Assembly (NCBI GenBank): GCA_000092065.1
Contig: CP000593.1
From: Ostreococcus lucimarinus
Lineage: Eukaryota
Strand: one strand, 5' to 3'
DNA length: 64,000 nt
In this document: one piece after another, positions 1-64,000 of the stretch
Layout: each line of letters opens with the position of its first letter
Numbering within the stretch: the stretch's first letter is position 1
Position numbers and translations under genes: made by a program
The notes under the pieces: model-generated
Told to the model about the DNA's origin: nothing
Database searches by the model: none
What the model saw: the letters and a program-made list of their open reading frames with translations, nothing else

Positions 1-299
1 TGGATCTGGTGACGTGCCGGGGGGGTAAAACGACCAATCATGACTCAATGATCGTTTGTGATTCAAACGCGACCCCCCCCTATCCACGCGCGCGCCGACG
101 TCACGCCGCGCGACGACGGCGCGCGCGTCACACGCCCGCCCGCGCGCCGCACGCCGCGAGACACGCGCACGGAGACGACCGTCGCGCGCGCACACCGCCC
201 CATGTCGCACCACGCCCTGTCGTTCACCGCGAACGTCGCGCACGCGTCGCCGATCGCGCGATCGGCGGCGCGCGCGCGGACGCCCCGCGCGACGCGCGC

Positions 300-546
300 G
301 CACAAGCGCGCGCACGTCACGCGCGCCGGGAACGAGTACGAAAACGGATTGTTCGCGCCGATCGTGCGCGTCGCGCGCGATGTGATCGGGGTGAAGCGGT
401 TCAACCAGATTCGCGGCAAGGCGATCGCGCTGCACTCGCAAGTCATCGGCGACTTTTGCGAAGAGTTTGGATGCGACACCAAGGTGAAACAAAACTTGAT
501 TCGCACGGCAAAGAAGAATGGTGGGAAGCTTGGGTTCTTGGCGTAG
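300..546 (+). CDS. 3' terminal part of an unidentified protein-coding gene (C-terminal peptide ...GLFAPIVRVARDVIGVKRFNQIRGKAIALHSQVIGDFCEEFGCDTKVKQNLIRTAKKNGGKLGFLA*). The upstream part of the ORF (58-300) is CGCG low complexity, so the gene either starts outside the window or is spliced.
   Basis: The ORF 58..546 is compositionally normal and non-repetitive only in its last ~80 codons. I do not recognise a family. Confidence 0.3.
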
Positions 547-777
547 GCGCGAGACGAAGCGAGCGAGATTCTTTAGGAGCGCGACGGAAGACCGACGAGG
601 GAGGGGGCGCGCGAGCATAGCCAACTTAAACACGTAGCGCGGCGCGAAGCAGAAGCAGAGCCATCGGAGATGGGCGTTGTGATGCAAAAAATGCGACATT
701 CTTTAATATTCGCCAAAACGACGAACGAACGATTGAGGCGCGCGCACGGCCGCTCGCGGGTCTAAGTATTAAAAATT

Positions 778-2037
778 TTAAACGCCGAGGAGCGCGGAAT
801 CGAGCGGGGAGTACATCTCTGACAGTAAGACGTTGATGAATCCCGGGCAATGCGCGCCGTGATCGGTGACGAACACCGAGATCAGTTCCGCGGGTACGAA
901 TTCGAACGACGGGTTTATGACGACGGCGTCCGGATCGGCACCGCGCTCGCCGTAACCCAGTGCCGTCGACGGCGACCCGAAGCCGTAGACGCGGTCGAAC
1001 CCGGCTTCTTTTTGCGTCTTCGGTGAGATTGCGTACGAACCGGCGAGCATAAGCACGGGTACGGAGTGCGCTTTCGCGGCAAGAGCTATGTTATACGCCC
1101 CGCTATCGACGAGCGCGCTGCCATCGGCGAGCACGCCCCGCGCGCTCAACACGCACAGCTTGACGCTCGGCATCGTCGCGTACACCGCGCTATCGCAAAT
1201 CAAGCTCACGTCCCGCACCCCACGCTCGGCTAAACTCTTCGCCATCGCGTGTCCGTCGTATCTCGGCGCGCTCTCCGCGACGACGACGCTAAATCCACCC
1301 CCTCCCTCGCTCGCGGACCGTTTCTTATTCGCGTCTCTCAAAAACGCCTCCGCCAACCCGGTCCCCGCGCTCGCGTTCGACCCCATCGTCATCACCACGC
1401 ATCCATTCGTCACAAAATCCGAGCTTTGGCTCGCAATATTCGTCGACACCGTCTCCATTTCCTCGATCACCTCGTGTGCGGTATCGATGACATCCTTTTT
1501 CAATTTCTTCGTCGCCGCGCCGCCGCCGCCGCCGCCGCTCTCGCCGCCGCCGCCGCCGTCGCCCCTCTCGCTCGTCGCCCCCTCGTCCCGTATCACTCGC
1601 AGCACGCGCCGCGCCACGTTCCCGACCAGCAAGTGTTCCCGCTTCAGCACCGCCAGCGATCCACCGATCGCGCGCACGCTCGCGATGATTTCCTCGAGCG
1701 TCGCGCGACCGTCCGCCGTCGCCACGACCTGAATGAGCGTCTCCGCGACGCGTTTCGCGAGCACCGCCGGCGGTTTCGCGTCGTACGTCCCTCGCCGAAC
1801 GTCGTGCGACAAGTCCTCCACCGATCGCTGCGTCGCCGGCGTGAGCGCGGCGTCGCGCGCGGGCGGCATCGTCGTCGACGCGTCCTCGAACGGACGAGGC
1901 GACGCGCGACGAGGCGCGCGAACGCGGACGCGCGCGGGGTTCGCGAGACGAAAACGATCGCGAGGGCTTCGATCTCGCGCGCGCGCTCGAGACGTCGCGA
2001 CGACGCGTTGTGACGACGCGCCGGCTCTGCGCGTCAT
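778..2037 (-). CDS. eIF-2B family protein (translation initiation factor eIF2B regulatory subunit, beta/delta-like; IF-2B fold is also shared with methylthioribose-1-phosphate isomerase)
   Basis: 419-aa ORF. Its C-terminal ~300 aa have the IF-2B architecture (..VVMTMGSNASAG.., ..ICDSAVYATMPSVKLCVLSARGVLADGS.., ..AKAHSVPVLMLAGSYAISP..). A glycine/acidic linker sits between the N-terminal helical region and the Rossmann-like core. Confidence 0.6.
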   Translation of the reverse strand: MTRRAGASSQRVVATSRARARDRSPRDRFRLANPARVRVRAPRRASPRPFEDASTTMPPARDAALTPATQRSVEDLSHDVRRGTYDAKPPAVLAKRVAETLIQVVATADGRATLEEIIASVRAIGGSLAVLKREHLLVGNVARRVLRVIRDEGATSERGDGGGGGESGGGGGGAATKKLKKDVIDTAHEVIEEMETVSTNIASQSSDFVTNGCVVMTMGSNASAGTGLAEAFLRDANKKRSASEGGGGFSVVVAESAPRYDGHAMAKSLAERGVRDVSLICDSAVYATMPSVKLCVLSARGVLADGSALVDSGAYNIALAAKAHSVPVLMLAGSYAISPKTQKEAGFDRVYGFGSPSTALGYGERGADPDAVVINPSFEFVPAELISVFVTDHGAHCPGFINVLLSEMYSPLDSALLGV

Positions 2038-2317
2038 TGCGAGAAGATGGCGTTCGCGCTCGGCGCGAGCGCGGAGGAATGGGCGATCGACGCGTGGATG
2101 CGGTTACCGTTGATCGCCTGGGCGAGTTCGTTCGTCGGGACGGTGCGTCGGGCGGTCGCGCGCGGCGCGCGCGCGGCGCGAACGCGATGGATGGTCGAGC
2201 GGGCGCGCGCGCGCGCGTTGAGAGCGACGCGAGACGCGTTCGGGCGCGCGAGACGGCGACGCGCGAGGCGCGGCGCGGTGACTGACGGGAGTTTCGAACG
2301 CGCGGTGGACGCAGCTC

Positions 2318-3727
2318 ATGAATAAGCACGCGAAGACGCCGAAGATCACGGGATACTTGCTCGCCGGCGTGGCGTTTGGGCGACACGGTTTAGGCGCGTT
2401 GTCGGCGGCGGGATCTCGACGGTTATGGCTCGTCGATAACGGATGCCTGGCGTGCATCGGCGTCGCGGCTGGATCTGAGGTGGTGCTGAGTGAGGTGCGG
2501 AAGACGCTGCGGGTGACGATGGTGACCATCGCGAGCGTGGCGTGCTGCTGCTGGTGCGCGACGTTTGGCGCGTTCGACGCGATTTTCGCGCAGAGGGTGG
2601 AGTTTTTGCAAGGGCTGACGGAGCGACACGTCGCGGCGGTGGGATCTTTATTGGGGACGCTTTCGTTGGCGCGCTCGCCCGCGAGTGCGATGGCGGTGAT
2701 CAACGAGTGCGAGGCGAGCGGGCCGTATTGCGCGCACATTTTGAGCACGACGGTTTTGAAAGACGTTCTCGTCGTCGCGTTGTTCGCTATAAACGTCGAG
2801 CTCGTGGCGCTTTCGGGATTAGACTTCCACAATATCATATCAGATGCGGCGACGATGGCCTTGGGAGGTGAGATCGCGAGCAACACGACGCGCGATGTCG
2901 GCGCGAGCGCGGCGGCGAGAAGACTCTTGGTGAATTTGAAGCCCGCGACGCAATGGGAAACTTCGCATCCCATCACCAAGCTTTTGCAACCTATAGTGCG
3001 GGTGATCGGGGCCGCCATTGCGGGTATCATCGCAGGCGTCCTACTTGGACGCTTGCTCAAACCCACGTCCTTGGCGGCGCGTTGGAAAAACATTCGTGTC
3101 GGCTGCATCGTGTGCGGCGCCGCCGCCATCTTTGTGTCTAGCGAACATCTCGGATTGGAGCCTTTATTGGTGTGCGTCGCCGCCGGTCTCACCGCGGCAA
3201 ATCGCAAGCATACGAACGGCGCGCACGAGCGCGAGGAGTTACACGCCGCGATCGCGATCGTGACGCCAGCGGTAAATTTGCTCTTCTTCACCCTCGCCGG
3301 CGCGAGCCTGCGCCTGGAAAACGTGTACAACTCCATCGTCATCGCGGTCGGTCTCGTCATCGTTCGTCTTTTGGGGCTGTATTGTGCCACGGCAATATCT
3401 GCGCGCATACTCAAAGCACCGGCGGTGAGCGACATCACGGGCGAACGGCGCAAAAACATTGAATGGATGGGGCACGTCACCCAAGCCGGCGTCGCGCTCG
3501 GTTTGTCGCGCACCGTCGCCGCGAGATTTCCATACTGGGGCCCCGCGTTTTCGACGCTGGCCGTGTCCGTGATCGTCATCAACTTATTCATCGGTCCCGT
3601 GTTATTTCGCGCATCCATAGAACTCATGAACGAGTCGCACTCGACGCTCAACGCGGCGTTGGAGCGCATCGTCGCGACGCCCAAGCGCGCGGTCGAGGCG
3701 CCCGCGACCGGCTCTCCTTCCCTTTAG
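2318..3727 (+). CDS. Cation/proton antiporter, CPA2 / Na+/H+ exchanger family (KefB/KEA-like K+ efflux antiporter type)
   Basis: 469-aa polytopic membrane protein. Its N-terminal motif ITGYLLAGVAFG is typical of the Na_H_exchanger family, and it has 10 or more hydrophobic helices. Confidence 0.65.
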   Translation: MNKHAKTPKITGYLLAGVAFGRHGLGALSAAGSRRLWLVDNGCLACIGVAAGSEVVLSEVRKTLRVTMVTIASVACCCWCATFGAFDAIFAQRVEFLQGLTERHVAAVGSLLGTLSLARSPASAMAVINECEASGPYCAHILSTTVLKDVLVVALFAINVELVALSGLDFHNIISDAATMALGGEIASNTTRDVGASAAARRLLVNLKPATQWETSHPITKLLQPIVRVIGAAIAGIIAGVLLGRLLKPTSLAARWKNIRVGCIVCGAAAIFVSSEHLGLEPLLVCVAAGLTAANRKHTNGAHEREELHAAIAIVTPAVNLLFFTLAGASLRLENVYNSIVIAVGLVIVRLLGLYCATAISARILKAPAVSDITGERRKNIEWMGHVTQAGVALGLSRTVAARFPYWGPAFSTLAVSVIVINLFIGPVLFRASIELMNESHSTLNAALERIVATPKRAVEAPATGSPSL

Positions 3728-4349
3728 CACAGCGCGCCGCGCGCCTAGTCCATTTGTATCGAAAGTCTCCTTTCTTAGTGTATTACATTCGCATGATTCA
3801 TTCGCCGCTAAACTAAAATTAAACAGGCTCTCGCGACCCTATTCGAGCTCGAGTCGCTTCTCCACATCCTTCCAGAGTTTACCCTTATTCGAGCTGCGCG
3901 CGAACCGTCGACGAAAACCTCGGTCAATCCCCATTCGCATCATCGCGCGCGCGCGCGCGCGCCTCGCGCGCGTCGCGCGCGTCGCGTCGTTTCGCGTCGC
4001 GTCGTTTCGCGTCGCGTCGCTTCGACCCCTCACCTCTCCCACGCGCGATCGAATCCGTAGTTCAACGCCTTCTCCCCCGCGAGCGCCCCCGCGACGATCA
4101 CCCCGACGTACACCGCCGAATTCTGCGCGCGCGCGTTCGCGCCTCGTCAGTCCCCCCGTCCTCGCGCGCGTCGCGCGCCGCCCTCCCCCCTCGTCGTCGA
4201 GATCGCGCGCTCGATCGTCGCCGCCTCGCGCGCGCCGTCGCCCGCGCGCCGCCCGCGCGCCGTCGCCCGCGCGCGCCGTCGCGCCCGCGCGCGCTCGCGC
4301 GCACGCACCGACATGAACGTCTTGTAAAACGCGCCGAACATCGTCGCGC

Positions 4350-4600
4350 GTCCGTCCGTCGATCGCGTCGCGATCTGCGCGCGCGCGCGTCGTCGCCGCC
4401 GATCGCTCGAACCTCGAGCCATCGATCGTTCGCGCAGATTTAACCGCATCGCGAGGTTCGATCGACGACGCCGTCCGTCGATCGCGCGTCGCGATCCGCG
4501 CGCGCGCGCGATCGTCGCCGCCGATCGCTCGAACCTCGAGCCATCGATCGACTCCACCGATTTCACCGCATCGCGAGGTTCGATCGACGACGCGCGCGCG
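4350..4600. repeat. Tandem duplication, about 122-bp unit x2, GC-rich, containing CGATCG palindromes (..GCCGCCGATCGCTCGAACCTCGAGCCATCGATCG..ACCGCATCGCGAGGTTCGATCGACGACG..)
   Basis: The core GCCGCCGATCG recurs at about 4395 and 4517, a 122-nt offset, with nearly identical flanks. It lies in the 1.26-kb intergenic region upstream of the ANTH gene. Confidence 0.8.
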
Positions 4601-4989
4601 GGTTCGCCGGCGCGCGGGCGCGCCCGCGCCGGCACAGACGCGCGCGGTCGCGTCGGCGCGCGATGCCGCTCCGGTTGCAGAAAAAGGCGTCGCGCGTCGT
4701 GCGCGCGGTGGCGGAGGAGGTCCAGGTCGCGCGCGGCGTCGGCACGCGCACCGATAAGCGCGGGAACGCGAAGACGGCGCTGTGGGAGCGCGGCAAGGTG
4801 CGATCGAGCGGCGGATTGGCGCGTGTCTCGATCGGCGCGACGAGGATCGCGCGCGAACGCGCGACGCGAGGCGACGCGCGACGCGCGCGCGCGGAGACGC
4901 GAAGGGAAACCCGCGCGGGAGATTCGGGGAGACGCGCGAGAGACTGACGGGACGCGGACGCGACGCAGGCGAAACTCGCGGCGACGGCG

Positions 4990-6813
4990 GTGGAGAAGGA
5001 GTTCGCCGAGACGCAGTTGGCGTTTAGCAAGGCGACGAATTTCGATGACGTGCCGCCGAAGGAGAAGCACGTGCTGGCGCTGGTGCGCACGTGCGGAGGC
5101 GCGGGCGGAGGGAGCTCGAGGGATCGGGCGTTCGTGTTGGAGACGTTGGCGAGACAGGTGCGGAAGTGCGCGCCGTGGAGGACGATGCTGAAGACGCACG
5201 TGTTGCTGCACAGGTTGATGCGGGAGTGCGAGGGAGGGGGGTTTAAGGATGACTTCTTCAGGTTTTTGGAATTTTTATCTCGGAAAACGTACGGGCCGAA
5301 AGAACAGACGCTGTTTAACATTCGCTACTGGAAGGACGAGACCAACAAGGACGCGTACGAGTTGTCGGGGTGGACGCGCGCGTACGCGGCGTACCTCGAA
5401 GAGCTGTGCGCTTTGAATGAGTTCATCCCGAGCCTCGTAGGAAACGTGAGTGGCGCGGTGACGACGACGACAAACGGCGAGGCGCGAGCGGTGGTGGCGA
5501 ATCCGTTGAAAGATTGTGATTTCGCGACGTTGATCAAGGTTTTGCCCTTGGTGCAGACGCTCGTGCGACGCATCACGGATTGCGCGCCAACATCTACGAC
5601 GCTGCAGAAAAATGCCGTCTCGCGATACGCCGTCGGACTCGTCGCAAAGGATAGTTTCTTGGTGTATCGCGTCATGAACGAGGGCATCATAAACCTGGTG
5701 GACAAGTACTTTGAAACGAGCAAAGTCGAGGCGGAGAAAGGGTTGGTGATTTTCAAAAAGTACTTGACGCAAATCGAAGACTTGCAACGATTTTACGACA
5801 CGTGCGAAGCGTGCGCGGCGGTGGAAAACGCAGTCGTCAAGCTTGAAGCACCCCCTGCGACGTTTTTGAAGAGCATGGAAGAGTACTTCGAATCGGCGCC
5901 TCGCGAAGGCTTGCCTCTTCGCGAGCGGCGGTTGGGCGCGACATCTTCGACGACGGCGAACAATGCACGAGCGAATGCGGTGGGGTCGACAATGTTGGCG
6001 ATCGACGTCCCCGCCAACAACGCGGACTTTATCAGTACCACTGCTGCGCTACCGCCGGTGGAGCCGTTGAATGCGCTCGATGCGCTCAGTCAGCTTGATT
6101 TAGGTACGCCGAGCCCAACGAGCAAAGACGATGTTTTTAGCTCAAACGCGCTGCCCGCGCCGACGCAACCGCCGGCGTTAGCGCCGGTCGCGCCCGCAGC
6201 TTCGAGCAGTACAAGCGCACTTGATTCTTTCTCCGAGTCAATCGCTCCGGCGGTGCCGACGGAACCCTCTGCGGTGGCGTACAACCCATTCGGAGCGAAC
6301 CCATACGGCGGCGCCCCGCAAATGGTGCCGGCGGCTCCGCAAACGGCGCCGGCGCCCCAAGCAAAATCGCCGAGAAGCACGAACCCATTCGGAAATAACC
6401 CGTTCGGTACACCACAGCCTCAAAGTTTGGACAAGAGCGCACTCAATGACTTATACGCGCAAGCTCCAGCGTCACCCAGGAGTGGCCATGGCATGAGTTC
6501 CATGGCACCGCCGCAACACATCAATCCGAGCTTTATGCAAGCGCCGCCCAACAGCGCCTTGCAGCGGCAGCAAGTTGGCGCACCTCAGCTAGCGCTACCG
6601 ATGGCTGGTGTGCAGTATCCACAACAATATCCGCAGATGGCGTTCCCCCAGCACCATCAGCAGATGGGATACCCGCAGCAGCATCCGCAGATGGGATATC
6701 CCCAGCGCCCGGCGGCTGAACCACCGTTGCACCCGGCGTTCGCCAACCCTCACCAAGGCGGCAGTCCAAGTTCTAGCGCTCCATCACCGCAGAACTCCGG
6801 CAGTTTGATTTGA
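4990..6813 (+). CDS. ANTH-domain clathrin assembly protein (AP180/CALM/PICALM-like) with a long Pro/Gln-rich unstructured C-terminus carrying NPF motifs
   Basis: The N-terminal ~280 aa have the ANTH fold (..KATNFDDVPPKEKHV..LHRLMREC..). The C-terminal half is low complexity, with repeated NPFG (NPFGANPYG, NPFGNNPFG) and MGYPQQ repeats typical of endocytic adaptors. Confidence 0.75.
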   Translation: MEKEFAETQLAFSKATNFDDVPPKEKHVLALVRTCGGAGGGSSRDRAFVLETLARQVRKCAPWRTMLKTHVLLHRLMRECEGGGFKDDFFRFLEFLSRKTYGPKEQTLFNIRYWKDETNKDAYELSGWTRAYAAYLEELCALNEFIPSLVGNVSGAVTTTTNGEARAVVANPLKDCDFATLIKVLPLVQTLVRRITDCAPTSTTLQKNAVSRYAVGLVAKDSFLVYRVMNEGIINLVDKYFETSKVEAEKGLVIFKKYLTQIEDLQRFYDTCEACAAVENAVVKLEAPPATFLKSMEEYFESAPREGLPLRERRLGATSSTTANNARANAVGSTMLAIDVPANNADFISTTAALPPVEPLNALDALSQLDLGTPSPTSKDDVFSSNALPAPTQPPALAPVAPAASSSTSALDSFSESIAPAVPTEPSAVAYNPFGANPYGGAPQMVPAAPQTAPAPQAKSPRSTNPFGNNPFGTPQPQSLDKSALNDLYAQAPASPRSGHGMSSMAPPQHINPSFMQAPPNSALQRQQVGAPQLALPMAGVQYPQQYPQMAFPQHHQQMGYPQQHPQMGYPQRPAAEPPLHPAFANPHQGGSPSSSAPSPQNSGSLI

Positions 6814-6898
6814 TCTAGAGCGACACGACGAGAATAAGCACGCAAATGAACAACCAAACGCGCGCGCTTCCCTTTGTCGCCACAGCGCGCCTCGCGCC

Positions 6899-8368
6899 AT
6901 GTCGCTCGCCGTCCATCTCTCATCCACCCGCACGCGCGGCGCGACGCCGTTCGCGCGCGTCAATCGCGCAAAACAGTCGCGCGTCGCATACCAGCGCGTC
7001 TCCACGCGCGCATCGCGACGCGTCGCGACGCTAGTTCGCGTTGTCCCGCTCAAAAAGTGCTGCGCTTTTTCGCAGTCATCCTCGCGCCGTTCCGCTACGC
7101 GCGCGCGCGCGACGGCCGCCGCGCCGCGCGACGCCGACGATGCGAATAAAATCATCCTCGCCCTCGGCGTGGCCATGCTGCTCGCGAGCGCGGACCGAAC
7201 GATTTTCGCCGCCGCGGCGCTGAGCCTGAAGGCGGAGCTGGGCATGTCCATGAAGGATTTGGCGCTCGCGCAGAGCGCGTTTCTGTGGGGATACGGCGTC
7301 ACGCAGCTCGCGGCGGGCGCGTCGAGCGATCGATTCGGTGGCGCGAAGGTGTTGCTCGGTGGGCTGTGCGTGTGGTCGATCGCGGTGGCGGTGACGCCGC
7401 TGAGCTCGATGACGACGGCGCCGGTGCTCGCAGTCGTGGCGGCGCGATTTTTGTTCGGCGCGGCGAGCGGATGCGCGCTACCGGCGTCCGCAGCGGCGGT
7501 TGCGGCGCACGTGCCGGCGGAGCGACGGTCGGGCGCGTTGTCAACGATATTTGCGCTGTTTAACATTGGTTCGGCGTTCGGGCTCGCGGCGGCTGGAAGT
7601 TTGATCACGCAGTTTGGGTGGCGAGCGATTTTCTACGGCTTCGGCGCGTTTGGCGCGGCGTGGGCCGTCGCCGCCTACGCCGCAATGCCGCAGAGCGTGA
7701 AAACTTTCGTCCCTAGGGTACCGAAGGTGAGCGAGTTGAAGGATGAAAACGGCGAGCAAATGACCGAGTTGTCGTCCGAAGTTGCGACGCAGCTCGTTGC
7801 GCTGTTGTGGTGTCACGTCGTCGTGAACTGGGGGTTCATGATTTTACAGTCATGGCTGCCGGTGTATCTCGCGAACGACTTGGGAATGTCCATCGCGAGC
7901 TCTGGGATCCTCGGCGCTTTACCGTGGGTATTCACCGCGTTCATGTCATTTAGCTCGGGACAGGTGGCGGATAAGTTGATTAGTCGAGGGATGGAGCGAT
8001 GGAAAGTGCGTCGATTGGCGATGAACGTCGCCACCATCGGTCCCGCCCTGGGATTATTCGCGTTGAAGTACACCACCACCGCGAGCGTCGCGTTGGCGTG
8101 CATCGTCGCCACGCTCGGTCTTCAAGCCGTCGCGGTTGCGGGGTATCACAGTTACCTTCAGGACGTCGCTCCGTCTCGCGCGGGCGCTATTCTCGGTTTC
8201 ACAAACACGGTCGGCGTCGTCGGTTCAATCGTCGCCAACATGGTGACTGGCGCGAGCGTCGAGGCGACGGGGTCGTTTCAAGCGACATTTTTGTACACCG
8301 CGGCGATGTACGCGAGCTCTTGCTTTGTTTGGAATGCATTCTTGAAGGGTGAGCAGTTGTTTCCGTAA
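6899..8368 (+). CDS. Major facilitator superfamily transporter, SLC17/anion-phosphate (PHT4-like) type, with an N-terminal organellar transit-peptide-like extension
   Basis: 489 aa. The N-terminal ~90 aa are S/R/A-rich, followed by 12 predicted TM helices. The MFS signature region reads ..LAQSAFLWGYGVTQLAAGASSDRFGGAKVLL.. Confidence 0.6.
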   Translation: MSLAVHLSSTRTRGATPFARVNRAKQSRVAYQRVSTRASRRVATLVRVVPLKKCCAFSQSSSRRSATRARATAAAPRDADDANKIILALGVAMLLASADRTIFAAAALSLKAELGMSMKDLALAQSAFLWGYGVTQLAAGASSDRFGGAKVLLGGLCVWSIAVAVTPLSSMTTAPVLAVVAARFLFGAASGCALPASAAAVAAHVPAERRSGALSTIFALFNIGSAFGLAAAGSLITQFGWRAIFYGFGAFGAAWAVAAYAAMPQSVKTFVPRVPKVSELKDENGEQMTELSSEVATQLVALLWCHVVVNWGFMILQSWLPVYLANDLGMSIASSGILGALPWVFTAFMSFSSGQVADKLISRGMERWKVRRLAMNVATIGPALGLFALKYTTTASVALACIVATLGLQAVAVAGYHSYLQDVAPSRAGAILGFTNTVGVVGSIVANMVTGASVEATGSFQATFLYTAAMYASSCFVWNAFLKGEQLFP

Positions 8369-8370
8369 AA

Positions 8371-8800
8371 AATAAGATGTAAATATAAAAAATGAATCCG
8401 TCACTCTTAGACTGCGATCGCGTTCCGATGCGTGTCGGAAATGGTAGACTGCCAGCGGAGCCATCAAAGGCTTCCTAATCGTCAACCGCACGATCCGCCC
8501 CAAAGTAAACTTTAATAAGATGTAAATATGAAAAATGAATCCGTCACTCTTAGACTGCGATCGCGTTCCGATGCGTGTCGGAAATGGTAGACTGCCAGCG
8601 GAGCCATCAAAGGCTTCCTAATCGTCAACCGCACGATCCGCCCCAAAGTAAACTTTAATAAGATGTAAATATGAAAAATGAATCCGTCACTCTTAGACTG
8701 CGATCGCGTTCCGATGCGTGTCGGAAATGGTAGACTGCCAGCGGAGCCATCAAAGGCTTCCTAATCGTCAACCGCACGATCCGCCCCAAAGTAAACTTTG
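8371..8800. repeat. Tandem repeat, 143-bp unit x3.0, comparatively AT-rich satellite-like array
   Basis: The unit TAAGATGTAAATATGAAAAATGAATCCGTCACTCTTAGACTGCGATCGCGTTCCGATGCGTGTCGGAAATGGTAGACTGCCAGCGGAGCCATCAAAGGCTTCCTAATCGTCAACCGCACGATCCGCCCCAAAGTAAACTTTAA starts at 8373, 8516 and 8659. The only difference is an A/G change in copy 1. It contains a short hairpin, TTCCGA-TGCGTG-TCGGAA. Confidence 0.95.
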
Positions 8801-8841
8801 AAAGTTATGCACTGATGCGTGTGCGATGATTATCTCGCGAA

Positions 8842-10359
8842 TTACACGAGAATCATGGTGGCGATGGCGACGAAGGTCACCGTCACAAGATTCGCGCCGA
8901 TGCGCGCCGCGGGAGACGCGCCGAGAAGCGCGGCGACGGCGACACGTTGCGCGGAAAGCTGCGCGAGGCACAGACCGTTGACTCGGGCGTTGTCCCACAG
9001 CGTACACTCATTCGCCGTCGTTTTCACGACGACGTCGTTGCTGTTGATGTCTCGGAAGAATCGAGGGCATCCTTCTTGAAGAGTCGTGACGCCCGCGACG
9101 CCATTCAGCCACGACAGACGCACGAGATCTTGCACGACCACAGCCGGATGCACGTAAGAGTCCTCGAACCACGTCAACGACTCGGTCGGCCAAAAGGTTG
9201 AGTGTGAGTACAAGGGATCACCATCGCTGACGTGCTTGTCCAATCGCAAGATCATACCAGTCGACGGTGAAAGACTGGGAAGACCCGGCGCTTCGTTGAA
9301 GGCAAGATTCGTGATGACGGCGGTCTTCGTCGCATCCGTGCTCGGCGTAGTGAACCACGATTCATCGATGACGACGGCAACATTTGCCATATCGGTGAGA
9401 AACGCCGCTTTGCTTGGATACTTGTAATAGCCCGCGCTCGACGTCGCCGCGCTCGGAATGTGAATGCTCAAGCCCGCGGCGGTACAAATGTCTCGCTTGT
9501 AGTCGTCCCAAGTGATTTCGTACGCAGCAGTAACCCAGGCGCACTTGTAACCGGTTGGAATGCCACCTCGAGCTTGCGCCGCGGCGACTTGCCCCGCCAT
9601 GTAATTCCAACGTTCGTACTGGTCGGCGTAGTAACCGCTCGCTTGGGTCTCCTTGTTGAAAAACAAAGAGATAAATTTGATGAACGAAAGTCGCTCGAGC
9701 ATGCCGAGATTCGTGTGCGACGGCGTGAACACCACATCCTTGTCCGAGTTCGAATACCCGGTGTCCCACTCATCCGTGATGACCATCTCCACATTATTGG
9801 TCGAAATACTGTTGTGCCACAGCGTGTAATTGTACTTCGACGCACCCAAATAAATCACGTGACTCGCCGCGAGCGTTCCGTCCTCCTCCGCCTTTTGCAC
9901 GCACGGCGCGTGCACGTACGCCGGATCGATCAACTTCAACTTATCTCGCAATCCGAGCTGTTCGAGGTATCCGACCGCGACGCTCATTCCCGTGGCCACG
10001 CGTTTCACCGGCACCGAGAAGAATCGCGCACCCGCGGGGAACGCCGACCCGTCGACGTCCTGCGTCGGCTGCGTCGTCCCGCACTGGTACAGCACGTACG
10101 TCAACGCCTCGACGCCCGGCAGCGCCTTCGTGCGCACCACCTTGAACGTCTCGGCGTAGGTGACATTGAACCCTTCGCCACCGTCCACGAACGCGCTCGC
10201 GCTTCCCGAGGTGAGATTCCCCGGGGACAAGCGCGCGGCGGCGGGAAAGAAATCTGTCCCGCTCGGCGTCGACGACGTCGCGCAGGCTTGGTTATCCACC
10301 GCCGAGGCGCGCGCGGTGCCGACGAGGGCGAGGAGGGTGAGCAGACGTACGCACGACAT
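8842..10359 (-). CDS. Secreted, probably GPI-anchored or C-terminally membrane-anchored protein with a bacterial class-III periplasmic (solute)-binding-protein-like fold (FhuD/BtuF/FecB type). Candidate algal cobalamin-acquisition (CBA1-like) or siderophore-binding (FBP1-like) protein.
   Basis: A signal peptide (MSCVRLLTLLALVGTARASA) begins at the second Met of the ORF 8842..10419. The PBP-like N-lobe motif reads ..FFSVPVKRVATGMSVAVGYLEQLGLRDKLKLIDPAYV.., and the second lobe ..NNVEMVITDEWDTG..SFIKFISLFFNKETQASGYYADQYERW... The C-terminus is a hydrophobic tail (..LVTVTFVAIATMILV). Confidence 0.55.
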   Translation of the reverse strand: MSCVRLLTLLALVGTARASAVDNQACATSSTPSGTDFFPAAARLSPGNLTSGSASAFVDGGEGFNVTYAETFKVVRTKALPGVEALTYVLYQCGTTQPTQDVDGSAFPAGARFFSVPVKRVATGMSVAVGYLEQLGLRDKLKLIDPAYVHAPCVQKAEEDGTLAASHVIYLGASKYNYTLWHNSISTNNVEMVITDEWDTGYSNSDKDVVFTPSHTNLGMLERLSFIKFISLFFNKETQASGYYADQYERWNYMAGQVAAAQARGGIPTGYKCAWVTAAYEITWDDYKRDICTAAGLSIHIPSAATSSAGYYKYPSKAAFLTDMANVAVVIDESWFTTPSTDATKTAVITNLAFNEAPGLPSLSPSTGMILRLDKHVSDGDPLYSHSTFWPTESLTWFEDSYVHPAVVVQDLVRLSWLNGVAGVTTLQEGCPRFFRDINSNDVVVKTTANECTLWDNARVNGLCLAQLSAQRVAVAALLGASPAARIGANLVTVTFVAIATMILV

Positions 10360-10600
10360 CGCGCGAGCGGGCGTCGGCGAGCCGTGGTGTGGCGGAACGT
10401 TGCGATGGGCGGCAGACAAGTTGACGTCTCGTTCGCGAAAAAAACCCTAAAGGTTGCTAGAATAAACGTTCACAAAGCGGTAAATCTTGGAGATAACGCG
10501 CGGCGAGCTAGTGAAGTGCCGCGCGAGATGATGCAAGATGGGATAAGATGAGAGAACGTCGCGCGAGGCGACATCGCGAGGGCGAAGAGCTCATCGAAAC

Positions 10601-12049
10601 TCACGCCGACTTTGATTTGACGCGCTGAGATCCGTGCACGTAATAGTGCTTCCCGACGTCGTTCAAGTTGCCGAACGTCGCCTTCCAGGCCCCATAATAC
10701 GTCAAGACCTTGTAGTTTAAGTTCCACTTCTTCGCAAACGGGACGAATCGGCGGGAGACTTCGGGTTGGCGGAACTGAGGCATATCCGGGAACAGGTGAT
10801 GGATGACTTGGCAGTTCAAGTAGCCCATCAACCAGTTGACGACGCTGTTGTTCGGATTGATGTCGATCGTGTGATCGACGGCGTATCGCACCCACGAGAG
10901 GTGTTTATCGCTCGGCACGACATCCAAGTGCGTGTGAGACGTGGAAAAGTGCGCGAACAAGTAACATCCGCTCGCCCACATCGTCGCCGCGAACAAGCCG
11001 TACGAGGCGATCCAGGAGTAGCCGGTGACGGCTTTGATAACCGCCGTGCGAATGACGTGCGCGGAAAACATCCAAGCCGCTTCTTCGAAGCTTTTGCGTC
11101 GCAGCGCGTTACGCGGGTGCAAGACGAACATCCAGAAGAACAAAACCATACCGGACGTCACGGGCACGAAGGTCCACGCTTGAAGGCGCAACCACAACTT
11201 ACTGAATCCCCGCGGGCGATTTTCTTCAACCGCGGAGTTGAAGAACGCCACCGTGGGAGTGGTGTCGAGATCCATATCGTGTCGCACCTTTTGGGGCGTC
11301 GCGTGATGCTTGTTGTGCATGTTGTTCCACATGTCGCCACTCGACGCCAAGCCGAACCCCGCGGCGAAGGCTTGGATTCGCTTGTCCCACCAAATGTTTC
11401 CAGTCAACGAATTGTGCCCACCCTCGTGCTGCACCCAACCGCATCGCGCGCCGAAGAAACACGAGTACACGATCACGGAAGCGACGTGCCAACGCGCGTG
11501 CATCAACGCCGTGCCGAGCGCGAACATCGCCGCGAGCTCGGCGAATCGATACGCCACGTGCGCCGGCGAGGGCTTAAAAAATCCCTCACGCTCCAATTCC
11601 TTGCGCCACTGCGCGAAATCCTTCAGCATCGCCTCATCTTCGATCGGTTCCCGCGTCGCCGCGTCCACTGGCTTATGCGGCAACGCCGCCAACGCCTTGC
11701 GCGCCTTTTTCGACCGATAATGAAACTCTTTAAAAGCCTCCGTCGCGTCCGCTCCCGTGTTCGACAGCATGTAATAAATAACCGATCCTCCGGGATGCTT
11801 AAAATCCGTCACATCGTATTCCACGCCTTCGATCGTCACGTACCGCCGTTCGAACGTCTTCGCGATCGCGTGCGGCTCCAACTCTTTCGTCCACGCCGTG
11901 ACGCTCGCGTTTCGAGTCTTCTTCCCCGCGTCTTCGCTTCCCATCCCGACCGTCACCGTCGGCGTTCCGCCTTCGCTCAGCGACGACGACGAGCTCGTGC
12001 GTTCGTTCGCCATCGTTCGCGATGTGCCTTCGGTCGTTTCGACGCACAT
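10601..12049 (-). CDS. Front-end Delta-6 fatty acid desaturase with N-terminal cytochrome b5 domain (Ostreococcus-type acyl-CoA Delta-6 desaturase)
   Basis: 482 aa. It has the cyt-b5 HPGG motif (..DFKHPGGSVIYY..) and three histidine boxes (QHEGGH, HNKHH, QVIHH, with Gln replacing the first His as in front-end desaturases). It is near-collinear with the published O. tauri Delta-6 desaturase, which begins MCVET.., recalled from memory and not aligned. Confidence 0.9.
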   Translation of the reverse strand: MCVETTEGTSRTMANERTSSSSSLSEGGTPTVTVGMGSEDAGKKTRNASVTAWTKELEPHAIAKTFERRYVTIEGVEYDVTDFKHPGGSVIYYMLSNTGADATEAFKEFHYRSKKARKALAALPHKPVDAATREPIEDEAMLKDFAQWRKELEREGFFKPSPAHVAYRFAELAAMFALGTALMHARWHVASVIVYSCFFGARCGWVQHEGGHNSLTGNIWWDKRIQAFAAGFGLASSGDMWNNMHNKHHATPQKVRHDMDLDTTPTVAFFNSAVEENRPRGFSKLWLRLQAWTFVPVTSGMVLFFWMFVLHPRNALRRKSFEEAAWMFSAHVIRTAVIKAVTGYSWIASYGLFAATMWASGCYLFAHFSTSHTHLDVVPSDKHLSWVRYAVDHTIDINPNNSVVNWLMGYLNCQVIHHLFPDMPQFRQPEVSRRFVPFAKKWNLNYKVLTYYGAWKATFGNLNDVGKHYYVHGSQRVKSKSA

Positions 12050-12436
12050 CTCTCGCGTTTTAATCAGGATTTAAAGCGAACGATCAGTTTTGTGGAATTC
12101 GTCGCTTTGAACGCGTCTGACGTCGTCGCCGCGCGTCTTCGAGGCGTGCGGCGCGCGCGAAACTTTGATCGCGCGTGTTTGTTTCGCGGTGCGCGCGGTC
12201 ACGGACGCCGCCGCGCGCGCGCGACGACGCGATGTGACGATAAAGCGAGCCGCCAGTGTCATCATCTTGTGCTCCCTGCGTCGCGCGCGAGCGCCGAGCG
12301 CGCGCGTTTTAATGTCGCCTCGCGCGACCGCGCGCGCGGTCGACGCGGTGGTCGTCGCGATCGAATCATCGTCTCTCGCGTTATTCGCACATGCTAATTC
12401 GTTTCAATTCGCTACGTTGAACGTCGCCGCGCGGCG

Positions 12437-14035
12437 TCACTGGAAGTACGCGGTGAGGGAGCGGCGCGCGCGCGTCGGCGGCGCCGGGGAATCGATCGAT
12501 GTCATCGGTTTCGCTTTTGCTCGCGGGATCGGCTCGTTCTCGGTATTTTCTGCGTCGGGGCGCTCTTCGTCGATGTCTTCGACGTCGGGGTCGGCGTCGG
12601 CGTCGGCGTCGAGGACGACCGGGGACGGCGGAAGACCCGCGGCGAGGGCGAGGGCGTTCCCGGGGGTGTTGGGACGTCTCGCCGTTTGAGGCGCGAATGC
12701 GCTGAGAGGGGTGAGCACGGCGGATGATGTCGCCGCGATGGCCTCGTAACGCTCTCGCCAGTACCGAGCGTCGCTCTGGAAGAGCGCGCGCGCGCGGCGT
12801 TCGTGCTCGAGCGCCTCGATGACGTCGATGGAGGCGGCGGGTTTCGAGGGCGACGCCGAGACGGCGGCGCTGGGTGAGGACGCCACTACCGGCGATATCG
12901 GTCGCAGCTGATGCTGTTGCTGCTTTTGGGCGTCCAGTTCGCGCTGGAGCTCGTCGCGTTCGGCGGCGATGGCGTCCAAGTTTTCCTCGAGCGTCTTCAC
13001 TCGTTCCTCCGCCACGTTGACCTCTAACTCCGCCGTCGCCGCGCGTGCATCCGCCAAACGGAGCGCGGCGGCGTTTTCCGTGAAAATTTGACTCGCCTTG
13101 TCCGCGCGAGCAACGATGAGGTCGACGTTCTTTCGAGATTCCACGAGCTGGGCCTCGGCGTCGCTCAGCGCGACGCTCAGCGCGTTTTCTTTCTCGCGGC
13201 TTCGTCGCAGCTCATCCGCGCGCTCTTCGAGCGCGGCTTCGGACTCCCGCAACGTCGACGCCGTCGCCCGAATTTCTTCGTCTCGTTCGGAAAGTAAACT
13301 TCGTAACTCCTCAATCTCTCGCGCGAGCTCCGGCGACGCCCTCTCGCCTTCCTCCGCGGCTCTAAGCCGCGATTTCAAAACGTCTCGCTCCGCCGCCGCC
13401 GTCTCCGCCTTTTCGTTCGCCTCGTCCGCTTCCGCGCGCGACCTCTCGCGCGCATCCTCCAGCTCGCGCTTCGCCGCGTCAAACGTCTCTCTCGTCGCCT
13501 TCGTCTTCGCCTCCGTCTCGACCGCGTTCGCCTTCGTCTCCGCCTCGCGCGCCGCCCTCTCCCTCTCGAGCGCGTCCTCTAATTCCTTCGCCCTCTCGTT
13601 CGCCCTCTCCAGCGCCTCCGCGTCCGTCGTCGACGTCGTCGTCCTCTTCGACGCCTCCGCCCGCGCCAGCGTCCTTCGCAGCGTCGCCCGCAGTTCGTCC
13701 CGCAGCGCGTCCCTTTCCGCCCTCGTCTTCGCCTCTCCCGCCGCCGCTCGATCCCTCGCTTCCTCCATCTCCCTCGCCGTCGCTCGCGCCTCCTCCAGCG
13801 CGCGCTCGCGCGCCTCCAGCGCGCTCGTCAGTCGCCGCACGTCCTCGTCCACGCTCGCGTACGCCTTGCTCAGCCGTCCCGCCTGCGCCGCCGCCGCGCG
13901 CGCGCGCTCCAGCCTCGCCTCGCTCGTCTCCAGCGCCGCGCGCATCCCCTCCAGCTCCCCGCGCAGGCCGTCCACCGTGTCGTCGAACGCGCGCGCGTCG
14001 CCGGGCGACGACGCGCCGCTCGCCGGCGCATCCAT
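12437..14035 (-). CDS. Coiled-coil protein of unknown function (Glu/Arg/Ala/Leu-rich heptad repeats along nearly the whole length)
   Basis: The start is set at the internal Met (MDAPASGASSPGD..) at 14035. The ORF further upstream, to 14362, runs through CGATCG-type simple sequence that looks like promoter DNA. About 400 aa are continuous coiled coil. Confidence 0.5.
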   Translation of the reverse strand: MDAPASGASSPGDARAFDDTVDGLRGELEGMRAALETSEARLERARAAAAQAGRLSKAYASVDEDVRRLTSALEARERALEEARATAREMEEARDRAAAGEAKTRAERDALRDELRATLRRTLARAEASKRTTTSTTDAEALERANERAKELEDALERERAAREAETKANAVETEAKTKATRETFDAAKRELEDARERSRAEADEANEKAETAAAERDVLKSRLRAAEEGERASPELAREIEELRSLLSERDEEIRATASTLRESEAALEERADELRRSREKENALSVALSDAEAQLVESRKNVDLIVARADKASQIFTENAAALRLADARAATAELEVNVAEERVKTLEENLDAIAAERDELQRELDAQKQQQHQLRPISPVVASSPSAAVSASPSKPAASIDVIEALEHERRARALFQSDARYWRERYEAIAATSSAVLTPLSAFAPQTARRPNTPGNALALAAGLPPSPVVLDADADADPDVEDIDEERPDAENTENEPIPRAKAKPMTSIDSPAPPTRARRSLTAYFQ

Positions 14036-14282
14036 CGCGCCGCGGTGTGCCGTCGATCGATCGCTCGGCGCGCGCGCGCGTCGACCGCGCGAGGTTCGCG
14101 GCGCGCGCGCGATCGACGACGCGAGGGTCGCGCGATCGCGCGTCGATCGATCGCGCGCGCGGCCGCGCGACCGCGTCGATCGATCGCGCGCGCGCCGCGT
14201 CGATCGATGCGTCGTCGATCGACGCGCGCGCGCGATCGACGACGCGGCGGTCGCGCGATGGCGCGCGCGATCGATCGCGCGC

Positions 14283-14300
14283 GGTGGTGACGTCACCACC
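14283..14300. promoter_or_regulatory. Perfect 18-bp palindrome GGTGGTGACGTCACCACC with a TGACGTCA (C-box/CRE-like, bZIP-type) core, ~75 bp upstream of the HCF136 ATG in a divergent promoter
   Basis: Read directly in the sequence at 14283-14300. It lies between the divergently oriented coiled-coil gene (start 14035) and HCF136 (start 14374). Confidence 0.5.
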
Positions 14301-14373
14301 GGGCGCGGCGGCGACGCGCCGGCGCGCGGCGCGGCGCGGCGCACACCGACGCGCGCGCGCACGACCGCGCGCG

Positions 14374-15657
14374 ATGACGACGAGCGCGACGGCGACGACG
14401 GCGACGACGGCGACGGCGCGACGCGCGACGGCGCGCGCGCGCGACGCGGGGTCGAGACGGGCGCGAGGGGGGGCGCGATCGCGCGCGCGAGCGACGACGC
14501 GGACGACGACGGCGACGCGGGCGACGACGGAGGGCGCGGGGGAGGACGCGAGCGCGGAGGGGAAGATGCCGCGACGCGCGCTGGCGGTGAAGACGGCGAC
14601 GCTCGTCGCGGCGCTGAGCGCGCTGCCGATGGATAAGCGCGCGCTCGCCGAGGGTTCGATCGAGAGCTCGTACTGGGAGCAAGTGGAGCTGCCGCTGGAG
14701 CCGGGAGTGATTCTGCTGGACATCGCGTTCAGTTCGAACGATCCCAAGCACGGGTTCTTGCTCGGGACGAGGCAGACGGTGCTCGAGACGAAGGACGGAG
14801 GGAAGACGTGGGACGTGCGCGACTTGAGCGGATTGTTGGACGACGACGTGAATTATCGCTTTAATAGCGTGTCGTTTTGCGGCGACGAGGGATGGATCAT
14901 CGGTAAGCCGGCGGTGTTGTTGCACACGACCGATGGTGGCGCGAACTGGGAGCGCGTCGGGTTGAGCCCGCGACTTCCGGGGGCGCCGGTGTTGATCACG
15001 GCGGTGCAAGATAACGGCACGGCTGAGATGGTGACGGACGAGGGGGCGATTTACTTCACCAAGGACGCGGCGCGCAACTGGAAGGCTGCGGTCGAGGAGA
15101 CCGTCTCCGCGACGTTGAACCGCACGGTGAGCTCTGGTATCACCGGCGCTTCGTATTACACGGGCACGTTCTCCACGATCTCGCGCAACGACAACGGCGA
15201 GTACCTCGGTTTAAGCTCTCGCGGGAACTTTTACATGTCTTGGGCGCCGGGTCAGGCGTACTGGCAACCGCACAACAGAACGTCCGCGCGTCGGGTGCAA
15301 AGCATGGGCTGGCGCCCGGATGGCGGGATTTGGGAGCTTACCCGCGGCGGTGGCATCTTCTTCTCCGCCGAAACCGGCCTCCCGGAGGAGGATTCTGAAT
15401 TCAACGAAGGTAGAATCGGCTCTCGCGGCTTTGGTCTGCTCGACTTGGGTTACACCCCGAGCGGCAAGACGTTCTGGACCGTGGGTGGCTCTGGAAGCGT
15501 GTTTTACTCTACCGACGCCGGTAAGTCATGGAAGCGCGACCGCGGCACGGACAACGTCGCGGCGAACCTCTACAACGTCAAGTTCCAAAGCGAAGATCAA
15601 GGATTTATTCTCGGCAACGACGGTATTCTCTTGCGTTTCACCGGCGCCAAGTTGTAA
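14374..15657 (+). CDS. HCF136: Photosystem II stability/assembly factor HCF136 (Ycf48 homologue), BNR/beta-propeller, with S/T/A/R-rich plastid transit peptide
   Basis: The sequence ..YWEQVELPLEPGVILLDIAFSSNDPKHGFLLGTRQTVLETKDGGKTWDV.. and the repeated propeller blades (TTDGGANWERV, TKDAARNWKAA, STDAGKSWKRD) match HCF136/Ycf48. The start is taken at the internal Met (MTTSATATTATTA..) because the upstream ORF part is simple-sequence DNA. Confidence 0.85.
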   Translation: MTTSATATTATTATARRATARARDAGSRRARGGARSRARATTRTTTATRATTEGAGEDASAEGKMPRRALAVKTATLVAALSALPMDKRALAEGSIESSYWEQVELPLEPGVILLDIAFSSNDPKHGFLLGTRQTVLETKDGGKTWDVRDLSGLLDDDVNYRFNSVSFCGDEGWIIGKPAVLLHTTDGGANWERVGLSPRLPGAPVLITAVQDNGTAEMVTDEGAIYFTKDAARNWKAAVEETVSATLNRTVSSGITGASYYTGTFSTISRNDNGEYLGLSSRGNFYMSWAPGQAYWQPHNRTSARRVQSMGWRPDGGIWELTRGGGIFFSAETGLPEEDSEFNEGRIGSRGFGLLDLGYTPSGKTFWTVGGSGSVFYSTDAGKSWKRDRGTDNVAANLYNVKFQSEDQGFILGNDGILLRFTGAKL

Positions 15658-15838
15658 CGGGCTGCCACAATTGAGCAGCACCCCGCGTCGCGCGTGAAAT
15701 TGCATGTAATAAATCTTCGAATTCGTTCAAATCCTGCGTATGCTTTACACGTCCTACATAAATGCGAGTCGATTCGTCGAGAGAAAGAATGGAGTTGCGC
15801 GCGCGCGTTCGTTTGCGTTCGCGCGATACTGTGTGATA

Positions 15839-17011
15839 CTACTTGAACTGCATGTTTTGCAGTTTTCCTTGCCGAGTCAGGAGATCGCTCAGAAGATCAT
15901 CCGACGACCCCCCGCGATTGAGTCTATGAAACTGTCGACGATGTAACTCGTAAAGCTCTTTCAAAGATTCGGTGTACAGGGCGTGGTACTTGTCGATGAT
16001 TTCGTTTGACGGATCGACGACTTTGGGCACGGCGATGGGATTGCCCACGACGACTTCGATCGGCTCACGCTTCGGAAGCACACCTTTGCGACCAAAGATT
16101 CGACGCCACATGCCTCGACTGAGCGACCGCCCGTAAAAAGCAGGCGGCGTGATGCCAATGAGTTGTTTGATGTACATTTGGAAATTCCTCAATCGTCCGC
16201 CTTCGGGATTTTCCACTTGTTCGAAGATGTCATTCTCGCCGAACGCGAACACGGGCACGAGCGATGCTCCTGTGCGAAGAGCCATCTTTACGAACCCCTT
16301 GCGTCTGGCGAGCGTGAGCGTGGCCCAGCCCGGACGCGCGTCCAACGCTTCGGAGGCGCCGCCGATGACTATGGCGACGGACGCCCCCGGCGCGCGCGTC
16401 AGATTCGTCTCCACGCTCGACTTGGTCACGCTATTGATCCCGAGCCCCATCAACACCTCGCGAGTGAACGGGAACTTGAAGTTCATGGACAGCGTGAGAA
16501 GACGCAAATCGAGTCCCGGAAATGCTTCGTAAAATCCCGTCGCCTCGGTGGCGAACGTCAACAACGCGCCGACGCCGATGACGCCGTGCGGATGATAACC
16601 GAACAAGTAATTACCGCTCGGATCTAACTTCGCGCTCACGTGTAATCGCACCGGAAAATACTCCGCCAAAATCCTCCAAAACGGTAACCGCCGAGACCAT
16701 CGAGCGAAACGCTTCCCCGAGCTCGCCGTCTTCCTGTCGAGCGTCGCGTACCACGCGATGTACCCCAGGAAGAAATTCTTCAACCACATCGACGGCCCGA
16801 ACACGCAATACGCGGGATATACGAATATCGCGCTCAGTATCCACGCGTATATCATCACCACGATCCCCACCTGCTCCGCGTGCGGCCCGTGTTCCGTGCC
16901 GTTCGTCACGAAGACGCTCTTCACCAGCGCCGTAAAGTACAACCCGAGCGGCACGAACGCCGCGCCGATCACCGCGTACCACAGGTAAAAGTTCCCCAGC
17001 CAAAACACCAA
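15839..17011 (-). CDS. DGAT2: Diacylglycerol O-acyltransferase type 2 (DGAT2/MGAT family)
   Basis: 390 aa with N-terminal TM helices and the conserved motifs HPHG (..FGYHPHGVIGVGA..), RKGFVKMA and FGEND. Confidence 0.8.
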   Translation of the reverse strand: MVFWLGNFYLWYAVIGAAFVPLGLYFTALVKSVFVTNGTEHGPHAEQVGIVVMIYAWILSAIFVYPAYCVFGPSMWLKNFFLGYIAWYATLDRKTASSGKRFARWSRRLPFWRILAEYFPVRLHVSAKLDPSGNYLFGYHPHGVIGVGALLTFATEATGFYEAFPGLDLRLLTLSMNFKFPFTREVLMGLGINSVTKSSVETNLTRAPGASVAIVIGGASEALDARPGWATLTLARRKGFVKMALRTGASLVPVFAFGENDIFEQVENPEGGRLRNFQMYIKQLIGITPPAFYGRSLSRGMWRRIFGRKGVLPKREPIEVVVGNPIAVPKVVDPSNEIIDKYHALYTESLKELYELHRRQFHRLNRGGSSDDLLSDLLTRQGKLQNMQFK

Positions 17012-17635
17012 GCCTACGTTTTCGCATCCATTCGTCCATCCGTCAGTCGTCGTCCGCGATCCGTGATCCGTTTCGTCGTCGCGCGCTCGTCTAGATTTGG
17101 ATTATCTCTCCACCCGCGCGTCTCCCCATCGCTCGTCCATCGCTCGTCCATCGCGTCGCCCATCGCGCCATCGCGCGCGCGCACCTCCTAATTTATGTCG
17201 CGTCGCCGTCGCCATCGCCGGCGGTTCGACGAACGTCGCGAGCGCCTCGGCGCCGCGCATCCCGCTCGACGCGCGTCGAAGCAGAAATCGTTTCTGCGCG
17301 TCCTCGCGCGCGTCGCTCGACGACGCGCGCGCGAGCGAGATGGCGGCCGCGACGCCGTCTCTTTCGCGCCGTCGCTCGACGGCGTCGCGACGCGCGGGCG
17401 CCATGGCGCGCGCGGCGACGCGCGACGCAGTGCCGTCGGCAGAGCACGACGCGCGCGGACGACGACGACGCGACGACGCGACGGATCCACGACGCGACGA
17501 CGCGACGGATCGACGACGCGCGAGCGACGACGCGGCGCGCGCGAGAGCGAGAGCGCGCGCGCGCGCGACGCGCGACGCGAGCGCGCGACAACCGATTGGT
17601 GTTGAGAAAAGTTTGACGACGAAGACGGCGCGACG

Positions 17636-18496
17636 ATGGCGCGACGACGCGTGCCGGGACTCAAATCGTTCCTTCGGGCGTTGTTGCGGCTGACGAACGG
17701 CGCGCTGCTCGCGGGCGGACTCGCGACGGCGTTGTTTGCGTTTCACTTGTGGTTGGGATTTAACAAGCGGCGCGTCGGGCTGGACGGTTTGGATTGGGAC
17801 GACGGGCCGGACGCGCGGACGCCCGCGACGGTGGACGTGAGCGAGAACGCGACGGCGATTGAACAGACGAAGGCGCGGGTGCATAATTTCTTTGAGACGG
17901 AACCGTGGTTCGTGTACTTTATCGGGGGGAGCGGAGCGTTTTGCGCGGCGACGGCGTGGTTGGGATTGGCGGGCGCGGAGAACGGGAACGCGTGTTGTTT
18001 GGGAATGTACGCGCATCAGGTGATGTGGATGGTGATATTGCAAGCTGGGTTGGCGGCGTACGTGTCGAGTGGTAAGGCGTACGCGTCGGCGCCGACGGAT
18101 GTGACGGGGGCGTACGCCAACGCGTGGTCCTTCATGGAGGAGCACGAGAACGCGGTGACGTCGCTCGTCCTCGTCGTCTTCTTCGTGCAAATTTTGAGCA
18201 TCATATTAGCGATCGCTTTACGGCGAGCGGCGACCGAAAGCGGTGGTGTGGATAGCGATGACGAGGAAGATAGCTACTACGAGGACACGTACGGGGATCG
18301 CGAACGCGCGCCCCTCGTCGGGAGCTCGCGAGTAGAGATGGAACGCGCGGGCGATAGTGCTTGGCGCATTAGGATGCGCGAAAAGTACGGATTAGACACC
18401 GCTAACTTCGAGCACAGCCCATCGCGGCCGCCGCCGTCTCGAGTGTCGCGAGAGAAGCAGCGCGAGCGCGACGCCAACGCGTGCGTCATCATGTGA
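17636..18496 (+). CDS. Four-helix membrane protein of unknown function (tetraspanin-like topology; acidic/Arg-rich cytoplasmic tail)
   Basis: 286-aa ORF with 4 predicted TM segments and a Cys-containing loop (NGNACCLGMY). I recognise no family. Confidence 0.4.
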   Translation: MARRRVPGLKSFLRALLRLTNGALLAGGLATALFAFHLWLGFNKRRVGLDGLDWDDGPDARTPATVDVSENATAIEQTKARVHNFFETEPWFVYFIGGSGAFCAATAWLGLAGAENGNACCLGMYAHQVMWMVILQAGLAAYVSSGKAYASAPTDVTGAYANAWSFMEEHENAVTSLVLVVFFVQILSIILAIALRRAATESGGVDSDDEEDSYYEDTYGDRERAPLVGSSRVEMERAGDSAWRIRMREKYGLDTANFEHSPSRPPPSRVSREKQRERDANACVIM

Positions 18497-18559
18497 GAAT
18501 TCATTGCAATGTTCCATCATCTTTTATTCCCTTCTTCTATTCGTATCGTGTCTGTCTAA

Positions 18560-20749
18560 TCATTTCGTCAAAAATGTCATGTACGGATCCTTGCTCGCCT
18601 CGAGCACGTCCGGGCGTTGACTTTGCTTATAGGCCAAGCATCGCGAGATGAACGCCTTGCCTTCCAGCGAAATTGAGGGTCTGCTTGGGAATTCCACCTC
18701 CTTGGCGTTTCGAATCGTGCCCGCGTGCAAGATTTGCTCCTGTGACATGTCGTGGCCGAACGGTCGCTTGCCGTAAATCATTTGAAACAAGATGACACCG
18801 CACGACCACGTGTCAACCTTGCTCGAGATCTTCGGCGGCGCCGGACCGGTTTCGAAACACTCCGGGGGCAAGTACCAGTACGTTCCAGCGCCTTGCGACG
18901 TGAGCTCCATGCCACTGTCGGCGCCGAAACCGACGCTACGCTCTTCCATAATTTTACTCAAGCCGAAATCCGTAATCTTCACTCGCCCGGCTTCGTCAAA
19001 CAAAATATTTCCAGGTTTCAAGTCGTAATGGATGATGCGTTTCGGCCCCGTGCTCATGTACGCCAAGCCGTTGAAAACTTGAGCGAGAATGGCGCGCGCC
19101 TCGCGTTCGCTGATCGAGCCTTGCGCCTTCAATCGAGCGTCGAGGTCATCGCCCGTGCACAGCTCCAACACGGTGCAGAAACTATCGGAATCTACTTCGA
19201 AGACGTCGATCAAGCGCACGACGTGCGGGTGATCGAGCGATTTGTGAATGTCGCACTCTCGCGCGGCGTGACGGACATACGTGCGCTTGCGCTCTTCGCT
19301 CCACTGCGGGTTCAACTGATGCAGCTTACACGCGACTTCTCGCATTTCGACGCTGTCCCACGCCTTGTAAACTTCGCTGAAACCACCTCGTCCAAGTAGA
19401 TTCATCAACACGTAACGATCGCCGAGCACCGGGTGCTTGTTAAATCTCGAGCCGTCTTCGTCTCGCACGCGCTTGAGCGCGCGAATGTGCGCAGCTTTTT
19501 CGCGTTCAAGACTCTCACGCTCGGATTTCAGCGCTTCTTCTTCTTTTCGAATGATCGCCATGCGCGCTTTGTGTACTTCCTCGCTCAACACGTACTCGGC
19601 GTGCGCCGTCGTGTCCATCTCCGCGCTTCCCGGCGGCGGCAACTTCTTTTTGACTTGCTTGCGCTTTTCTTCGGCGAGCTTACGAGATTCCGTCAAGCGA
19701 TCCAGTCGATCATCCAGTTCATGGAACGCGCGTCCGTCTTCCCAGACTTCTTGCAACACCGATCCCACGCGCTGAACGCCGATGGTTCCCAAACGCAAGC
19801 CTTCCTCGGCGATTTGCATGCGCATTTGTTTGCGTTCCAACACCGCGAGGTTCACCGCGAGCTGATGCACGCCCCGCCGCCTCGCCTCGCTGGCTCGCTC
19901 GAATTCGCGCTTCAACTCATTATTCGACGCCCTCAACTCTTCGCAACCGCGTTCGTACTCCTCGCGCTCTTTTTCCGTCGCCGCCAACTTTTCCTCGAGC
20001 GCTCGAATCTTCGTCGCCGCCGCCTCGCGTTCGCCACCCGCCGTCCCTTTCCCGGGCGTCGTCATCGCTTCCACGAGCGGCGAGCTCGTCTTAAACCCTG
20101 ATCCAGTATTTTCAAACCGATCGAGCAGAGAGACGTTGGCCTCGGGCGTGCGCGCGCTCGCCGTCTTCCCCCCCGGATGTCGTCTCGACCGCGCCAACCC
20201 TCCGCTCGCCCCTCCCCGCTCCGGATTTTCATTCTCCAGATCGCTCGCCGTCGCCGACTCCCGCCGTCTCCGTTTCGTCGTCTTCTTCCCTCCGTTCCCG
20301 CTCGCCCCCGTGCCGACGCCCTCCGCTCGCACCGTCGACGCCTTCCCCTCCGACGCGTTCGCCCGCGCGTCCACCACGCCGTACGCGCGCGTCCCGCCTC
20401 CCTCGTCCTCGCTCGAATCGCTCGCGCTGTCCTCCATCGCGCACCGCTCCGCGCCCGCGCGCGCCCGCGCGCTTCTCCCCGTCTCCCGCGACGCGCTCGG
20501 CGGCGTCGCTCGCTCCGACGTCGTCAGCCGCCGCTCGAGCAGTTCGATCTTCGCGCGCGCCTCGCGCGACAGCTCGCGCGCGTGAAACATCTCCAGCGCC
20601 GCGCTCGCCTCCGTCGCGCGCGGCGTCGACGACATCGCGTCGAGTTCGACGAACGCGCCCGCGACGTCGCGCGCGTCTTCGTCGATCCGCGCGTCGCGAC
20701 GACGCGCGCGGGCGTCGCGCGATGGCGACGCGACGCGCGGCGATTTCAA
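18560..20749 (-). CDS. TLK: Tousled-like serine/threonine protein kinase (TLK/TSL)
   Basis: The N-terminal half is coiled-coil. The C-terminal kinase domain has GRGGFSEVYKA, VACK, HYDLKPGNILF, DFGLSK and the ..YWYLPPECF.. segment characteristic of Tousled kinases. Confidence 0.8.
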   Translation of the reverse strand: MKSPRVASPSRDARARRRDARIDEDARDVAGAFVELDAMSSTPRATEASAALEMFHARELSREARAKIELLERRLTTSERATPPSASRETGRSARARAGAERCAMEDSASDSSEDEGGGTRAYGVVDARANASEGKASTVRAEGVGTGASGNGGKKTTKRRRRESATASDLENENPERGGASGGLARSRRHPGGKTASARTPEANVSLLDRFENTGSGFKTSSPLVEAMTTPGKGTAGGEREAAATKIRALEEKLAATEKEREEYERGCEELRASNNELKREFERASEARRRGVHQLAVNLAVLERKQMRMQIAEEGLRLGTIGVQRVGSVLQEVWEDGRAFHELDDRLDRLTESRKLAEEKRKQVKKKLPPPGSAEMDTTAHAEYVLSEEVHKARMAIIRKEEEALKSERESLEREKAAHIRALKRVRDEDGSRFNKHPVLGDRYVLMNLLGRGGFSEVYKAWDSVEMREVACKLHQLNPQWSEERKRTYVRHAARECDIHKSLDHPHVVRLIDVFEVDSDSFCTVLELCTGDDLDARLKAQGSISEREARAILAQVFNGLAYMSTGPKRIIHYDLKPGNILFDEAGRVKITDFGLSKIMEERSVGFGADSGMELTSQGAGTYWYLPPECFETGPAPPKISSKVDTWSCGVILFQMIYGKRPFGHDMSQEQILHAGTIRNAKEVEFPSRPSISLEGKAFISRCLAYKQSQRPDVLEASKDPYMTFLTK

Positions 20750-20764
20750 ATCCCGCGCGCGCGC

Positions 20765-21060
20765 GAAAACGATCGATCGATCGATCGAGGTTTAAAACGG
20801 CGCGCGGTCGAAACGCGCGCGAGGGTCGACGCGCGCGAGAACGATCGATCGATCGCGCGGTCGATCGGTCGATCGATCGAGGTTTAAAACGGCGCGCGGT
20901 CGACGCGCGCGCGAGGGTCGACGCGCGCGAGAACGATCGATCGATCGCGCGGTCGATCGGTCGATCGATCGAGGTTTAAAACGGCGCGCGGTCGAACCGC
21001 GCGCGAGGGTCGACGCGCGCGAGAACGATCGATCGCGCGGTCGATCGGTCGCGCGGTCGG
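20765..21060. repeat. Tandem repeat, 92-bp unit x~3.2 (GAGGTTTAAAACGGCGCGCGGTCGA(A)CGCGCGCGAGGGTCGACGCGCGCGAGAACGATCGATCGATCGCGCGGTCGATCGGTCGATCGATC), in the divergent TLK / FKBP53 promoter
   Basis: GAGGTTTAAAAC recurs at 20787, 20879 and 20971. The third copy carries a 4-bp deletion. It sits between the TLK start (20749, minus strand) and the FKBP start (21131, plus strand). Confidence 0.9.
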
Positions 21061-21130
21061 TCGCCGCCGCCGCCGCCGCCGCCGCGCGCGCGCGCCGACG
21101 CGCGACCGCGACGCGCGACCGACGCTCGAC

Positions 21131-22252
21131 ATGTTCTGGGGCGCGCGACTCGAGCCGGGGGTGTGGACGCCGTACGTCCCGCCGCCGGACGTCGACGTGC
21201 GGCTGCACGTGTCGCAGGCGACGGCGGCGAGCGACGCCCTCGAGGACGGCGCGCGCGTCGTGATCAAGATGCGATGCGAGACCGACGACGCGGTGCTGCG
21301 AGCGGCGGCGGGCGCGGACGATGACGACGATGACGATGATTCGTCGACGGACGATTCGTTCGAGCGGGAGGAGTACCGCGTGTGCGCGCTGATCGGTGGG
21401 CGAGTGGAGACGTGCGGGTTGGATTTGGTGCTGGACGAGTACGCGGAGTTCACGGTCGAGGGCGCGTGCGGGGCGCACTTGACGGGGTATTACATGCCGG
21501 AGTACGGCGAGGGGGATGAGTTGGACGAGGACGACGTGTACGGCGACGAGGGGGACTCGGATTCGGACGAGGAGGAGGAGATGATGACGACGGGCGACGA
21601 CGACGAGTCCGACTCGGAAGACGACGACTCCGAAGACGACGACTCCGAAGACGACGACTCCGAAGACGACGACTCCGAAGACGACGACTCCGAAGACGAC
21701 GACTCCGAGTCCGAGTCCGAGTCCGAGTCCGAGCCCGAAGGCGTCACTCGTAAGGGTGGTGTGAAGATCGTCGAGATGACCGAAGACGAGTCGGCGCGCT
21801 CGGCGAAGAAGCGCGAGGCGGAAACCAAGCCCGCGAAGACCCCCGAACCGAAGAAGCGAGCAGTGGGGGCGAAACCGGAATCTGCGTCGAAGAAACCGGA
21901 GACACCCAAGCGCGTGCACAAGAATGGCATGGAAATCATCAACACCTTTGCCACGAAGAACACCAGCGCGAAAGTCGCCGCCGGCGGCAAAAAAGTGGCG
22001 ATGAAGTACATCGGAAAGCTCCCGAGCGGTAAGATTTTCGATCAAACCAAAGGCAGCGCTACTTTTAAGTTCCGCTTGGGGGTGGGCGAAGTCATCAAGG
22101 GCTGGGACGTCGGCGTCGAGGGCATGCGCGAGGGCGACAAGCGCACGCTCATCATTCCCAGCGCCATGGGTTACGGTAAAAAAGGCATCAAGGGCGTCAT
22201 CCCCGGCGGATCCGCGCTGCACTTCGACGTCGAGCTCGTCAAGGTTTTCTAA
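21131..22252 (+). CDS. FKBP53-type nuclear peptidyl-prolyl isomerase / histone chaperone (N-terminal nucleoplasmin-like domain, acidic D/E/S tracts, basic linker, C-terminal FKBP domain)
   Basis: The N-terminal MFWG.. nucleoplasmin-like signature is present. An 18-nt tandem repeat codes (DDSEDD)n. The C-terminal FKBP domain reads ..KYIGKLPSGKIFDQT..FKFRLGVGEVIKGWDVGVEGMREGDKRTLIIPSAMGYG..LHFDVELVKV. Confidence 0.8.
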   Translation: MFWGARLEPGVWTPYVPPPDVDVRLHVSQATAASDALEDGARVVIKMRCETDDAVLRAAAGADDDDDDDDSSTDDSFEREEYRVCALIGGRVETCGLDLVLDEYAEFTVEGACGAHLTGYYMPEYGEGDELDEDDVYGDEGDSDSDEEEEMMTTGDDDESDSEDDDSEDDDSEDDDSEDDDSEDDDSEDDDSESESESESEPEGVTRKGGVKIVEMTEDESARSAKKREAETKPAKTPEPKKRAVGAKPESASKKPETPKRVHKNGMEIINTFATKNTSAKVAAGGKKVAMKYIGKLPSGKIFDQTKGSATFKFRLGVGEVIKGWDVGVEGMREGDKRTLIIPSAMGYGKKGIKGVIPGGSALHFDVELVKVF

Positions 22253-22949
22253 ACCGACGCACCGAGCGCCCTCTCGCGCCGTCGTCGACCGTCCACGCGC
22301 GTTCGAAGTAATAATTTGAAGATACGACGCCGCTATTCGCAGTATTTGCTTACGCGCTTTGATTTTGATTTACACGCGCCGCGCGCGACCGCGCGCGCGC
22401 TTCGACGCTATTCTTTCGCCATCTCTACCCCTCTCCCATCCCATCGTCGTCCACGACGAACACGCCCCCCCCGCGCTTCCCGCGCCGCTCGCGTCGTTTC
22501 CCGTCGTCGTCGCCCGCCATCCCTCGCGCCTGCGCGCGCGCGATGACCCCGTCCAGCCTCGCGCCGCCGACGCACAGCCCCAGCAGCGCGGCGCCGACGA
22601 CGAATCCCGCGATTTCGTTCGCCGGCGGCAGCGCCGACGCGCGCGCGCGCGCCGCGCGTCGACGATTCGCATCCGTCGCGCGTCCGTCGCGCGCGGCGAC
22701 CGGCGGCGCGACGCCGCGCGACGCCGCGCGCGCGCCGGTCGCGGCGACGCGGACGCGCGGCGCGCGCGACGGACGCGGCGCCCACATCGCCGCGGCGCGC
22801 GCGTCGTCGCGCGCGTCGCGATGTCGGGACGACGTCGACGACGGATGAAACGGCGGCGCGCGCGCGACGCGACGCGCCGCACACGCCGACGCGCGCGAAC
22901 GACGGCGACGCGAAGCGAAGGGACGGGAAATTAGGATCGAACGGCGCGC

Positions 22950-24161
22950 ATGCCGGGCTCGGACGCGGCGCGACGCGACGGCGCGGACGACGGCGCGGAC
23001 GTCGATCCTGATTTTGAAAAATCGGTCGACGGCGCGCAGGTCATGGCGGCGCTGCAGCAGCTGCACGGGAACAGCGGCCTGATCGGGGCGCTGCAGCAAA
23101 AGCTCGATGGATTGGTCGGGCTGCGATCGGGATTCCTCGAGGAGCTGCACCCGAGGGTGCGAGCGCGGGTGAAGGCGCTGGAGAAGCTGCAGGAGGCGCA
23201 CGACGGCGTCCACGAGGCGTATCTCGAAGAGAAAAAGGCGCTGGAGGCGAAATACGCGGCGCTGTACGCGCCGATGTATAAGGCGAGAAGTGAAATCGTG
23301 ACGGGGGCGAAGGAAGCGGCGGTGCCGGACGATGATGAAGAGCTGAAGGCGGAGATCGAAGCGGCGGCGAAGGACGCCGTCGAGGCGCCGAAGGGGGTGC
23401 CAGAGTTTTGGATGATTGCGCTCAAGAATAACGAGGAGCTGGCGCAGATGATCACCGAACGCGATGAGGGGGCGTTGAAGCACTTGATCGATATCACCAC
23501 GTCCGCGCTCGAGGGCGAAGACGAAGACGGCGACGAGCTGTGCGGCTTCAAGATCGACTTTCACTTTGAAGAAAATGAGTACTTTGAAGATTCCGTGTTG
23601 ACGAAGACGTATCACATGGACGACGAGGAAGACAATCTCTTGCGATACATTGAGTCGAGTGAAATCAACTGGAAATCGGGTAAGAACTTGACGGTGAAGG
23701 TTTTGCGAAAGAAGCCGAAACCAGGGGCGAAGAACAAAAAGCCCATCACGAAGACGGAACCGGCGGAAAGCTTTTTCCAATTCTTCTACCCGCCCGAAGT
23801 CCCGGACGAAGAAGAGCAACAAAACATGTCCGAAGATGACGCCGAACAGTTGCAAGACGCGATGGAGCAAGATTACGAGCTCGGCATGATGATCGCGAAC
23901 AACTTGATTCCAGACGCCGTCAACTGGTTCACCGGCGACGCATTCGCCGACGACGAAGAAGATGAATTCGACGAAGACGACGATGAAGACGAATTCGACG
24001 ACGAGGACGATGAGGACGACGAGGACGACGAGGACGACGAAGATGAAGACGAGGACGAGGAAGAAGAGTTCGTCGGCGGTAAGAAGTCTTTCGCGGCGCC
24101 GCCGGCGATGGGCGGCGCGGCGAAGGAGGGCGAACAACCGCCCGAGTGCAAGCAGCAATGA
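22950..24161 (+). CDS. NAP1: Nucleosome assembly protein 1 (NAP1) with acidic tail and C-terminal CaaX box (CKQQ)
   Basis: NAP family core (..VPEFWMIALKNNEELAQMITERDEGALKHLIDIT..FKIDFHFEENEYFEDSVLTKTYHM..ESFFQFFYPPEVPDEE..), a long D/E tail and a terminal CKQQ farnesylation motif, as in plant NAP1. Confidence 0.9.
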   Translation: MPGSDAARRDGADDGADVDPDFEKSVDGAQVMAALQQLHGNSGLIGALQQKLDGLVGLRSGFLEELHPRVRARVKALEKLQEAHDGVHEAYLEEKKALEAKYAALYAPMYKARSEIVTGAKEAAVPDDDEELKAEIEAAAKDAVEAPKGVPEFWMIALKNNEELAQMITERDEGALKHLIDITTSALEGEDEDGDELCGFKIDFHFEENEYFEDSVLTKTYHMDDEEDNLLRYIESSEINWKSGKNLTVKVLRKKPKPGAKNKKPITKTEPAESFFQFFYPPEVPDEEEQQNMSEDDAEQLQDAMEQDYELGMMIANNLIPDAVNWFTGDAFADDEEDEFDEDDDEDEFDDEDDEDDEDDEDDEDEDEDEEEEFVGGKKSFAAPPAMGGAAKEGEQPPECKQQ

Positions 24162-24228
24162 ACGCGAAATCCGTACTTTTCTAACGCTCGGATTATCATC
24201 TAGTTGTTGCTAAGACACATTACCCATT

Positions 24229-26430
24229 TTAAAATCCACGAAACTCATCTCCTTGCGAACGATGCGCGGGCGCGCCGCACTCGGCTCTTTCGCGTTCGCC
24301 TCGGCGCTCGAGCGCCTTGATGATCTCGCGCGATTTGTGCCTAGACACAGAATTTTCAGTAAAATCGAGCTCGCGGCGCGCAGGCACGTGCGGTGGTGCG
24401 AGGCGACGCATGGTGACGTCGGCCCAATCGACCGTGAAGAAATTGTGACTCTTCAAATCCCAAACGCCGCGCGCGCTCGATCCCAGTCTTCGCGACACGT
24501 CCACGACGCATAGACGAGAAATGAGGGATTTTGCGGTGAGAGGAAAGTATGCGGTACTAAATTTTAGATCGGAAGTGACGATGCGACGGTGACGAGCGCC
24601 GTCGTTCGCGCTCGCGAATGGGGCGTAACCGACAAGCATTTCGTACAAGAGCACGCCAAATGACCAATAATCGGCGAGCTGATCGTATCCTTGCGCGAGC
24701 ATGACCTCTGGAGCCATGTAATCCGCGGTGCCACATGTCGTGTACGCGCGTTCGCCTCGTAATAATCGGCGACAAAAGCCAAAGTCAGTGAGCTTGATGT
24801 GCCCGTCGGCGTCGATGAGGACGTTTTCGGGCTTCAAATCGCGGTACACGTACTCGTTCGCATGAATGTACTCGAGCGCCACGAGGACTTCGGCAGCATA
24901 AAATTGAGCGATATCGACGGGGAATTGTCCACCTCTGAATGGTCCGCTCACCAAGAGCTGGAACAAATCGCCGCCGGGAAGATAATCCATGAGCAAGTAC
25001 AACGCGCGAGCGTCTTGAAACGCGCCCAAGGCGCGCGTCAGGAACGGCGAATCGAATCGTTTCATGAGCTCGAGCTCACGTGAGACGTTTTTTTCTTGAT
25101 CTAAATGCGCGACTTTCCATTTGTGCATGACTTTGACGCAGCACGTTGTGAGTGTGCTCAACGTCTTTGCGACGAAGACGGCGCCGAGCATGCCTCCACC
25201 AATTTCCTTGACGAAAACAACGTCTTTGCTCGAGCGCACGCAAATTTCGGGCGCGACGTCGATCGATGCCATCGCATGAATATTGTGCGGTGAATCAATT
25301 GCTTCTGTTCGGCGTGCGATATTTCGCCGATCGAAAGAAAGCCATCGAAATCGTGACGTTACCGCCCCTCGCAACGCAGCGAACGATCCCGCTCGACGCG
25401 TCAATCTTCGCTTCGATTTCTTTTCCACCTTATTCGACGCGTACGAGTAGGAGTCTATCTTTTTTGCCATCATGTCGATTATTTCCTCTCCAATCATTCG
25501 ATGGAATGACTCAGCATCGAGCGTCAACGCGCTAACTTGACCGACGGCGACCACCGTCGCCGTAGGCGATGTCTTATGAATTAGGCTCACCTCGCCAAAG
25601 TAATCCCCTCGCTTCAACCTATTCACCTCGAACGATTCGCCATCTTCCACGTGAACGACCGATTCGCCTTTGACGATGACGTAAAACTTTGAGGAGGTTT
25701 CATCGTAAGAATCATCTGGGCTGACGATGACGGCGCCACTCTCAAATGTCGTCATGCGAAGCGCGTCGACCAACATTGACGTCGTTCGCGCGTCGAGCGA
25801 GTCGCGAAACACGGCGACAGATTCTAGATAACCCATGTACTCGCAACGTCGCTCGAAAGTCGTACGTTTGAGCGTCTCGTGAAACGTCGCCCGATCGAGC
25901 ACCCAGAGTTTGATGACTGGCGACGCCGCGACGACGGTCGCGGTGCGCGGGCACTTTCGCACCAACGCCACCTCCCCGAAAGTTTCGCCCGGATACAACA
26001 ACTTAGAACTATCTTTGAGTGGCGTTACTCTCGCCTCGCCGTCGCACGACGACGGACTTTCCGGCGCGATTTGTTCTCGCCGCGACGCCACGACTCGACG
26101 ACTGCCATCCTTCGCCGAGACGTCTTCGTCCTCCATCGATCCCACGTCGACGGTATCCGCGACGTCACCCTCGTCGTCGCGCGCGTCCACTCGCACGCAT
26201 CCCTGCGCGATTACGTAAAAATTCGCCCCAACCTCGCCCTTACGCACGATCACCTCGCCTCGTTCGAACTCGCACTCGACCATGCGCGCGCACAGCGCCG
26301 CGCGATCGTCCCTTCGAAGCTCTCTGAACAGCGCCACACCGTTCAGCGCCTCGCCCGCGCGCGCCGGTTCGCTCACCCTCCTCGCGCGCGCGCGCGTGCG
26401 CGCCTCCTCGTCCGCCTCTCGCGCCGTCAT
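24229..26430 (-). CDS. Cyclic-nucleotide-dependent protein kinase (PKG-like): two cNMP-binding domains followed by an AGC-family kinase domain
   Basis: Two cNMP-binding modules (..GETFGEVALVRKCPRTATVVA.. and ..GDYFGEVSLIHKTSPTATVVA..), then a kinase domain with GGGMLGAV, YRDLKPENVLI, DFGFCR and GTADYMAPE. Confidence 0.8.
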   Translation of the reverse strand: MTAREADEEARTRARARRVSEPARAGEALNGVALFRELRRDDRAALCARMVECEFERGEVIVRKGEVGANFYVIAQGCVRVDARDDEGDVADTVDVGSMEDEDVSAKDGSRRVVASRREQIAPESPSSCDGEARVTPLKDSSKLLYPGETFGEVALVRKCPRTATVVAASPVIKLWVLDRATFHETLKRTTFERRCEYMGYLESVAVFRDSLDARTTSMLVDALRMTTFESGAVIVSPDDSYDETSSKFYVIVKGESVVHVEDGESFEVNRLKRGDYFGEVSLIHKTSPTATVVAVGQVSALTLDAESFHRMIGEEIIDMMAKKIDSYSYASNKVEKKSKRRLTRRAGSFAALRGAVTSRFRWLSFDRRNIARRTEAIDSPHNIHAMASIDVAPEICVRSSKDVVFVKEIGGGMLGAVFVAKTLSTLTTCCVKVMHKWKVAHLDQEKNVSRELELMKRFDSPFLTRALGAFQDARALYLLMDYLPGGDLFQLLVSGPFRGGQFPVDIAQFYAAEVLVALEYIHANEYVYRDLKPENVLIDADGHIKLTDFGFCRRLLRGERAYTTCGTADYMAPEVMLAQGYDQLADYWSFGVLLYEMLVGYAPFASANDGARHRRIVTSDLKFSTAYFPLTAKSLISRLCVVDVSRRLGSSARGVWDLKSHNFFTVDWADVTMRRLAPPHVPARRELDFTENSVSRHKSREIIKALERRGERERAECGAPAHRSQGDEFRGF

Positions 26431-27027
26431 CGCCCGTCCCGCGTCTCCCGCGCGTCGCGTCCCGCGCCGCGACGCGAACCGTCGTCCCGCGCCGTCCCGC
26501 GTCTCCCGCGCGTCGCGTCGTCCGCGCCGTCGACGCGACCGCGCGCCGGCCGCCGCCGCGCGACGCGACGCGACGCGACGCGTCTCGCTCGCGCGTCGCG
26601 CACTGCGCGCGCGCTTTATTTAGCCCGACGACGACGACCGCGCGCGCGCGCGCTAACATCGCCGCCCGACGACGCGAATCGACGCTTCAAATCCCGTCCT
26701 CGATTGCGCACGATGCGCGGCCGACGCGCGACGACGCGCCGCGCGCGCGGCACTCGACGACGACGCGCGCGCGATGAGCGATTTCGCCGGCGCGACGCAG
26801 TACGCGGGGAGCCACGGGTACATGCCGCAGTGCGTCGCGACGCGACGCGACGGCGCGACGACGACGCGACGCGACCGAACGCGCGCGCGATCGAGGACGA
26901 GCTGTTGATTTTGAAATTTTGAAATTCTCGGCACTCGAACGATGATCTCGACGCGCGCGCGCGAGCGGACGCGGGAGAGGACGAGGAGGGACGGGAGAGG
27001 GAAGCGCGCGCGGACGATCGTGGACGG

Positions 27028-27807
27028 GTGACTGACGATGGGACGCGAACGGCGTCGATGACGCGACGTAGACCGCAGGATGGATCGAGCGAAGGGAAGA
27101 CGTACGCGAACGTGAGCGCGCCGCCGACGATGAAACCGTTGACGGTTAAGATGCTGAAGCGAGCGATCGACGCGCGACAGACGCCGGATGAAACGCTCGT
27201 GGTGAATGGGGTGCCGGTTCATAACCTGACCGTCGTCGGTAAGATTGTGGGCGTCGAGAGTAAGAGCTCGTACGTTTTGTACAAGGTGGACGATTCCACC
27301 GGGGTGTGCGACGTCAAGGTGTGGAGTGACCAAGACGGCGATCAGACGGCCGAGCCGATCGAGGTTGGCGCGTACGTTCGTGTGTATGGCTCGGTGAAGA
27401 CTTTGGCCAACGAACACATGATTGCCGCGCACACTCAGCAGGCGGTGCGTAAGATTACCGACCACAACGAGGTGACGTTTCACATGTTGGAAGTCGTGTA
27501 CGCGAGCGGCCACGCCGAAAAGACCAAGGTCTCGGGCGGTGCCGCGCCGGCGAACGCTTACACCGTGCCGCAACAAGCGCCGAACGTCGCCGCGAATGGT
27601 GATTTGGGCTCCGAGGAAATCGACGTTTCAATTATGGGCGTGCTGAAGCAGTTCGCCGAGGGCGAGCAAGGGATGACCGTTGATGAAATCGCGTCGAAGC
27701 AAAACGGCAAGTTTACTCGCGATGCCATCAAAGCTGCGCTCGAAGAAATGTCGAACGGTGGTGAGGTGTTCACGACTATCGACGAAGACCACTACGCCGC
27801 TGTGTAA
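27028..27807 (+). CDS. RPA2: Replication protein A 32-kDa subunit (RPA2): OB-fold plus C-terminal winged helix
   Basis: The N-terminal region has S/T phosphoacceptor sites. The OB fold reads ..VVGKIVGVESKSSYVLYKVDDSTGVCDVKVWSD..YVRVYGSVK.., and the C-terminal wH domain ..TVDEIASKQNGKFTRDAIKAALEEMSNGGEVFTTIDEDHY.. Confidence 0.75.
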   Translation: MTDDGTRTASMTRRRPQDGSSEGKTYANVSAPPTMKPLTVKMLKRAIDARQTPDETLVVNGVPVHNLTVVGKIVGVESKSSYVLYKVDDSTGVCDVKVWSDQDGDQTAEPIEVGAYVRVYGSVKTLANEHMIAAHTQQAVRKITDHNEVTFHMLEVVYASGHAEKTKVSGGAAPANAYTVPQQAPNVAANGDLGSEEIDVSIMGVLKQFAEGEQGMTVDEIASKQNGKFTRDAIKAALEEMSNGGEVFTTIDEDHYAAV

Positions 27808-27891
27808 GACGCGACGAGAGACGCATCGGAAACGTTTTTTTGAGACAATGTGATGAACAAATGTTGATTTTACTAACAATCCCCACACTTC

Positions 27892-29913
27892 CTAATTCTC
27901 CCACGCCACGTGACGCGACGAATTTACCCTCGATGACGGATCGGCTTCGGACGAGAGTATGCTCCCGTCGTCGACCGCCGAAGATGACGCCCACGTGTCG
28001 TACTGCAATCCTGGGATGTTTTGCGTGTGATCGCTCGAGCGATGCGCGTCCAAGACGAAGGGCTCGTCCAAGAGCGCCACAGCCTCGGGGCGCATCTCCG
28101 CGTCTCTTTGTAAACATAGTCGCAAGAAATCTTGTCCTTCGGGGGACAAATCCTCGGGGATGTCTGGGATCTCGTTCGAGGATGCGATTTTGAATATTAT
28201 TTGCACCTGCGTGCTGCACTCGCTCCACGGCGGCGAGCCCGTAGACATCTCATACACCGTGCACCCAACGCTCCAGATATCGGCTTCAAAACCGATATTT
28301 TGTTGGCGTATTACCTCGGGTGCCATCCAACACGCGCTTCCTTTGAACGATTTCCCGATCGACACGCGCTCGAGCACCTTGGCCATACCAAAATCGGCGA
28401 GCTTGATGCGCCCGCTCTTTTCTACTAAAATGTTCGCCCCCTTGATGTCTCGATGTACCACGCGCTGCGAGTGCAAATACGCCAAACCGATTAAAATTTG
28501 ACGCGTATACACGCGAATTACGTTTTCTTCAAACTTACCGAATCTCTGCACGAGAGACGCGATGGATCCTCCCGGGACGTATTCTAAAAAGATGTACAGC
28601 GCCGTCTCTTGACGCGTGATCCCAATGTAACGTACGATATTGGGATGCACTAAGCGCGAAAGCACGTCCACTTCTTGCTCGAGTTGCTCAATGGACTCGT
28701 CGCGGTGCTTATCCGAACTCCCCACGCGAACTTCCTTGAGCGCGAAAAGCTCACCCGTGTCGCCATTGAGCGCTAGCCAGACGCTGCCGTACGAACCTTC
28801 CCCTAAATTATCCCCTTTTGTCCATCGACGAGGTTTCGTCGGTGCGAGCGACGTGTGACACATTCGTAACATACCATCATCCGAGGTGGTGTAACTCACC
28901 TCGCTCCAAGCGCCGCCGCTCGTCGATCGACGATGACCCAAACGCGGCGAAGGAATGCCGTTGTCTGAGTAGTCGTGATCCGTCGACGCCCTCACGGACG
29001 GCGCGCCGTCATCCATGAACGGGTTCGATCGATCGCGCTTGTGCATCGTCTCGCGATGACTATCGTCCATCGCGTCTCTCGCGCTCAAGTCGCTTGCCGT
29101 CGTGCTAACCTCGGACAACCTCGAATCTCTATGCGCTCGGCGCTCGGGGCCCGAGCTCGGCGGCGACTCGGACAATTCCACCGCCGTCATGGACGCCGCA
29201 CCTTTCGCGTGCCGAGGGATCGTCACTTTTGTTGACGCCACTTTCGCCACCTTCCCAGCCGCCGCCATCGCGCCCTTCGCCGCCCCAGCCGTGGTGGACA
29301 CGAAGGAATTCGTCCGCCGAGTCACTCTATCTCGCGATTGAATCAATCGCGTCTTCTCCCCCGAGTCCACCGCCATGTCCAGCGTCACCTCATCCAAACT
29401 CACGTATCCATCGTGCGATCCGGGCAAGAGCACTTTCAGCTTCTCCGCGACGCGCGTCGACCCACGCCCGTGCGCTGACGCCAAATTCCCCAACGGAGGC
29501 GGCAACGGCAACGGCGTCGCCTCGCTCGTCGTCGCCGCCTCGCGTCGCTCCGCCGCCGCCAACACCTCCGCCGCGGGCGTCATCCGGAGCGATCTCGTGG
29601 ACTTCGTCATCGCACGGCTACCCATCACCGCTCCATCGCTCGCGCTCTCGCGCGCCACCGCGTCCGCTCGCCGATCGTCTTCGTTCGCGTTCGCGTTCGC
29701 GTTCGCGTTCGCGTTCGCGTTCGCGTTCGCGTTCGCGTTCGCCCCGTCTCGCCGCATCCTCTCCTTCGCCTTCACCGCCGCCCCCTTCATCGCGATCGCG
29801 ATCGCCCGCGCGCGCGCCTTGAAAGATCCAGACCCCGTCGACGTCCGCGCGTCGCCGACGCCGTCGTCGTCGACGTACGGCGTCGTCGACGCGCTCGAAA
29901 AGCAAATTCCCAT
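27892..29913 (-). CDS. MAP kinase kinase kinase (MEKK/YODA/ANP-like MAP3K) with long disordered N-terminus and C-terminal kinase domain
   Basis: Kinase motifs GEGSYGSVWLA, ALKEV, HRDIKGANILV, DFGMAK and GSACWMAPEV. The N-terminus contains an (AN)n run encoded by (GCGTTC)n. Confidence 0.8.
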   Translation of the reverse strand: MGICFSSASTTPYVDDDGVGDARTSTGSGSFKARARAIAIAMKGAAVKAKERMRRDGANANANANANANANANANANEDDRRADAVARESASDGAVMGSRAMTKSTRSLRMTPAAEVLAAAERREAATTSEATPLPLPPPLGNLASAHGRGSTRVAEKLKVLLPGSHDGYVSLDEVTLDMAVDSGEKTRLIQSRDRVTRRTNSFVSTTAGAAKGAMAAAGKVAKVASTKVTIPRHAKGAASMTAVELSESPPSSGPERRAHRDSRLSEVSTTASDLSARDAMDDSHRETMHKRDRSNPFMDDGAPSVRASTDHDYSDNGIPSPRLGHRRSTSGGAWSEVSYTTSDDGMLRMCHTSLAPTKPRRWTKGDNLGEGSYGSVWLALNGDTGELFALKEVRVGSSDKHRDESIEQLEQEVDVLSRLVHPNIVRYIGITRQETALYIFLEYVPGGSIASLVQRFGKFEENVIRVYTRQILIGLAYLHSQRVVHRDIKGANILVEKSGRIKLADFGMAKVLERVSIGKSFKGSACWMAPEVIRQQNIGFEADIWSVGCTVYEMSTGSPPWSECSTQVQIIFKIASSNEIPDIPEDLSPEGQDFLRLCLQRDAEMRPEAVALLDEPFVLDAHRSSDHTQNIPGLQYDTWASSSAVDDGSILSSEADPSSRVNSSRHVAWEN

Positions 29914-30125
29914 GCCTCGAATCCTCCAACGACTTTCGACTTTCGTTCGTTTTCACCGCGCGCGGCGCGCGCGGCGCGTCGTCGTCGCTCGAGCGTCGCT
30001 CGAATCGCGCGCGATCGCCGGCGTCGCGATCACGTCCGCGCGCGCGCGCGTCGGACGCCCGCGCGCGCGGGCATCGACGACGGTCGTCCCGAGCTGCGTC
30101 GCACTCTGCGGCGCGCGCGCGCGCG

Positions 30126-31916
30126 ATGCCGCCCGGCGCCGCGCCCGGCGCGCCGGACGACGCGGGCGGTGGCTACGACTACGCCGCGCAGCTCGAGCGC
30201 GAGCCCGCGCGCGCGCGCGACGCGCGGGCGGCGTTTAAACACGCGCTGCCGCTGCTCGCGCTGACGCTCGTCGCGCTCGCCGCGCTCGCGCTCGACGCCG
30301 CGAGCGTCGCGCGAGACCGCGCGCGAGGATTCTCAAAGTTCTTTTCGTCGATCGACGACGATCGCGACGGCGAGCTGACGCTGGGCGAACTGGCGGAGTA
30401 CTTGGGGACGGCGCGACTCGGCGTGGCGGGCTCGGACGCGGCGACGACGGCGCGACGATTGGATTCTCCGGACGACGACGACACGACGGTGAGCCTACGG
30501 GAACTGCGGCGAGGCGCGGGGTTGATGAAGAGCGTGCGCGAGACGGCGGAGTGGGTGCGATGGGGGGTTGGGGCGCCGGAATGCGCGAACGCGTTCGCGG
30601 AGAACGGCGTGTCGTCGATGGATTTTCCATCGTTGTTGGCGAAGGACGGCGAACGGTTGCGACGGATGGGGGTGGTGCGCGATCACGAAAAATTGACGAG
30701 AGCGATGACGAGGCAGTTGTTGCACGTCGGGCGCGCACCTTCGTCGCCGAGAGCGGTCAAGGCGAGCGTGGAGCGCGGCGACGGGGAGCCGCGAGTGCGC
30801 GTGACGTGGAGAGCGCCGAAAGATCTCGGTTCGCCGCGCGCGCACGAATACGTCGTGCAAAGCGGAGTCGGGGTGGGTGGTAGAGTTTTAAAGTGGACTC
30901 ACGTTGCGAACGTCGACAGTGAGACGTTTACGGTGGATGTTGATGAGTTGAGTCGCGCGCCTGGGGTGCGGCACAAATTTCGCGTCATTGCTTGGGGCGA
31001 GTACGGGAGGAGTAAATCAACCAAAGCGATGTCGAACTGGGTGACGATAGCCGATGAAAGCGACGCCAAGTGGGTGGGTACGATTGTTTCGCTCGCTTTG
31101 ACGCTTCGATTCGTCATCGCCGCGCGTGGCCTCATCATCCGCGGCTTGGTGCTGATGGCGGCCTTGGTCAAGTTTACCGTCGCTCTAGCGAAGGGAGAGA
31201 AGAAGAGCGTGAAGGAATTCCTCGAACCGGCGCTCCGCATGAAGGAACCGTCGACACCGCCGTCCGTCGGTATAAGCATCAACAGAAAGCTCTTCACGCC
31301 TACGAAGGTTCTCGAGAGTCAATCGAGCATGAGCGAGAGCGACCCTTACTTTGTCGCTGTGGGAGATGCGTGCATGTCCATGGAAAGCCGCAAGCAGCTA
31401 GCAAGGAAACACTTGGACGAGCGTGAGTTCGCCGCCGGTGCGGGAGGCTCGGACGGCTTTTCACCCGTGCATCAAAGCATAGTATCAAGGCACGCGAGAG
31501 AAGCGATGACGCTCGCGCCAAACGACTCGTTAAATGGACGACGGCGCGAGCCAGGCGTTAAAGTTCTCGCGTGTAGCGACCCGGGGTGTCAAGTAAACTT
31601 GAAAAAAGCTCGCACCGTGCGGCATTTCTGCGGTTTATGTCAGGCGTGGTTTTGCGCGGAGCACACGCGAGTGTCACCTCACGGAAATCGCGGGCGATGC
31701 AAGCCCGAGTCGCGGTGCATCTGCACCGACTGCTACGAGATTCTCTCGAAAGAGGAGCAGCGAGAATTGGACGAAGATAACGCGTATTCGATCGCGTCTC
31801 GGACGACAAAAAAGAAGACGTTGTCGCGCGCTGTTACAATGATGATGACACGTCGACGCGGCGCGAAGGCGTCGGAGATTAGTAATAATCTTTTCAAAGA
31901 CGCCATGAGCGCGTGA
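30126..31916 (+). CDS. Multidomain membrane protein of unknown function: N-terminal TM/signal anchor, EF-hand, SAM domain, fibronectin type III domain, second TM segment, and a C-terminal Cys-rich zinc-finger (FYVE/RING-like)
   Basis: EF-hand loop DDDRDGELTLGELAEY. SAM-like ..ECANAFAENGVSSMDFPSLLAKDGERLRRMGVVRDHEKL.. FN3-like ..PRVRVTWRAPKDLGSPRAHEYVVQ..FRVIAWGEYG.. TM segment WVGTIVSLALTLRFVIAARGLIIRGLVLMAALV. Cys-rich tail C-x4-C..C-x2-C..C-x..H..C-x2-C. Confidence 0.45.
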   Translation: MPPGAAPGAPDDAGGGYDYAAQLEREPARARDARAAFKHALPLLALTLVALAALALDAASVARDRARGFSKFFSSIDDDRDGELTLGELAEYLGTARLGVAGSDAATTARRLDSPDDDDTTVSLRELRRGAGLMKSVRETAEWVRWGVGAPECANAFAENGVSSMDFPSLLAKDGERLRRMGVVRDHEKLTRAMTRQLLHVGRAPSSPRAVKASVERGDGEPRVRVTWRAPKDLGSPRAHEYVVQSGVGVGGRVLKWTHVANVDSETFTVDVDELSRAPGVRHKFRVIAWGEYGRSKSTKAMSNWVTIADESDAKWVGTIVSLALTLRFVIAARGLIIRGLVLMAALVKFTVALAKGEKKSVKEFLEPALRMKEPSTPPSVGISINRKLFTPTKVLESQSSMSESDPYFVAVGDACMSMESRKQLARKHLDEREFAAGAGGSDGFSPVHQSIVSRHAREAMTLAPNDSLNGRRREPGVKVLACSDPGCQVNLKKARTVRHFCGLCQAWFCAEHTRVSPHGNRGRCKPESRCICTDCYEILSKEEQRELDEDNAYSIASRTTKKKTLSRAVTMMMTRRRGAKASEISNNLFKDAMSA

Positions 31917-32131
31917 GCGGCGCACGCGCACCGCGTAGCTGAGTTGCGATAGTACACTAATTATACGTTAGAACGACGACGACGACGACGACGACGCGCG
32001 TCCGAGAGTTTAATAATTTCGTTCGTTCGTCTTAAAACGCTATCGGTATCGACATGCCCGATTTCTACAGACGTAAAATTTGTGTTGTTGTGTCGAAGGG
32101 AGTTCAACTTGTTTTTGCTAGTGAGACTCAA

Positions 32132-32727
32132 TTACGCGTCGAGCAACTCGTCATCCTCATCCGGCAACGGCTGCGCCGCCGCATCGGCGAGCTCCTTTTC
32201 GTACGCGGCAACCTCGGCCAAGTCCACTTGGACGGTCGGCGGCGCCAACGCCGGGGATTCGGTGAACTGCAACGCCGCGTTCCCGCTCAACTTGCGAGCG
32301 AGGTACAAGAACGGCTTTTCAAAGTTGTAGTTGGACTTCGCCGACAACTCGTAGTACTGCAAGTTCTTCTTACGGTGGAACGTGATCGATTTCGCGCGCA
32401 CCTGACGGTTGCGCACGTCAACCTTGTTACCGCACAACACGATGGGAATGTCCTCGCACACGCGCGTGATGTCGCGGTGCCACGTCGGCACGTTTTTATA
32501 CGTCGTCCTCGACGTCACGTCGAACATGATGATCGCGCACTGCCCGTGGATGTAATACCCATCGCGCAGGCCGCCAAACTTTTCCTGCCCCGCGGTGTCC
32601 CAGCAATCGAATCGAATCGGCCCGCAGTTCGTGTGGAAATCCAGCGGGTGCACGCTCACGCCCACCGTCGGCAAATACTTCTTCTCAAACTCCCCCGTCA
32701 AGTGTCGCTTCACGAACGTCGTCTTCC
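32132..32727 (-). CDS. RAN: Ran GTPase, exon 2 (begins GG|AAG ACG ACG TTC = (G)KTTF, through the acidic C-terminal DEDDELLDA)
   Basis: ..[64 protein letters not shown].. is canonical Ran. It joins exon 1 after a 197-nt GT..AG intron (32728-32924). Confidence 0.85.
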
Positions 32728-32924
32728 CTGTCCTCGCGCGTCCCGCGCGTCGCGTCGCGTCGTCAGTCACCCACGTCCGCGTCTCCCGTCGCCCTCGTCT
32801 TCTCCCCGCCGCGTCCCGCGCGTCCCGTCGCCCTCGTTTTCCGTTTCCGATGCGCAGATTCGGATTCGCGTCGTTCGATCGCGTTCGGCCCTCATCCGCG
32901 CTCGCGTCGCGTCGCGTCGCGCAC

Positions 32925-32991
32925 CCGTCCCGCCGTCGCCGACGAGGATCAGCTTGAACGTCGGCACTTGCCCCTGCGGCGGCGCGGACAT
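32925..32991 (-). CDS. RAN: Ran GTPase, exon 1 ([23 protein letters not shown], phase-1 split inside the P-loop Gly codon)
   Basis: ATG at 32991. The GTGCGC donor follows the GDGGT(G) codons. The in-frame ORF upstream of the acceptor is simple-sequence DNA. Confidence 0.7.
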
Positions 32992-33171
32992 CGCGTCGAT
33001 CTCGGCGCGTCGCGCTCTCGCGCATGCCGTCGGCGCGCGCCCTAGGGCGCCCGCTGTTTTTGAATAGAGCACACACACGGTGCTTTATCCACTCTTTATA
33101 CGTACTTCAAACACGTATACTACATCAACCAAGCTCTATATGAAAAGGATCTCAAACCCGGATCGGAACGA

Positions 33172-35346
33172 GTGGCCCAGCGCGCGCGCGACCGCGGCGC
33201 GCACACCCCGACGCCGCGGCGACGCGACGACGCGATGGCGAGCGCGCGAGGCGCGACGACGGCGACGCGCTCGCGCGGCGTCGCGACCGCGACGCGCGTC
33301 GCGACGCGACGACGACGCGCGACGCGGGCGAACGCGACGAACGACGCGCGCGATGGGTCGAGCAAAGCGGCGCTCGCGGCGAAGATCGCGGCGCTCAGGG
33401 CGGAGAACGAGGCGATCAAGGCGCGGATGACGACGCGAGGCGCGGAGGGAAGCGGCGCGGCGCGCGAGGGGCGCGGGGGGGGGGTAGCGACGATGCGGGG
33501 GGAGACGAAGGCGGAGGCGAGGACGACGGCGAAGGCGGAGGCGGAGGCGTTCGCGGGCGATCTTCCGAGCGCGTACGAGGGGGAATCGGAATACGGCGCG
33601 AAGGCGAAGGCGGCGGCGGCGAAGAAGGCGATGGGGGGGGAGGAGACGGAGGCGACGACGGCGACGACGGCGACGACGGATACCGCCATGTTCGCGGAGG
33701 CGTTACCGCCGCCGACGACGACGGCGCCGACGACGGCGCGACCGCCGGTGGAGAAGACGGATAATCCGATGCAAATCGTGTTCGTGTCGAGCGAGGTGGC
33801 GCCGTGGTCGAAGACTGGGGGGCTAGCGGACGTGTGCGGTTCTTTGCCGCAGGCGCTCGTCGCGCGCGGGCACCGCGTCATGGTCATCGCGCCCAAGTAT
33901 CAAAACGGCTCAAAGTCGGACGTTTTGTACGAAGGCGCGTTCGATACGTGCGTCAAGGCGAAGCTCGGATGCTTCGGTGGCGAACAAGAGGTGGGTTACT
34001 TTCATCAAATGAAGAACGGCGTCGATTACGTCTTCGTCGATCATCCGTCGTTCCACCGCAAGGGTGGACTGTACGGAGATTCGTACGGCGTGTACGGCGA
34101 CAACCAGTTCAGATTCACTTTGTTGTCCCACGCCGCGTGCGAAGCGCCGCTTCAGTTGCCATTCGCGGAGTGCGGTGGTTATTACGGACAAGACGTCGTC
34201 TTCGTCGCCAACGACTGGCACGCCGGTTTGGTACCGACTTTGGTGGCGTCCAAATACCGTCCTCACGGCGTCTACAAGGATGCGCGCACGATTTGCGCCA
34301 TTCACAACATTTTGCACCAAGGCGCGGAACCGTCGACGACGTTCCCGAACCTCGGCGTGCCGAACGAGTGGTACGGCGCGCTCGAGTACCAGTACCCCGA
34401 GCACATGCGCGCGCACGAACTCGATGAGGGTAGAGTGGTGAACATTTTGAAGGGTGCGATCGCGACGTCCGACCGCGTGTTGACCGTCTCTCAAGGGTAT
34501 GCGTACGAAATCACCACCCCAGAAGGTGGTCAGGGCATGGAAGGTTTGCTCTTGAGTCGCCAAAACCGCTTGGACGGCATCGCGAACGGCATAGACATGG
34601 ATGAGTGGAATCCGGAGGCGGATGCGGATTGTGCGGCGGCCTTTACGGTGACGGACATGTCCGGAAAGCTCGAGTGCAAACGCGCGCTGCAGAAGGAACT
34701 GGGCTTGCCGCAACGTGACGACGTGCCATTGATGGGCTTCATCGGACGTTTGGATTGGCAAAAGGGTCCGGATTTGCTCCAGAACGCGCTCCACGACATG
34801 ATGCGCGAGGACGTCCAGGTGGTGATGCTCGGCAGCGGTTTGCCCGAGCTCGAAGACTTCATGCGTTGGGCCGAGAGCACGTACCCGGACAAGTTCCGCG
34901 GTTGGGTCGGTTTCTCCGTTCCCATGGCGCACCGCATTACCGCTGGTTGCGACATTTTGCTCATGCCTTCGCGCTTCGAGCCGTGTGGCTTGAATCAACT
35001 CTACGCCATGCGTTACGGTACGTTGCCCATCGCGCACGCCACGGGCGGTTTGAAGGACACCATCACCGCGTACAACGCGTTCGGCGACGCCGACAAGGTG
35101 TTGGCGGGCACGGCCGATTACAATCAGGGCGAAGGCGTCGGCACGGGTTGGTTGTTCAAAGACATGAACGCCGATGCTCTGATGTGGGCCGTTCGTTCGG
35201 CGTGCGACGTGTATCGCTCCGAACCGAAGATGTGGCGAGCGATGCAAACGCAAGCGATGACGCAAGATTTGTCCTGGGACAACGCCGCGACAAAGTGGGA
35301 AAAGGTTTTCGAGTGGTCTAAGATCGACCCGCCGCACTGCGGTTAG
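33172..35346 (+). CDS. Starch synthase, GT5 family (soluble SSI/SSII-like) with coiled-coil/transit N-terminal extension
   Basis: The glycosyltransferase 5 N-domain motif reads ..MQIVFVSSEVAPWSKTGGLADVCGSLPQALVARGHRVMVIAPKY.. The GT1-like C-domain reads ..RFEPCGLNQLYAMRYGTLPIAHATGGLKDTI.. Confidence 0.85.
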   Translation: MAQRARDRGAHTPTPRRRDDAMASARGATTATRSRGVATATRVATRRRRATRANATNDARDGSSKAALAAKIAALRAENEAIKARMTTRGAEGSGAAREGRGGGVATMRGETKAEARTTAKAEAEAFAGDLPSAYEGESEYGAKAKAAAAKKAMGGEETEATTATTATTDTAMFAEALPPPTTTAPTTARPPVEKTDNPMQIVFVSSEVAPWSKTGGLADVCGSLPQALVARGHRVMVIAPKYQNGSKSDVLYEGAFDTCVKAKLGCFGGEQEVGYFHQMKNGVDYVFVDHPSFHRKGGLYGDSYGVYGDNQFRFTLLSHAACEAPLQLPFAECGGYYGQDVVFVANDWHAGLVPTLVASKYRPHGVYKDARTICAIHNILHQGAEPSTTFPNLGVPNEWYGALEYQYPEHMRAHELDEGRVVNILKGAIATSDRVLTVSQGYAYEITTPEGGQGMEGLLLSRQNRLDGIANGIDMDEWNPEADADCAAAFTVTDMSGKLECKRALQKELGLPQRDDVPLMGFIGRLDWQKGPDLLQNALHDMMREDVQVVMLGSGLPELEDFMRWAESTYPDKFRGWVGFSVPMAHRITAGCDILLMPSRFEPCGLNQLYAMRYGTLPIAHATGGLKDTITAYNAFGDADKVLAGTADYNQGEGVGTGWLFKDMNADALMWAVRSACDVYRSEPKMWRAMQTQAMTQDLSWDNAATKWEKVFEWSKIDPPHCG

Positions 35347-35403
35347 ATATCCAATTCAGTTTTACAATATTCATGCCGCTATAAATCAACCTACAGTGTT
35401 CCA

Positions 35404-36195
35404 TCACAGCGCGCTCTTTATGACGGCCGCCTCCCCGTCGCGACATCGCGCGTCCCACACCGCGACGCCATCGTCCGCGGCCACCGCGAACTCGGGCTCT
35501 CGACCGTACACTCGTCGCGCGACCTCGATCAAAATCATCGCCGTGAGCCCCCATATCGTGCGCCCCTCGTACTCAAAGTAATGGACGCGCACGGCTGGGC
35601 GCGCCCCGTTCGGCCGCGCCCAGTCGTCGTACCGGTGACGATCCGCGCTCAGAAACATCTCCAGCGGCGCCGTGAACACCTCCGCCACCTCCTCGCGCGA
35701 GATCTCCTCCTCGCGCACGCGAAATCCCTCCCGAACCACCCCCACCACCGGTCGCACGCTCACGCGATGCCTCGACATCACCACCGGCAACCGTCCCACC
35801 ACCTCCACGTCCCTCGGCGTCCGCATCCCGATCTCCTCCCGCGCCTCCCGCGCCGCCGTGCCCGCGTCGCACGCGTCCCGCGCGTCTCGCTTCCCTCCCG
35901 GCAGCGCGATCTCTCCCGCGTGCGATCGCATCGACGTCGCGCGCGTCGTCAGCGTCACGTCCCAACCGTCGTCCCCGCGCGCCGCGAGCGGGACGAGCAC
36001 CGCCGCGCGATCGCTCCCGCGCATTCGCGCGTGCGCCGCCGCGTCGCCGTCGCCGTCGCCGTCGTCGAACAGTCCGCGCAGCGCGTCCGCGCGGCGCGTC
36101 GGCATCGTCGACGCGCCGACGCGTCGCGACGTCGCGACGCATCGTTCCATCCGTCGCGCGCGCCGTCGATCGCGCGCGCGGCGCTTTTGTATCAC
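35404..36195 (-). CDS. Nudix hydrolase, CoA pyrophosphatase type (NUDT7/NUDT19-like)
   Basis: Nudix box ..GGKRDARDACDAGTAAREAREEIGM.., preceded by the CoAse-type ..LVPLAARGDDGWDVTLTTRATSMRSHAGEIALPGG.. motif. Confidence 0.7.
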   Translation of the reverse strand: MIQKRRARDRRRARRMERCVATSRRVGASTMPTRRADALRGLFDDGDGDGDAAAHARMRGSDRAAVLVPLAARGDDGWDVTLTTRATSMRSHAGEIALPGGKRDARDACDAGTAAREAREEIGMRTPRDVEVVGRLPVVMSRHRVSVRPVVGVVREGFRVREEEISREEVAEVFTAPLEMFLSADRHRYDDWARPNGARPAVRVHYFEYEGRTIWGLTAMILIEVARRVYGREPEFAVAADDGVAVWDARCRDGEAAVIKSAL

Positions 36196-36228
36196 CTTTT
36201 TCGTCGTACACAGTCACCGTTTCGCGCC

Positions 36229-39200
36229 ATGAGTGAAGTCGCGTCGCCGCCGGGTGATGCAAACACCCGGAAGCGCGGATTCGAACGGACGACCACAGCC
36301 ACTCGATCGCGACGCGCGCCATCGCGCGACGCGACGCGACGCGCGTCCAGCGCGCGAGCACGACGCGCGGTGAAACCGCGCGGTGATCCGAACAACCCGC
36401 GGTGCGCGACGCGCGACCGAGCGATCGGTGCGCGGCGTCGACGGCGATCGGCGAAGACGATCGCGGCGGACGGATCGAATCGGTTTTTCGAGACGCGCGC
36501 GCCGCGGGCGATCGAGGCGCGGAAGACGGACGGGATGGCGCGGACGGCGACGCGCGCGGTGAGGACGACGACGACGGGGGGGGGGCGGAGGCGCGGAAGC
36601 GCGGTGAGACGACGCGGGGGGACGCGGGGACGCGCGAGCGCGAACGCGGCGGATGAGACGACGGCGCGCGCGGACGCGGCGGCGGCGGTGCGAGATCTGG
36701 CGAAGACGCAGTTGAACGGCGCGGATGGGCCGAGGGTGTTTACGGTGCCGGCGGTGCCGGTGGCGGGGGCGCCGGTGAGGGTGTTCGCGGACGTGGAGCG
36801 GGCGGACGCGTTGCGGTCGGCGAGCGAGCGCACGCTCGTCGGCGGGTACAACCAGTGGAAGATTGGGTCGTTCGAGAAGGCGATGGAGCGGGTGGAGGGG
36901 ACGAGCTGGGTGTACGTCGACGTTGACGTCGATGAGCGGGCGTACGAAATGTCTTTCGTGTTCAGGGGTGACGGACAGGCGTATGAAAAAGACGAAGGCC
37001 AAGATTTCGTCGCGGCGGTCGACTTCGGGCCGACGCCGGAGGAGTTTGTGGAAATCCTAAAGGTGGTCGCCATGGAAGACGCGGCGCGCGCGGATGCGAA
37101 CGCCATAGTCGACGCTGAAATGGCGTTCGCCCGCGATGGCGTCGCGGGCGTCGGGGCGACGTTTGAAAAGTACGGGCGCCTCATTTGCAAAACCTCCACG
37201 GGGGACGCGGGCGTCGCCGGTAGCACGGAGCGCGTCTTCTGGAACAAGGCACTGAACCCTATTGGCGGTGACGACGCGGAGAAGCTCATCATGCACGTAG
37301 GATTTAACGGTTGGATGCGTGGCGTTGAGGAGAAGTTGACGCTCGTTCGCGCGACGGGCGAAACGAGAGATGAAAATAACGACTGGTGGGTCGCCGACGT
37401 CCCGATTCGTCCTTCGGCGAGCGTGCTCGACTTTGTCATCTCGGACGAGGACGAAATGGCTTGGGACAACAACGAGAACGCGGACTACCGACTCGCCATG
37501 GACGTCACGTCCGACGAGTCCACGTGGGAGGTCTTGCGAGAGCTCACATTCGAAGAAAAACGCGCGGAGGCGCTGCGAGCTTTGGTTGAGGAAAAGCAGC
37601 GCGTCGCCCGCCGCGCGGAGGAGGCCGCGGCGGCCAAGGCGAAGGCTATTGAAGTGGGCTTGAAGCAGCAGGCGTTCATCATTCACACCGAACCGAAAGT
37701 TCCCGAGGTGGGCAAGCCGCTCAAGGTCTTCTACAACAAGAACAACACCCACCTCAACTGGAGCGAAGAAATTTACTTGACTGGCGGCTTCAACCGTTGG
37801 GCGCACGAAACCGCGGTGGCGCCGATGAAAATGACGCCTCCGACTGAGGGCGAAGAATTTTTCTCCGCCACCGTGCCGAGCGTACCGTCTGACGCGTGGA
37901 TGGTCGACTTCGTCTTCAGCAGTGGCGTTGGCGAAGGTGCGCAGTATGATAACAAGGGCGGACGTGACTATCACATCCCGACGCGCGGAAGCGCGGCGAA
38001 AAAGCCGCCTCTGCACGTCGTGCACGTCGCGGTGGAGATGGCACCCATCGCCAAGGTTGGCGGTTTAGCCGACGTCGTCACCGCCATCGGTCGCGCCATT
38101 CAAGATAATGGACACTTAGTGGAAGTCATTCTTCCGAAGTATCAGTTTTTCAACAACTCAGTCTTGCTCGGCGCCAGAGAATACGAAACGCACTTCGATT
38201 GGGCGGGCACGACGATTCGCGTCGAAAAGTGCAAGGTGGAAGGCTTGCAGTGCTTCTTCATCGAGCCGCAAAACGGCATGTTCCAGACCGACTCGGTGTA
38301 CGGTAGAAACGATGATGCTGAGCGTTTCAACTTCTTCTGCAACGCTGCGCTCGAGTTCCTCCTTCGCACGGCTCGTCAGCCGGATATTCTTCACTGCCAC
38401 GACTGGAGTTCGGCAGAAGTCGCGCGAGCTTACTGGGACCACTACCATCACAATGGTTTGACCAAGCCAAAAGTGGCGTTCACGATTCATAACATGAACT
38501 ACGGGCAAGCCAAGCTCGGTGAGGCCGTGCACCACTCACAGATGACGACCACGGTTTCGCCGTCCTATGCGGGTGAAGTCTCGGGCAGCCCGGTGATCGG
38601 AGGCAACGGCGGCAAGTTTACCGGTATTCGTAACGGCATTGATCCCGACATTTGGGACCCCGAAACGGATGCATTCGTGCCGGTCAAGTATAACGCCGAG
38701 AACGCTGAAAAGGGCAAGGCAGCGGCCAGGGCTGAGCTTCGCAGTCGCCTCGGCATGACTGGTTGGGACGACAAGCCCATCGTCGGCGTCGTCTCTCGTC
38801 TCACCGCTCAAAAAGGTGTACACCTGATCAAGCACGCCGCACATCACACCATCAGTCGTGGTGGGCAATTTGTGTTGCTTGGTAGCGCGCCTGATCCCAA
38901 AATTCAAGGAGATTTCAACGGTCTCGCCAATCAACTCGCCGGCGACAACTCTGGTTTCTTCTTCGCGTTTGACGAGCCGTTGTCGCACCTCATGTACGCT
39001 GGTTGCGACATCATCTTGGTCCCGTCTATGTTCGAGCCGTGTGGTTTGACACAGATGATTTCCATGCGCTACGGTGCTGTACCTGTCGTTCGTGCCACTG
39101 GTGGCCTGCGTGACACCGTCTTCGACGTCGATAATGAAAAAGAGCGCGCGGCTTGGGAAATCGCCGGTTCCACCGACTGGGAAAAAGATGGCGACATGAC

Positions 39201-39390
39201 GAACGGCTTTAGCTTCGAAGGGACCGATGAAGGTTCGCTCAACTACGCGCTCGATAGATGCCTCGATGCCTTCTACAACGATCGCGTGTGGTTCCGTTCG
39301 CTTCAAAAGCGTTGCATGCTCCAAGACTGGTCCTGGAACAAGCCCGCGCTCGAGTACGAAGAGTTGTACTTCAAGATGCTCGGGCAATAA
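36229..39390 (+). CDS. Starch synthase III-type (SSIII): long N-terminal region with repeated starch-binding (CBM25/53-like) modules and coiled coil, C-terminal GT5 catalytic domain
   Basis: Catalytic domain ..[44 protein letters not shown].. and ..[31 protein letters not shown].. The start is taken at [10 protein letters not shown] (36229) because the ORF upstream of it is antisense to the Nudix gene. Confidence 0.85.
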   Translation: [1053 protein letters not shown]

Positions 39391-39561
39391 ATAGTCGCGC
39401 GTCCGAGGGATTGCGCGAGTGCGCGAAAACTTCATCACACACAACCGCTAGCAACGCAAGATTAATTCAAATTCAATCACTGTACGCTATCGACCGATCC
39501 TTCAAGTCGCGCGTTTCGCCTTTCCGTCCCGAGGCGCTATCCTTGGGACAAGATGATGCGT

Positions 39562-39569
39562 TGACGTCA
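39562..39569. promoter_or_regulatory. TGACGTCA palindrome 15 bp upstream of the ATG of the DUF1997 gene
   Basis: Read directly in the sequence. This is the second intergenic occurrence of this octamer in the window; the other is in the HCF136 promoter. Confidence 0.35.
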
Positions 39570-39583
39570 GACACCCGCCCGCG

Positions 39584-40291
39584 ATGCCCACCGCGCTCGC
39601 CTCGCGCGCTTCCACGTTCATCGGGCGCACGAACGCATCTTTGCGCGCGTCCTCGCACGCGTCAACGTCCACGGCGCGTCGTCCCGCGCCGATTCGAGCC
39701 GATGTTCGTCGTTCGTGGCAAAGCCAAAAATCGCTTCGCATGACTTTACAAGACGAACACGAGCGCCACACGTTCGAGTCGTACCTCTCCGACGGTGAGC
39801 GCGTCATCGGAGTCACGTTTCCCGACGGTCGAAGGCGAGAGAAGCTGGACGAGACGACGTGGCGCGTGCGATTGCTGCCGTTTGAGTTTTTGGGCCAACG
39901 CGTGACGGTGTACGCCACGCTCACGCTCACGCCGCTCGAGGAGGGATTGACGATCGGAGCGAAGGAACTGGAGTTCGTGGGATTACCGAAAGAGATGGAT
40001 TTACAAGGCAAGGTGAAACTCACGATGGAAGGCGCGCTTCGACCGCCGAGGGGTGATAAGACGGTGAACGGAGACGTGACGCTCACGCTCGACGCGGCGG
40101 TGAACGACTTCGTCGCGATGACTCCGGGGTTGGATTTCGTGGTCAACGGCATCAACGATACGGTACTGGCTAATTTACAAGGTTCTATCGAAGACAATCT
40201 GCTCGCTGATTACGCTCGATGGTGGAAGCAATGCCAGAGGTTGGCGGCGGTTCGCGCTTCTCGCGCCGCCGCCGCCGCCGCGACCGAGTGA
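39584..40291 (+). CDS. DUF1997-family protein (cyanobacterial/plastid lineage protein of unknown function), with N-terminal transit-peptide-like region
   Basis: ..WRVRLLPFEFLGQRVTVYATLTLTP.. and the C-terminal ..LANLQGSIEDNLLADYARWW are collinear with cyanobacterial DUF1997 proteins, recalled from memory. The N-terminus is S/T/R-rich. Confidence 0.5.
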   Translation: MPTALASRASTFIGRTNASLRASSHASTSTARRPAPIRADVRRSWQSQKSLRMTLQDEHERHTFESYLSDGERVIGVTFPDGRRREKLDETTWRVRLLPFEFLGQRVTVYATLTLTPLEEGLTIGAKELEFVGLPKEMDLQGKVKLTMEGALRPPRGDKTVNGDVTLTLDAAVNDFVAMTPGLDFVVNGINDTVLANLQGSIEDNLLADYARWWKQCQRLAAVRASRAAAAAATE

Positions 40292-40506
40292 TCCAACATT
40301 CCACGCTTTGCCCTTCGATTCGCGCCGCGTTCCCTCATTCGCCTCGTCGCGTTGATTTTCACGGTCAAGTTGTTTGTAATTTATGATGCCCTAGCCCACA
40401 TCCACGTCGTTCGCCGTCATCCGAATCTTCGCTCGTCTCGCGCCGCGCTTCGCGCTTCGCGTCCCGCTCCGACGTCGTCGCGCCGCACACTCCGTCGTTC
40501 GTCGCC

Positions 40507-41853
40507 ATGGCCACCTCCGCCCTGGACGACGTCGTCCTCATCGCCAGCGCGGCGAAGGACTCGCACATCGTCGCCTTCGACGCGCGCACGGGCGCCGTCG
40601 TCAAGCAATACGTCGCCAAGGACGGCGCCGCCGCCCTGTGCGTGAGCAACTGCGAAAGAATCATCGCCATCGCGCCCGATAAGCGCGCGATGACGACGCA
40701 CGGCGTCGATAAAGAATCTCTCGAACGCGCCTCCGTGCTGCCCGAGCGGCCGAGCGCGGTGTGCGCGTCGAGAGACGGGGCGTACGTCGCGAGCGGGTCG
40801 GCGAGCGGGACGTGCGCGGTGTGGGAAGCGCGGAGCGGGCGGTTGCTCGCGAGGTTTAAAGCGCACTTTAAGGGCGTGACGACGATGACGTTCACGCCTT
40901 GCGGAAGCGCGCTGGTGACGGGAGGAGAGGATGGGGCGGTGCACGCGTGGAGGGTGAGCGCGCTGTGCGACGACGGCGGCGCGGGGACGCGAGCAAACGC
41001 GTGGAGAAGTTGGACCGAACACGCGCTGGGCGTGAGCGGGGTGACGTGTGGGAGCGTCGCGGGCGCGGGTGGAGACGTGAGCGTGGTTTCGTGCAGCGCC
41101 GATCGGACGTGTAAGATTTATAGCTTGGGGAATGGGACGACGCTTCGGCAGGTGCGATGTCCCACGGCGTTGACGTGCTGCGCGTTGGACGCGTGCGAAG
41201 CCACGCTCTACGCCGGTGGGGTCGATGGACGCGTGTTTGAGATCCCACTTAACGGTGCACCGTCGGTGGCGGCGAGTTTGGACGGCGGCATCGACGCGAG
41301 AGACGGCATGGTGGCGCTCGTCGGGCACTCGAAGAAGCTCGTGAGCGTGCGGTGCTCGAGCGACGGCAACTCCATCATCTCCGCGAGCGAAGACGGTACC
41401 GCGCGCGTGTGGGACGTCGCGTCTCGCCAGACGTTACACATTTTGCGTCATCCCAAGGCGCCCATCAGCGACATTGCTCTCATTCCTCGTTCGCGATACA
41501 GCGGTCAAGGCAGAGGCGATTACGGCGCCGATAGAAAGCGCGCCAAGACTTTGCCCGCGCCGACGTTCAGCAAGTTTCTCATCGGTCCGGGGGATCGAAG
41601 TGGATTGAAACCTTGGCAAGGAACGTCGGTTTCTATCTCCGGCATTTCCAAGAAGCGCGCCGTCGATGCATCTCAAACCGTCGGCCACGACGACGCGCCG
41701 ACGACATCCGGCGCCGTAGACGACGACGCTCGCGCCGCGCTCGCCAAGAAATCCACCGAGCTCGATCGCGCGCGCGCCGAGGTGGAAGAGTGGAAAAAGC
41801 TCTACGGCGACCTTAAGTCCTTAGTCGATCGCCAGCTCGTGGACGCGCCGTGA
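40507..41853 (+). CDS. WD40-repeat protein, WDR18/Ipi3-like (Rix1/PELP1 complex, pre-60S maturation) with C-terminal coiled coil
   Basis: The WD repeats (..GAYVASGSASGTCAVWEARSGRLLARFKAHFKGVTTMTFTPCGSALVTGGEDGAVHAWRV..) and the terminal coiled coil (..ELDRARAEVEEWKKLYGDLKSLVDRQL) follow the WDR18 layout. Confidence 0.55.
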   Translation: MATSALDDVVLIASAAKDSHIVAFDARTGAVVKQYVAKDGAAALCVSNCERIIAIAPDKRAMTTHGVDKESLERASVLPERPSAVCASRDGAYVASGSASGTCAVWEARSGRLLARFKAHFKGVTTMTFTPCGSALVTGGEDGAVHAWRVSALCDDGGAGTRANAWRSWTEHALGVSGVTCGSVAGAGGDVSVVSCSADRTCKIYSLGNGTTLRQVRCPTALTCCALDACEATLYAGGVDGRVFEIPLNGAPSVAASLDGGIDARDGMVALVGHSKKLVSVRCSSDGNSIISASEDGTARVWDVASRQTLHILRHPKAPISDIALIPRSRYSGQGRGDYGADRKRAKTLPAPTFSKFLIGPGDRSGLKPWQGTSVSISGISKKRAVDASQTVGHDDAPTTSGAVDDDARAALAKKSTELDRARAEVEEWKKLYGDLKSLVDRQLVDAP

Positions 41854-42055
41854 CACTGTACTAATATAATCGTAGCCAACGCACAACTTTGTCCCGAAGC
41901 GCGTCAACCAACTCCGCACACGCGCGCGCGTTCGCCCCGCACCCGTCATCGCGCGCGCCTGGCGCAGAAAACACGCGTTTTTGACCGTGACTCGCGCGCG
42001 TCGCGCGAACGGACGCTCAACGCGCGCGTGAGACGGATCGAAAGGCGCCGCCGCC

Positions 42056-44821
42056 ATGGGCAAGAAACGAAACGAATCGCGCGACGAACGCGTCGATGAC
42101 GACGCCGACCACGACGCGTGGCTGCGCGACGACGAGTCGTGGCGGTCGTTAAGCGTGAACACCAACGCGCTCATGCTCGGGGCGCAAGAAGAAGGATTCA
42201 TGAGTTTGGAAGTTTTGGACCCGTCGGCGGCGAGCGACTACGCGAAGACAAACGCGTCAAACGGCGACGCAAAGGGAACGACGAAGAAAGGTGAAACGAA
42301 AGCGAAAGCGTCAATGAAGAGCGATGGTGATCGAGCGAAGGCCAAAGCGGGGAAGAAGAAGGCTTCGAAGAAGTCGAATGAGAATTCGACGACGACGGCG
42401 GTGCCGAGCGCGTTAGCGGCGCTGGACGAAGCCGCTCTGGAGGGCTTGTCGGGGAAGGAGGCGCGAATTATGAAGAGAAAACTGCGCTGGAAGGCAAAGA
42501 TCGAGGCGAAGAAAATAGCGAAGAAGAGTGGTGCGGTGGCGGTACCGGCGGCGAAGAAGAACAGTGGTGACGGCGTTGCCATCGTGGACGACGCGCCGAC
42601 AACGTCTGGCGCGACTCAAGCTAAGAAGAAGAAGGACACGAAAGTCACAGAGAAGAAAGAAAACAGAAAGACTTTAGTGAAACCGGATGAAGAGCTCGTT
42701 GCGGATGCAGCATTGGACGTGGAAGAGGATTGGGAAAAGATTACACACAAAAAGGTGGCGGCGAAAGATGCGCCGATGAATAAGGCGTCGACGGCGAGTG
42801 GTTTCGATTACAACAAGCACCCGACATCAGGAATGAGTGCTGTCGTCGATGGCGTGGATTTAGATCGTGGTTGCGACGTGAGTGCATGGTTTGAGTTTGA
42901 TTTACACCCGCTCATCATGCGCGCGATTCAAGATTGCGGTTTTACCACGCCAACGCCTATTCAGCGCGAGTGCTTGCTACCGGCGACAAAGGGTCGATGC
43001 GATATCATCGGTGCGGCGCAAACGGGGAGTGGGAAAACTTTAGCGTTTGCGTTGCCTATTTTGCAACGCTTACTTTCCCAAGGTATCGGTTTACCCGAAG
43101 GATACGCGACGAAAGAGGAAGAAGATTCAGAGCAATTGCCAGACGTGCTTCGAGCACTCATCGTCGCGCCCACGCGCGAATTAGCGCTCCAAGTCTGCGC
43201 CATGATGCGCGCAGTCGCGGTGTACACGAAAATTGACGTATGTCCTGTCGTTGGTGGGATGTCGAAGGAAAAGCAAGAACGACTTTTGAATAGGAAACCG
43301 GCAGTCATCGTCGCCACGCCTGGGCGGATGTGGGACACAATGCAAAGCGGCCACGAGCACTTGACCGAACTCAGCGCGCTTTCGTTTTTCGTCCTCGACG
43401 AAGCCGATCGTATGGTGGAGCGAGGTCATTTTAGCGAGCTCACGAGCATCATTCAGAACATCCCGCAGCCGCCGCGCATCAAGCGTCCGGGCGGCGCCGC
43501 AAAGCTCACTAGCGTAGAACGCGAGGCTGCGGGGGCGACGGATGCGTTCGCTGAGGACACGGAAGAGGATGATAAACAGAAAGTGTTAGCCCTGCGCCCA
43601 AAGCAGATGCTTGATCGACAAACATTCGTCTTCAGCGCTACGCTCACGGTTCCGGATTCTGTGCGCAGAAAGTTGAAAAAAGGTAAGGCGTGGACGTCGA
43701 AACGTCCGGCATCCATGAGCGGAAAGCCGCAGAGCGGTTCTTTAGAATCACTCATGGAGGCTGTTCCGTTTTACGGGCGTGTGAAAATGGTCGATCTGAC
43801 CACAAAAGAGCGTAAAGGGGGTGCCGTGGCGAAATCAATCGCGGAAAGTGCGCTGGAGTGCACCGAGGACGATCGCGACTCGCTGTTGTACTATCTCCTC
43901 TCGGCGCATCCCGGGATGACCATCGTCTTCGTCAACGCTATTTCATGCTTGCGTCGGGTCGTGGCGCTTTTGAAGATTCTTCGCGTGCCCGTGGAAGGGC
44001 TTCACGCGGGTATGCAACAGCGTGCTCGTTTGAAGGCGCTCGATCGATTCAAAGCCGCTGCGGCGGCGGCGGACAAGGGCGATCGCCACGCGCACTCGGT
44101 GCTCGTAGCCACCGACGTCGCCGCACGAGGTCTCGACGTCAAGGGCGTGGAACTGGTCATTCATTACCAAATCCCACTCAGTGCGGACACGTATATTCAT
44201 CGAAGCGGCCGCACTGGGCGCGCGGATAAGTTGGGCGCGGCGGTTTCCTTGGTGACGCCGAAGGATCGCGCGCGATATTACTCGCTGTTGAAGTCTCTCA
44301 ACCGCGACGGACCATTAGACCCGTTCCCGATCGCGGAAGAGACTTTGACCGCCGCGAGCAGACGTTTAGCCGTGACGCGTAAGATCGACAAGCTGTCGCA
44401 CGCGAAGAAGAAGGCCAAGGCGGACAAGGAGTGGCGCAAGACGAACGCCGAGGAGCTCGGCATCATTCTCAGCGAATCCGAGTCCGACGAAGATTTACAA
44501 GAGTACCAAGAAGACCAAAGCGCCAAGAGCACGGCTGCGGCAAACGAGCGCAAGCTTCGCGCTGAACTCGATGCCATGATCGCCATCCCGCTCGGCTCTC
44601 ATCGTCACTCCTTGATCGGAAGCGCGAAATTCCCCAGTCGCGGCGGCGGCGACGCGTTGCTCAAAGCCAAGCGCGCGCGCGCTCGAGACGAATCCAACGT
44701 CTCCGCCGTCGCCATGCTCAACGGCGACAAATCCTCAAAATCTCAGCCTTTACCCGCCGCAATCACCGGCGCCATCGCCGGCGGCGCTCGCGGCAAGCGT
44801 CGCAAGACCAAGAAAATGTAG
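42056..44821 (+). CDS. DEAD-box ATP-dependent RNA helicase, DDX24/Mak5-like (nucleolar, with Lys-rich N-terminus)
   Basis: Q motif and motif I ..FTTPTPIQRECLLPA..AQTGSGKTLAF.., PTREL, DEAD (VLDEADRM), SAT, and HRSGRTGRA. Long basic N- and C-terminal extensions. Confidence 0.85.
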   Translation: MGKKRNESRDERVDDDADHDAWLRDDESWRSLSVNTNALMLGAQEEGFMSLEVLDPSAASDYAKTNASNGDAKGTTKKGETKAKASMKSDGDRAKAKAGKKKASKKSNENSTTTAVPSALAALDEAALEGLSGKEARIMKRKLRWKAKIEAKKIAKKSGAVAVPAAKKNSGDGVAIVDDAPTTSGATQAKKKKDTKVTEKKENRKTLVKPDEELVADAALDVEEDWEKITHKKVAAKDAPMNKASTASGFDYNKHPTSGMSAVVDGVDLDRGCDVSAWFEFDLHPLIMRAIQDCGFTTPTPIQRECLLPATKGRCDIIGAAQTGSGKTLAFALPILQRLLSQGIGLPEGYATKEEEDSEQLPDVLRALIVAPTRELALQVCAMMRAVAVYTKIDVCPVVGGMSKEKQERLLNRKPAVIVATPGRMWDTMQSGHEHLTELSALSFFVLDEADRMVERGHFSELTSIIQNIPQPPRIKRPGGAAKLTSVEREAAGATDAFAEDTEEDDKQKVLALRPKQMLDRQTFVFSATLTVPDSVRRKLKKGKAWTSKRPASMSGKPQSGSLESLMEAVPFYGRVKMVDLTTKERKGGAVAKSIAESALECTEDDRDSLLYYLLSAHPGMTIVFVNAISCLRRVVALLKILRVPVEGLHAGMQQRARLKALDRFKAAAAAADKGDRHAHSVLVATDVAARGLDVKGVELVIHYQIPLSADTYIHRSGRTGRADKLGAAVSLVTPKDRARYYSLLKSLNRDGPLDPFPIAEETLTAASRRLAVTRKIDKLSHAKKKAKADKEWRKTNAEELGIILSESESDEDLQEYQEDQSAKSTAAANERKLRAELDAMIAIPLGSHRHSLIGSAKFPSRGGGDALLKAKRARARDESNVSAVAMLNGDKSSKSQPLPAAITGAIAGGARGKRRKTKKM

Positions 44822-44916
44822 ACTTCGCCGCGATTCGCGCTCTCATCAATGCACGCGTCGCCGTCATCTCATCGCCTCGCGCGCGTCACACCTCGCCGCG
44901 TCTCGCGCCCGACCGC

Positions 44917-45162
44917 ATGCCGTCGCGATCGATCGACGATTTCTGCCACCTCCCGCGCGACCTCGCGCCCGGGTCGATCGGCGCCGACGTGCACTGCCTG
45001 CAAAGACTCCTCGTCCGGGAAAAGTTTTTGAAACGCGGCGCCCGAGCCGATGGACGATACGATGCGAACACGCGCGACGCCGTCAAGGCGTGGGCGACGG
45101 CGAACAAGTGGGCGAACGTCAGTGGCGGCGTAGACTCCGCGATGCGGCGCGCGTACGGCGAG
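44917..45162 (+). CDS. Putative exon 1 of a small protein with a peptidoglycan-binding-like (PGBD, PG_binding_1-type) domain
   Basis: ..LAPGSIGADVHCLQRLLVREKFLKRGARADGRYDANTRDAVKAWATANKW.. fits the G-x2-G-x2-V-x2-LQ..L..DG.F...T..AV..FQ pattern. The exon ends at GAG|GTGCGT, a strong donor. Confidence 0.35.
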
Positions 45163-45256
45163 GTGCGTGATGGACGCGGACCGATGACGAACGACCGACC
45201 GACCGACCAGTTGGACCGAAGACTGACGAGACGACGGACGCGCGCGCGCGAGATAG

Positions 45257-45565
45257 GCGAACGATTACGCGACGACGTCGAGCGGACGGTTGGTGAACGA
45301 TTGCGCGAATGGGAAAAATGTCGATGGGTTGGCGTGCGTGGACGTGTGCGTGGAACACGGGGAGACGACGCAGTATTGTCAGACGAAGTGCGCGACGCGA
45401 GACGACGATAAAAAGTTTGCGTGCAGAGCGGCGTGTCAGGACGCGTTCGCGGGTGCGTGCGATCGTGCGTTTCCACCGACGAGCGAAGAAAATCGGGTGA
45501 AGTTTGAGGGGTGCTTAGAAAACATGGCGGCGGAGTGCGCGCGCTCGTGCAAGCGATGGAAGTGA
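45257..45565 (+). CDS. Putative exon 2 (frame-shifted relative to exon 1): Cys-rich C-terminal domain (10 Cys, ..CANGKNVDGLACVDVCVEHGETTQYCQTKCATRDDDKKFACRAACQDAFAGACDRA..)
   Basis: The candidate acceptor is ATAG|GCG at 45254-45256, giving a 94-nt intron (45163-45256) that restores the frame. The six-frame track only opens this ORF with a TTG start. Confidence 0.3.
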   Translation, partial: ANDYATTSSGRLVNDCANGKNVDGLACVDVCVEHGETTQYCQTKCATRDDDKKFACRAACQDAFAGACDRAFPPTSEENRVKFEGCLENMAAECARSCKRWK

Positions 45566-45727
45566 TGAAATCGTCGAGTCAAACGTGTAAATCGCGCGGC
45601 GTAGCCGGCTCTGGATTAACATTTTCACAACAAACTCGGTCGGCGTCGTCTCCCTAACGGCATCCTAACGGCTCATTCCTCGAGATTAATCGAGTTTCCT
45701 AGTCGCTCGTACAATTTCTAAATCTCG

Positions 45728-46090
45728 TCAGTCGTCGAACGCGCGCGCGGTCCGACGCGCGAGGCGCACCTTTTTCAACTCCTCCATGCCTTCTCGCAAC
45801 ACCTTCCTCTCCCCCTTCAGCGCCTCCAACGCCGCGCGCTCGCGCGTCAGCATCGCCTCAACCTTCGCCTCCGCCTGTTCGTTGTCCATCTTCACGAAGC
45901 ACTCCCCCATGAGCACGCACGCGTCGTCCTCGTCGTTGACCGCGAGCTCGGTCGAGGCTTCGTCCAAGTCATCGATCTGCTTCTCTTTGTGTTTAATCTC
46001 CGAGTTTATCTCGTGCGCGCGCGCGTTCATGCGCGAGAAGGCGCATATGCGCTGTTGGTCCTCCCACGTCACCTCCTTCGCGGCGCTCAT
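45728..46090 (-). CDS. PFDN4: Prefoldin subunit 4 (beta-type)
   Basis: MSAAKEVTWEDQQRICAFSRMNARAHEINSEIKHKEKQIDDLDEAS.. is collinear with prefoldin-4 (..VTFEDQQKINKFAR..). The ATG is at 46090, and the upstream part of the ORF is non-coding-like. Confidence 0.8.
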   Translation of the reverse strand: MSAAKEVTWEDQQRICAFSRMNARAHEINSEIKHKEKQIDDLDEASTELAVNDEDDACVLMGECFVKMDNEQAEAKVEAMLTRERAALEALKGERKVLREGMEELKKVRLARRTARAFDD

Positions 46091-46522
46091 GGGCGCGGCG
46101 AGGCGTCGTCTGGCGCCCGCGCGATGGTTGGCGCGAATGACCCGGGCGCGCGCGCAGCGCAAATCCAAGAGCGATCGGCGTAAAAAAAGTAACGCATCTT
46201 CAAGTCCACCTGGAGCGACGCACGCGTGAGTCACGGAGTTCACGACGCGGACGCGCGGCACGCACCTCCTTAACCACTCGGACACAGTGACCGCGTCGCG
46301 CGAACGTCACCGACGAGATTTGAACTCGCGCACGCATAGCGTAGTGGATATCTTTAATACGAAAGAATACTGCATAAATGCACATGTCGGCTTCAGTGCG
46401 TTCGCGCGATGCGATTTCGTTGATGTTACAGGTTGAATACGAAACCACGCGCGGGGCGTCGGACGATGCTCGACGAGAGCGCGGGGAGGCGTCGCGAGGG
46501 CGAACGCGAAAAGGGAGAAGCG

Positions 46523-48853
46523 TTACAATTTCGCGCCGCACTCGTAACAAAACTTGAGCGCGACGGCGCCTACGGGATGGTTGAGCGCGCACGCGCACGC
46601 GGGACACGAAATAGACGATGATTTTGCGACGTGGTTTTCCTTGAGCGGATCTCGCGCGTCGGCGGCGACGGCGTCGAACGCGAGCGCCTGGTGACGTTGC
46701 GACTGTTGCGCCGCCGCCGCCGCGCGCGGACGCGCGATGGCGTCGCGCTCGATGATCGAGGACGATGTCGTCGTCGCCGTCGAAGGTTTGCGTATACCGA
46801 GCGCCAAGAAAGTCTTCTCCCTGCGTTCTTCGATCTGTCGCTTGCGTTCGGCGCGACGCTGCGCTCTCGCGTCCTCATCCGTTTCGCTGATGAGCTGACG
46901 GAACGACTTCTCACGCGCCTCGGCGTCTTCGACGACGTTCGATCGACCTATTCTCGGTAGAATGGTCGCCGCCGCGGCGTTTTGATCGAATTGCGACATC
47001 GCGACGTCGATTGATTTCGAAAACGTCTCGATGAGGAACCCTTCGACGAGGGCGTCTTGTTCGCCAACACGACGAGACGTCGGATTTGACACGCTGGATT
47101 CGTTCACGTCCATCAATCTATCCGCGATATCGTCGAATCGTAGCGCGTACGCGTGCGAGGCGGCGGTATTCGTAGCCTTCGTCGCGCCGGGATCGACGCG
47201 AATGCCGACGCGCGTCGCTTCGCCGCCGCGATCCCATCGCCGCGCATACGCGGCGTACGCATCGCCTTCGCTCGATCTGGTCCCACGCGACGCCGCAGCG
47301 ACGGCGGAAAAGATTTGCGAGCTCTTCACGGCACCGATCTCGGGCGAGATCGCTTCGTCGAGCGGTACCAAATTCGGTTCGGCGTCTTTGTACACGTCTT
47401 CGTTCACGTCTTCGACGACGTCTGCGTCTTCCACGATATCCTTGAGCTTGACGCTCTGTCGAGCGCTGAGTAAACCGAGCGCGTGATCCGCTTCGTCTAA
47501 TGCGTTTTGACGTGCGAGTGTGCTCATGTTGTCCATCGCGACGTTGACTTTGTTCAACCCACTCGCGCCCGCGCTCGCGGAGAGACGCCGCAACAATTCG
47601 GGCACCGTCGCGAACGCACGAAGATGAAACTCTAACCCATCGGCACCGCGGCGCACGGGATAGAGCAGCATCGGCGTAGCGTCGAGTTGTCCGTCGCTCG
47701 ACACGTCGCGGTACTGACGCCGCGCCGCCGTGCCGCTCATCCATTGAGTCTTCACTACCATCGCCGGGACGTCGCCTGGCGTCGGCGCGTCCGCGAACGC
47801 CGCGCTCCACGACGAAAACAACGCCTCGCGCACGTCTCGCGACTCCGGGACGTCGTCCATGCGCACGCACAGAGATAACGTCGAGCTCAAGTACACGCTC
47901 GGGATGTCGCGCGCGCGCACAATTTCCACCACGCGCAACGCGCTCGCTCTAGGCGGCGCGGGCGCGGGCGGTCTCGGCGCCGAGCTCGTCGTCGCCGTCG
48001 CATCCATCGTCTCCTCCTCCCCATCATCCGCGCTCGCTCGCGGCTGCAAACGCGTCGCGCGTAACCCGTGAATTTCTACCCTATCTTTCCCGCTCGACGA
48101 CGCGAACGCCAACGTTCCTCGCCACCGCTCGCCCAAATCCACCGTCTCGTCGTCGCCGACGTTTGAAATCGACGCCCCCGCGGCGTCCGCCACCGCTCGC
48201 GCCATCTCCGACCCCCCCCCCTCGCCGCACAGCACCACGCGACACCGCGCGAACGTCCCGAAGCACGCCTTCGCGCGTCGAAACACGCCGTACGCCGCGA
48301 CCATTCCCGTCGTCCACGCCGCGCCGCGTTTAAAATCGCCGACAGCCGCCGCGTTCGGCGCGAACCAAATCACATCCACCCACACCCCTCGCTCGCGATT
48401 CGCTCGCTCCATCGCCCCGCACGCGCTCGCCGCCGCCTCCTCCGCGCTCGCGCCGCGTCCGCCTTCGCCGTTTTCCCGCGACAATTCAATCCTCGCGTCT
48501 CGCAGCGTCTCCCGCAGCGTCTCCGCGTCGACCCCCGTCGTCGTCTCGCTTTCCCGCCCATCGCTCGCGAGCGCGCGCGCGATCCCGGTCCCCCACGCGC
48601 GCGCGACGTATCGCGCTCCCCTCGACGCCGCGCCGAGGCCGTTCGCGCGCAGCGCGTCGTCGTCGTCGTCGTTCGCGCGCGTCGTCCGCGTCGCGCACCC
48701 ATCGTCGTCGTCATCTTCCCCGTCCCGCATCGCGCGTTCGCACGCCGCGACGCCGTCGAGCGCGTCGATCGCGTCCGCGCACCACCGCGCGCTCGCGGCG
48801 CGCGCGTCGAGGTCGCTCGCGGCGTCGCCGACGAGCGCGACGACCAAACGCAT
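46523..48853 (-). CDS. Hypothetical 776-aa protein with possible N-terminal vWA-like region and C-terminal zinc ribbon ([27 protein letters not shown])
   Basis: Long non-repetitive ORF with good coding composition. I recognise no family. Confidence 0.4.
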
Positions 48854-48922
48854 CGCGGCGCGGCGACGAATGAAGTCGAAAATTCGTCACAACGCCGCGT
48901 CGCGCGGTGCGGCGCGCGCGCG

Positions 48923-49390
48923 ATGTCGCCGCGCTCGAGCGCGATGACGCCGACGCCCGGTAAGCACCGACGGTCGCTGAGCACGCCCGTGGACGTGCTG
49001 GCGTCGAGCGCGCTGCAACGGGCGCTCGATCGCGCGCGGGACCGACACGGCGGCGACGACGCGCCGAGCCGAAGCGATTCGCTGTTCGGGGACGAGGACG
49101 CGATGGCGCACGCGATGGCGATCGATTTGGACGACGCGCCGCTGGACGTGCGAGAGCTGGCGATGCAGGATCCGAAGCGAGCGAAGAGGATTTTGGCCAA
49201 CCGCCTGAGCGCGGCGCGGAGCAAGGAGCGAAAGACGCGATACGTCAAGGGGTTGGAAAAGAAACTGAACGAGCTGGAGGAGTGCGAGAGGACGTTGATT
49301 TTGGAGAGAGAAAGAATGGCGACGGCGGTGGCGACGCTGGCGGCGGAGAATAGCGCGTTGCAGATGATGATGGGGACGCCGGCGCGGTGA
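48923..49390 (+). CDS. bZIP transcription factor (small, plant-type basic region + leucine zipper)
   Basis: The basic region ..[30 protein letters not shown].. (N-x7-R signature) is followed by a heptad Leu/Ile zipper. Confidence 0.7.
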
Positions 49391-49526
49391 GACAATCGGA
49401 GGGGAACGTCGAGACGAGGGGAATTTCGATGAAGAAATGTAATTTTACTGCAAGTGTACCGTACTGGACGACGCGCGTAAGAGCTAAGATGCGTTCTAAG
49501 CGCTCGCGGCGAGAGCGTGCGCGCGA

Positions 49527-50459
49527 TCATCCAAAGTGGCTAAAAAATTCGTAATCTGGGTGCACCGTCTTGCGCATGCGAAGCCAGGTGTAGGCGCCGT
49601 CCATGAGCTTGTTCATCCAGTCAGTGACGTCGTCGTTCGCGGCCCAGACGTCGCCTTGCATTTTGTACATCGATAATCCGAACGGGCGAAGGATGTGTGC
49701 GTGCGGTGCGGCGGTCGATCCGCCGCCCGCGCCCGCGTCGTCCGACGCAGACGCCCGCTCCTTCGCTCGCGCGGCGCGCAGCGCGAGCAAATCTTCCGAT
49801 AACATCGTCATCTCCGGCGGCAACGGACACGCGATGTCACCATCGCACAATTCTCCCGCGTACAACGCGTGATAGGTCAAGAAACACCCCTGCACGTCGT
49901 GTAACATCGTCCCTTGCGGTATGCGATAAATCGGATACCACGCCACGCTCATCCAACTACTCGGCGCCAAGTCCGCGCTCGTCATCGTCCTCAACTCCGC
50001 CCGCTCATCTAGTATCAAATCAATTATCTCTCGAAACGGCGCTCTCGAGTACGGCGACGCCTTTTCAAAGAATTCATAAATCAATCTCGTCCCCGTTCCG
50101 ACTCGTCTTCGTCTCGCGCCGTCCTCGCCGTCCTCGCCGTCCTCGCCGTCCCCGCGCACGAACAACTGCATTCCGGACAAAAACGGCACGTAATACTGCG
50201 ACACGCACGGTTGGCCGTCTTGCAAGCGCAGCGGGACCTCGGCGCCGAACGCGCTCGGCTCGGTAAACGCGTCCCAAAGCTCGGATAAGGCGAAATCTCG
50301 ACTCGACTCGGCGCGCGACGAGAAAACGGGCGCGGACGACGCGACGAAGGCTTCGATGTTCGCCATCTCGTGCGTCGACGCGAGGTCGAGCGCGGGAGGC
50401 GCGCCGGCGTCGACGCGCGCGGCGGGCGTGCGCGGGACGTCCGCGTCGGGGGCGGACAT
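49527..50459 (-). CDS. DUF789-family protein (plant/algal protein of unknown function)
   Basis: The hallmark ..SWMSVAWYPIYRIPQGT.. motif and overall layout match DUF789, recalled from memory. Confidence 0.55.
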   Translation of the reverse strand: MSAPDADVPRTPAARVDAGAPPALDLASTHEMANIEAFVASSAPVFSSRAESSRDFALSELWDAFTEPSAFGAEVPLRLQDGQPCVSQYYVPFLSGMQLFVRGDGEDGEDGEDGARRRRVGTGTRLIYEFFEKASPYSRAPFREIIDLILDERAELRTMTSADLAPSSWMSVAWYPIYRIPQGTMLHDVQGCFLTYHALYAGELCDGDIACPLPPEMTMLSEDLLALRAARAKERASASDDAGAGGGSTAAPHAHILRPFGLSMYKMQGDVWAANDDVTDWMNKLMDGAYTWLRMRKTVHPDYEFFSHFG

Positions 50460-50580
50460 CGCGACGCGAGGCGCGCACTGCGGCGCGGCGCGAGGCGACG
50501 ACGAGAGAAGACCGAGCGGAGCGTCGAGATCAAGTCGCGGTTCGCCGCGCGAGTGATAATTACACTGATGATAACATTCT

Positions 50581-51522
50581 TCACGAAGACGCGGCGGCGG
50601 TCGCGACGGCGGCGTTCGGGGCGAGGAGAAGCCTGACTTTGGCGTACGAGCTCGCCGCGCGCACGAGAAACGAGGCGACGCGCAAGAGTTTCGGTAATCC
50701 GCTCGTCACGCCTTCCCTGCGCTCTTCGCGCCCGGCCCAGATGCGAACCTCGCTGTGGGCGACGAGCAAGGCGAGATTTCCCGCGCTGCTCGCGCTCCGC
50801 GGCAGGGATACGCCCTTTCGTCGTAACAACGCGTTCGCCGCGCTCTGAATCCACGCGCGCGAGTACTCGTTCAACCGATCCCTCGCTCGGAACGAAAACC
50901 AAAACCTCGGCCCGCGTCGCGCCTCCTTGCTCCAAATTTTCGATTCGTACGTGTAATTCGCGTGACACACCCTGCACTGCGTCTCGCGCGCGCCGCGCGT
51001 TTGATAACTCACGCGCTGCCATCGTCGTAGGCACCTCTTGTGCACGTACGCCTGCGACCCCGCGCACGCGCACGGCTCGATCAGCGTCCCACACTCGGAC
51101 CCCGTGAAACAAAACCTGCACGTCCCCTCCGACGCCTTCTTCGCCGACGCGACGCTCGGCGACGTCTCCACCGCCGCCGTCGCCGTCGTCCCGCTCGTCG
51201 TCCCGCTCGTCGTCCCGCTCGCCGTCCCGCTCGCCGCGCTCGCCAGCTCCCTCGCGCTCGCGCTCCTCGACAGCCGTCCCATCGCCGCGCGTCCGCTCGG
51301 CGACATCCGACGCGCGTTTACCTCTTCCGCACCGCGCGCCGGCGTCGCGCTCGCATCGCTCGCGTCGCTCTCGTCGTCGTCGTCGTCCTCGCGCGCCTCC
51401 TCGTCGTCGCTCGAGCTCGTCTCCGCCTCGCTCGCGCTCGCGCGCGCGCGCGCCTCGGCCTCGTTCGCGCGTCGGTGCGCCTCGAGCAGGGCGAGCCCGG
51501 TGAGAATCACGGGCGAGCTCAT
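50581..51522 (-). CDS. RING-CH (MARCH-type, RINGv) zinc-finger protein, putative membrane-associated E3 ubiquitin ligase
   Basis: C4HC3 RING-CH motif: CRFCFTGSECGTLIEPCACAGSQAYVHKRCLRRWQRV..CRVCHANY. The ATG is at 51522. The longer ORF to 52587 is antisense to the WOX gene. Confidence 0.65.
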   Translation of the reverse strand: MSSPVILTGLALLEAHRRANEAEARARASASEAETSSSDDEEAREDDDDDESDASDASATPARGAEEVNARRMSPSGRAAMGRLSRSASARELASAASGTASGTTSGTTSGTTATAAVETSPSVASAKKASEGTCRFCFTGSECGTLIEPCACAGSQAYVHKRCLRRWQRVSYQTRGARETQCRVCHANYTYESKIWSKEARRGPRFWFSFRARDRLNEYSRAWIQSAANALLRRKGVSLPRSASSAGNLALLVAHSEVRIWAGREERREGVTSGLPKLLRVASFLVRAASSYAKVRLLLAPNAAVATAAASS

Positions 51523-51816
51523 CGCCGACGCGCGCGGCGTCGCGCTCTGCCGCGCGCGTCCGCGTCGCCGCGAAACCGAAAGGTCGAGGCGAAGGGTCGT
51601 TGGCGTCGACCGCGCGCTTCGGCGCGTCGCGCGCGCGCGCGAGCGGCGCCGACCGCCGCGACGCGCGATCGATCGTCGGTTCGCGCGCGCGGGCGCGCGG
51701 CGGCGCGCGGCGCGCGGGCGCGGCGTCGACGATCGATCGCGACGGCTCGGGACACGGCGACGCGACGACGCGCGAGGACGACCGCGCGAGCGACGGCGCG
51801 CGCGAGGACGACGGCG

Positions 51817-52623
51817 ATGGACGGCGGTGAAGTCGAGGCGGCGGCGCGCGCGCGCGAGGGCGACGCCGCGGGCGAGGCGGGACGCGACGGCGACGACGAG
51901 GGCGCGAAGGCGATGAACGCGACGACGACGACGACGGCGACGACGGGCGGCGACGACGACGACGGCGCGACGGCGAACGCGACGGCGGAGGACGCGCGCG
52001 CGATGCCGCACAACGCGGCGACGGTGACGCGGCCGGGAGAGGGGAAGGCGCCCCCGCGCGGGGCGGCGGTGCACATGACGGAGCGACAGTTGTACGCGTT
52101 TCGGCAGCAGATCGCGGCGTACGCGCACATATGTCAACAGTTGTTGCAGATAACGACGGTGAGCGCGACGCAACAGACGCCGAGACAGCGTGAGGCGAGG
52201 TACGAGGTGCCGGGATCGGCGGGCGCGCACGCGGGGGCGAACGCGAGCGCGCAGGCGTTCGCGGCGATGGCGGCGAGCGGGACGGCGAACGCGCAGCAGA
52301 GAAAGACGTACGAGGAGGGACAGCGCGTCGGACGCGGGGAAGATAAGGGCGTGCGAGGACCGAGATGGAGTGGAACGCCGGATCAGTACAAGATTTTGGA
52401 GGATTTGTTCTTGGCGGGCGAGCAACCGCCCGTGCGAGCGAGATTGACGGAGATTACGAAGCGGCTGCAAGAACACGGGCCCATTCAAGAACACAACGTG
52501 TACAATTGGTTTCAAAACCGACGGAGCAGGGAAAAGAAAAGGTTGGCGGAAGAACGCGCGTCGAACGATGCGGCGCTCGACAATCAACCGCTCGCGTCGC
52601 GGTACGGCGTGGGCGAACGATGA
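51817..52623 (+). CDS. WOX: WOX-family (WUSCHEL-related) homeobox transcription factor; also carries a QLQ-like motif upstream of the homeodomain
   Basis: The homeodomain ..RWSGTPDQYKILEDLFLAGEQPPVRARLTEITKRLQEHGPIQEHNVYNWFQNRRSREKKR is collinear with the WUS/WOX HD (..RWTPT.EQI.IL..LY......P....I..I...L...G.IE.KNVFYWFQNHKAR..). The QLQ-like stretch is ..TERQLYAFRQQIAAYAHICQQLLQ... The start is set at MDGGEVEAAA (51817). Confidence 0.7.
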   Translation: MDGGEVEAAARAREGDAAGEAGRDGDDEGAKAMNATTTTTATTGGDDDDGATANATAEDARAMPHNAATVTRPGEGKAPPRGAAVHMTERQLYAFRQQIAAYAHICQQLLQITTVSATQQTPRQREARYEVPGSAGAHAGANASAQAFAAMAASGTANAQQRKTYEEGQRVGRGEDKGVRGPRWSGTPDQYKILEDLFLAGEQPPVRARLTEITKRLQEHGPIQEHNVYNWFQNRRSREKKRLAEERASNDAALDNQPLASRYGVGER

Positions 52624-52693
52624 ACGACAAAGCGCGCGAGGTGTAATACGTAGCTACATACTTTTGCGAATAATATTAAATCGAATCGTCTGC

Positions 52694-53476
52694 TCAGTCG
52701 AGTTGCCCGCGGCGGCGCAATCGAAGCGTGATCTCTTCCAACCTTTCGCTCGCCGTGGGGTTGTTCGGCGACAACACTAAGCTCTCCTCGTAGCACTTGA
52801 TCGCTTCCTTGAGCTCCTTCTTCTTCTCGTACGCCTCGCCGAGATTGTTCCACGCCGTGACGTAGCCAGGCTGTAACGCCACCGACTTCTTAAACTCCAC
52901 GATCGCGTCATCAATCTTATCGGTATTGGAGTATCCAAACCCCAAAGCGTTGTGCACCAACGCCAAGTCCTGTTCGTCTCCGTCCCAGTTCTCCTCCGCC
53001 GCCTGCAAATTTCTCACCGCCTGCGTGAACACCTTCTTCCTCAACAAAATGCTCCCCATCTCGAAGTAATCCTCCGCGCTCGCGTTCCCCGCCCGTATTC
53101 TCTCACCCATTTTCTTCGCTTGGTCGTCCAACTCTCGACGAATCAGCACTTGTCGCACGACGATGAACCCGGCGCCGCCGAGGATCGCGAGCAGCGTCCC
53201 CAGGTAAAACGCCTGGATCCCTCCCTCGAGTTCCGCCGTCTGCGCGATCGCCCGCGCGTGCGCGACGTGCGTCGACGCCGAGGCGTAATCTATGTCACTC
53301 AGCGACACGCCGCGCGTCGCGTGCGTCGCGCCGCGTCGCGCCGCGACGACGACGCGCGCCGATCGTCGATTGGATAAAGTCGACGCCGGCGCGCTTCTCG
53401 CCGCGCCGGCGCGACGCGGCGGCGCGCGCGGCGGCGACGTCGAGCGCATCGCGAGCGTCGCTTCCGCGGCGAGCAT
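52694..53476 (-). CDS. TPR-repeat protein with transit-peptide-like N-terminus and one TM helix (probable thylakoid/plastid TPR protein)
   Basis: Three or four TPR units (..AEDYFEMGSILLRKKVFTQAVRNLQAA.., ..ALVHNALGFGYSNTDKIDDAIVEFKKSVALQPGYVTAWNNLGEAYEKKKELKEAIKCYEESLVLSPNN..) preceded by the hydrophobic helix FYLGTLLAILGGAGFIVV. Confidence 0.55.
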   Translation of the reverse strand: MLAAEATLAMRSTSPPRAPPRRAGAARSAPASTLSNRRSARVVVAARRGATHATRGVSLSDIDYASASTHVAHARAIAQTAELEGGIQAFYLGTLLAILGGAGFIVVRQVLIRRELDDQAKKMGERIRAGNASAEDYFEMGSILLRKKVFTQAVRNLQAAEENWDGDEQDLALVHNALGFGYSNTDKIDDAIVEFKKSVALQPGYVTAWNNLGEAYEKKKELKEAIKCYEESLVLSPNNPTASERLEEITLRLRRRGQLD

Positions 53477-53563
53477 CGTGGCGCGGGCGATCGAGCGCGC
53501 GCGAGGGTGTGGCGCTTCGCCGATCGCATCGCAGCGCATCGCGACCGCACTCGAACGCGCGCG

Positions 53564-54067
53564 ATGTCGCTCGCGATGACGACGCGCGCGCGAAGCGCGC
53601 CGGTGGTGGGCGTCGATGCGCGCAGACGACGAGGCGCGAACGCCGACGTCAAGGCGCGCGCGCGATGCGTCGCGCGAGCGTCGGAAGCGAACGATGACGA
53701 CGATGGCATCCAGCTCGGAACGGCGAAACTGCCGCCGACGTGCGATGAAACCGCGCTATGCGATGCGCTGTACCAGTGGGCGAGCACACTGACGAGCTCG
53801 GGGCAAAATTTGCCGTTCGCGCTGTCGCAGCGCGTGGATCGGACGAACGATGGGTTTGAGTTGGCGTTTTTGACGGCGGCGAAGAACGGCGCGCCGGGGG
53901 AGTTGGCGGCGGTAGGGGCGATCGCGGCGAGCGTTGAGGTCGCTGGACAAGAGAAGGTGTTGATGATACGTGGATATGGGAATGTAATGAATTTGGTGGA
54001 CACGCCTGTGGTGATGGGGGCGATGCCGGCGGCGATTCGACGCGCCGTCGCGATGTCTTCGGCGTGA
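53564..54067 (+). CDS. Hypothetical protein with S/T/R-rich transit-peptide-like N-terminus (MSLAMTTRARSAPVVGVDARRRR..), unknown function
   Basis: ORF 53507..54067. The start is placed at the internal Met to avoid overlap with the divergent TPR gene. Composition is coding-like, with no recognisable family. Confidence 0.35.
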   Translation: MSLAMTTRARSAPVVGVDARRRRGANADVKARARCVARASEANDDDDGIQLGTAKLPPTCDETALCDALYQWASTLTSSGQNLPFALSQRVDRTNDGFELAFLTAAKNGAPGELAAVGAIAASVEVAGQEKVLMIRGYGNVMNLVDTPVVMGAMPAAIRRAVAMSSA

Positions 54068-54189
54068 GTAAAGAGTTGGCGTCTTACGCGTTTGATTTGC
54101 GTCTTTTCGGCCGATATTCGCGGTCGTCGCTCTTGTACAGCGTTGCATAAATTAATTTTACATATTTAGATCGCGCGACGTCGCCGCGC

Positions 54190-54966
54190 CTACGCGCGCG
54201 GCCCAGGAACGATGCTATTATAGTGCACTTCTGCAAAGAAGGACAGCCATAAACTTCTCGGCGAATTCACATCGGCGCCCTCTTTTGGTGTAATCTCGAT
54301 GAAACCGTGCTCGGAGTACGAAGTTATGATGTTTATATCGACTCCGTACGCATCTGCCGCGGCTTGCAACGTAATGTGATCGCCCCACTCGCCCGCGTTT
54401 GACATTTTCTGGACGTATTCGTCGAAATCGAGAGGAGCGGCGTAAGGCGCGTAGTCGTCCGGATTTCGCACCAATCGATCGCAAACTGCCGCGCGGACGG
54501 CGTCGTGATTTTCTCCCCCATCCCGAAATAATTGATCACTGAGCGCTCGAAACTGACAGTTCCCATCGCCAGTGATGATTTTTTCCCGAACGCCGTAGAA
54601 GTCCAGACGCAACAGCAAGCGTGAGTGGTCAGCATCGACTACCGCCGATGCCGGTGGGCCTGTCGTAGATGCATCGACGACGAAATCGTTCAATTTCGGC
54701 ACGAACGCATTCTTTAACGCAGACCGCTCGCCGATGACGTCCACGAGACCGGCCTCGGCCTCCGCCACGGCGCGCGCGATGGCTCGGTCAAGTTCGCCGT
54801 CAACGTCCAAGACCAACTCCTGTGCATCACTCAAGCTCCTGGCGAGCGCCGCGTCGCGCTCAATTTGTGCGTCGATACTTGCGACGTCGCGTTCGTCGAT
54901 CGATAACGCCGCGGCGATGGCAGCGTCGTCGATGGTCGAGTCTTCACCGCGCTCATTCGTCCCCAT
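54190..54966 (-). CDS. OTU-domain cysteine protease (deubiquitinase)
   Basis: The OTU catalytic motifs DGNCQFRAL (Cys box) and ..AEVHYNSIVP (His box) are present, with ..EWGDHITLQAAADAYGVDINIIT.. between them. Confidence 0.8.
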   Translation of the reverse strand: MGTNERGEDSTIDDAAIAAALSIDERDVASIDAQIERDAALARSLSDAQELVLDVDGELDRAIARAVAEAEAGLVDVIGERSALKNAFVPKLNDFVVDASTTGPPASAVVDADHSRLLLRLDFYGVREKIITGDGNCQFRALSDQLFRDGGENHDAVRAAVCDRLVRNPDDYAPYAAPLDFDEYVQKMSNAGEWGDHITLQAAADAYGVDINIITSYSEHGFIEITPKEGADVNSPRSLWLSFFAEVHYNSIVPGPRA

Positions 54967-55203
54967 GGCGAGACAGTTACTCCGCGGTGGCGGCGAAGAA
55001 ATAGACGTCGCGCAGCGCTTCTAATACGTGACGATGCGAAACATTTCTTTCACCTCCACGTCGATGATTCGCGTCGCGGAGCGCGCGCGGACGGGGACGC
55101 GCGCGATGCAAAGTGAGGAGACGCGAGCAAGCGCGGGCACGGTGTTCGTATCAAAGCTTCGTATCAAAGGTCAGAGTCTTGATGCGCTCGGCGAACCGTC
55201 GTT

Positions 55204-58200
55204 TCACGACGTTGCACAGAACGCGGCGTCTTCGGTGAAGATGTTAGCGATGGTGACGTTCTGCTCAGGGAGCTGTAACGCCAAACCGTCGATGTGACGA
55301 ACGGTGAAGAGGGCGCTCGATGGACCGCCGACAATCCAGCACTCGGCACAGAGAGAGATATCGCGGAACGTGAGCTCGACGCCGGCCTCGACAACTTTAG
55401 CTTCGACGTAGACGCCACAGCCATTGTCATCGCTTGATGGTGGTCCATCGCGAGATCGCACGCCGACGAAGATGCAATCGACGATGAAGTCTTCTGGAGG
55501 CGCGACAATCGGAGCTTCGTTCGCAGCAACGACGATTCTCTCAAATGGAAGCATCACGGCGACACCATTCAGGCAGATTTGATCGCTCACGCGTCCAAAA
55601 TTGATCGCTGTTCCTGTAACGACAGCTTGAGAACCACCTTCGCCGCGTAAGAGCTGGAGACTCAAGCGTGCGTCCGTCTCGCGTAAACGCTCTGGCGCGG
55701 ACTCCGTCGGACAAATCGTTGCGTCGTCGGGTGAGCACGTTCTCGAAAGTCCATCGACCGGAATCGGCGCCGGAGTCGGTGTGGATGGCGGTGCACCAGG
55801 AGGCAACTGTGCGCCCGGTATTACCGTAATCGTCGACGCTGGGATCTGCACAGGGACACCAGGCTGAAGAGTGAAGTAAGTCGCGGAATCCGGAGCTGGA
55901 GGCGTGGGCGATGATTCTGTCGGAGGCGTAGGCGTAGGCGTTGGCGTAGGCGTTGGCGAAGGCGTTGGCGTAGGCGTTGGCGAAGGCGTTGGCGAAGGCG
56001 TTGGTGAAGGCGTTGGCGAAGGCGTTGGTGAAGGCGTTGGTGAAGGCGTTGGTGGTGGTGATGGCGATGGTGGAGACCTTTGCGTAGGAAACCATCCGCT
56101 CGTCCAAGGAACGTCCGGACCTCGATCCCATGCGGCAATTTCCGTAGGTCCACGCTCCGCGGTGTATCCACCGCCAATCGCCCGTTTCAACCAACACGAG
56201 TGATATGCAAAGTCTTTGCAATCGCCGGTACAGTAAACCCACGTATCACAGTCGCGCGTTCGAAAGCATGCTTGGCAACACGCCTCTTCGGTATCGACGA
56301 TGAATTTTGAGCCATCGCGAAGAAGTATGCCTTTGAGGTTCAATCCTTTTTCGCCGTTGCACACGAGACCGTTTACCGGTGTTGGCGTCATCGGAGGTGA
56401 AGTCGGAAGCATCGCAATTGGCTCAACGAGTTGTCCTTGTATGTCTCTTCGACAAGTGGGGTTTCCAACCGATGGCCCAACGTAATCAAAACGCGCGCCC
56501 GAAAGCGATACAACGCGAAACAAGGTCTCATTGTCGCCCTGGAGTTTGCATCCAGCACACAGCGTGACGTTCGACAGGGAGACTTCGAGCAAAGTAACTT
56601 TCGGCAGTGGTCGTCCACTCGCCTCGTTGAAGACGCCGTCGGGTGCGTACGATGCCATGCGGAATTGAAGCCCTGCACAAGGTTCGAGGCTCGGAGTGCG
56701 AGATTCGCCGTTCACGACGGTTATCATCAAACACTCAATGGCGTACTCGTCGAAAGGATTTTGAACTTCTCTCCACGTACCGTTGATGTCATTTACCCAC
56801 GAACTCAGCACGATTGGGATGTTGACATCAATCAACCGAATCGCACCACCGTCGTTGTTTACTCCAATCGAGCCGCGGAAATCATAGCGGTTGAATGGCG
56901 CGACTCGGAAGTCGCCACCGACGTCGACGCGTTCACCAAACCACGACAGCGAGGCTTGAACGCGTGGAAGGACATCGAGACAATCCACGGGGCGTCCTCC
57001 ATCTGAGGTTTCGCCGTCGAAACCGTCGCGAAAAGATGGACGTGCGTATTGCGTCAAATTGAAGCCAGCGAGCGGTCGTAACGGCGCGATCGATGGTGTG
57101 ATGTCTGTGCGATTTGCGTCGCCAAACTGGTCTTGATCTGGAAAGAAGGGAATGCCACCAAAGAACTGTAGCAATTTGCGTCGTGAATCGTTAGGAGGAC
57201 TCTCGAATACGTCTGTCCAACTACCTCCGACATCGCATTGAAGCGCTCGAATCGTTGGCGCGAGTGCGTCGAGTGTCGCCTCTGATTCATGCTTTGCGGT
57301 GAACAGTTTACCATCTTGAACACGTCCCGTGATGGCGGCATCCGGAGGAATCGTCAAGTTTGCAAGTGTTATTTTGATACCGGCGATACTTTCTTCAATC
57401 GTCGCGCGATCGCACAGCGTATCATCTAGGACTTCTCCGCGAGCGGATATGAGCGAGAGTCCAGCGCATTCCACAGATGGAACGCTCAAAGCATCAACGA
57501 ATTCATTCATGTTACCTTCCCGACGTCGATAGCCAATCACGACCGTGACTTCAGGAACACGAATTGTGCTATTCGCGCAACAACCGATTGCGCCGAGAAC
57601 GTCGTAATCGGTCGAGTTTGGCCGCGAGGCGACGACGAGAAAGTTCTTCAGTTCTCGGACCGGATCGCACTCGCTGCGTCCAGGCGTGTCGCTTGGAATC
57701 ACTTGACCGTTTTCAACGACAACACCGTATCCTTCAAGCGGGCGTGTAATGGGTGGAGTGTCCGTTCCGATCGGAATCGTCGGATCGGTGTCATTTCCGG
57801 GCCGTTCAACGACGATGGTTTGAACCCCTAATTCCTCGGAGAGCGCCGGGCAGGCTTCCGTCAAATTGAACCCGCATCCTAGCGGCGTGAACCCAACAAT
57901 CTCTCGCAAGAACATGACGTTATCGTCGGTGATGAGTGTGAAATCATCGCACAGACAGCTTTCGTTGTGCAATCGAGCTGCAGCGCCGCAGCACGGTGCA
58001 AAATCAGAGATGCGTGGTATCACTCCGACATCGTTTTGCTGAATCGCGCTGCAGTATTTCCGCGTCACGTCAATCGTATCGGCGCAGGAGATGTCATCTC
58101 GCAACGCGCCACCATCGTCAACAATGCGCTCCCACTTTTCGTCGGGGATGACGAACTCGGGTACCGCAGTCGGAGTGCTCAAGAATTGCGTCAAAAGCTG

Positions 58201-61200
58201 CTGATCCTCGCACACGTCACCGACTTTGATTCTAAAACCGCACGCAAGAGGCGTAAATGCTGAAAGTTCACCTACGGACGGGCGGATGCCTTCGAAACTT
58301 TGAATGAACTCTGGAACGCAGAAACATCCAGCTTCATCCAAGTCGCTCAGCGCAACGCAACAACTCGGGAACGAAGCAGGGTTCGGACCACTGATGGTCG
58401 CAGTTTCAAATCCCACGCACAGTTCTTCGACACGTGGGATATTCGACACGCACAACGATGTGAGCTGCGAGTATTCCGAAGTCGGTACGAGAGCTATGAC
58501 ACGAACAAGGCGTTCTGCGGAGACATCGCATCCACCTGAGTCACGCACTCGGTAATACACGCGATAAGTGCCGACACGACTGGTGTCCACTTCGCTTGTG
58601 TCTGCCTCGATTGCGTCTGAAATGTCACCGTCGAGTTCATCCGTCGCAACAGCCCCGGGGTCAACGTACAGCGAGTTGAGCAAGACTTCATTTTGCACTG
58701 CATTTGGTCCGCCGACGAGACGTAGCGTTGGGCATTCATCGACTGGAGGTGGTGGACTCGGCGGTGGCGGTGGAGGCGGCAACGGTGGCGGCGATGGTGG
58801 AGGGGGGCTTGGTGGCGGGGGGCTCGGCACTGGAGGCGGCGGTGGTGGACTCGGCGGCGACGGCGATGGGGGCGATGGGGGTGGTGGTGATGGGCTCGGT
58901 GGTAGAGGACTCGGCGGCGGCGGCGATGGAGAAGGCGGGCTCGGCGGCGGCGGCGATGGAAGCGGACTCGGCGGCGGTGGCGATGGCGGAGGTGGACTTG
59001 GAGGCGGACTCGGAAAGCAAGACAGGCCGGAAACGAGCTCAAGTCCAGAGTCACAGAGAGTCGGTGCAGTGATTTGAACGGTGCGAATCGCATCACCGAG
59101 TTCGTCGATGATGGCTGTATCGCAAAAGCAACGCTCGACGTTCATTCCCCTAACAATGTCGCAGCATGACGGATCGAAAGCTTCGTCATTTTCGATGCCA
59201 AAAATTGATCCACATCGACCTTGTAAATCCTGAAGAAGTCGGAGACAAGTAGGAAGAATCGGAGGGGATGGAGATGGCACCGCCACCGGCGGTGGAGGTG
59301 GCGGCGATGGAACTTCCACCGGCGGTTGCGGCGGAGGTGATGGCGATGGAACTTCCACCGGCGGTTGCGGCGGAGGTGATGGCGATGGAACTTCCACCGG
59401 CGGTTGCGGCGGAGGTGATGGCGATGGAACTTCCACCGGCGGTTGCGGCGGAGGTGATGGCGATGGAACTTCCACCGGCGGTTGCGGCGGAGGTGATGGC
59501 GATGGAACTTCCACCGGCGGTGACGGCGAGGGAGGTGATGGTGATGGAACTTCCACCGGTGGAGGAGGAGACGGTGAAGGTTGCACGATCGGAGGCGATG
59601 GTGGTGGTGATGGCATCATGACTTCAGCGCCGACTACGCCGCTTGTCCATGTCACGTTTTCCCCGCGTTCCCAAGCCGGCACCGGAATCGTTTCCACATC
59701 TTCTTTCGAAAGCTTCTTCAGCCAGCATTCGCCGAACTTGTAGTCGTAGTACTCGTTGCCACAGCCATCGATAGACGCGCAGAATACCCAAGCATTGCAC
59801 TTTTTCATTTTTTTGCACTCGGCGCAGCATTCGGTTTCGCTATCGACAACCAAGTCCGAGCCGCTATTCAACGGATGTCCCTTGTAATTGGCGTTTTCTT
59901 CTACTCGACACCCCTCAATCGACGGGACGGGTTCAGGAATTCGATCGACGAGCGAGCCACTGACCCAAGGAACGCCGTCGCCTCGCGCGATGGCTGGTGG
60001 TTTTTGAGGGTCGCCGCCGACGAGAAAAAGTTTCAACACACACGTCTGGTAAGCGAATTCGCCATCGCATCCGCTGACGTCATCGCAAAAGTTCCACACA
60101 GCACACGCTGGATCAGCGAGGCAAGCGTCGCAGCACGCGCTCCAAGAGACTGCGTTAACAATTGAAATCTGGATTCCGTCGTAGTTTGCGTTTGTCTCTG
60201 CTCGACATTCTTTGCGCTCGTTTGATGTATCAAACGGCACTGGCTCCACTTCTTTATCACGCAGCGCACCGGAGATATAAGTCGCGTTTGGTCCACGTTT
60301 GCCAGGAATGGTGTCTTGAGAAATGATTTCCGGTGCGGCGTACTTGAGTTCGCAGGATGAGTACGAATAAGCGAACTCCGATCGCCCGCATCCGTCGTTG
60401 GCGGTACAGAACGTCCACACGTTGCAGTTTGGATTTTCTCTACAGGCTAAGCAGCAAGCTTCGGGAGATGGAACCAAGAACAAACCAGTAGTGAGTGTAG
60501 ATCCTTCGTACTCTGCGTTTGCCTCCTCGTCGCACGGGCGGACGAGCTCCGCGTCAGTCGGCCCGTCGCCCCGCGGAAATCCAGCGCAAATCGGTTCGCG
60601 TAAACCATTCGGCGAAATTTCTGTGCTCGAGAAACCACGACCATCCGCGTACGAGAGATCGAGAACGACGTTGTTTGGACCACCGACGATGAAGCAGCCC
60701 GGGCACAGCACTAAATCATCACCAAAACTGAGTTCTACGCCTCGTTCGGTAACGACGGCTTTGCATGTTGCCGCGGCGTCGCTCATGGGTACCGATGAGA
60801 TCGGATAGACGATTTGCAACCCCTCGCACGCGGCTTGCAACTGAGACTGCTCGTAGTCTCCGCCGAGATCGATCGCGAACGTCACCTTTGACGCGTCAAG
60901 AGTGCTGCACGAGCGATGTCCGACGATGCCGCGAATTCGAGCGACGCCGTCTTCAATCTGAGACTCGAGAGTGCTGAAGACGACGTCGAGAAGACTCGGA
61001 CACGCACTCAGCATGATTTGAGCGTTTGGATTCCAGCCAAACGTTGACGTTGGTGCGACACTTACGATTGAGGATGCGGTGGTAAACGCGCTGGGATCGC
61101 ACGTGGGATCGAGCGCGCGCACCGATTCGGCGTCAAGCACGCGCGATTCGCGATCTCGAAAAGAAAACAAAAAGTTCGAGTATCCTCCGGCGAGGAACTC

Positions 61201-61644
61201 GCCAGCGTTTAAAGCGATGGCGCCAAACGTCACACGTGGGCCGACATCATTCATCTGGATGCTTAAATCGCCGCAGTCGACGATTCGCCGCGCACCGCTC
61301 GGAGCGACGATCTGCGACCCCCAACACGTAAACTCAAACTCGCCGAGCGTCGTAAACTCGCTCGCGGCGTCATCCAATCGTATCAATTTCGAAAATTCAA
61401 ACTGAACCGTAACTCCATTCAAATTCACCTCGCGATCGGCATCATTCACGATCAACACGCTCGCGTACGTCTCGCGCGCGCCGCGATCCGCGTCGTCGGC
61501 GCGCGGCGCGTCGACGCCGACGCGAAGCATCGAATCCGTCGGCGTCGAGTGACTCCACGCGTACGCATCGATGGACAACGCCCCACCACCGAATCCTTCG
61601 CAATTCACACCCGCAAAATCCACGTTCGTCGCTTCATCGTCCAC
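55204..61644 (-). CDS. Giant (2146 aa) extracellular/cell-surface glycoprotein candidate: at least four PAN/apple-like Cys modules, a bacterial-Ig-like (DUF5011/HYR-like) domain, long extensin-like SPPPP/PSPPPQPPVEV proline tracts and a (TPSP)n tract
   Basis: PAN-like modules: ..CDEEANAEYEGSTL..ACCLACRENPNCNVWTFC..CELK, ..CRAETNANYDGIQI..ACCDACLADPACAVWNFC.., ..CRVEENANYKGHPL..CCAECKKMKKCNAWVFC..CWLKK, ..CNGEKGLNLKGILL..ACCQACFRTRDCDTWVYC..CWLKR. Ig-like domain: ..PTLRLVGGPNAVQNEVLLNSLYVDPGAVATDELDGDISDAIEADTSEVDTSRVGTYRVYYRVRDSGGCDVSAERLVRVI. Coding tandem repeats: a 39-nt unit x~6 at ~59290-59590 and a 12-nt unit at ~55925-56075. Confidence 0.6.
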   Translation of the reverse strand: MDDEATNVDFAGVNCEGFGGGALSIDAYAWSHSTPTDSMLRVGVDAPRADDADRGARETYASVLIVNDADREVNLNGVTVQFEFSKLIRLDDAASEFTTLGEFEFTCWGSQIVAPSGARRIVDCGDLSIQMNDVGPRVTFGAIALNAGEFLAGGYSNFLFSFRDRESRVLDAESVRALDPTCDPSAFTTASSIVSVAPTSTFGWNPNAQIMLSACPSLLDVVFSTLESQIEDGVARIRGIVGHRSCSTLDASKVTFAIDLGGDYEQSQLQAACEGLQIVYPISSVPMSDAAATCKAVVTERGVELSFGDDLVLCPGCFIVGGPNNVVLDLSYADGRGFSSTEISPNGLREPICAGFPRGDGPTDAELVRPCDEEANAEYEGSTLTTGLFLVPSPEACCLACRENPNCNVWTFCTANDGCGRSEFAYSYSSCELKYAAPEIISQDTIPGKRGPNATYISGALRDKEVEPVPFDTSNERKECRAETNANYDGIQISIVNAVSWSACCDACLADPACAVWNFCDDVSGCDGEFAYQTCVLKLFLVGGDPQKPPAIARGDGVPWVSGSLVDRIPEPVPSIEGCRVEENANYKGHPLNSGSDLVVDSETECCAECKKMKKCNAWVFCASIDGCGNEYYDYKFGECWLKKLSKEDVETIPVPAWERGENVTWTSGVVGAEVMMPSPPPSPPIVQPSPSPPPPVEVPSPSPPSPSPPVEVPSPSPPPQPPVEVPSPSPPPQPPVEVPSPSPPPQPPVEVPSPSPPPQPPVEVPSPSPPPQPPVEVPSPPPPPPVAVPSPSPPILPTCLRLLQDLQGRCGSIFGIENDEAFDPSCCDIVRGMNVERCFCDTAIIDELGDAIRTVQITAPTLCDSGLELVSGLSCFPSPPPSPPPPSPPPPSPLPSPPPPSPPSPSPPPPSPLPPSPSPPPPSPPSPSPPSPPPPPPVPSPPPPSPPPPSPPPLPPPPPPPSPPPPVDECPTLRLVGGPNAVQNEVLLNSLYVDPGAVATDELDGDISDAIEADTSEVDTSRVGTYRVYYRVRDSGGCDVSAERLVRVIALVPTSEYSQLTSLCVSNIPRVEELCVGFETATISGPNPASFPSCCVALSDLDEAGCFCVPEFIQSFEGIRPSVGELSAFTPLACGFRIKVGDVCEDQQLLTQFLSTPTAVPEFVIPDEKWERIVDDGGALRDDISCADTIDVTRKYCSAIQQNDVGVIPRISDFAPCCGAAARLHNESCLCDDFTLITDDNVMFLREIVGFTPLGCGFNLTEACPALSEELGVQTIVVERPGNDTDPTIPIGTDTPPITRPLEGYGVVVENGQVIPSDTPGRSECDPVRELKNFLVVASRPNSTDYDVLGAIGCCANSTIRVPEVTVVIGYRRREGNMNEFVDALSVPSVECAGLSLISARGEVLDDTLCDRATIEESIAGIKITLANLTIPPDAAITGRVQDGKLFTAKHESEATLDALAPTIRALQCDVGGSWTDVFESPPNDSRRKLLQFFGGIPFFPDQDQFGDANRTDITPSIAPLRPLAGFNLTQYARPSFRDGFDGETSDGGRPVDCLDVLPRVQASLSWFGERVDVGGDFRVAPFNRYDFRGSIGVNNDGGAIRLIDVNIPIVLSSWVNDINGTWREVQNPFDEYAIECLMITVVNGESRTPSLEPCAGLQFRMASYAPDGVFNEASGRPLPKVTLLEVSLSNVTLCAGCKLQGDNETLFRVVSLSGARFDYVGPSVGNPTCRRDIQGQLVEPIAMLPTSPPMTPTPVNGLVCNGEKGLNLKGILLRDGSKFIVDTEEACCQACFRTRDCDTWVYCTGDCKDFAYHSCWLKRAIGGGYTAERGPTEIAAWDRGPDVPWTSGWFPTQRSPPSPSPPPTPSPTPSPTPSPTPSPTPSPTPSPTPTPTPSPTPTPTPTPTPPTESSPTPPAPDSATYFTLQPGVPVQIPASTITVIPGAQLPPGAPPSTPTPAPIPVDGLSRTCSPDDATICPTESAPERLRETDARLSLQLLRGEGGSQAVVTGTAINFGRVSDQICLNGVAVMLPFERIVVAANEAPIVAPPEDFIVDCIFVGVRSRDGPPSSDDNGCGVYVEAKVVEAGVELTFRDISLCAECWIVGGPSSALFTVRHIDGLALQLPEQNVTIANIFTEDAAFCATS
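59290..59590. repeat. Coding tandem repeat, 39-nt unit x~6-7 (GGCGGTTGCGGCGGAGGTGATGGCGATGGAACTTCCACC), encoding (PPVEVPSPSPPPQ)n on the minus strand inside the giant surface protein
   Basis: Read directly in the sequence. The successive copies are almost identical. Confidence 0.9.
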
Positions 61645-62093
61645 CTACACCGCCGCGCGCGCGTCAGTCGCGTCCTTCATCCTCGTCTCGCGATTCCATC
61701 GCGGCGTCTCGACGCCGACGCCGCGTCCCGCGCGAATCCTCGCCTCGCACCTGCAGCATCGTCCGCGACGTCCCGAGCCCTTCCCGCGCGCGCGCCACTC
61801 GCGTCTTCGTCCCACCGCCGCGCTTTCGTCAGTCTTTCCCTTCGTCGTCGCGCGCCGTCCCGTTCGAATCGTCCTTCGTCGCGTCGCGTCGCTTTCGAGA
61901 TACGAAGCGTCGTTCGGTCCCATCGTTCGCGTCGTTCGCACCATCGCGCACGCCGCGACGACCGCGTCGCGCACGCGCGCCGCGCCGCGCGTCGTTCGTC
62001 GTCGCGTCGCTCTCGCGTCGCGTCGCATCGTTTCGTCGTTCCCCGTCGTCGCGATGTGTCGTCCATCGTCCGTCCGTCATCCATTCACTCATC

Positions 62094-63311
62094 ATGCATT
62101 CGACCCGGTCGCGCGTCGTCGATGTCGACCGACCGACCGACCGACCGATCGATGCGATGCGATGCGATGCGATGGATGACGCGCGGCACACGTCCGCGAC
62201 GCGCGGCATGGCGAGCGACGCGCGAACGAATCGCGCCAAGGCGTACGCGTACGCGTGCGGACTCGCGATCGGCGCGTTCGCCGTCGTCGCGGGCGCGATG
62301 CGCGACGGACGCGCGGGGACGATGACGGCGGTCGCGCGACGCGCGATGACGGGCGACGGCGGGACGCGCGAGGGCGCGACGGCGATGACGGAGGACGAGA
62401 AAGGGACGACGACGACGACGAGGACGGACGAGGACGAGGACGCGAACGAGGACGAGGACGTCGGGGAGATGGAACGAAGATTCACGCGGTGCGCGGGACA
62501 GTTTAAAAAGTTGCTCGCGGACGCCGACGCGTACTTTGAGCCCGGGCTCAAGGCGAAGATGTACGGGTTGTATAAGCGATGCACGAAGGATTTCGATCGA
62601 GAATTTGAGGGTGGTAAAACGTTCGGCGCGTTGGATGTCGTGGCGAGGGCGAAATACGAGGCGTGGAAGGAGGTGAAGGATTTGACGCGGGAGGAGGCGA
62701 TGGAGCGATACGTGCGGACGTTTGAGATGTGGGGGGCGAGGCGGGACTCGATGCGACCGTCGACGGCGACGCGGAACGCCGATGGGTTCACCGAGGAGGA
62801 CAGACTCGCCGCAGAGGAGTTTCACGCGAGAGATGAGGAGGAGAAGGAGGTGTACGCGAATATGTGGTCGATAAACCGGTCGCAGAGTCGACCGGCGCCG
62901 CTCGAGGACGACGACGAAGCGTCGCAGAGCGCGTCGAACAGCGGCGAGTTGGGGGCGCTGAGCGCGGCGTGTAAGGCAGGTGATGAGGACGCGGCGATGA
63001 AAGCGATCGAGGGCGGTGCGGATGTTAACGAACGCGATGCACTCGGGCGAACGCCGTTGCATTGGTGCGCAGACGGCGGACACTCGAAAATCGCCATGCA
63101 CCTGGCGCTTTTGAAGGCTGACGTCAACGCTCGCGATAGATACGGGCAAACGCCTTTGCACTTTTCGGTCAACTTAGATGACACGGAGACGGTAAATTTA
63201 TTCCTTGACTGGGGCGCAGATCCTTCGATCGCGGACGAGGAAGGGGAGACGCCTGAATCGCTCGGGATTTGGCAGCTCGCCGCGGCGCGCGAAGAAAACG
63301 CGACGGCGTGA
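62094..63311 (+). CDS. ACBP: Acyl-CoA-binding domain protein, class II (N-terminal TM helix, ACB domain, C-terminal ankyrin repeats)
   Basis: ACB domain ..FTRCAGQFKKLLADADAYFEPGLKAKMYGLYKRCTKDFD..ARAKYEAWKEVKDLTREEAMERYV.. Ankyrin repeats ..GRTPLHWCADGGHSKIAMHLALLKADVNARDRYGQTPLHFSV.. The true ATG may be at 62172 (MDDARH..), since the preceding (GACC)n(GATGC)n is simple sequence. Confidence 0.8.
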   Translation: MHSTRSRVVDVDRPTDRPIDAMRCDAMDDARHTSATRGMASDARTNRAKAYAYACGLAIGAFAVVAGAMRDGRAGTMTAVARRAMTGDGGTREGATAMTEDEKGTTTTTRTDEDEDANEDEDVGEMERRFTRCAGQFKKLLADADAYFEPGLKAKMYGLYKRCTKDFDREFEGGKTFGALDVVARAKYEAWKEVKDLTREEAMERYVRTFEMWGARRDSMRPSTATRNADGFTEEDRLAAEEFHARDEEEKEVYANMWSINRSQSRPAPLEDDDEASQSASNSGELGALSAACKAGDEDAAMKAIEGGADVNERDALGRTPLHWCADGGHSKIAMHLALLKADVNARDRYGQTPLHFSVNLDDTETVNLFLDWGADPSIADEEGETPESLGIWQLAAAREENATA

Positions 63312-63377
63312 GGTATCTACTTTATTGTGTAAAAGAATCTTCTATCGTACAATGGAAATTTCGCTAGCGTCCTAAAT

Positions 63378-63959
63378 CTATTTTTTCTTCACGTTAGTCG
63401 CGGCGGAAGTCTTCGCCGCTGTCATCGCAGCCGTCGCCGCGTGCGTCTTCGACACTTTCCAAAACGCGATGGCGAGCTGGCTCTTCAGCAGCATGAGCTG
63501 AAGTGGAAGCAGTGAAATCGCCACGGCGTCTCCAAGCTTCGCGCGCGCACGGGCGAAAGCCCCTCGCTTGATGGTCGATACATCGTCGTGTGGCGAGGGC
63601 GTCGAGGATTTCGCCAACCCCTCGCTCGCGCTCTTCCAAATGATCTTGTAACGATTGACGGGCGAGCCCAACTGCTCGTTGACGTATCGCAACAAATTAT
63701 TCGCCTTGAGCACGAGCAAAAGATCGCGAGGCAAGGTCTCAAAAAGCTTTGTTTGATCCTCTAATTTTACCCCCATGATTTGCTTCATGACCGAGCGCTT
63801 TTCCGCCACGGTGAAAGAGTCAGAGGAAGAATCGTCGTTTCGCTTGATCGACCCCGCGAGAGGCTCCTCAACGACGCGCGTCGGAACGACGGCGAGAATG
63901 AGCTTGAAGAACTGCGACATGTCGGGATCTATCCCAAGTGATCCAGTCGCTTCGCGCAA
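63378..63959 (-). CDS. C-terminal exon of an ABC1/ADCK1-like atypical kinase (UbiB family); the gene continues beyond the window end across an intron
   Basis: ..PRDLLLVLKANNLLRYVNEQLGSPVNRYKIIWKSASEGL.. is collinear with the C-terminal region of ADCK1-type proteins (..PRQMLLILKTNDLLRGIETALGT..), recalled from memory. An in-frame TAA lies immediately upstream of the listed Met (63963-63965), so the upstream coding part must be joined by splicing. Confidence 0.4.
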   Translation of the reverse strand: MREATGSLGIDPDMSQFFKLILAVVPTRVVEEPLAGSIKRNDDSSSDSFTVAEKRSVMKQIMGVKLEDQTKLFETLPRDLLLVLKANNLLRYVNEQLGSPVNRYKIIWKSASEGLAKSSTPSPHDDVSTIKRGAFARARAKLGDAVAISLLPLQLMLLKSQLAIAFWKVSKTHAATAAMTAAKTSAATNVKKK

Positions 63960-64000
63960 AGCGTTATCGTCCGATCTAATGATAGAGAGCCATACATTTG

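Follow-up and report, generated by a model that had tools for sequence, protein, structure and literature searches.

The repeat array and its neighbouring genes

The locus lies within a 64,000-nucleotide stretch of the Ostreococcus lucimarinus genome, referred to here as the window, and consists of two convergent genes whose stop codons are separated by three head-to-tail copies of a 143-bp sequence. The genes, the array and the sequences that border it are as follows.

6899-8368, plus strand: MFS_1 / ACS-family (SLC17-like) transporter of 489 aa (Pfam PF07690, E 2.3e-50), convergent with the gene below
8369-8398, no strand assigned: first linker, abutting the MFS stop
8371-8799, no strand assigned: tandem array, 3 x 143 bp (copies 8371-8513, 8514-8656 and 8657-8799)
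8387, no strand assigned: sole difference between the copies, within a linker; A in copy 1, G at 8530 and 8673
8654-8684, no strand assigned: A/T-rich 31-nt linker, TTTAATAAGATGTAAATATGAAAAATGAATC, with an identical linker at 8511-8541
8797-8841, minus strand: proximal 3' flank of CBA1, from the stop to the first element copy
8842-10419, minus strand: homologue of cobalamin acquisition protein 1 (CBA1), an ORF of 525 aa from TTG

The minus-strand gene is a CBA1 homologue. Its product combines a signal peptide and a periplasmic-binding-protein fold with a hydrophobic C-terminal tail. BLASTP against the N-terminal 111 aa of CrCBA1 returns an E value of 3e-9, and Foldseek matches the protein to cluster-A periplasmic-binding proteins for Fe-siderophores and haem (E 1e-8 to 1e-6), which supports an earlier note, made from the DNA sequence, that had called this gene PBP-like. 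The conserved CBA1 motifs FFNxE and WFE occur as FFNKE at residues 253-257 and WFED at 417-420; in alignment A5, F253, E257 and W417 are invariant and F254, E419 and D420 nearly so. The O. lucimarinus CBA1-HMM match in Supplementary Table S4 of PMC10828217 is the sequence of this ORF from MSCVRLL onwards. The start codon is probably M21 at 10359, giving a protein of 505 aa. One sequence, P0071, has an apparent identity to CBA1 of 74% at a DNA identity of 98%; frameshifts in this long-read contig are the probable cause of the lower figure. The transporter on the opposite strand carries the source name 'ACS family sodium-dependent inorganic phosphate cotransporter'.

Tandem Repeats Finder resolves 8371-8799 into 3.0 copies with a period of 143, 99% matches and no indels, and the score of 851 is the highest in the window. 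The array had been described previously as three near-identical copies of recent origin that differ by one A/G change, and both this analysis and an alignment of the copies bear that out; its start had been placed correctly, but its end at 8800 was one base too far. Also confirmed are a GC content below that of the surroundings (46.9% for the unit versus 61.9% for the window), the inverted repeat TTCCGA..TCGGAA (at 8423-8440, 8566-8583 and 8709-8726), a motif present twice in each unit (TAGACTGC), and the position between the two stops, 2 nt from the TAA of the MFS ORF and 42 nt from the stop of the minus-strand ORF. A spot check agrees that spacers here are short and GC-rich: those nearby measure 86 and 182 bp, and high GC is also seen in the window's remaining intergenic tandem repeats. 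The variant at 8387 changes a linker string (TATAAAAAA versus TATGAAAAA), and a 13-bp indel polymorphism (ACTTTGAAAGTTA, 8795-8807) is found in the CBA1 3' flank.

A 62-nt piece of the unit, allowing up to three mismatches, is found at only three sites in the 64-kb window, all within the array and against a chance expectation of 0; BLASTN with the unit likewise finds no further copy in the window. Neither 229 kb of related loci nor scans of metagenomes, viral contigs (three scans, 0 matches) and prokaryote genomes revealed dispersed copies; the nine prokaryote matches were all attributable to chance (11-16 bits or no covariance-model score). The suggestion that the repeat is a mobile-element remnant or dispersed satellite is contradicted by its confinement to one orthologous locus across the window, related loci and metagenomes.

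On our best reading, the unit is a single module composed of a 112-nt folded RNA element and a 31-nt A/T-rich linker. The linkers are the likely zone for 3'-end processing signals, and on the plus strand an A-rich stretch separates the MFS stop from the element in all lineages. TGTAA was considered as a general poly(A) signal, but only 6 of 29 long ORFs have one within 40 nt of the stop, and we have not relied on it.

Fold, strand and conservation of the repeated element

The three copies of the element, and the anatomy of the copy closest to CBA1 (given in plus-strand coordinates), are listed below.

8399-8510, minus strand: MFS-proximal copy; anatomy as in the CBA1-proximal copy, shifted by -286 (covariance model R1, 67.9 bits)
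8542-8653, minus strand: middle copy; anatomy as in the CBA1-proximal copy, shifted by -143 (R1, 67.9 bits)
8685-8796, minus strand: CBA1-proximal copy, 112 nt (R1, 67.9 bits, E 1.4e-17)
8685-8693 with 8788-8796: P0, the closing helix
8693-8698 and 8784-8788: invariant strands TTAGAC and CCC(C)A, respectively
8700-8708 with 8774-8784: P1
8709-8726: P2, a variable hairpin
8729-8735 with 8767-8773: P3a
8736-8742 / 8762-8766: invariant internal loop
8743-8761: P3 hairpin

The element contains four helices (P0, P1, P3a and P3) and the extra hairpin P2, whose length varies from 18 to about 75 nt across lineages. RNAfold recovers one architecture in all lineages, and the whole element spans 107-169 nt, the O. 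tauri-type version measuring 169 nt, with paired 5' and 3' ends bounding a discrete domain. P0, a GGGC/GUCU helix and P1 combine into an irregular, almost uninterrupted stem of roughly 20 bp. The invariant loop sequences, read on the minus strand, are GACGAUUAG / CGCUGGCAGUC and UGGGGCGG / GCAGUCUAA. Folding z-scores are modest: three lineages fall between -1.7 and -2.2 and a fourth reaches -4.9, and the bare 143-bp unit gives non-significant values of -1.2 and -1.7.

The element is conserved above the neutral level and its helices covary. Every Ostreococcus-type lineage obtained from metagenomes has it in the interval that separates the MFS stop from the CBA1 stop, and all 17 true matches in a metagenome-wide motif scan lie at this locus. 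Core identity between lineages is 74-88%, versus 33-60% at fourfold-degenerate sites and 50-75% for both flanking coding sequences. In alignment A8, which covers 30 pairs on the CBA1 strand, 88.8% of cells pair, and both-sided changes are seen at 13 of the pairs (34 cells). The covariation score is 0.318 compared with 0.158 +/- 0.017 for shuffled alignments; none of 500 shuffles reached the observed value, and sliding the pairing partners lowered the score to 0.116 or less. P0 lies in flanks that are otherwise not conserved, and six of its nine pairs covary. The alignments on which these figures depend (A6-A8) were registered by hand, with N as padding and P2 masked, because plain MAFFT misplaces the 5' strand of P1 where P2 is long. 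As a cross-check, RNAalifold was run on uncurated MAFFT alignments and again found P0, the GGGC/GUCU helix, P3a and P3. The comparison covers about six independent lineages of a single genus, all represented by unlabelled metagenome contigs. Loci of the MFS orthologue in Micromonas (L019-L022) lack the element and are not flanked by CBA1.

Wobble pairs are strongly asymmetric, with 22 G.U versus 2 A.C cells on the CBA1 (minus) strand, and we therefore assign the RNA to one strand, that of the CBA1 homologue. Pairing is 90.4% on this strand versus 87.3% on the other, and the minimum free energy is lower on it in 7 of 8 lineages. Among the lineages compared, the element lies 14-53 nt past the CBA1 stop, on the CBA1 strand. 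In lineage L061 the element's conserved GGGG core is only 14 nt from the stop and the closing-helix strand begins about 3 nt past the stop, too close for a separate promoter to fit there.

Copy number and comparison with known RNA classes

The number of copies differs between contigs. Three copies are present in the window and in L006, two in L029 and L064, and one in ten other contigs, although the single-copy contigs may be collapsed arrays, given short-read assemblers with k = 141 and a 143-bp repeat. An O. tauri-like lineage (L017) has reached a two-copy state independently, and each of its copies has matched P0 flanks. The O. lucimarinus array is best read as a recent threefold tandem copy of a conserved element. 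The earlier note had held that a unit unique to this locus and lacking a transcript or small-RNA signal would amount to a simple duplication of 3'UTR sequence. In the searches above the unit is indeed confined to this locus, but the duplication cannot be dismissed as trivial, because the unit carries an element that is conserved across the genus and whose helices covary. What resembles a junk repeat in a single genome may thus turn out to be copy-number variation of a putatively functional element.

We compared the element with known classes of structured RNA. Rfam cmscan at E values up to 10, applied to positions 8200-9000 of the window and to six loci from other lineages, gave no match at the element, and ARAGORN found nothing there. 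The prior view that no tRNA or snoRNA signature is present is thereby upheld, and a tRNA-like cloverleaf was rejected on both searches. The cobalamin riboswitch models RF00174, RF01482 and RF01689 match neither strand in the window region or the six lineages, and no B12-box-like sequence occurs in the element. A TPP riboswitch (RF00059; CUGAGA / ACCUGA...GCG core) was rejected since Rfam gives no match and the known Ostreococcus examples lie at other genes, as were self-cleaving ribozymes of the kinds typical of tandem satellites (hammerhead, hairpin, twister, HDV-like and others), for which there is neither an Rfam match nor a conserved catalytic core (CUGANGA...GAAA). Boxes of the C/D (RUGAUGA/CUGA) and H/ACA (ANANNA/ACA) snoRNA types are not conserved across lineages and have no Rfam match; the GAUGA string of some lineages reads GGUAGA in O. 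lucimarinus. In the aligned lineages inspected, the AUGA...GA kink-turn of SECIS elements (also without Rfam match) and the motifs required of TPP riboswitches and Y RNA are absent or not conserved, and there is no template for TTTAGGG as telomerase RNA would have. The conserved motifs are also absent from those portions of the supplements to an O. tauri medium-size ncRNA survey that were available; absence from these is uninformative about an element embedded in an mRNA, yet it offers no positive support either. The element is a candidate new RNA family, without Rfam match, from a eukaryote.

Possible roles at the CBA1 3' end

No component of B12 uptake in algae other than CBA1 is known (PMC10828217; 10.64898/2026.08.07.738727), and the surveyed literature puts the known algal B12 response at a promoter, that of METE. 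Among the surveyed papers that mention both CBA1 and riboswitches, none describes a natural RNA element at CBA1. A conserved RNA domain beside this gene in a transformable model genus provides a concrete handle on the B12-response question, and the element, seemingly not described before, is a candidate for regulating how these B12-using picoalgae acquire the vitamin.

Comparative sequence evidence makes it reasonably probable, in our view, that the repeat represents a recent triplication of a structured RNA that acts in cis from the CBA1 3'UTR; we infer both its transcription and its function. The normal place of the module would be immediately 3' of CBA1 in Ostreococcus, where the element would be read from the CBA1 (minus) strand, most likely within the 3'UTR, and would influence the CBA1 mRNA in cis through 3'-end formation, stability or translation. 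Helices P0, P1, P3a and P3 may hold the invariant internal loops in place for a trans-acting factor, most likely a protein and less likely a small ligand such as cobalamin. The presence of riboswitches in Mamiellales, including 3'UTR examples (PMC4260697), is consistent with such a role. A partial parallel is offered by the iron-responsive elements of the transferrin-receptor 3'UTR, which also place several structured cis copies at a nutrient-uptake gene. Iron-responsive elements are hairpins of roughly 30 nt with a CAGUGN loop, and binding of a sensor protein to them sets mRNA stability. In contrast, the Ostreococcus element is 107-169 nt long and its multicopy state is a strain polymorphism and not a fixed design.

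An unlikely but consequential alternative is that the 112-nt element is the aptamer of a new class of eukaryotic riboswitch, which would bind cobalamin or a metabolite that reports B12 status and switch 3'-end processing or stability from within the CBA1 3'UTR. Its build is aptamer-like, as a multi-helix junction, invariant unpaired nucleotides, covarying stems and a variable peripheral stem are combined beside a B12-uptake gene, and GCAGUCU occurs twice per element, so that alternative pairings may be possible. There is a functional analogy with bacterial cobalamin riboswitches (RF00174, RF01482 and RF01689), in that an RNA is attached to a BtuF-like B12-binding uptake gene. Those riboswitches reside in the 5' leaders of btuB/btuF-type genes and have a four-way junction, a B12 box and a kissing loop, whereas the Ostreococcus element is 3' of the stop and has a three-way junction with two invariant internal loops. 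Against a riboswitch stand the lack of a match to the cobalamin, TPP or any other model and of a B12 box, the detection of the element in one genus only, and the fact that the majority of eukaryotic 3'UTR elements are bound by proteins. Riboswitches do exist in Mamiellales, some of them in 3'UTRs of single-exon genes (PMC4260697), and TPP riboswitches, the only natural eukaryotic riboswitches in the surveyed literature, resemble the element as conserved multi-helix RNAs in the UTRs of vitamin genes (RF00059; plant THIC and Micromonas vitamin-B1-related genes, in the 3'UTR; McRose et al. 2014, PMC4260697). Those of the same algal order also share invariant junction or loop nucleotides and a variable peripheral stem; however, there is no similarity in sequence or covariance model, ligand binding by the present element is hypothetical, and the Ostreococcus TPP riboswitches lie in the 5'UTRs of SSSP/SSSF, away from the CBA1 locus (PMC4260697). 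Were the riboswitch reading true, eukaryotes would have their first riboswitch outside the TPP class, the sensor missing from B12-responsive gene control in algae would be identified, B12-responsive CBA1 expression would be explained without a protein sensor, and copy-number polymorphism would tune the response.

It is similarly improbable that the element is a stable trans-acting small ncRNA, either cut from the CBA1 3' region or transcribed separately, with P0 guarding its ends and the tandem copies serving gene dosage as in snoRNA or snRNA gene arrays. Such a molecule would account for the discrete domain delimited by paired ends and for independent tandem duplications in two lineages, including the matched flanks of each L017 copy, and a TATA-like string (TATAAAAAA) lies in the linker, though on the strand opposite to the favoured one. 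The 14-nt gap of L061 leaves no space for a promoter on the favoured strand, however, and there is no T-run terminator, no conserved snoRNA box, no Rfam match and no trace of the motif in the available O. tauri survey supplements; a single locus tied to a single gene suits a cis role better. Also doubtful, and if anything a little more so, is a 3'-end or termination device common to the MFS and CBA1 genes, such as a stem cleaved by an RNase III-type enzyme or a block to read-through into the partner gene. The constant position between both stops of a very compact genome, the nearly continuous 20-bp stem and the adjoining A/T-rich, processing-like sequence would fit such a device, but a generic terminator should recur and the element is absent from other convergent pairs in the window and in the related loci compared, the invariant loops imply sequence-specific recognition, and the wobble asymmetry argues for folding on one strand only. 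The bidirectional terminator or insulator and the small-RNA-producing repeat proposed in the earlier note are accordingly less likely readings, as that asymmetry places the RNA on the CBA1 strand. Least probable is a functionless minisatellite or chance duplication of neutral 3'UTR or intergenic DNA, or what is left of a mobile element or a dispersed satellite. The array resembles a minisatellite or tandem segmental duplication in its head-to-tail, near-identical and strain-variable copies, whose near-identity points to a recent event; many strains do without the extra copies, and other intergenic tandem repeats occur in the window. Unlike an anonymous minisatellite, however, the unit carries a complete element under purifying selection, whose core shows higher conservation within the genus than the coding sequences beside it, with compensatory changes, and which occupies a single orthologous locus. 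Nor do the array ends show a target-site duplication or conserved terminal repeats, and the P0 flanks differ by compensatory changes between lineages, unlike the sequence-conserved ends of transposons.

In strain CCE9901 two recent tandem duplications of the whole module took place, and the junction shows 0 nt of microhomology. Should the linker hold processing signals, CBA1 transcripts would stop after the CBA1-proximal copy, and the two extra copies would then be near-neutral passengers or read-through back-ups. The natural one-, two- and three-copy alleles are ready material for dosage experiments. At the site corresponding to 8387, the pattern of the window (A,G,G) is found again in L006, and the two-copy contigs L029 and L064 read A,G and A,A, respectively.

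A polymorphic tandem array between convergent genes

The spacer between the MFS transporter gene and its convergent neighbour, a homologue of cobalamin acquisition protein 1 (CBA1), contains three near-perfect copies of a 143-bp unit, and the score of this array is the highest that Tandem Repeats Finder returned in the window. An earlier note made from the sequence alone had placed an AT-rich tandem satellite at 8371-8800; the array stands as described, except that this end coordinate lies one base too far. The single A/G difference noted among the copies appears in the alignment as A at 8387 versus G at 8530 and 8673, the unit is indeed low in GC (46.9% versus 61.9% across the window), and both the TTCCGA..TCGGAA inverted repeat and the TAGACTGC motif, which occurs twice per unit, were found. 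The array also lies between the two stop codons as claimed.

Features of the MFS/CBA1 spacer (R1 is a covariance model of the 112-nt folded element)
6899-8368, plus strand: MFS ORF, 489 aa, with its TAA 2 nt before the array start
8371-8799: tandem array, 3.0 x 143 bp (Tandem Repeats Finder, 99% matches, no indels, score 851)
8399-8510, minus strand: element copy, 67.9 bits (R1)
8542-8653, minus strand: element copy, 67.9 bits (R1)
8685-8796, minus strand: CBA1-proximal element copy, 67.9 bits (R1)
8842-10419, minus strand: 525-aa ORF (CBA1 homologue), with its stop 42 nt beyond the array end

No sequence resembling the unit was found elsewhere in the 64-kb window. The repeat is real and recent, and its interest lies in what is repeated, a conserved structured RNA attached to a B12-uptake gene, rather than in its satellite nature. 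The element is apparently undescribed, and apparently a structured UTR element. Four other tandem repeats in the window (4352-4629, which sits within a long open reading frame, 14051-14283, 20770-21051 and 33193-33351) have units of 81-123 bp in 2-3 copies at 78-95% identity and, unlike the 143-bp array, are GC-rich with CGATCG/CGCG motifs. Repeats with periods of 15, 12 and 39 bp (21610-21708, 55924-56052 and 59289-59559; 6.6-10.8 copies) lie within long ORFs, the last in a 2147-codon ORF at 55204-61644, and are presumably coding repeats.

A residue-identical MFS protein occurs in 144 blocks of public assemblies, and therefore the spacer can be compared across many natural strains; all contigs examined were metagenomic. 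Three copies with the A,G,G pattern of the window are present in the O. lucimarinus-type contig L006, two copies in each of L029 and the 206-kb contig L064, and at least two in L007 and L010, which have an N gap in the spacer. A single copy is found in the O. lucimarinus-type contigs L001-L005, L008, L009, L039, L041 and L056, although the frequency of this allele is uncertain because MEGAHIT k141 and SPAdes contigs may collapse a 143-bp repeat. One single-copy allele, form B (L005, L039), exactly matches the expected progenitor of the window array, and the sister lineages L030 (93% DNA identity) and L037 (~88%) are single-copy; therefore the triplication is recent, and the array is a strain polymorphism. 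The point where the copies join (…AAACTTT/AATAAGATG…) shows no microhomology. Where the array borders the CBA1 side, it has a 13-bp indel polymorphism (ACTTTGAAAGTTA, 8795-8807): the window, L005, L039 and L030 carry the insert, and L001-L004, L008, L009 and L029 lack it. The insert creates the palindrome CAAAGT-AA-ACTTTG, and a 7-bp closing helix is intact in both forms.

CBA1 and its gene neighbourhood

Pfam gave no significant match for the 525-aa protein. Its AlphaFold2 model (mean pLDDT 78, pTM 0.80) matched Fe-siderophore and haem periplasmic binding proteins of cluster A in Foldseek (E 1e-8 to 1e-6), which bears out its initial description as PBP-like. From Met21 onward (MSCVRLLTLLALVG…), the sequence is the O. 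lucimarinus CBA1 HMM hit in Supplementary Table S4 of Sayer et al. (PMC10828217). FFNKE 253-257 and WFED 417-420 correspond to F214 F215 N216 E218 and W394 F395 E396 of the Chlamydomonas protein, CrCBA1, to which the N-terminal region aligns with E 3e-9. B12 uptake in Chlamydomonas and Phaeodactylum needs CBA1, and the O. tauri entry lists METH and CBA1 only (PMC10828217). The sole riboswitch described there is a TPP device made by engineering, the TPP riboswitches of Ostreococcus are located in 5'UTRs of other genes (PMC4260697), and no natural RNA element at CBA1 appears in the eight papers found to cover both CBA1 and riboswitches.

The delta-6 desaturase adjoining CBA1 (10601-12049, minus strand) exactly matches Ostreococcus lucimarinus CCE9901 protein DAA34893.1. 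Other Ostreococcus-type lineages were reached through homologues of MFS (70-80% identity) and of the neighbouring protein (46-57%), and they maintain the order ANTH-domain protein, MFS transporter, convergent CBA1 and fatty-acid desaturase (ANTH and desaturase by Pfam). This order spans 4990-12049 in the window, is common to L011-L018, L061 and L064, and is conserved in all sampled Ostreococcus-type lineages; Micromonas MFS loci have no CBA1 neighbour. CBA1 is hypervariable in the O. lucimarinus-type population (L001-L010; 94.7-98.2% amino acid identity, 505-520 aa), with variation clustered at alignment columns about 175-200 and 275-300, and the adjacent MFS protein is 100% identical in the same contigs. 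To the left of the array, DNA identity among O. lucimarinus-type contigs is 99.8-99.9%, compared with 97.5-98.9% on its right, and between lineages CBA1 is 38-56% identical versus 63-80% for MFS. Diversifying selection on a surface protein may account for the CBA1 variability.

A conserved single-locus element and its predicted fold

The spacer of every lineage contains the blocks CTTAGAC, GA(A)GACTGCCAGCGRAG, CTTCYTAATCGTC and TCCGCCCCA. Between them, stem sequences vary among lineages in complementary fashion, and one hairpin ranges from 18 nt to ~75 nt. Scanning 241 million metagenome records with the pattern CTGCCAGCG…AATCGTCA…CCGCCCC returned 38 stretches, of which 17 were genuine, every one at the MFS/CBA1 locus; the remainder matched by chance in unrelated DNA that is apparently bacterial. 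No real match turned up in viral or prokaryote collections. Model R1, built from the element alignment, matches only the three array copies within the window, only orthologous elements in 229 kb of related loci, and nothing at the Micromonas MFS loci. Because these searches return only the orthologous locus, the element is a single-locus feature, found in every Ostreococcus-type lineage sampled, and not a dispersed repeat. Its core is 74-88% identical between lineages, versus 33-60% at fourfold-degenerate sites of the flanking genes (whole CDSs, 50-75%), in a sample of about six independent lineages of one genus, all metagenome contigs.

RNAalifold on a plain MAFFT alignment recovered a hairpin and an outer helix with CG<->UA<->AU exchanges. 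In the core alignment, which was hand-registered, masked at the variable hairpin and padded with N, 21 pairs show 87.3% pairing on the plus strand and 90.4% on the minus strand, with both-sided change in 7 pairs (14 cells); none of 500 shuffles matched the observed covariation score, and pairing drops to ~30% in slid controls. The closing helix, P0, emerges once the unconserved flanks are added, and 6 of its 9 pairs covary. As P0 needs no gaps and is anchored solely by adjacency to invariant blocks, it is the part least exposed to alignment bias. With P0 included, in an alignment likewise registered by hand, 30 pairs show 88.8% pairing, both-sided change in 13 pairs (34 cells) and a covariation score of 0.318, versus 0.158 +/- 0.017 for shuffles and at most 0.116 for slid controls. 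From an uncurated alignment of the actual minus-strand sequences, RNAalifold likewise predicted P0, helices P3a and P3, and an invariant G.U-containing GGGC/GUCU helix. Minimum free energy (MFE) folds of eight lineages taken singly share one minus-strand architecture: a long closing stem (P0, GGGC/GUCU and helix P1) leads to a three-way junction, beyond which are an arm (P3a, an invariant internal loop and P3) and the variable hairpin P2, whose substitutions among close variants fall within the loop or lengthen the stem. Folding gave modest z-scores (-1.7 to -4.9).

Wobble cells in the 30 pairs number 22 G.U versus 2 A.C on the CBA1 strand and are reversed on the MFS strand, and MFE is lower on the former in 7 of 8 lineages. 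The conserved GGGG core begins 14-53 nt past the CBA1 stop; in the lineage of contig L061 it lies 14 nt past the stop and the closing-helix strand starts ~3 nt past it, which leaves no space for a separate promoter. Given the wobble bias, the MFE and the short distance to the stop, we conclude that the RNA is read from the minus strand, most likely as part of the CBA1 3'UTR.

A two-copy state arose independently in the O. tauri-like lineage (L017/L055), where the P0 flanks match within each copy but differ between the two (GAUCUUU/AAAGAUC and GUUUCUUU/AAAGAAAC), which shows that multiplication of the module is tolerated or beneficial. The two identical 169-nt copies (L017 4480-4985, equivalent to L055 12171-12574) are 228 bp apart with an unrelated 63-nt linker. 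In the single-copy contigs L015 and L016, the 5' flank belonging to one copy is joined to the 3' flank belonging to its partner, reflecting either a deletion allele or assembly collapse.

Possible roles of the element

On balance, we favor the element being a cis-acting regulatory domain of the CBA1 3'UTR. Each 143-bp unit comprises the 112-nt folded element and a 31-nt A/T-rich linker. A trans factor would recognize the invariant loops, which on the RNA strand are GACGAUUAG / CGCUGGCAGUC and UGGGGCGG / GCAGUCUAA, and thereby set how the CBA1 mRNA forms its 3' end, how stable it is or how it is translated. The linker is the likely site of processing signals; if it holds them, three-copy transcripts would usually end past the CBA1-proximal copy (8685-8796), and the remaining two copies would be near-neutral, which fits the copy-number polymorphism.

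The most exciting sub-case is a riboswitch sensing B12 directly. Its architecture and association with CBA1 fit, but the element has no similarity to known cobalamin aptamers, and we regard this as unlikely; the same holds for a new eukaryotic riboswitch class. A processed small RNA acting in trans is comparably improbable, given the lack of boxes, terminator or promoter space and the absence of the motif from supplements of the O. tauri ncRNA survey. That both genes share the element as a terminator or insulator is quite doubtful, as the wobble bias is confined to one strand and the element is unique to the MFS/CBA1 pair. Neutral junk or a mobile-element remnant, the latter raised in the earlier note, is very improbable, being contradicted by the conservation, covariation and single-locus occurrence.

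Across the window, TGTAA overlaps the stop codons of three long ORFs, with sites at 8842-8846, 15653-15657 and 46523-46527, and 6 of 29 long ORFs have it no more than 40 nt from the stop, where its frequency overall would predict ~0.6. The enrichment, which is confounded by A/T-rich 3' flanks, suggests a minor 3'-end signal.
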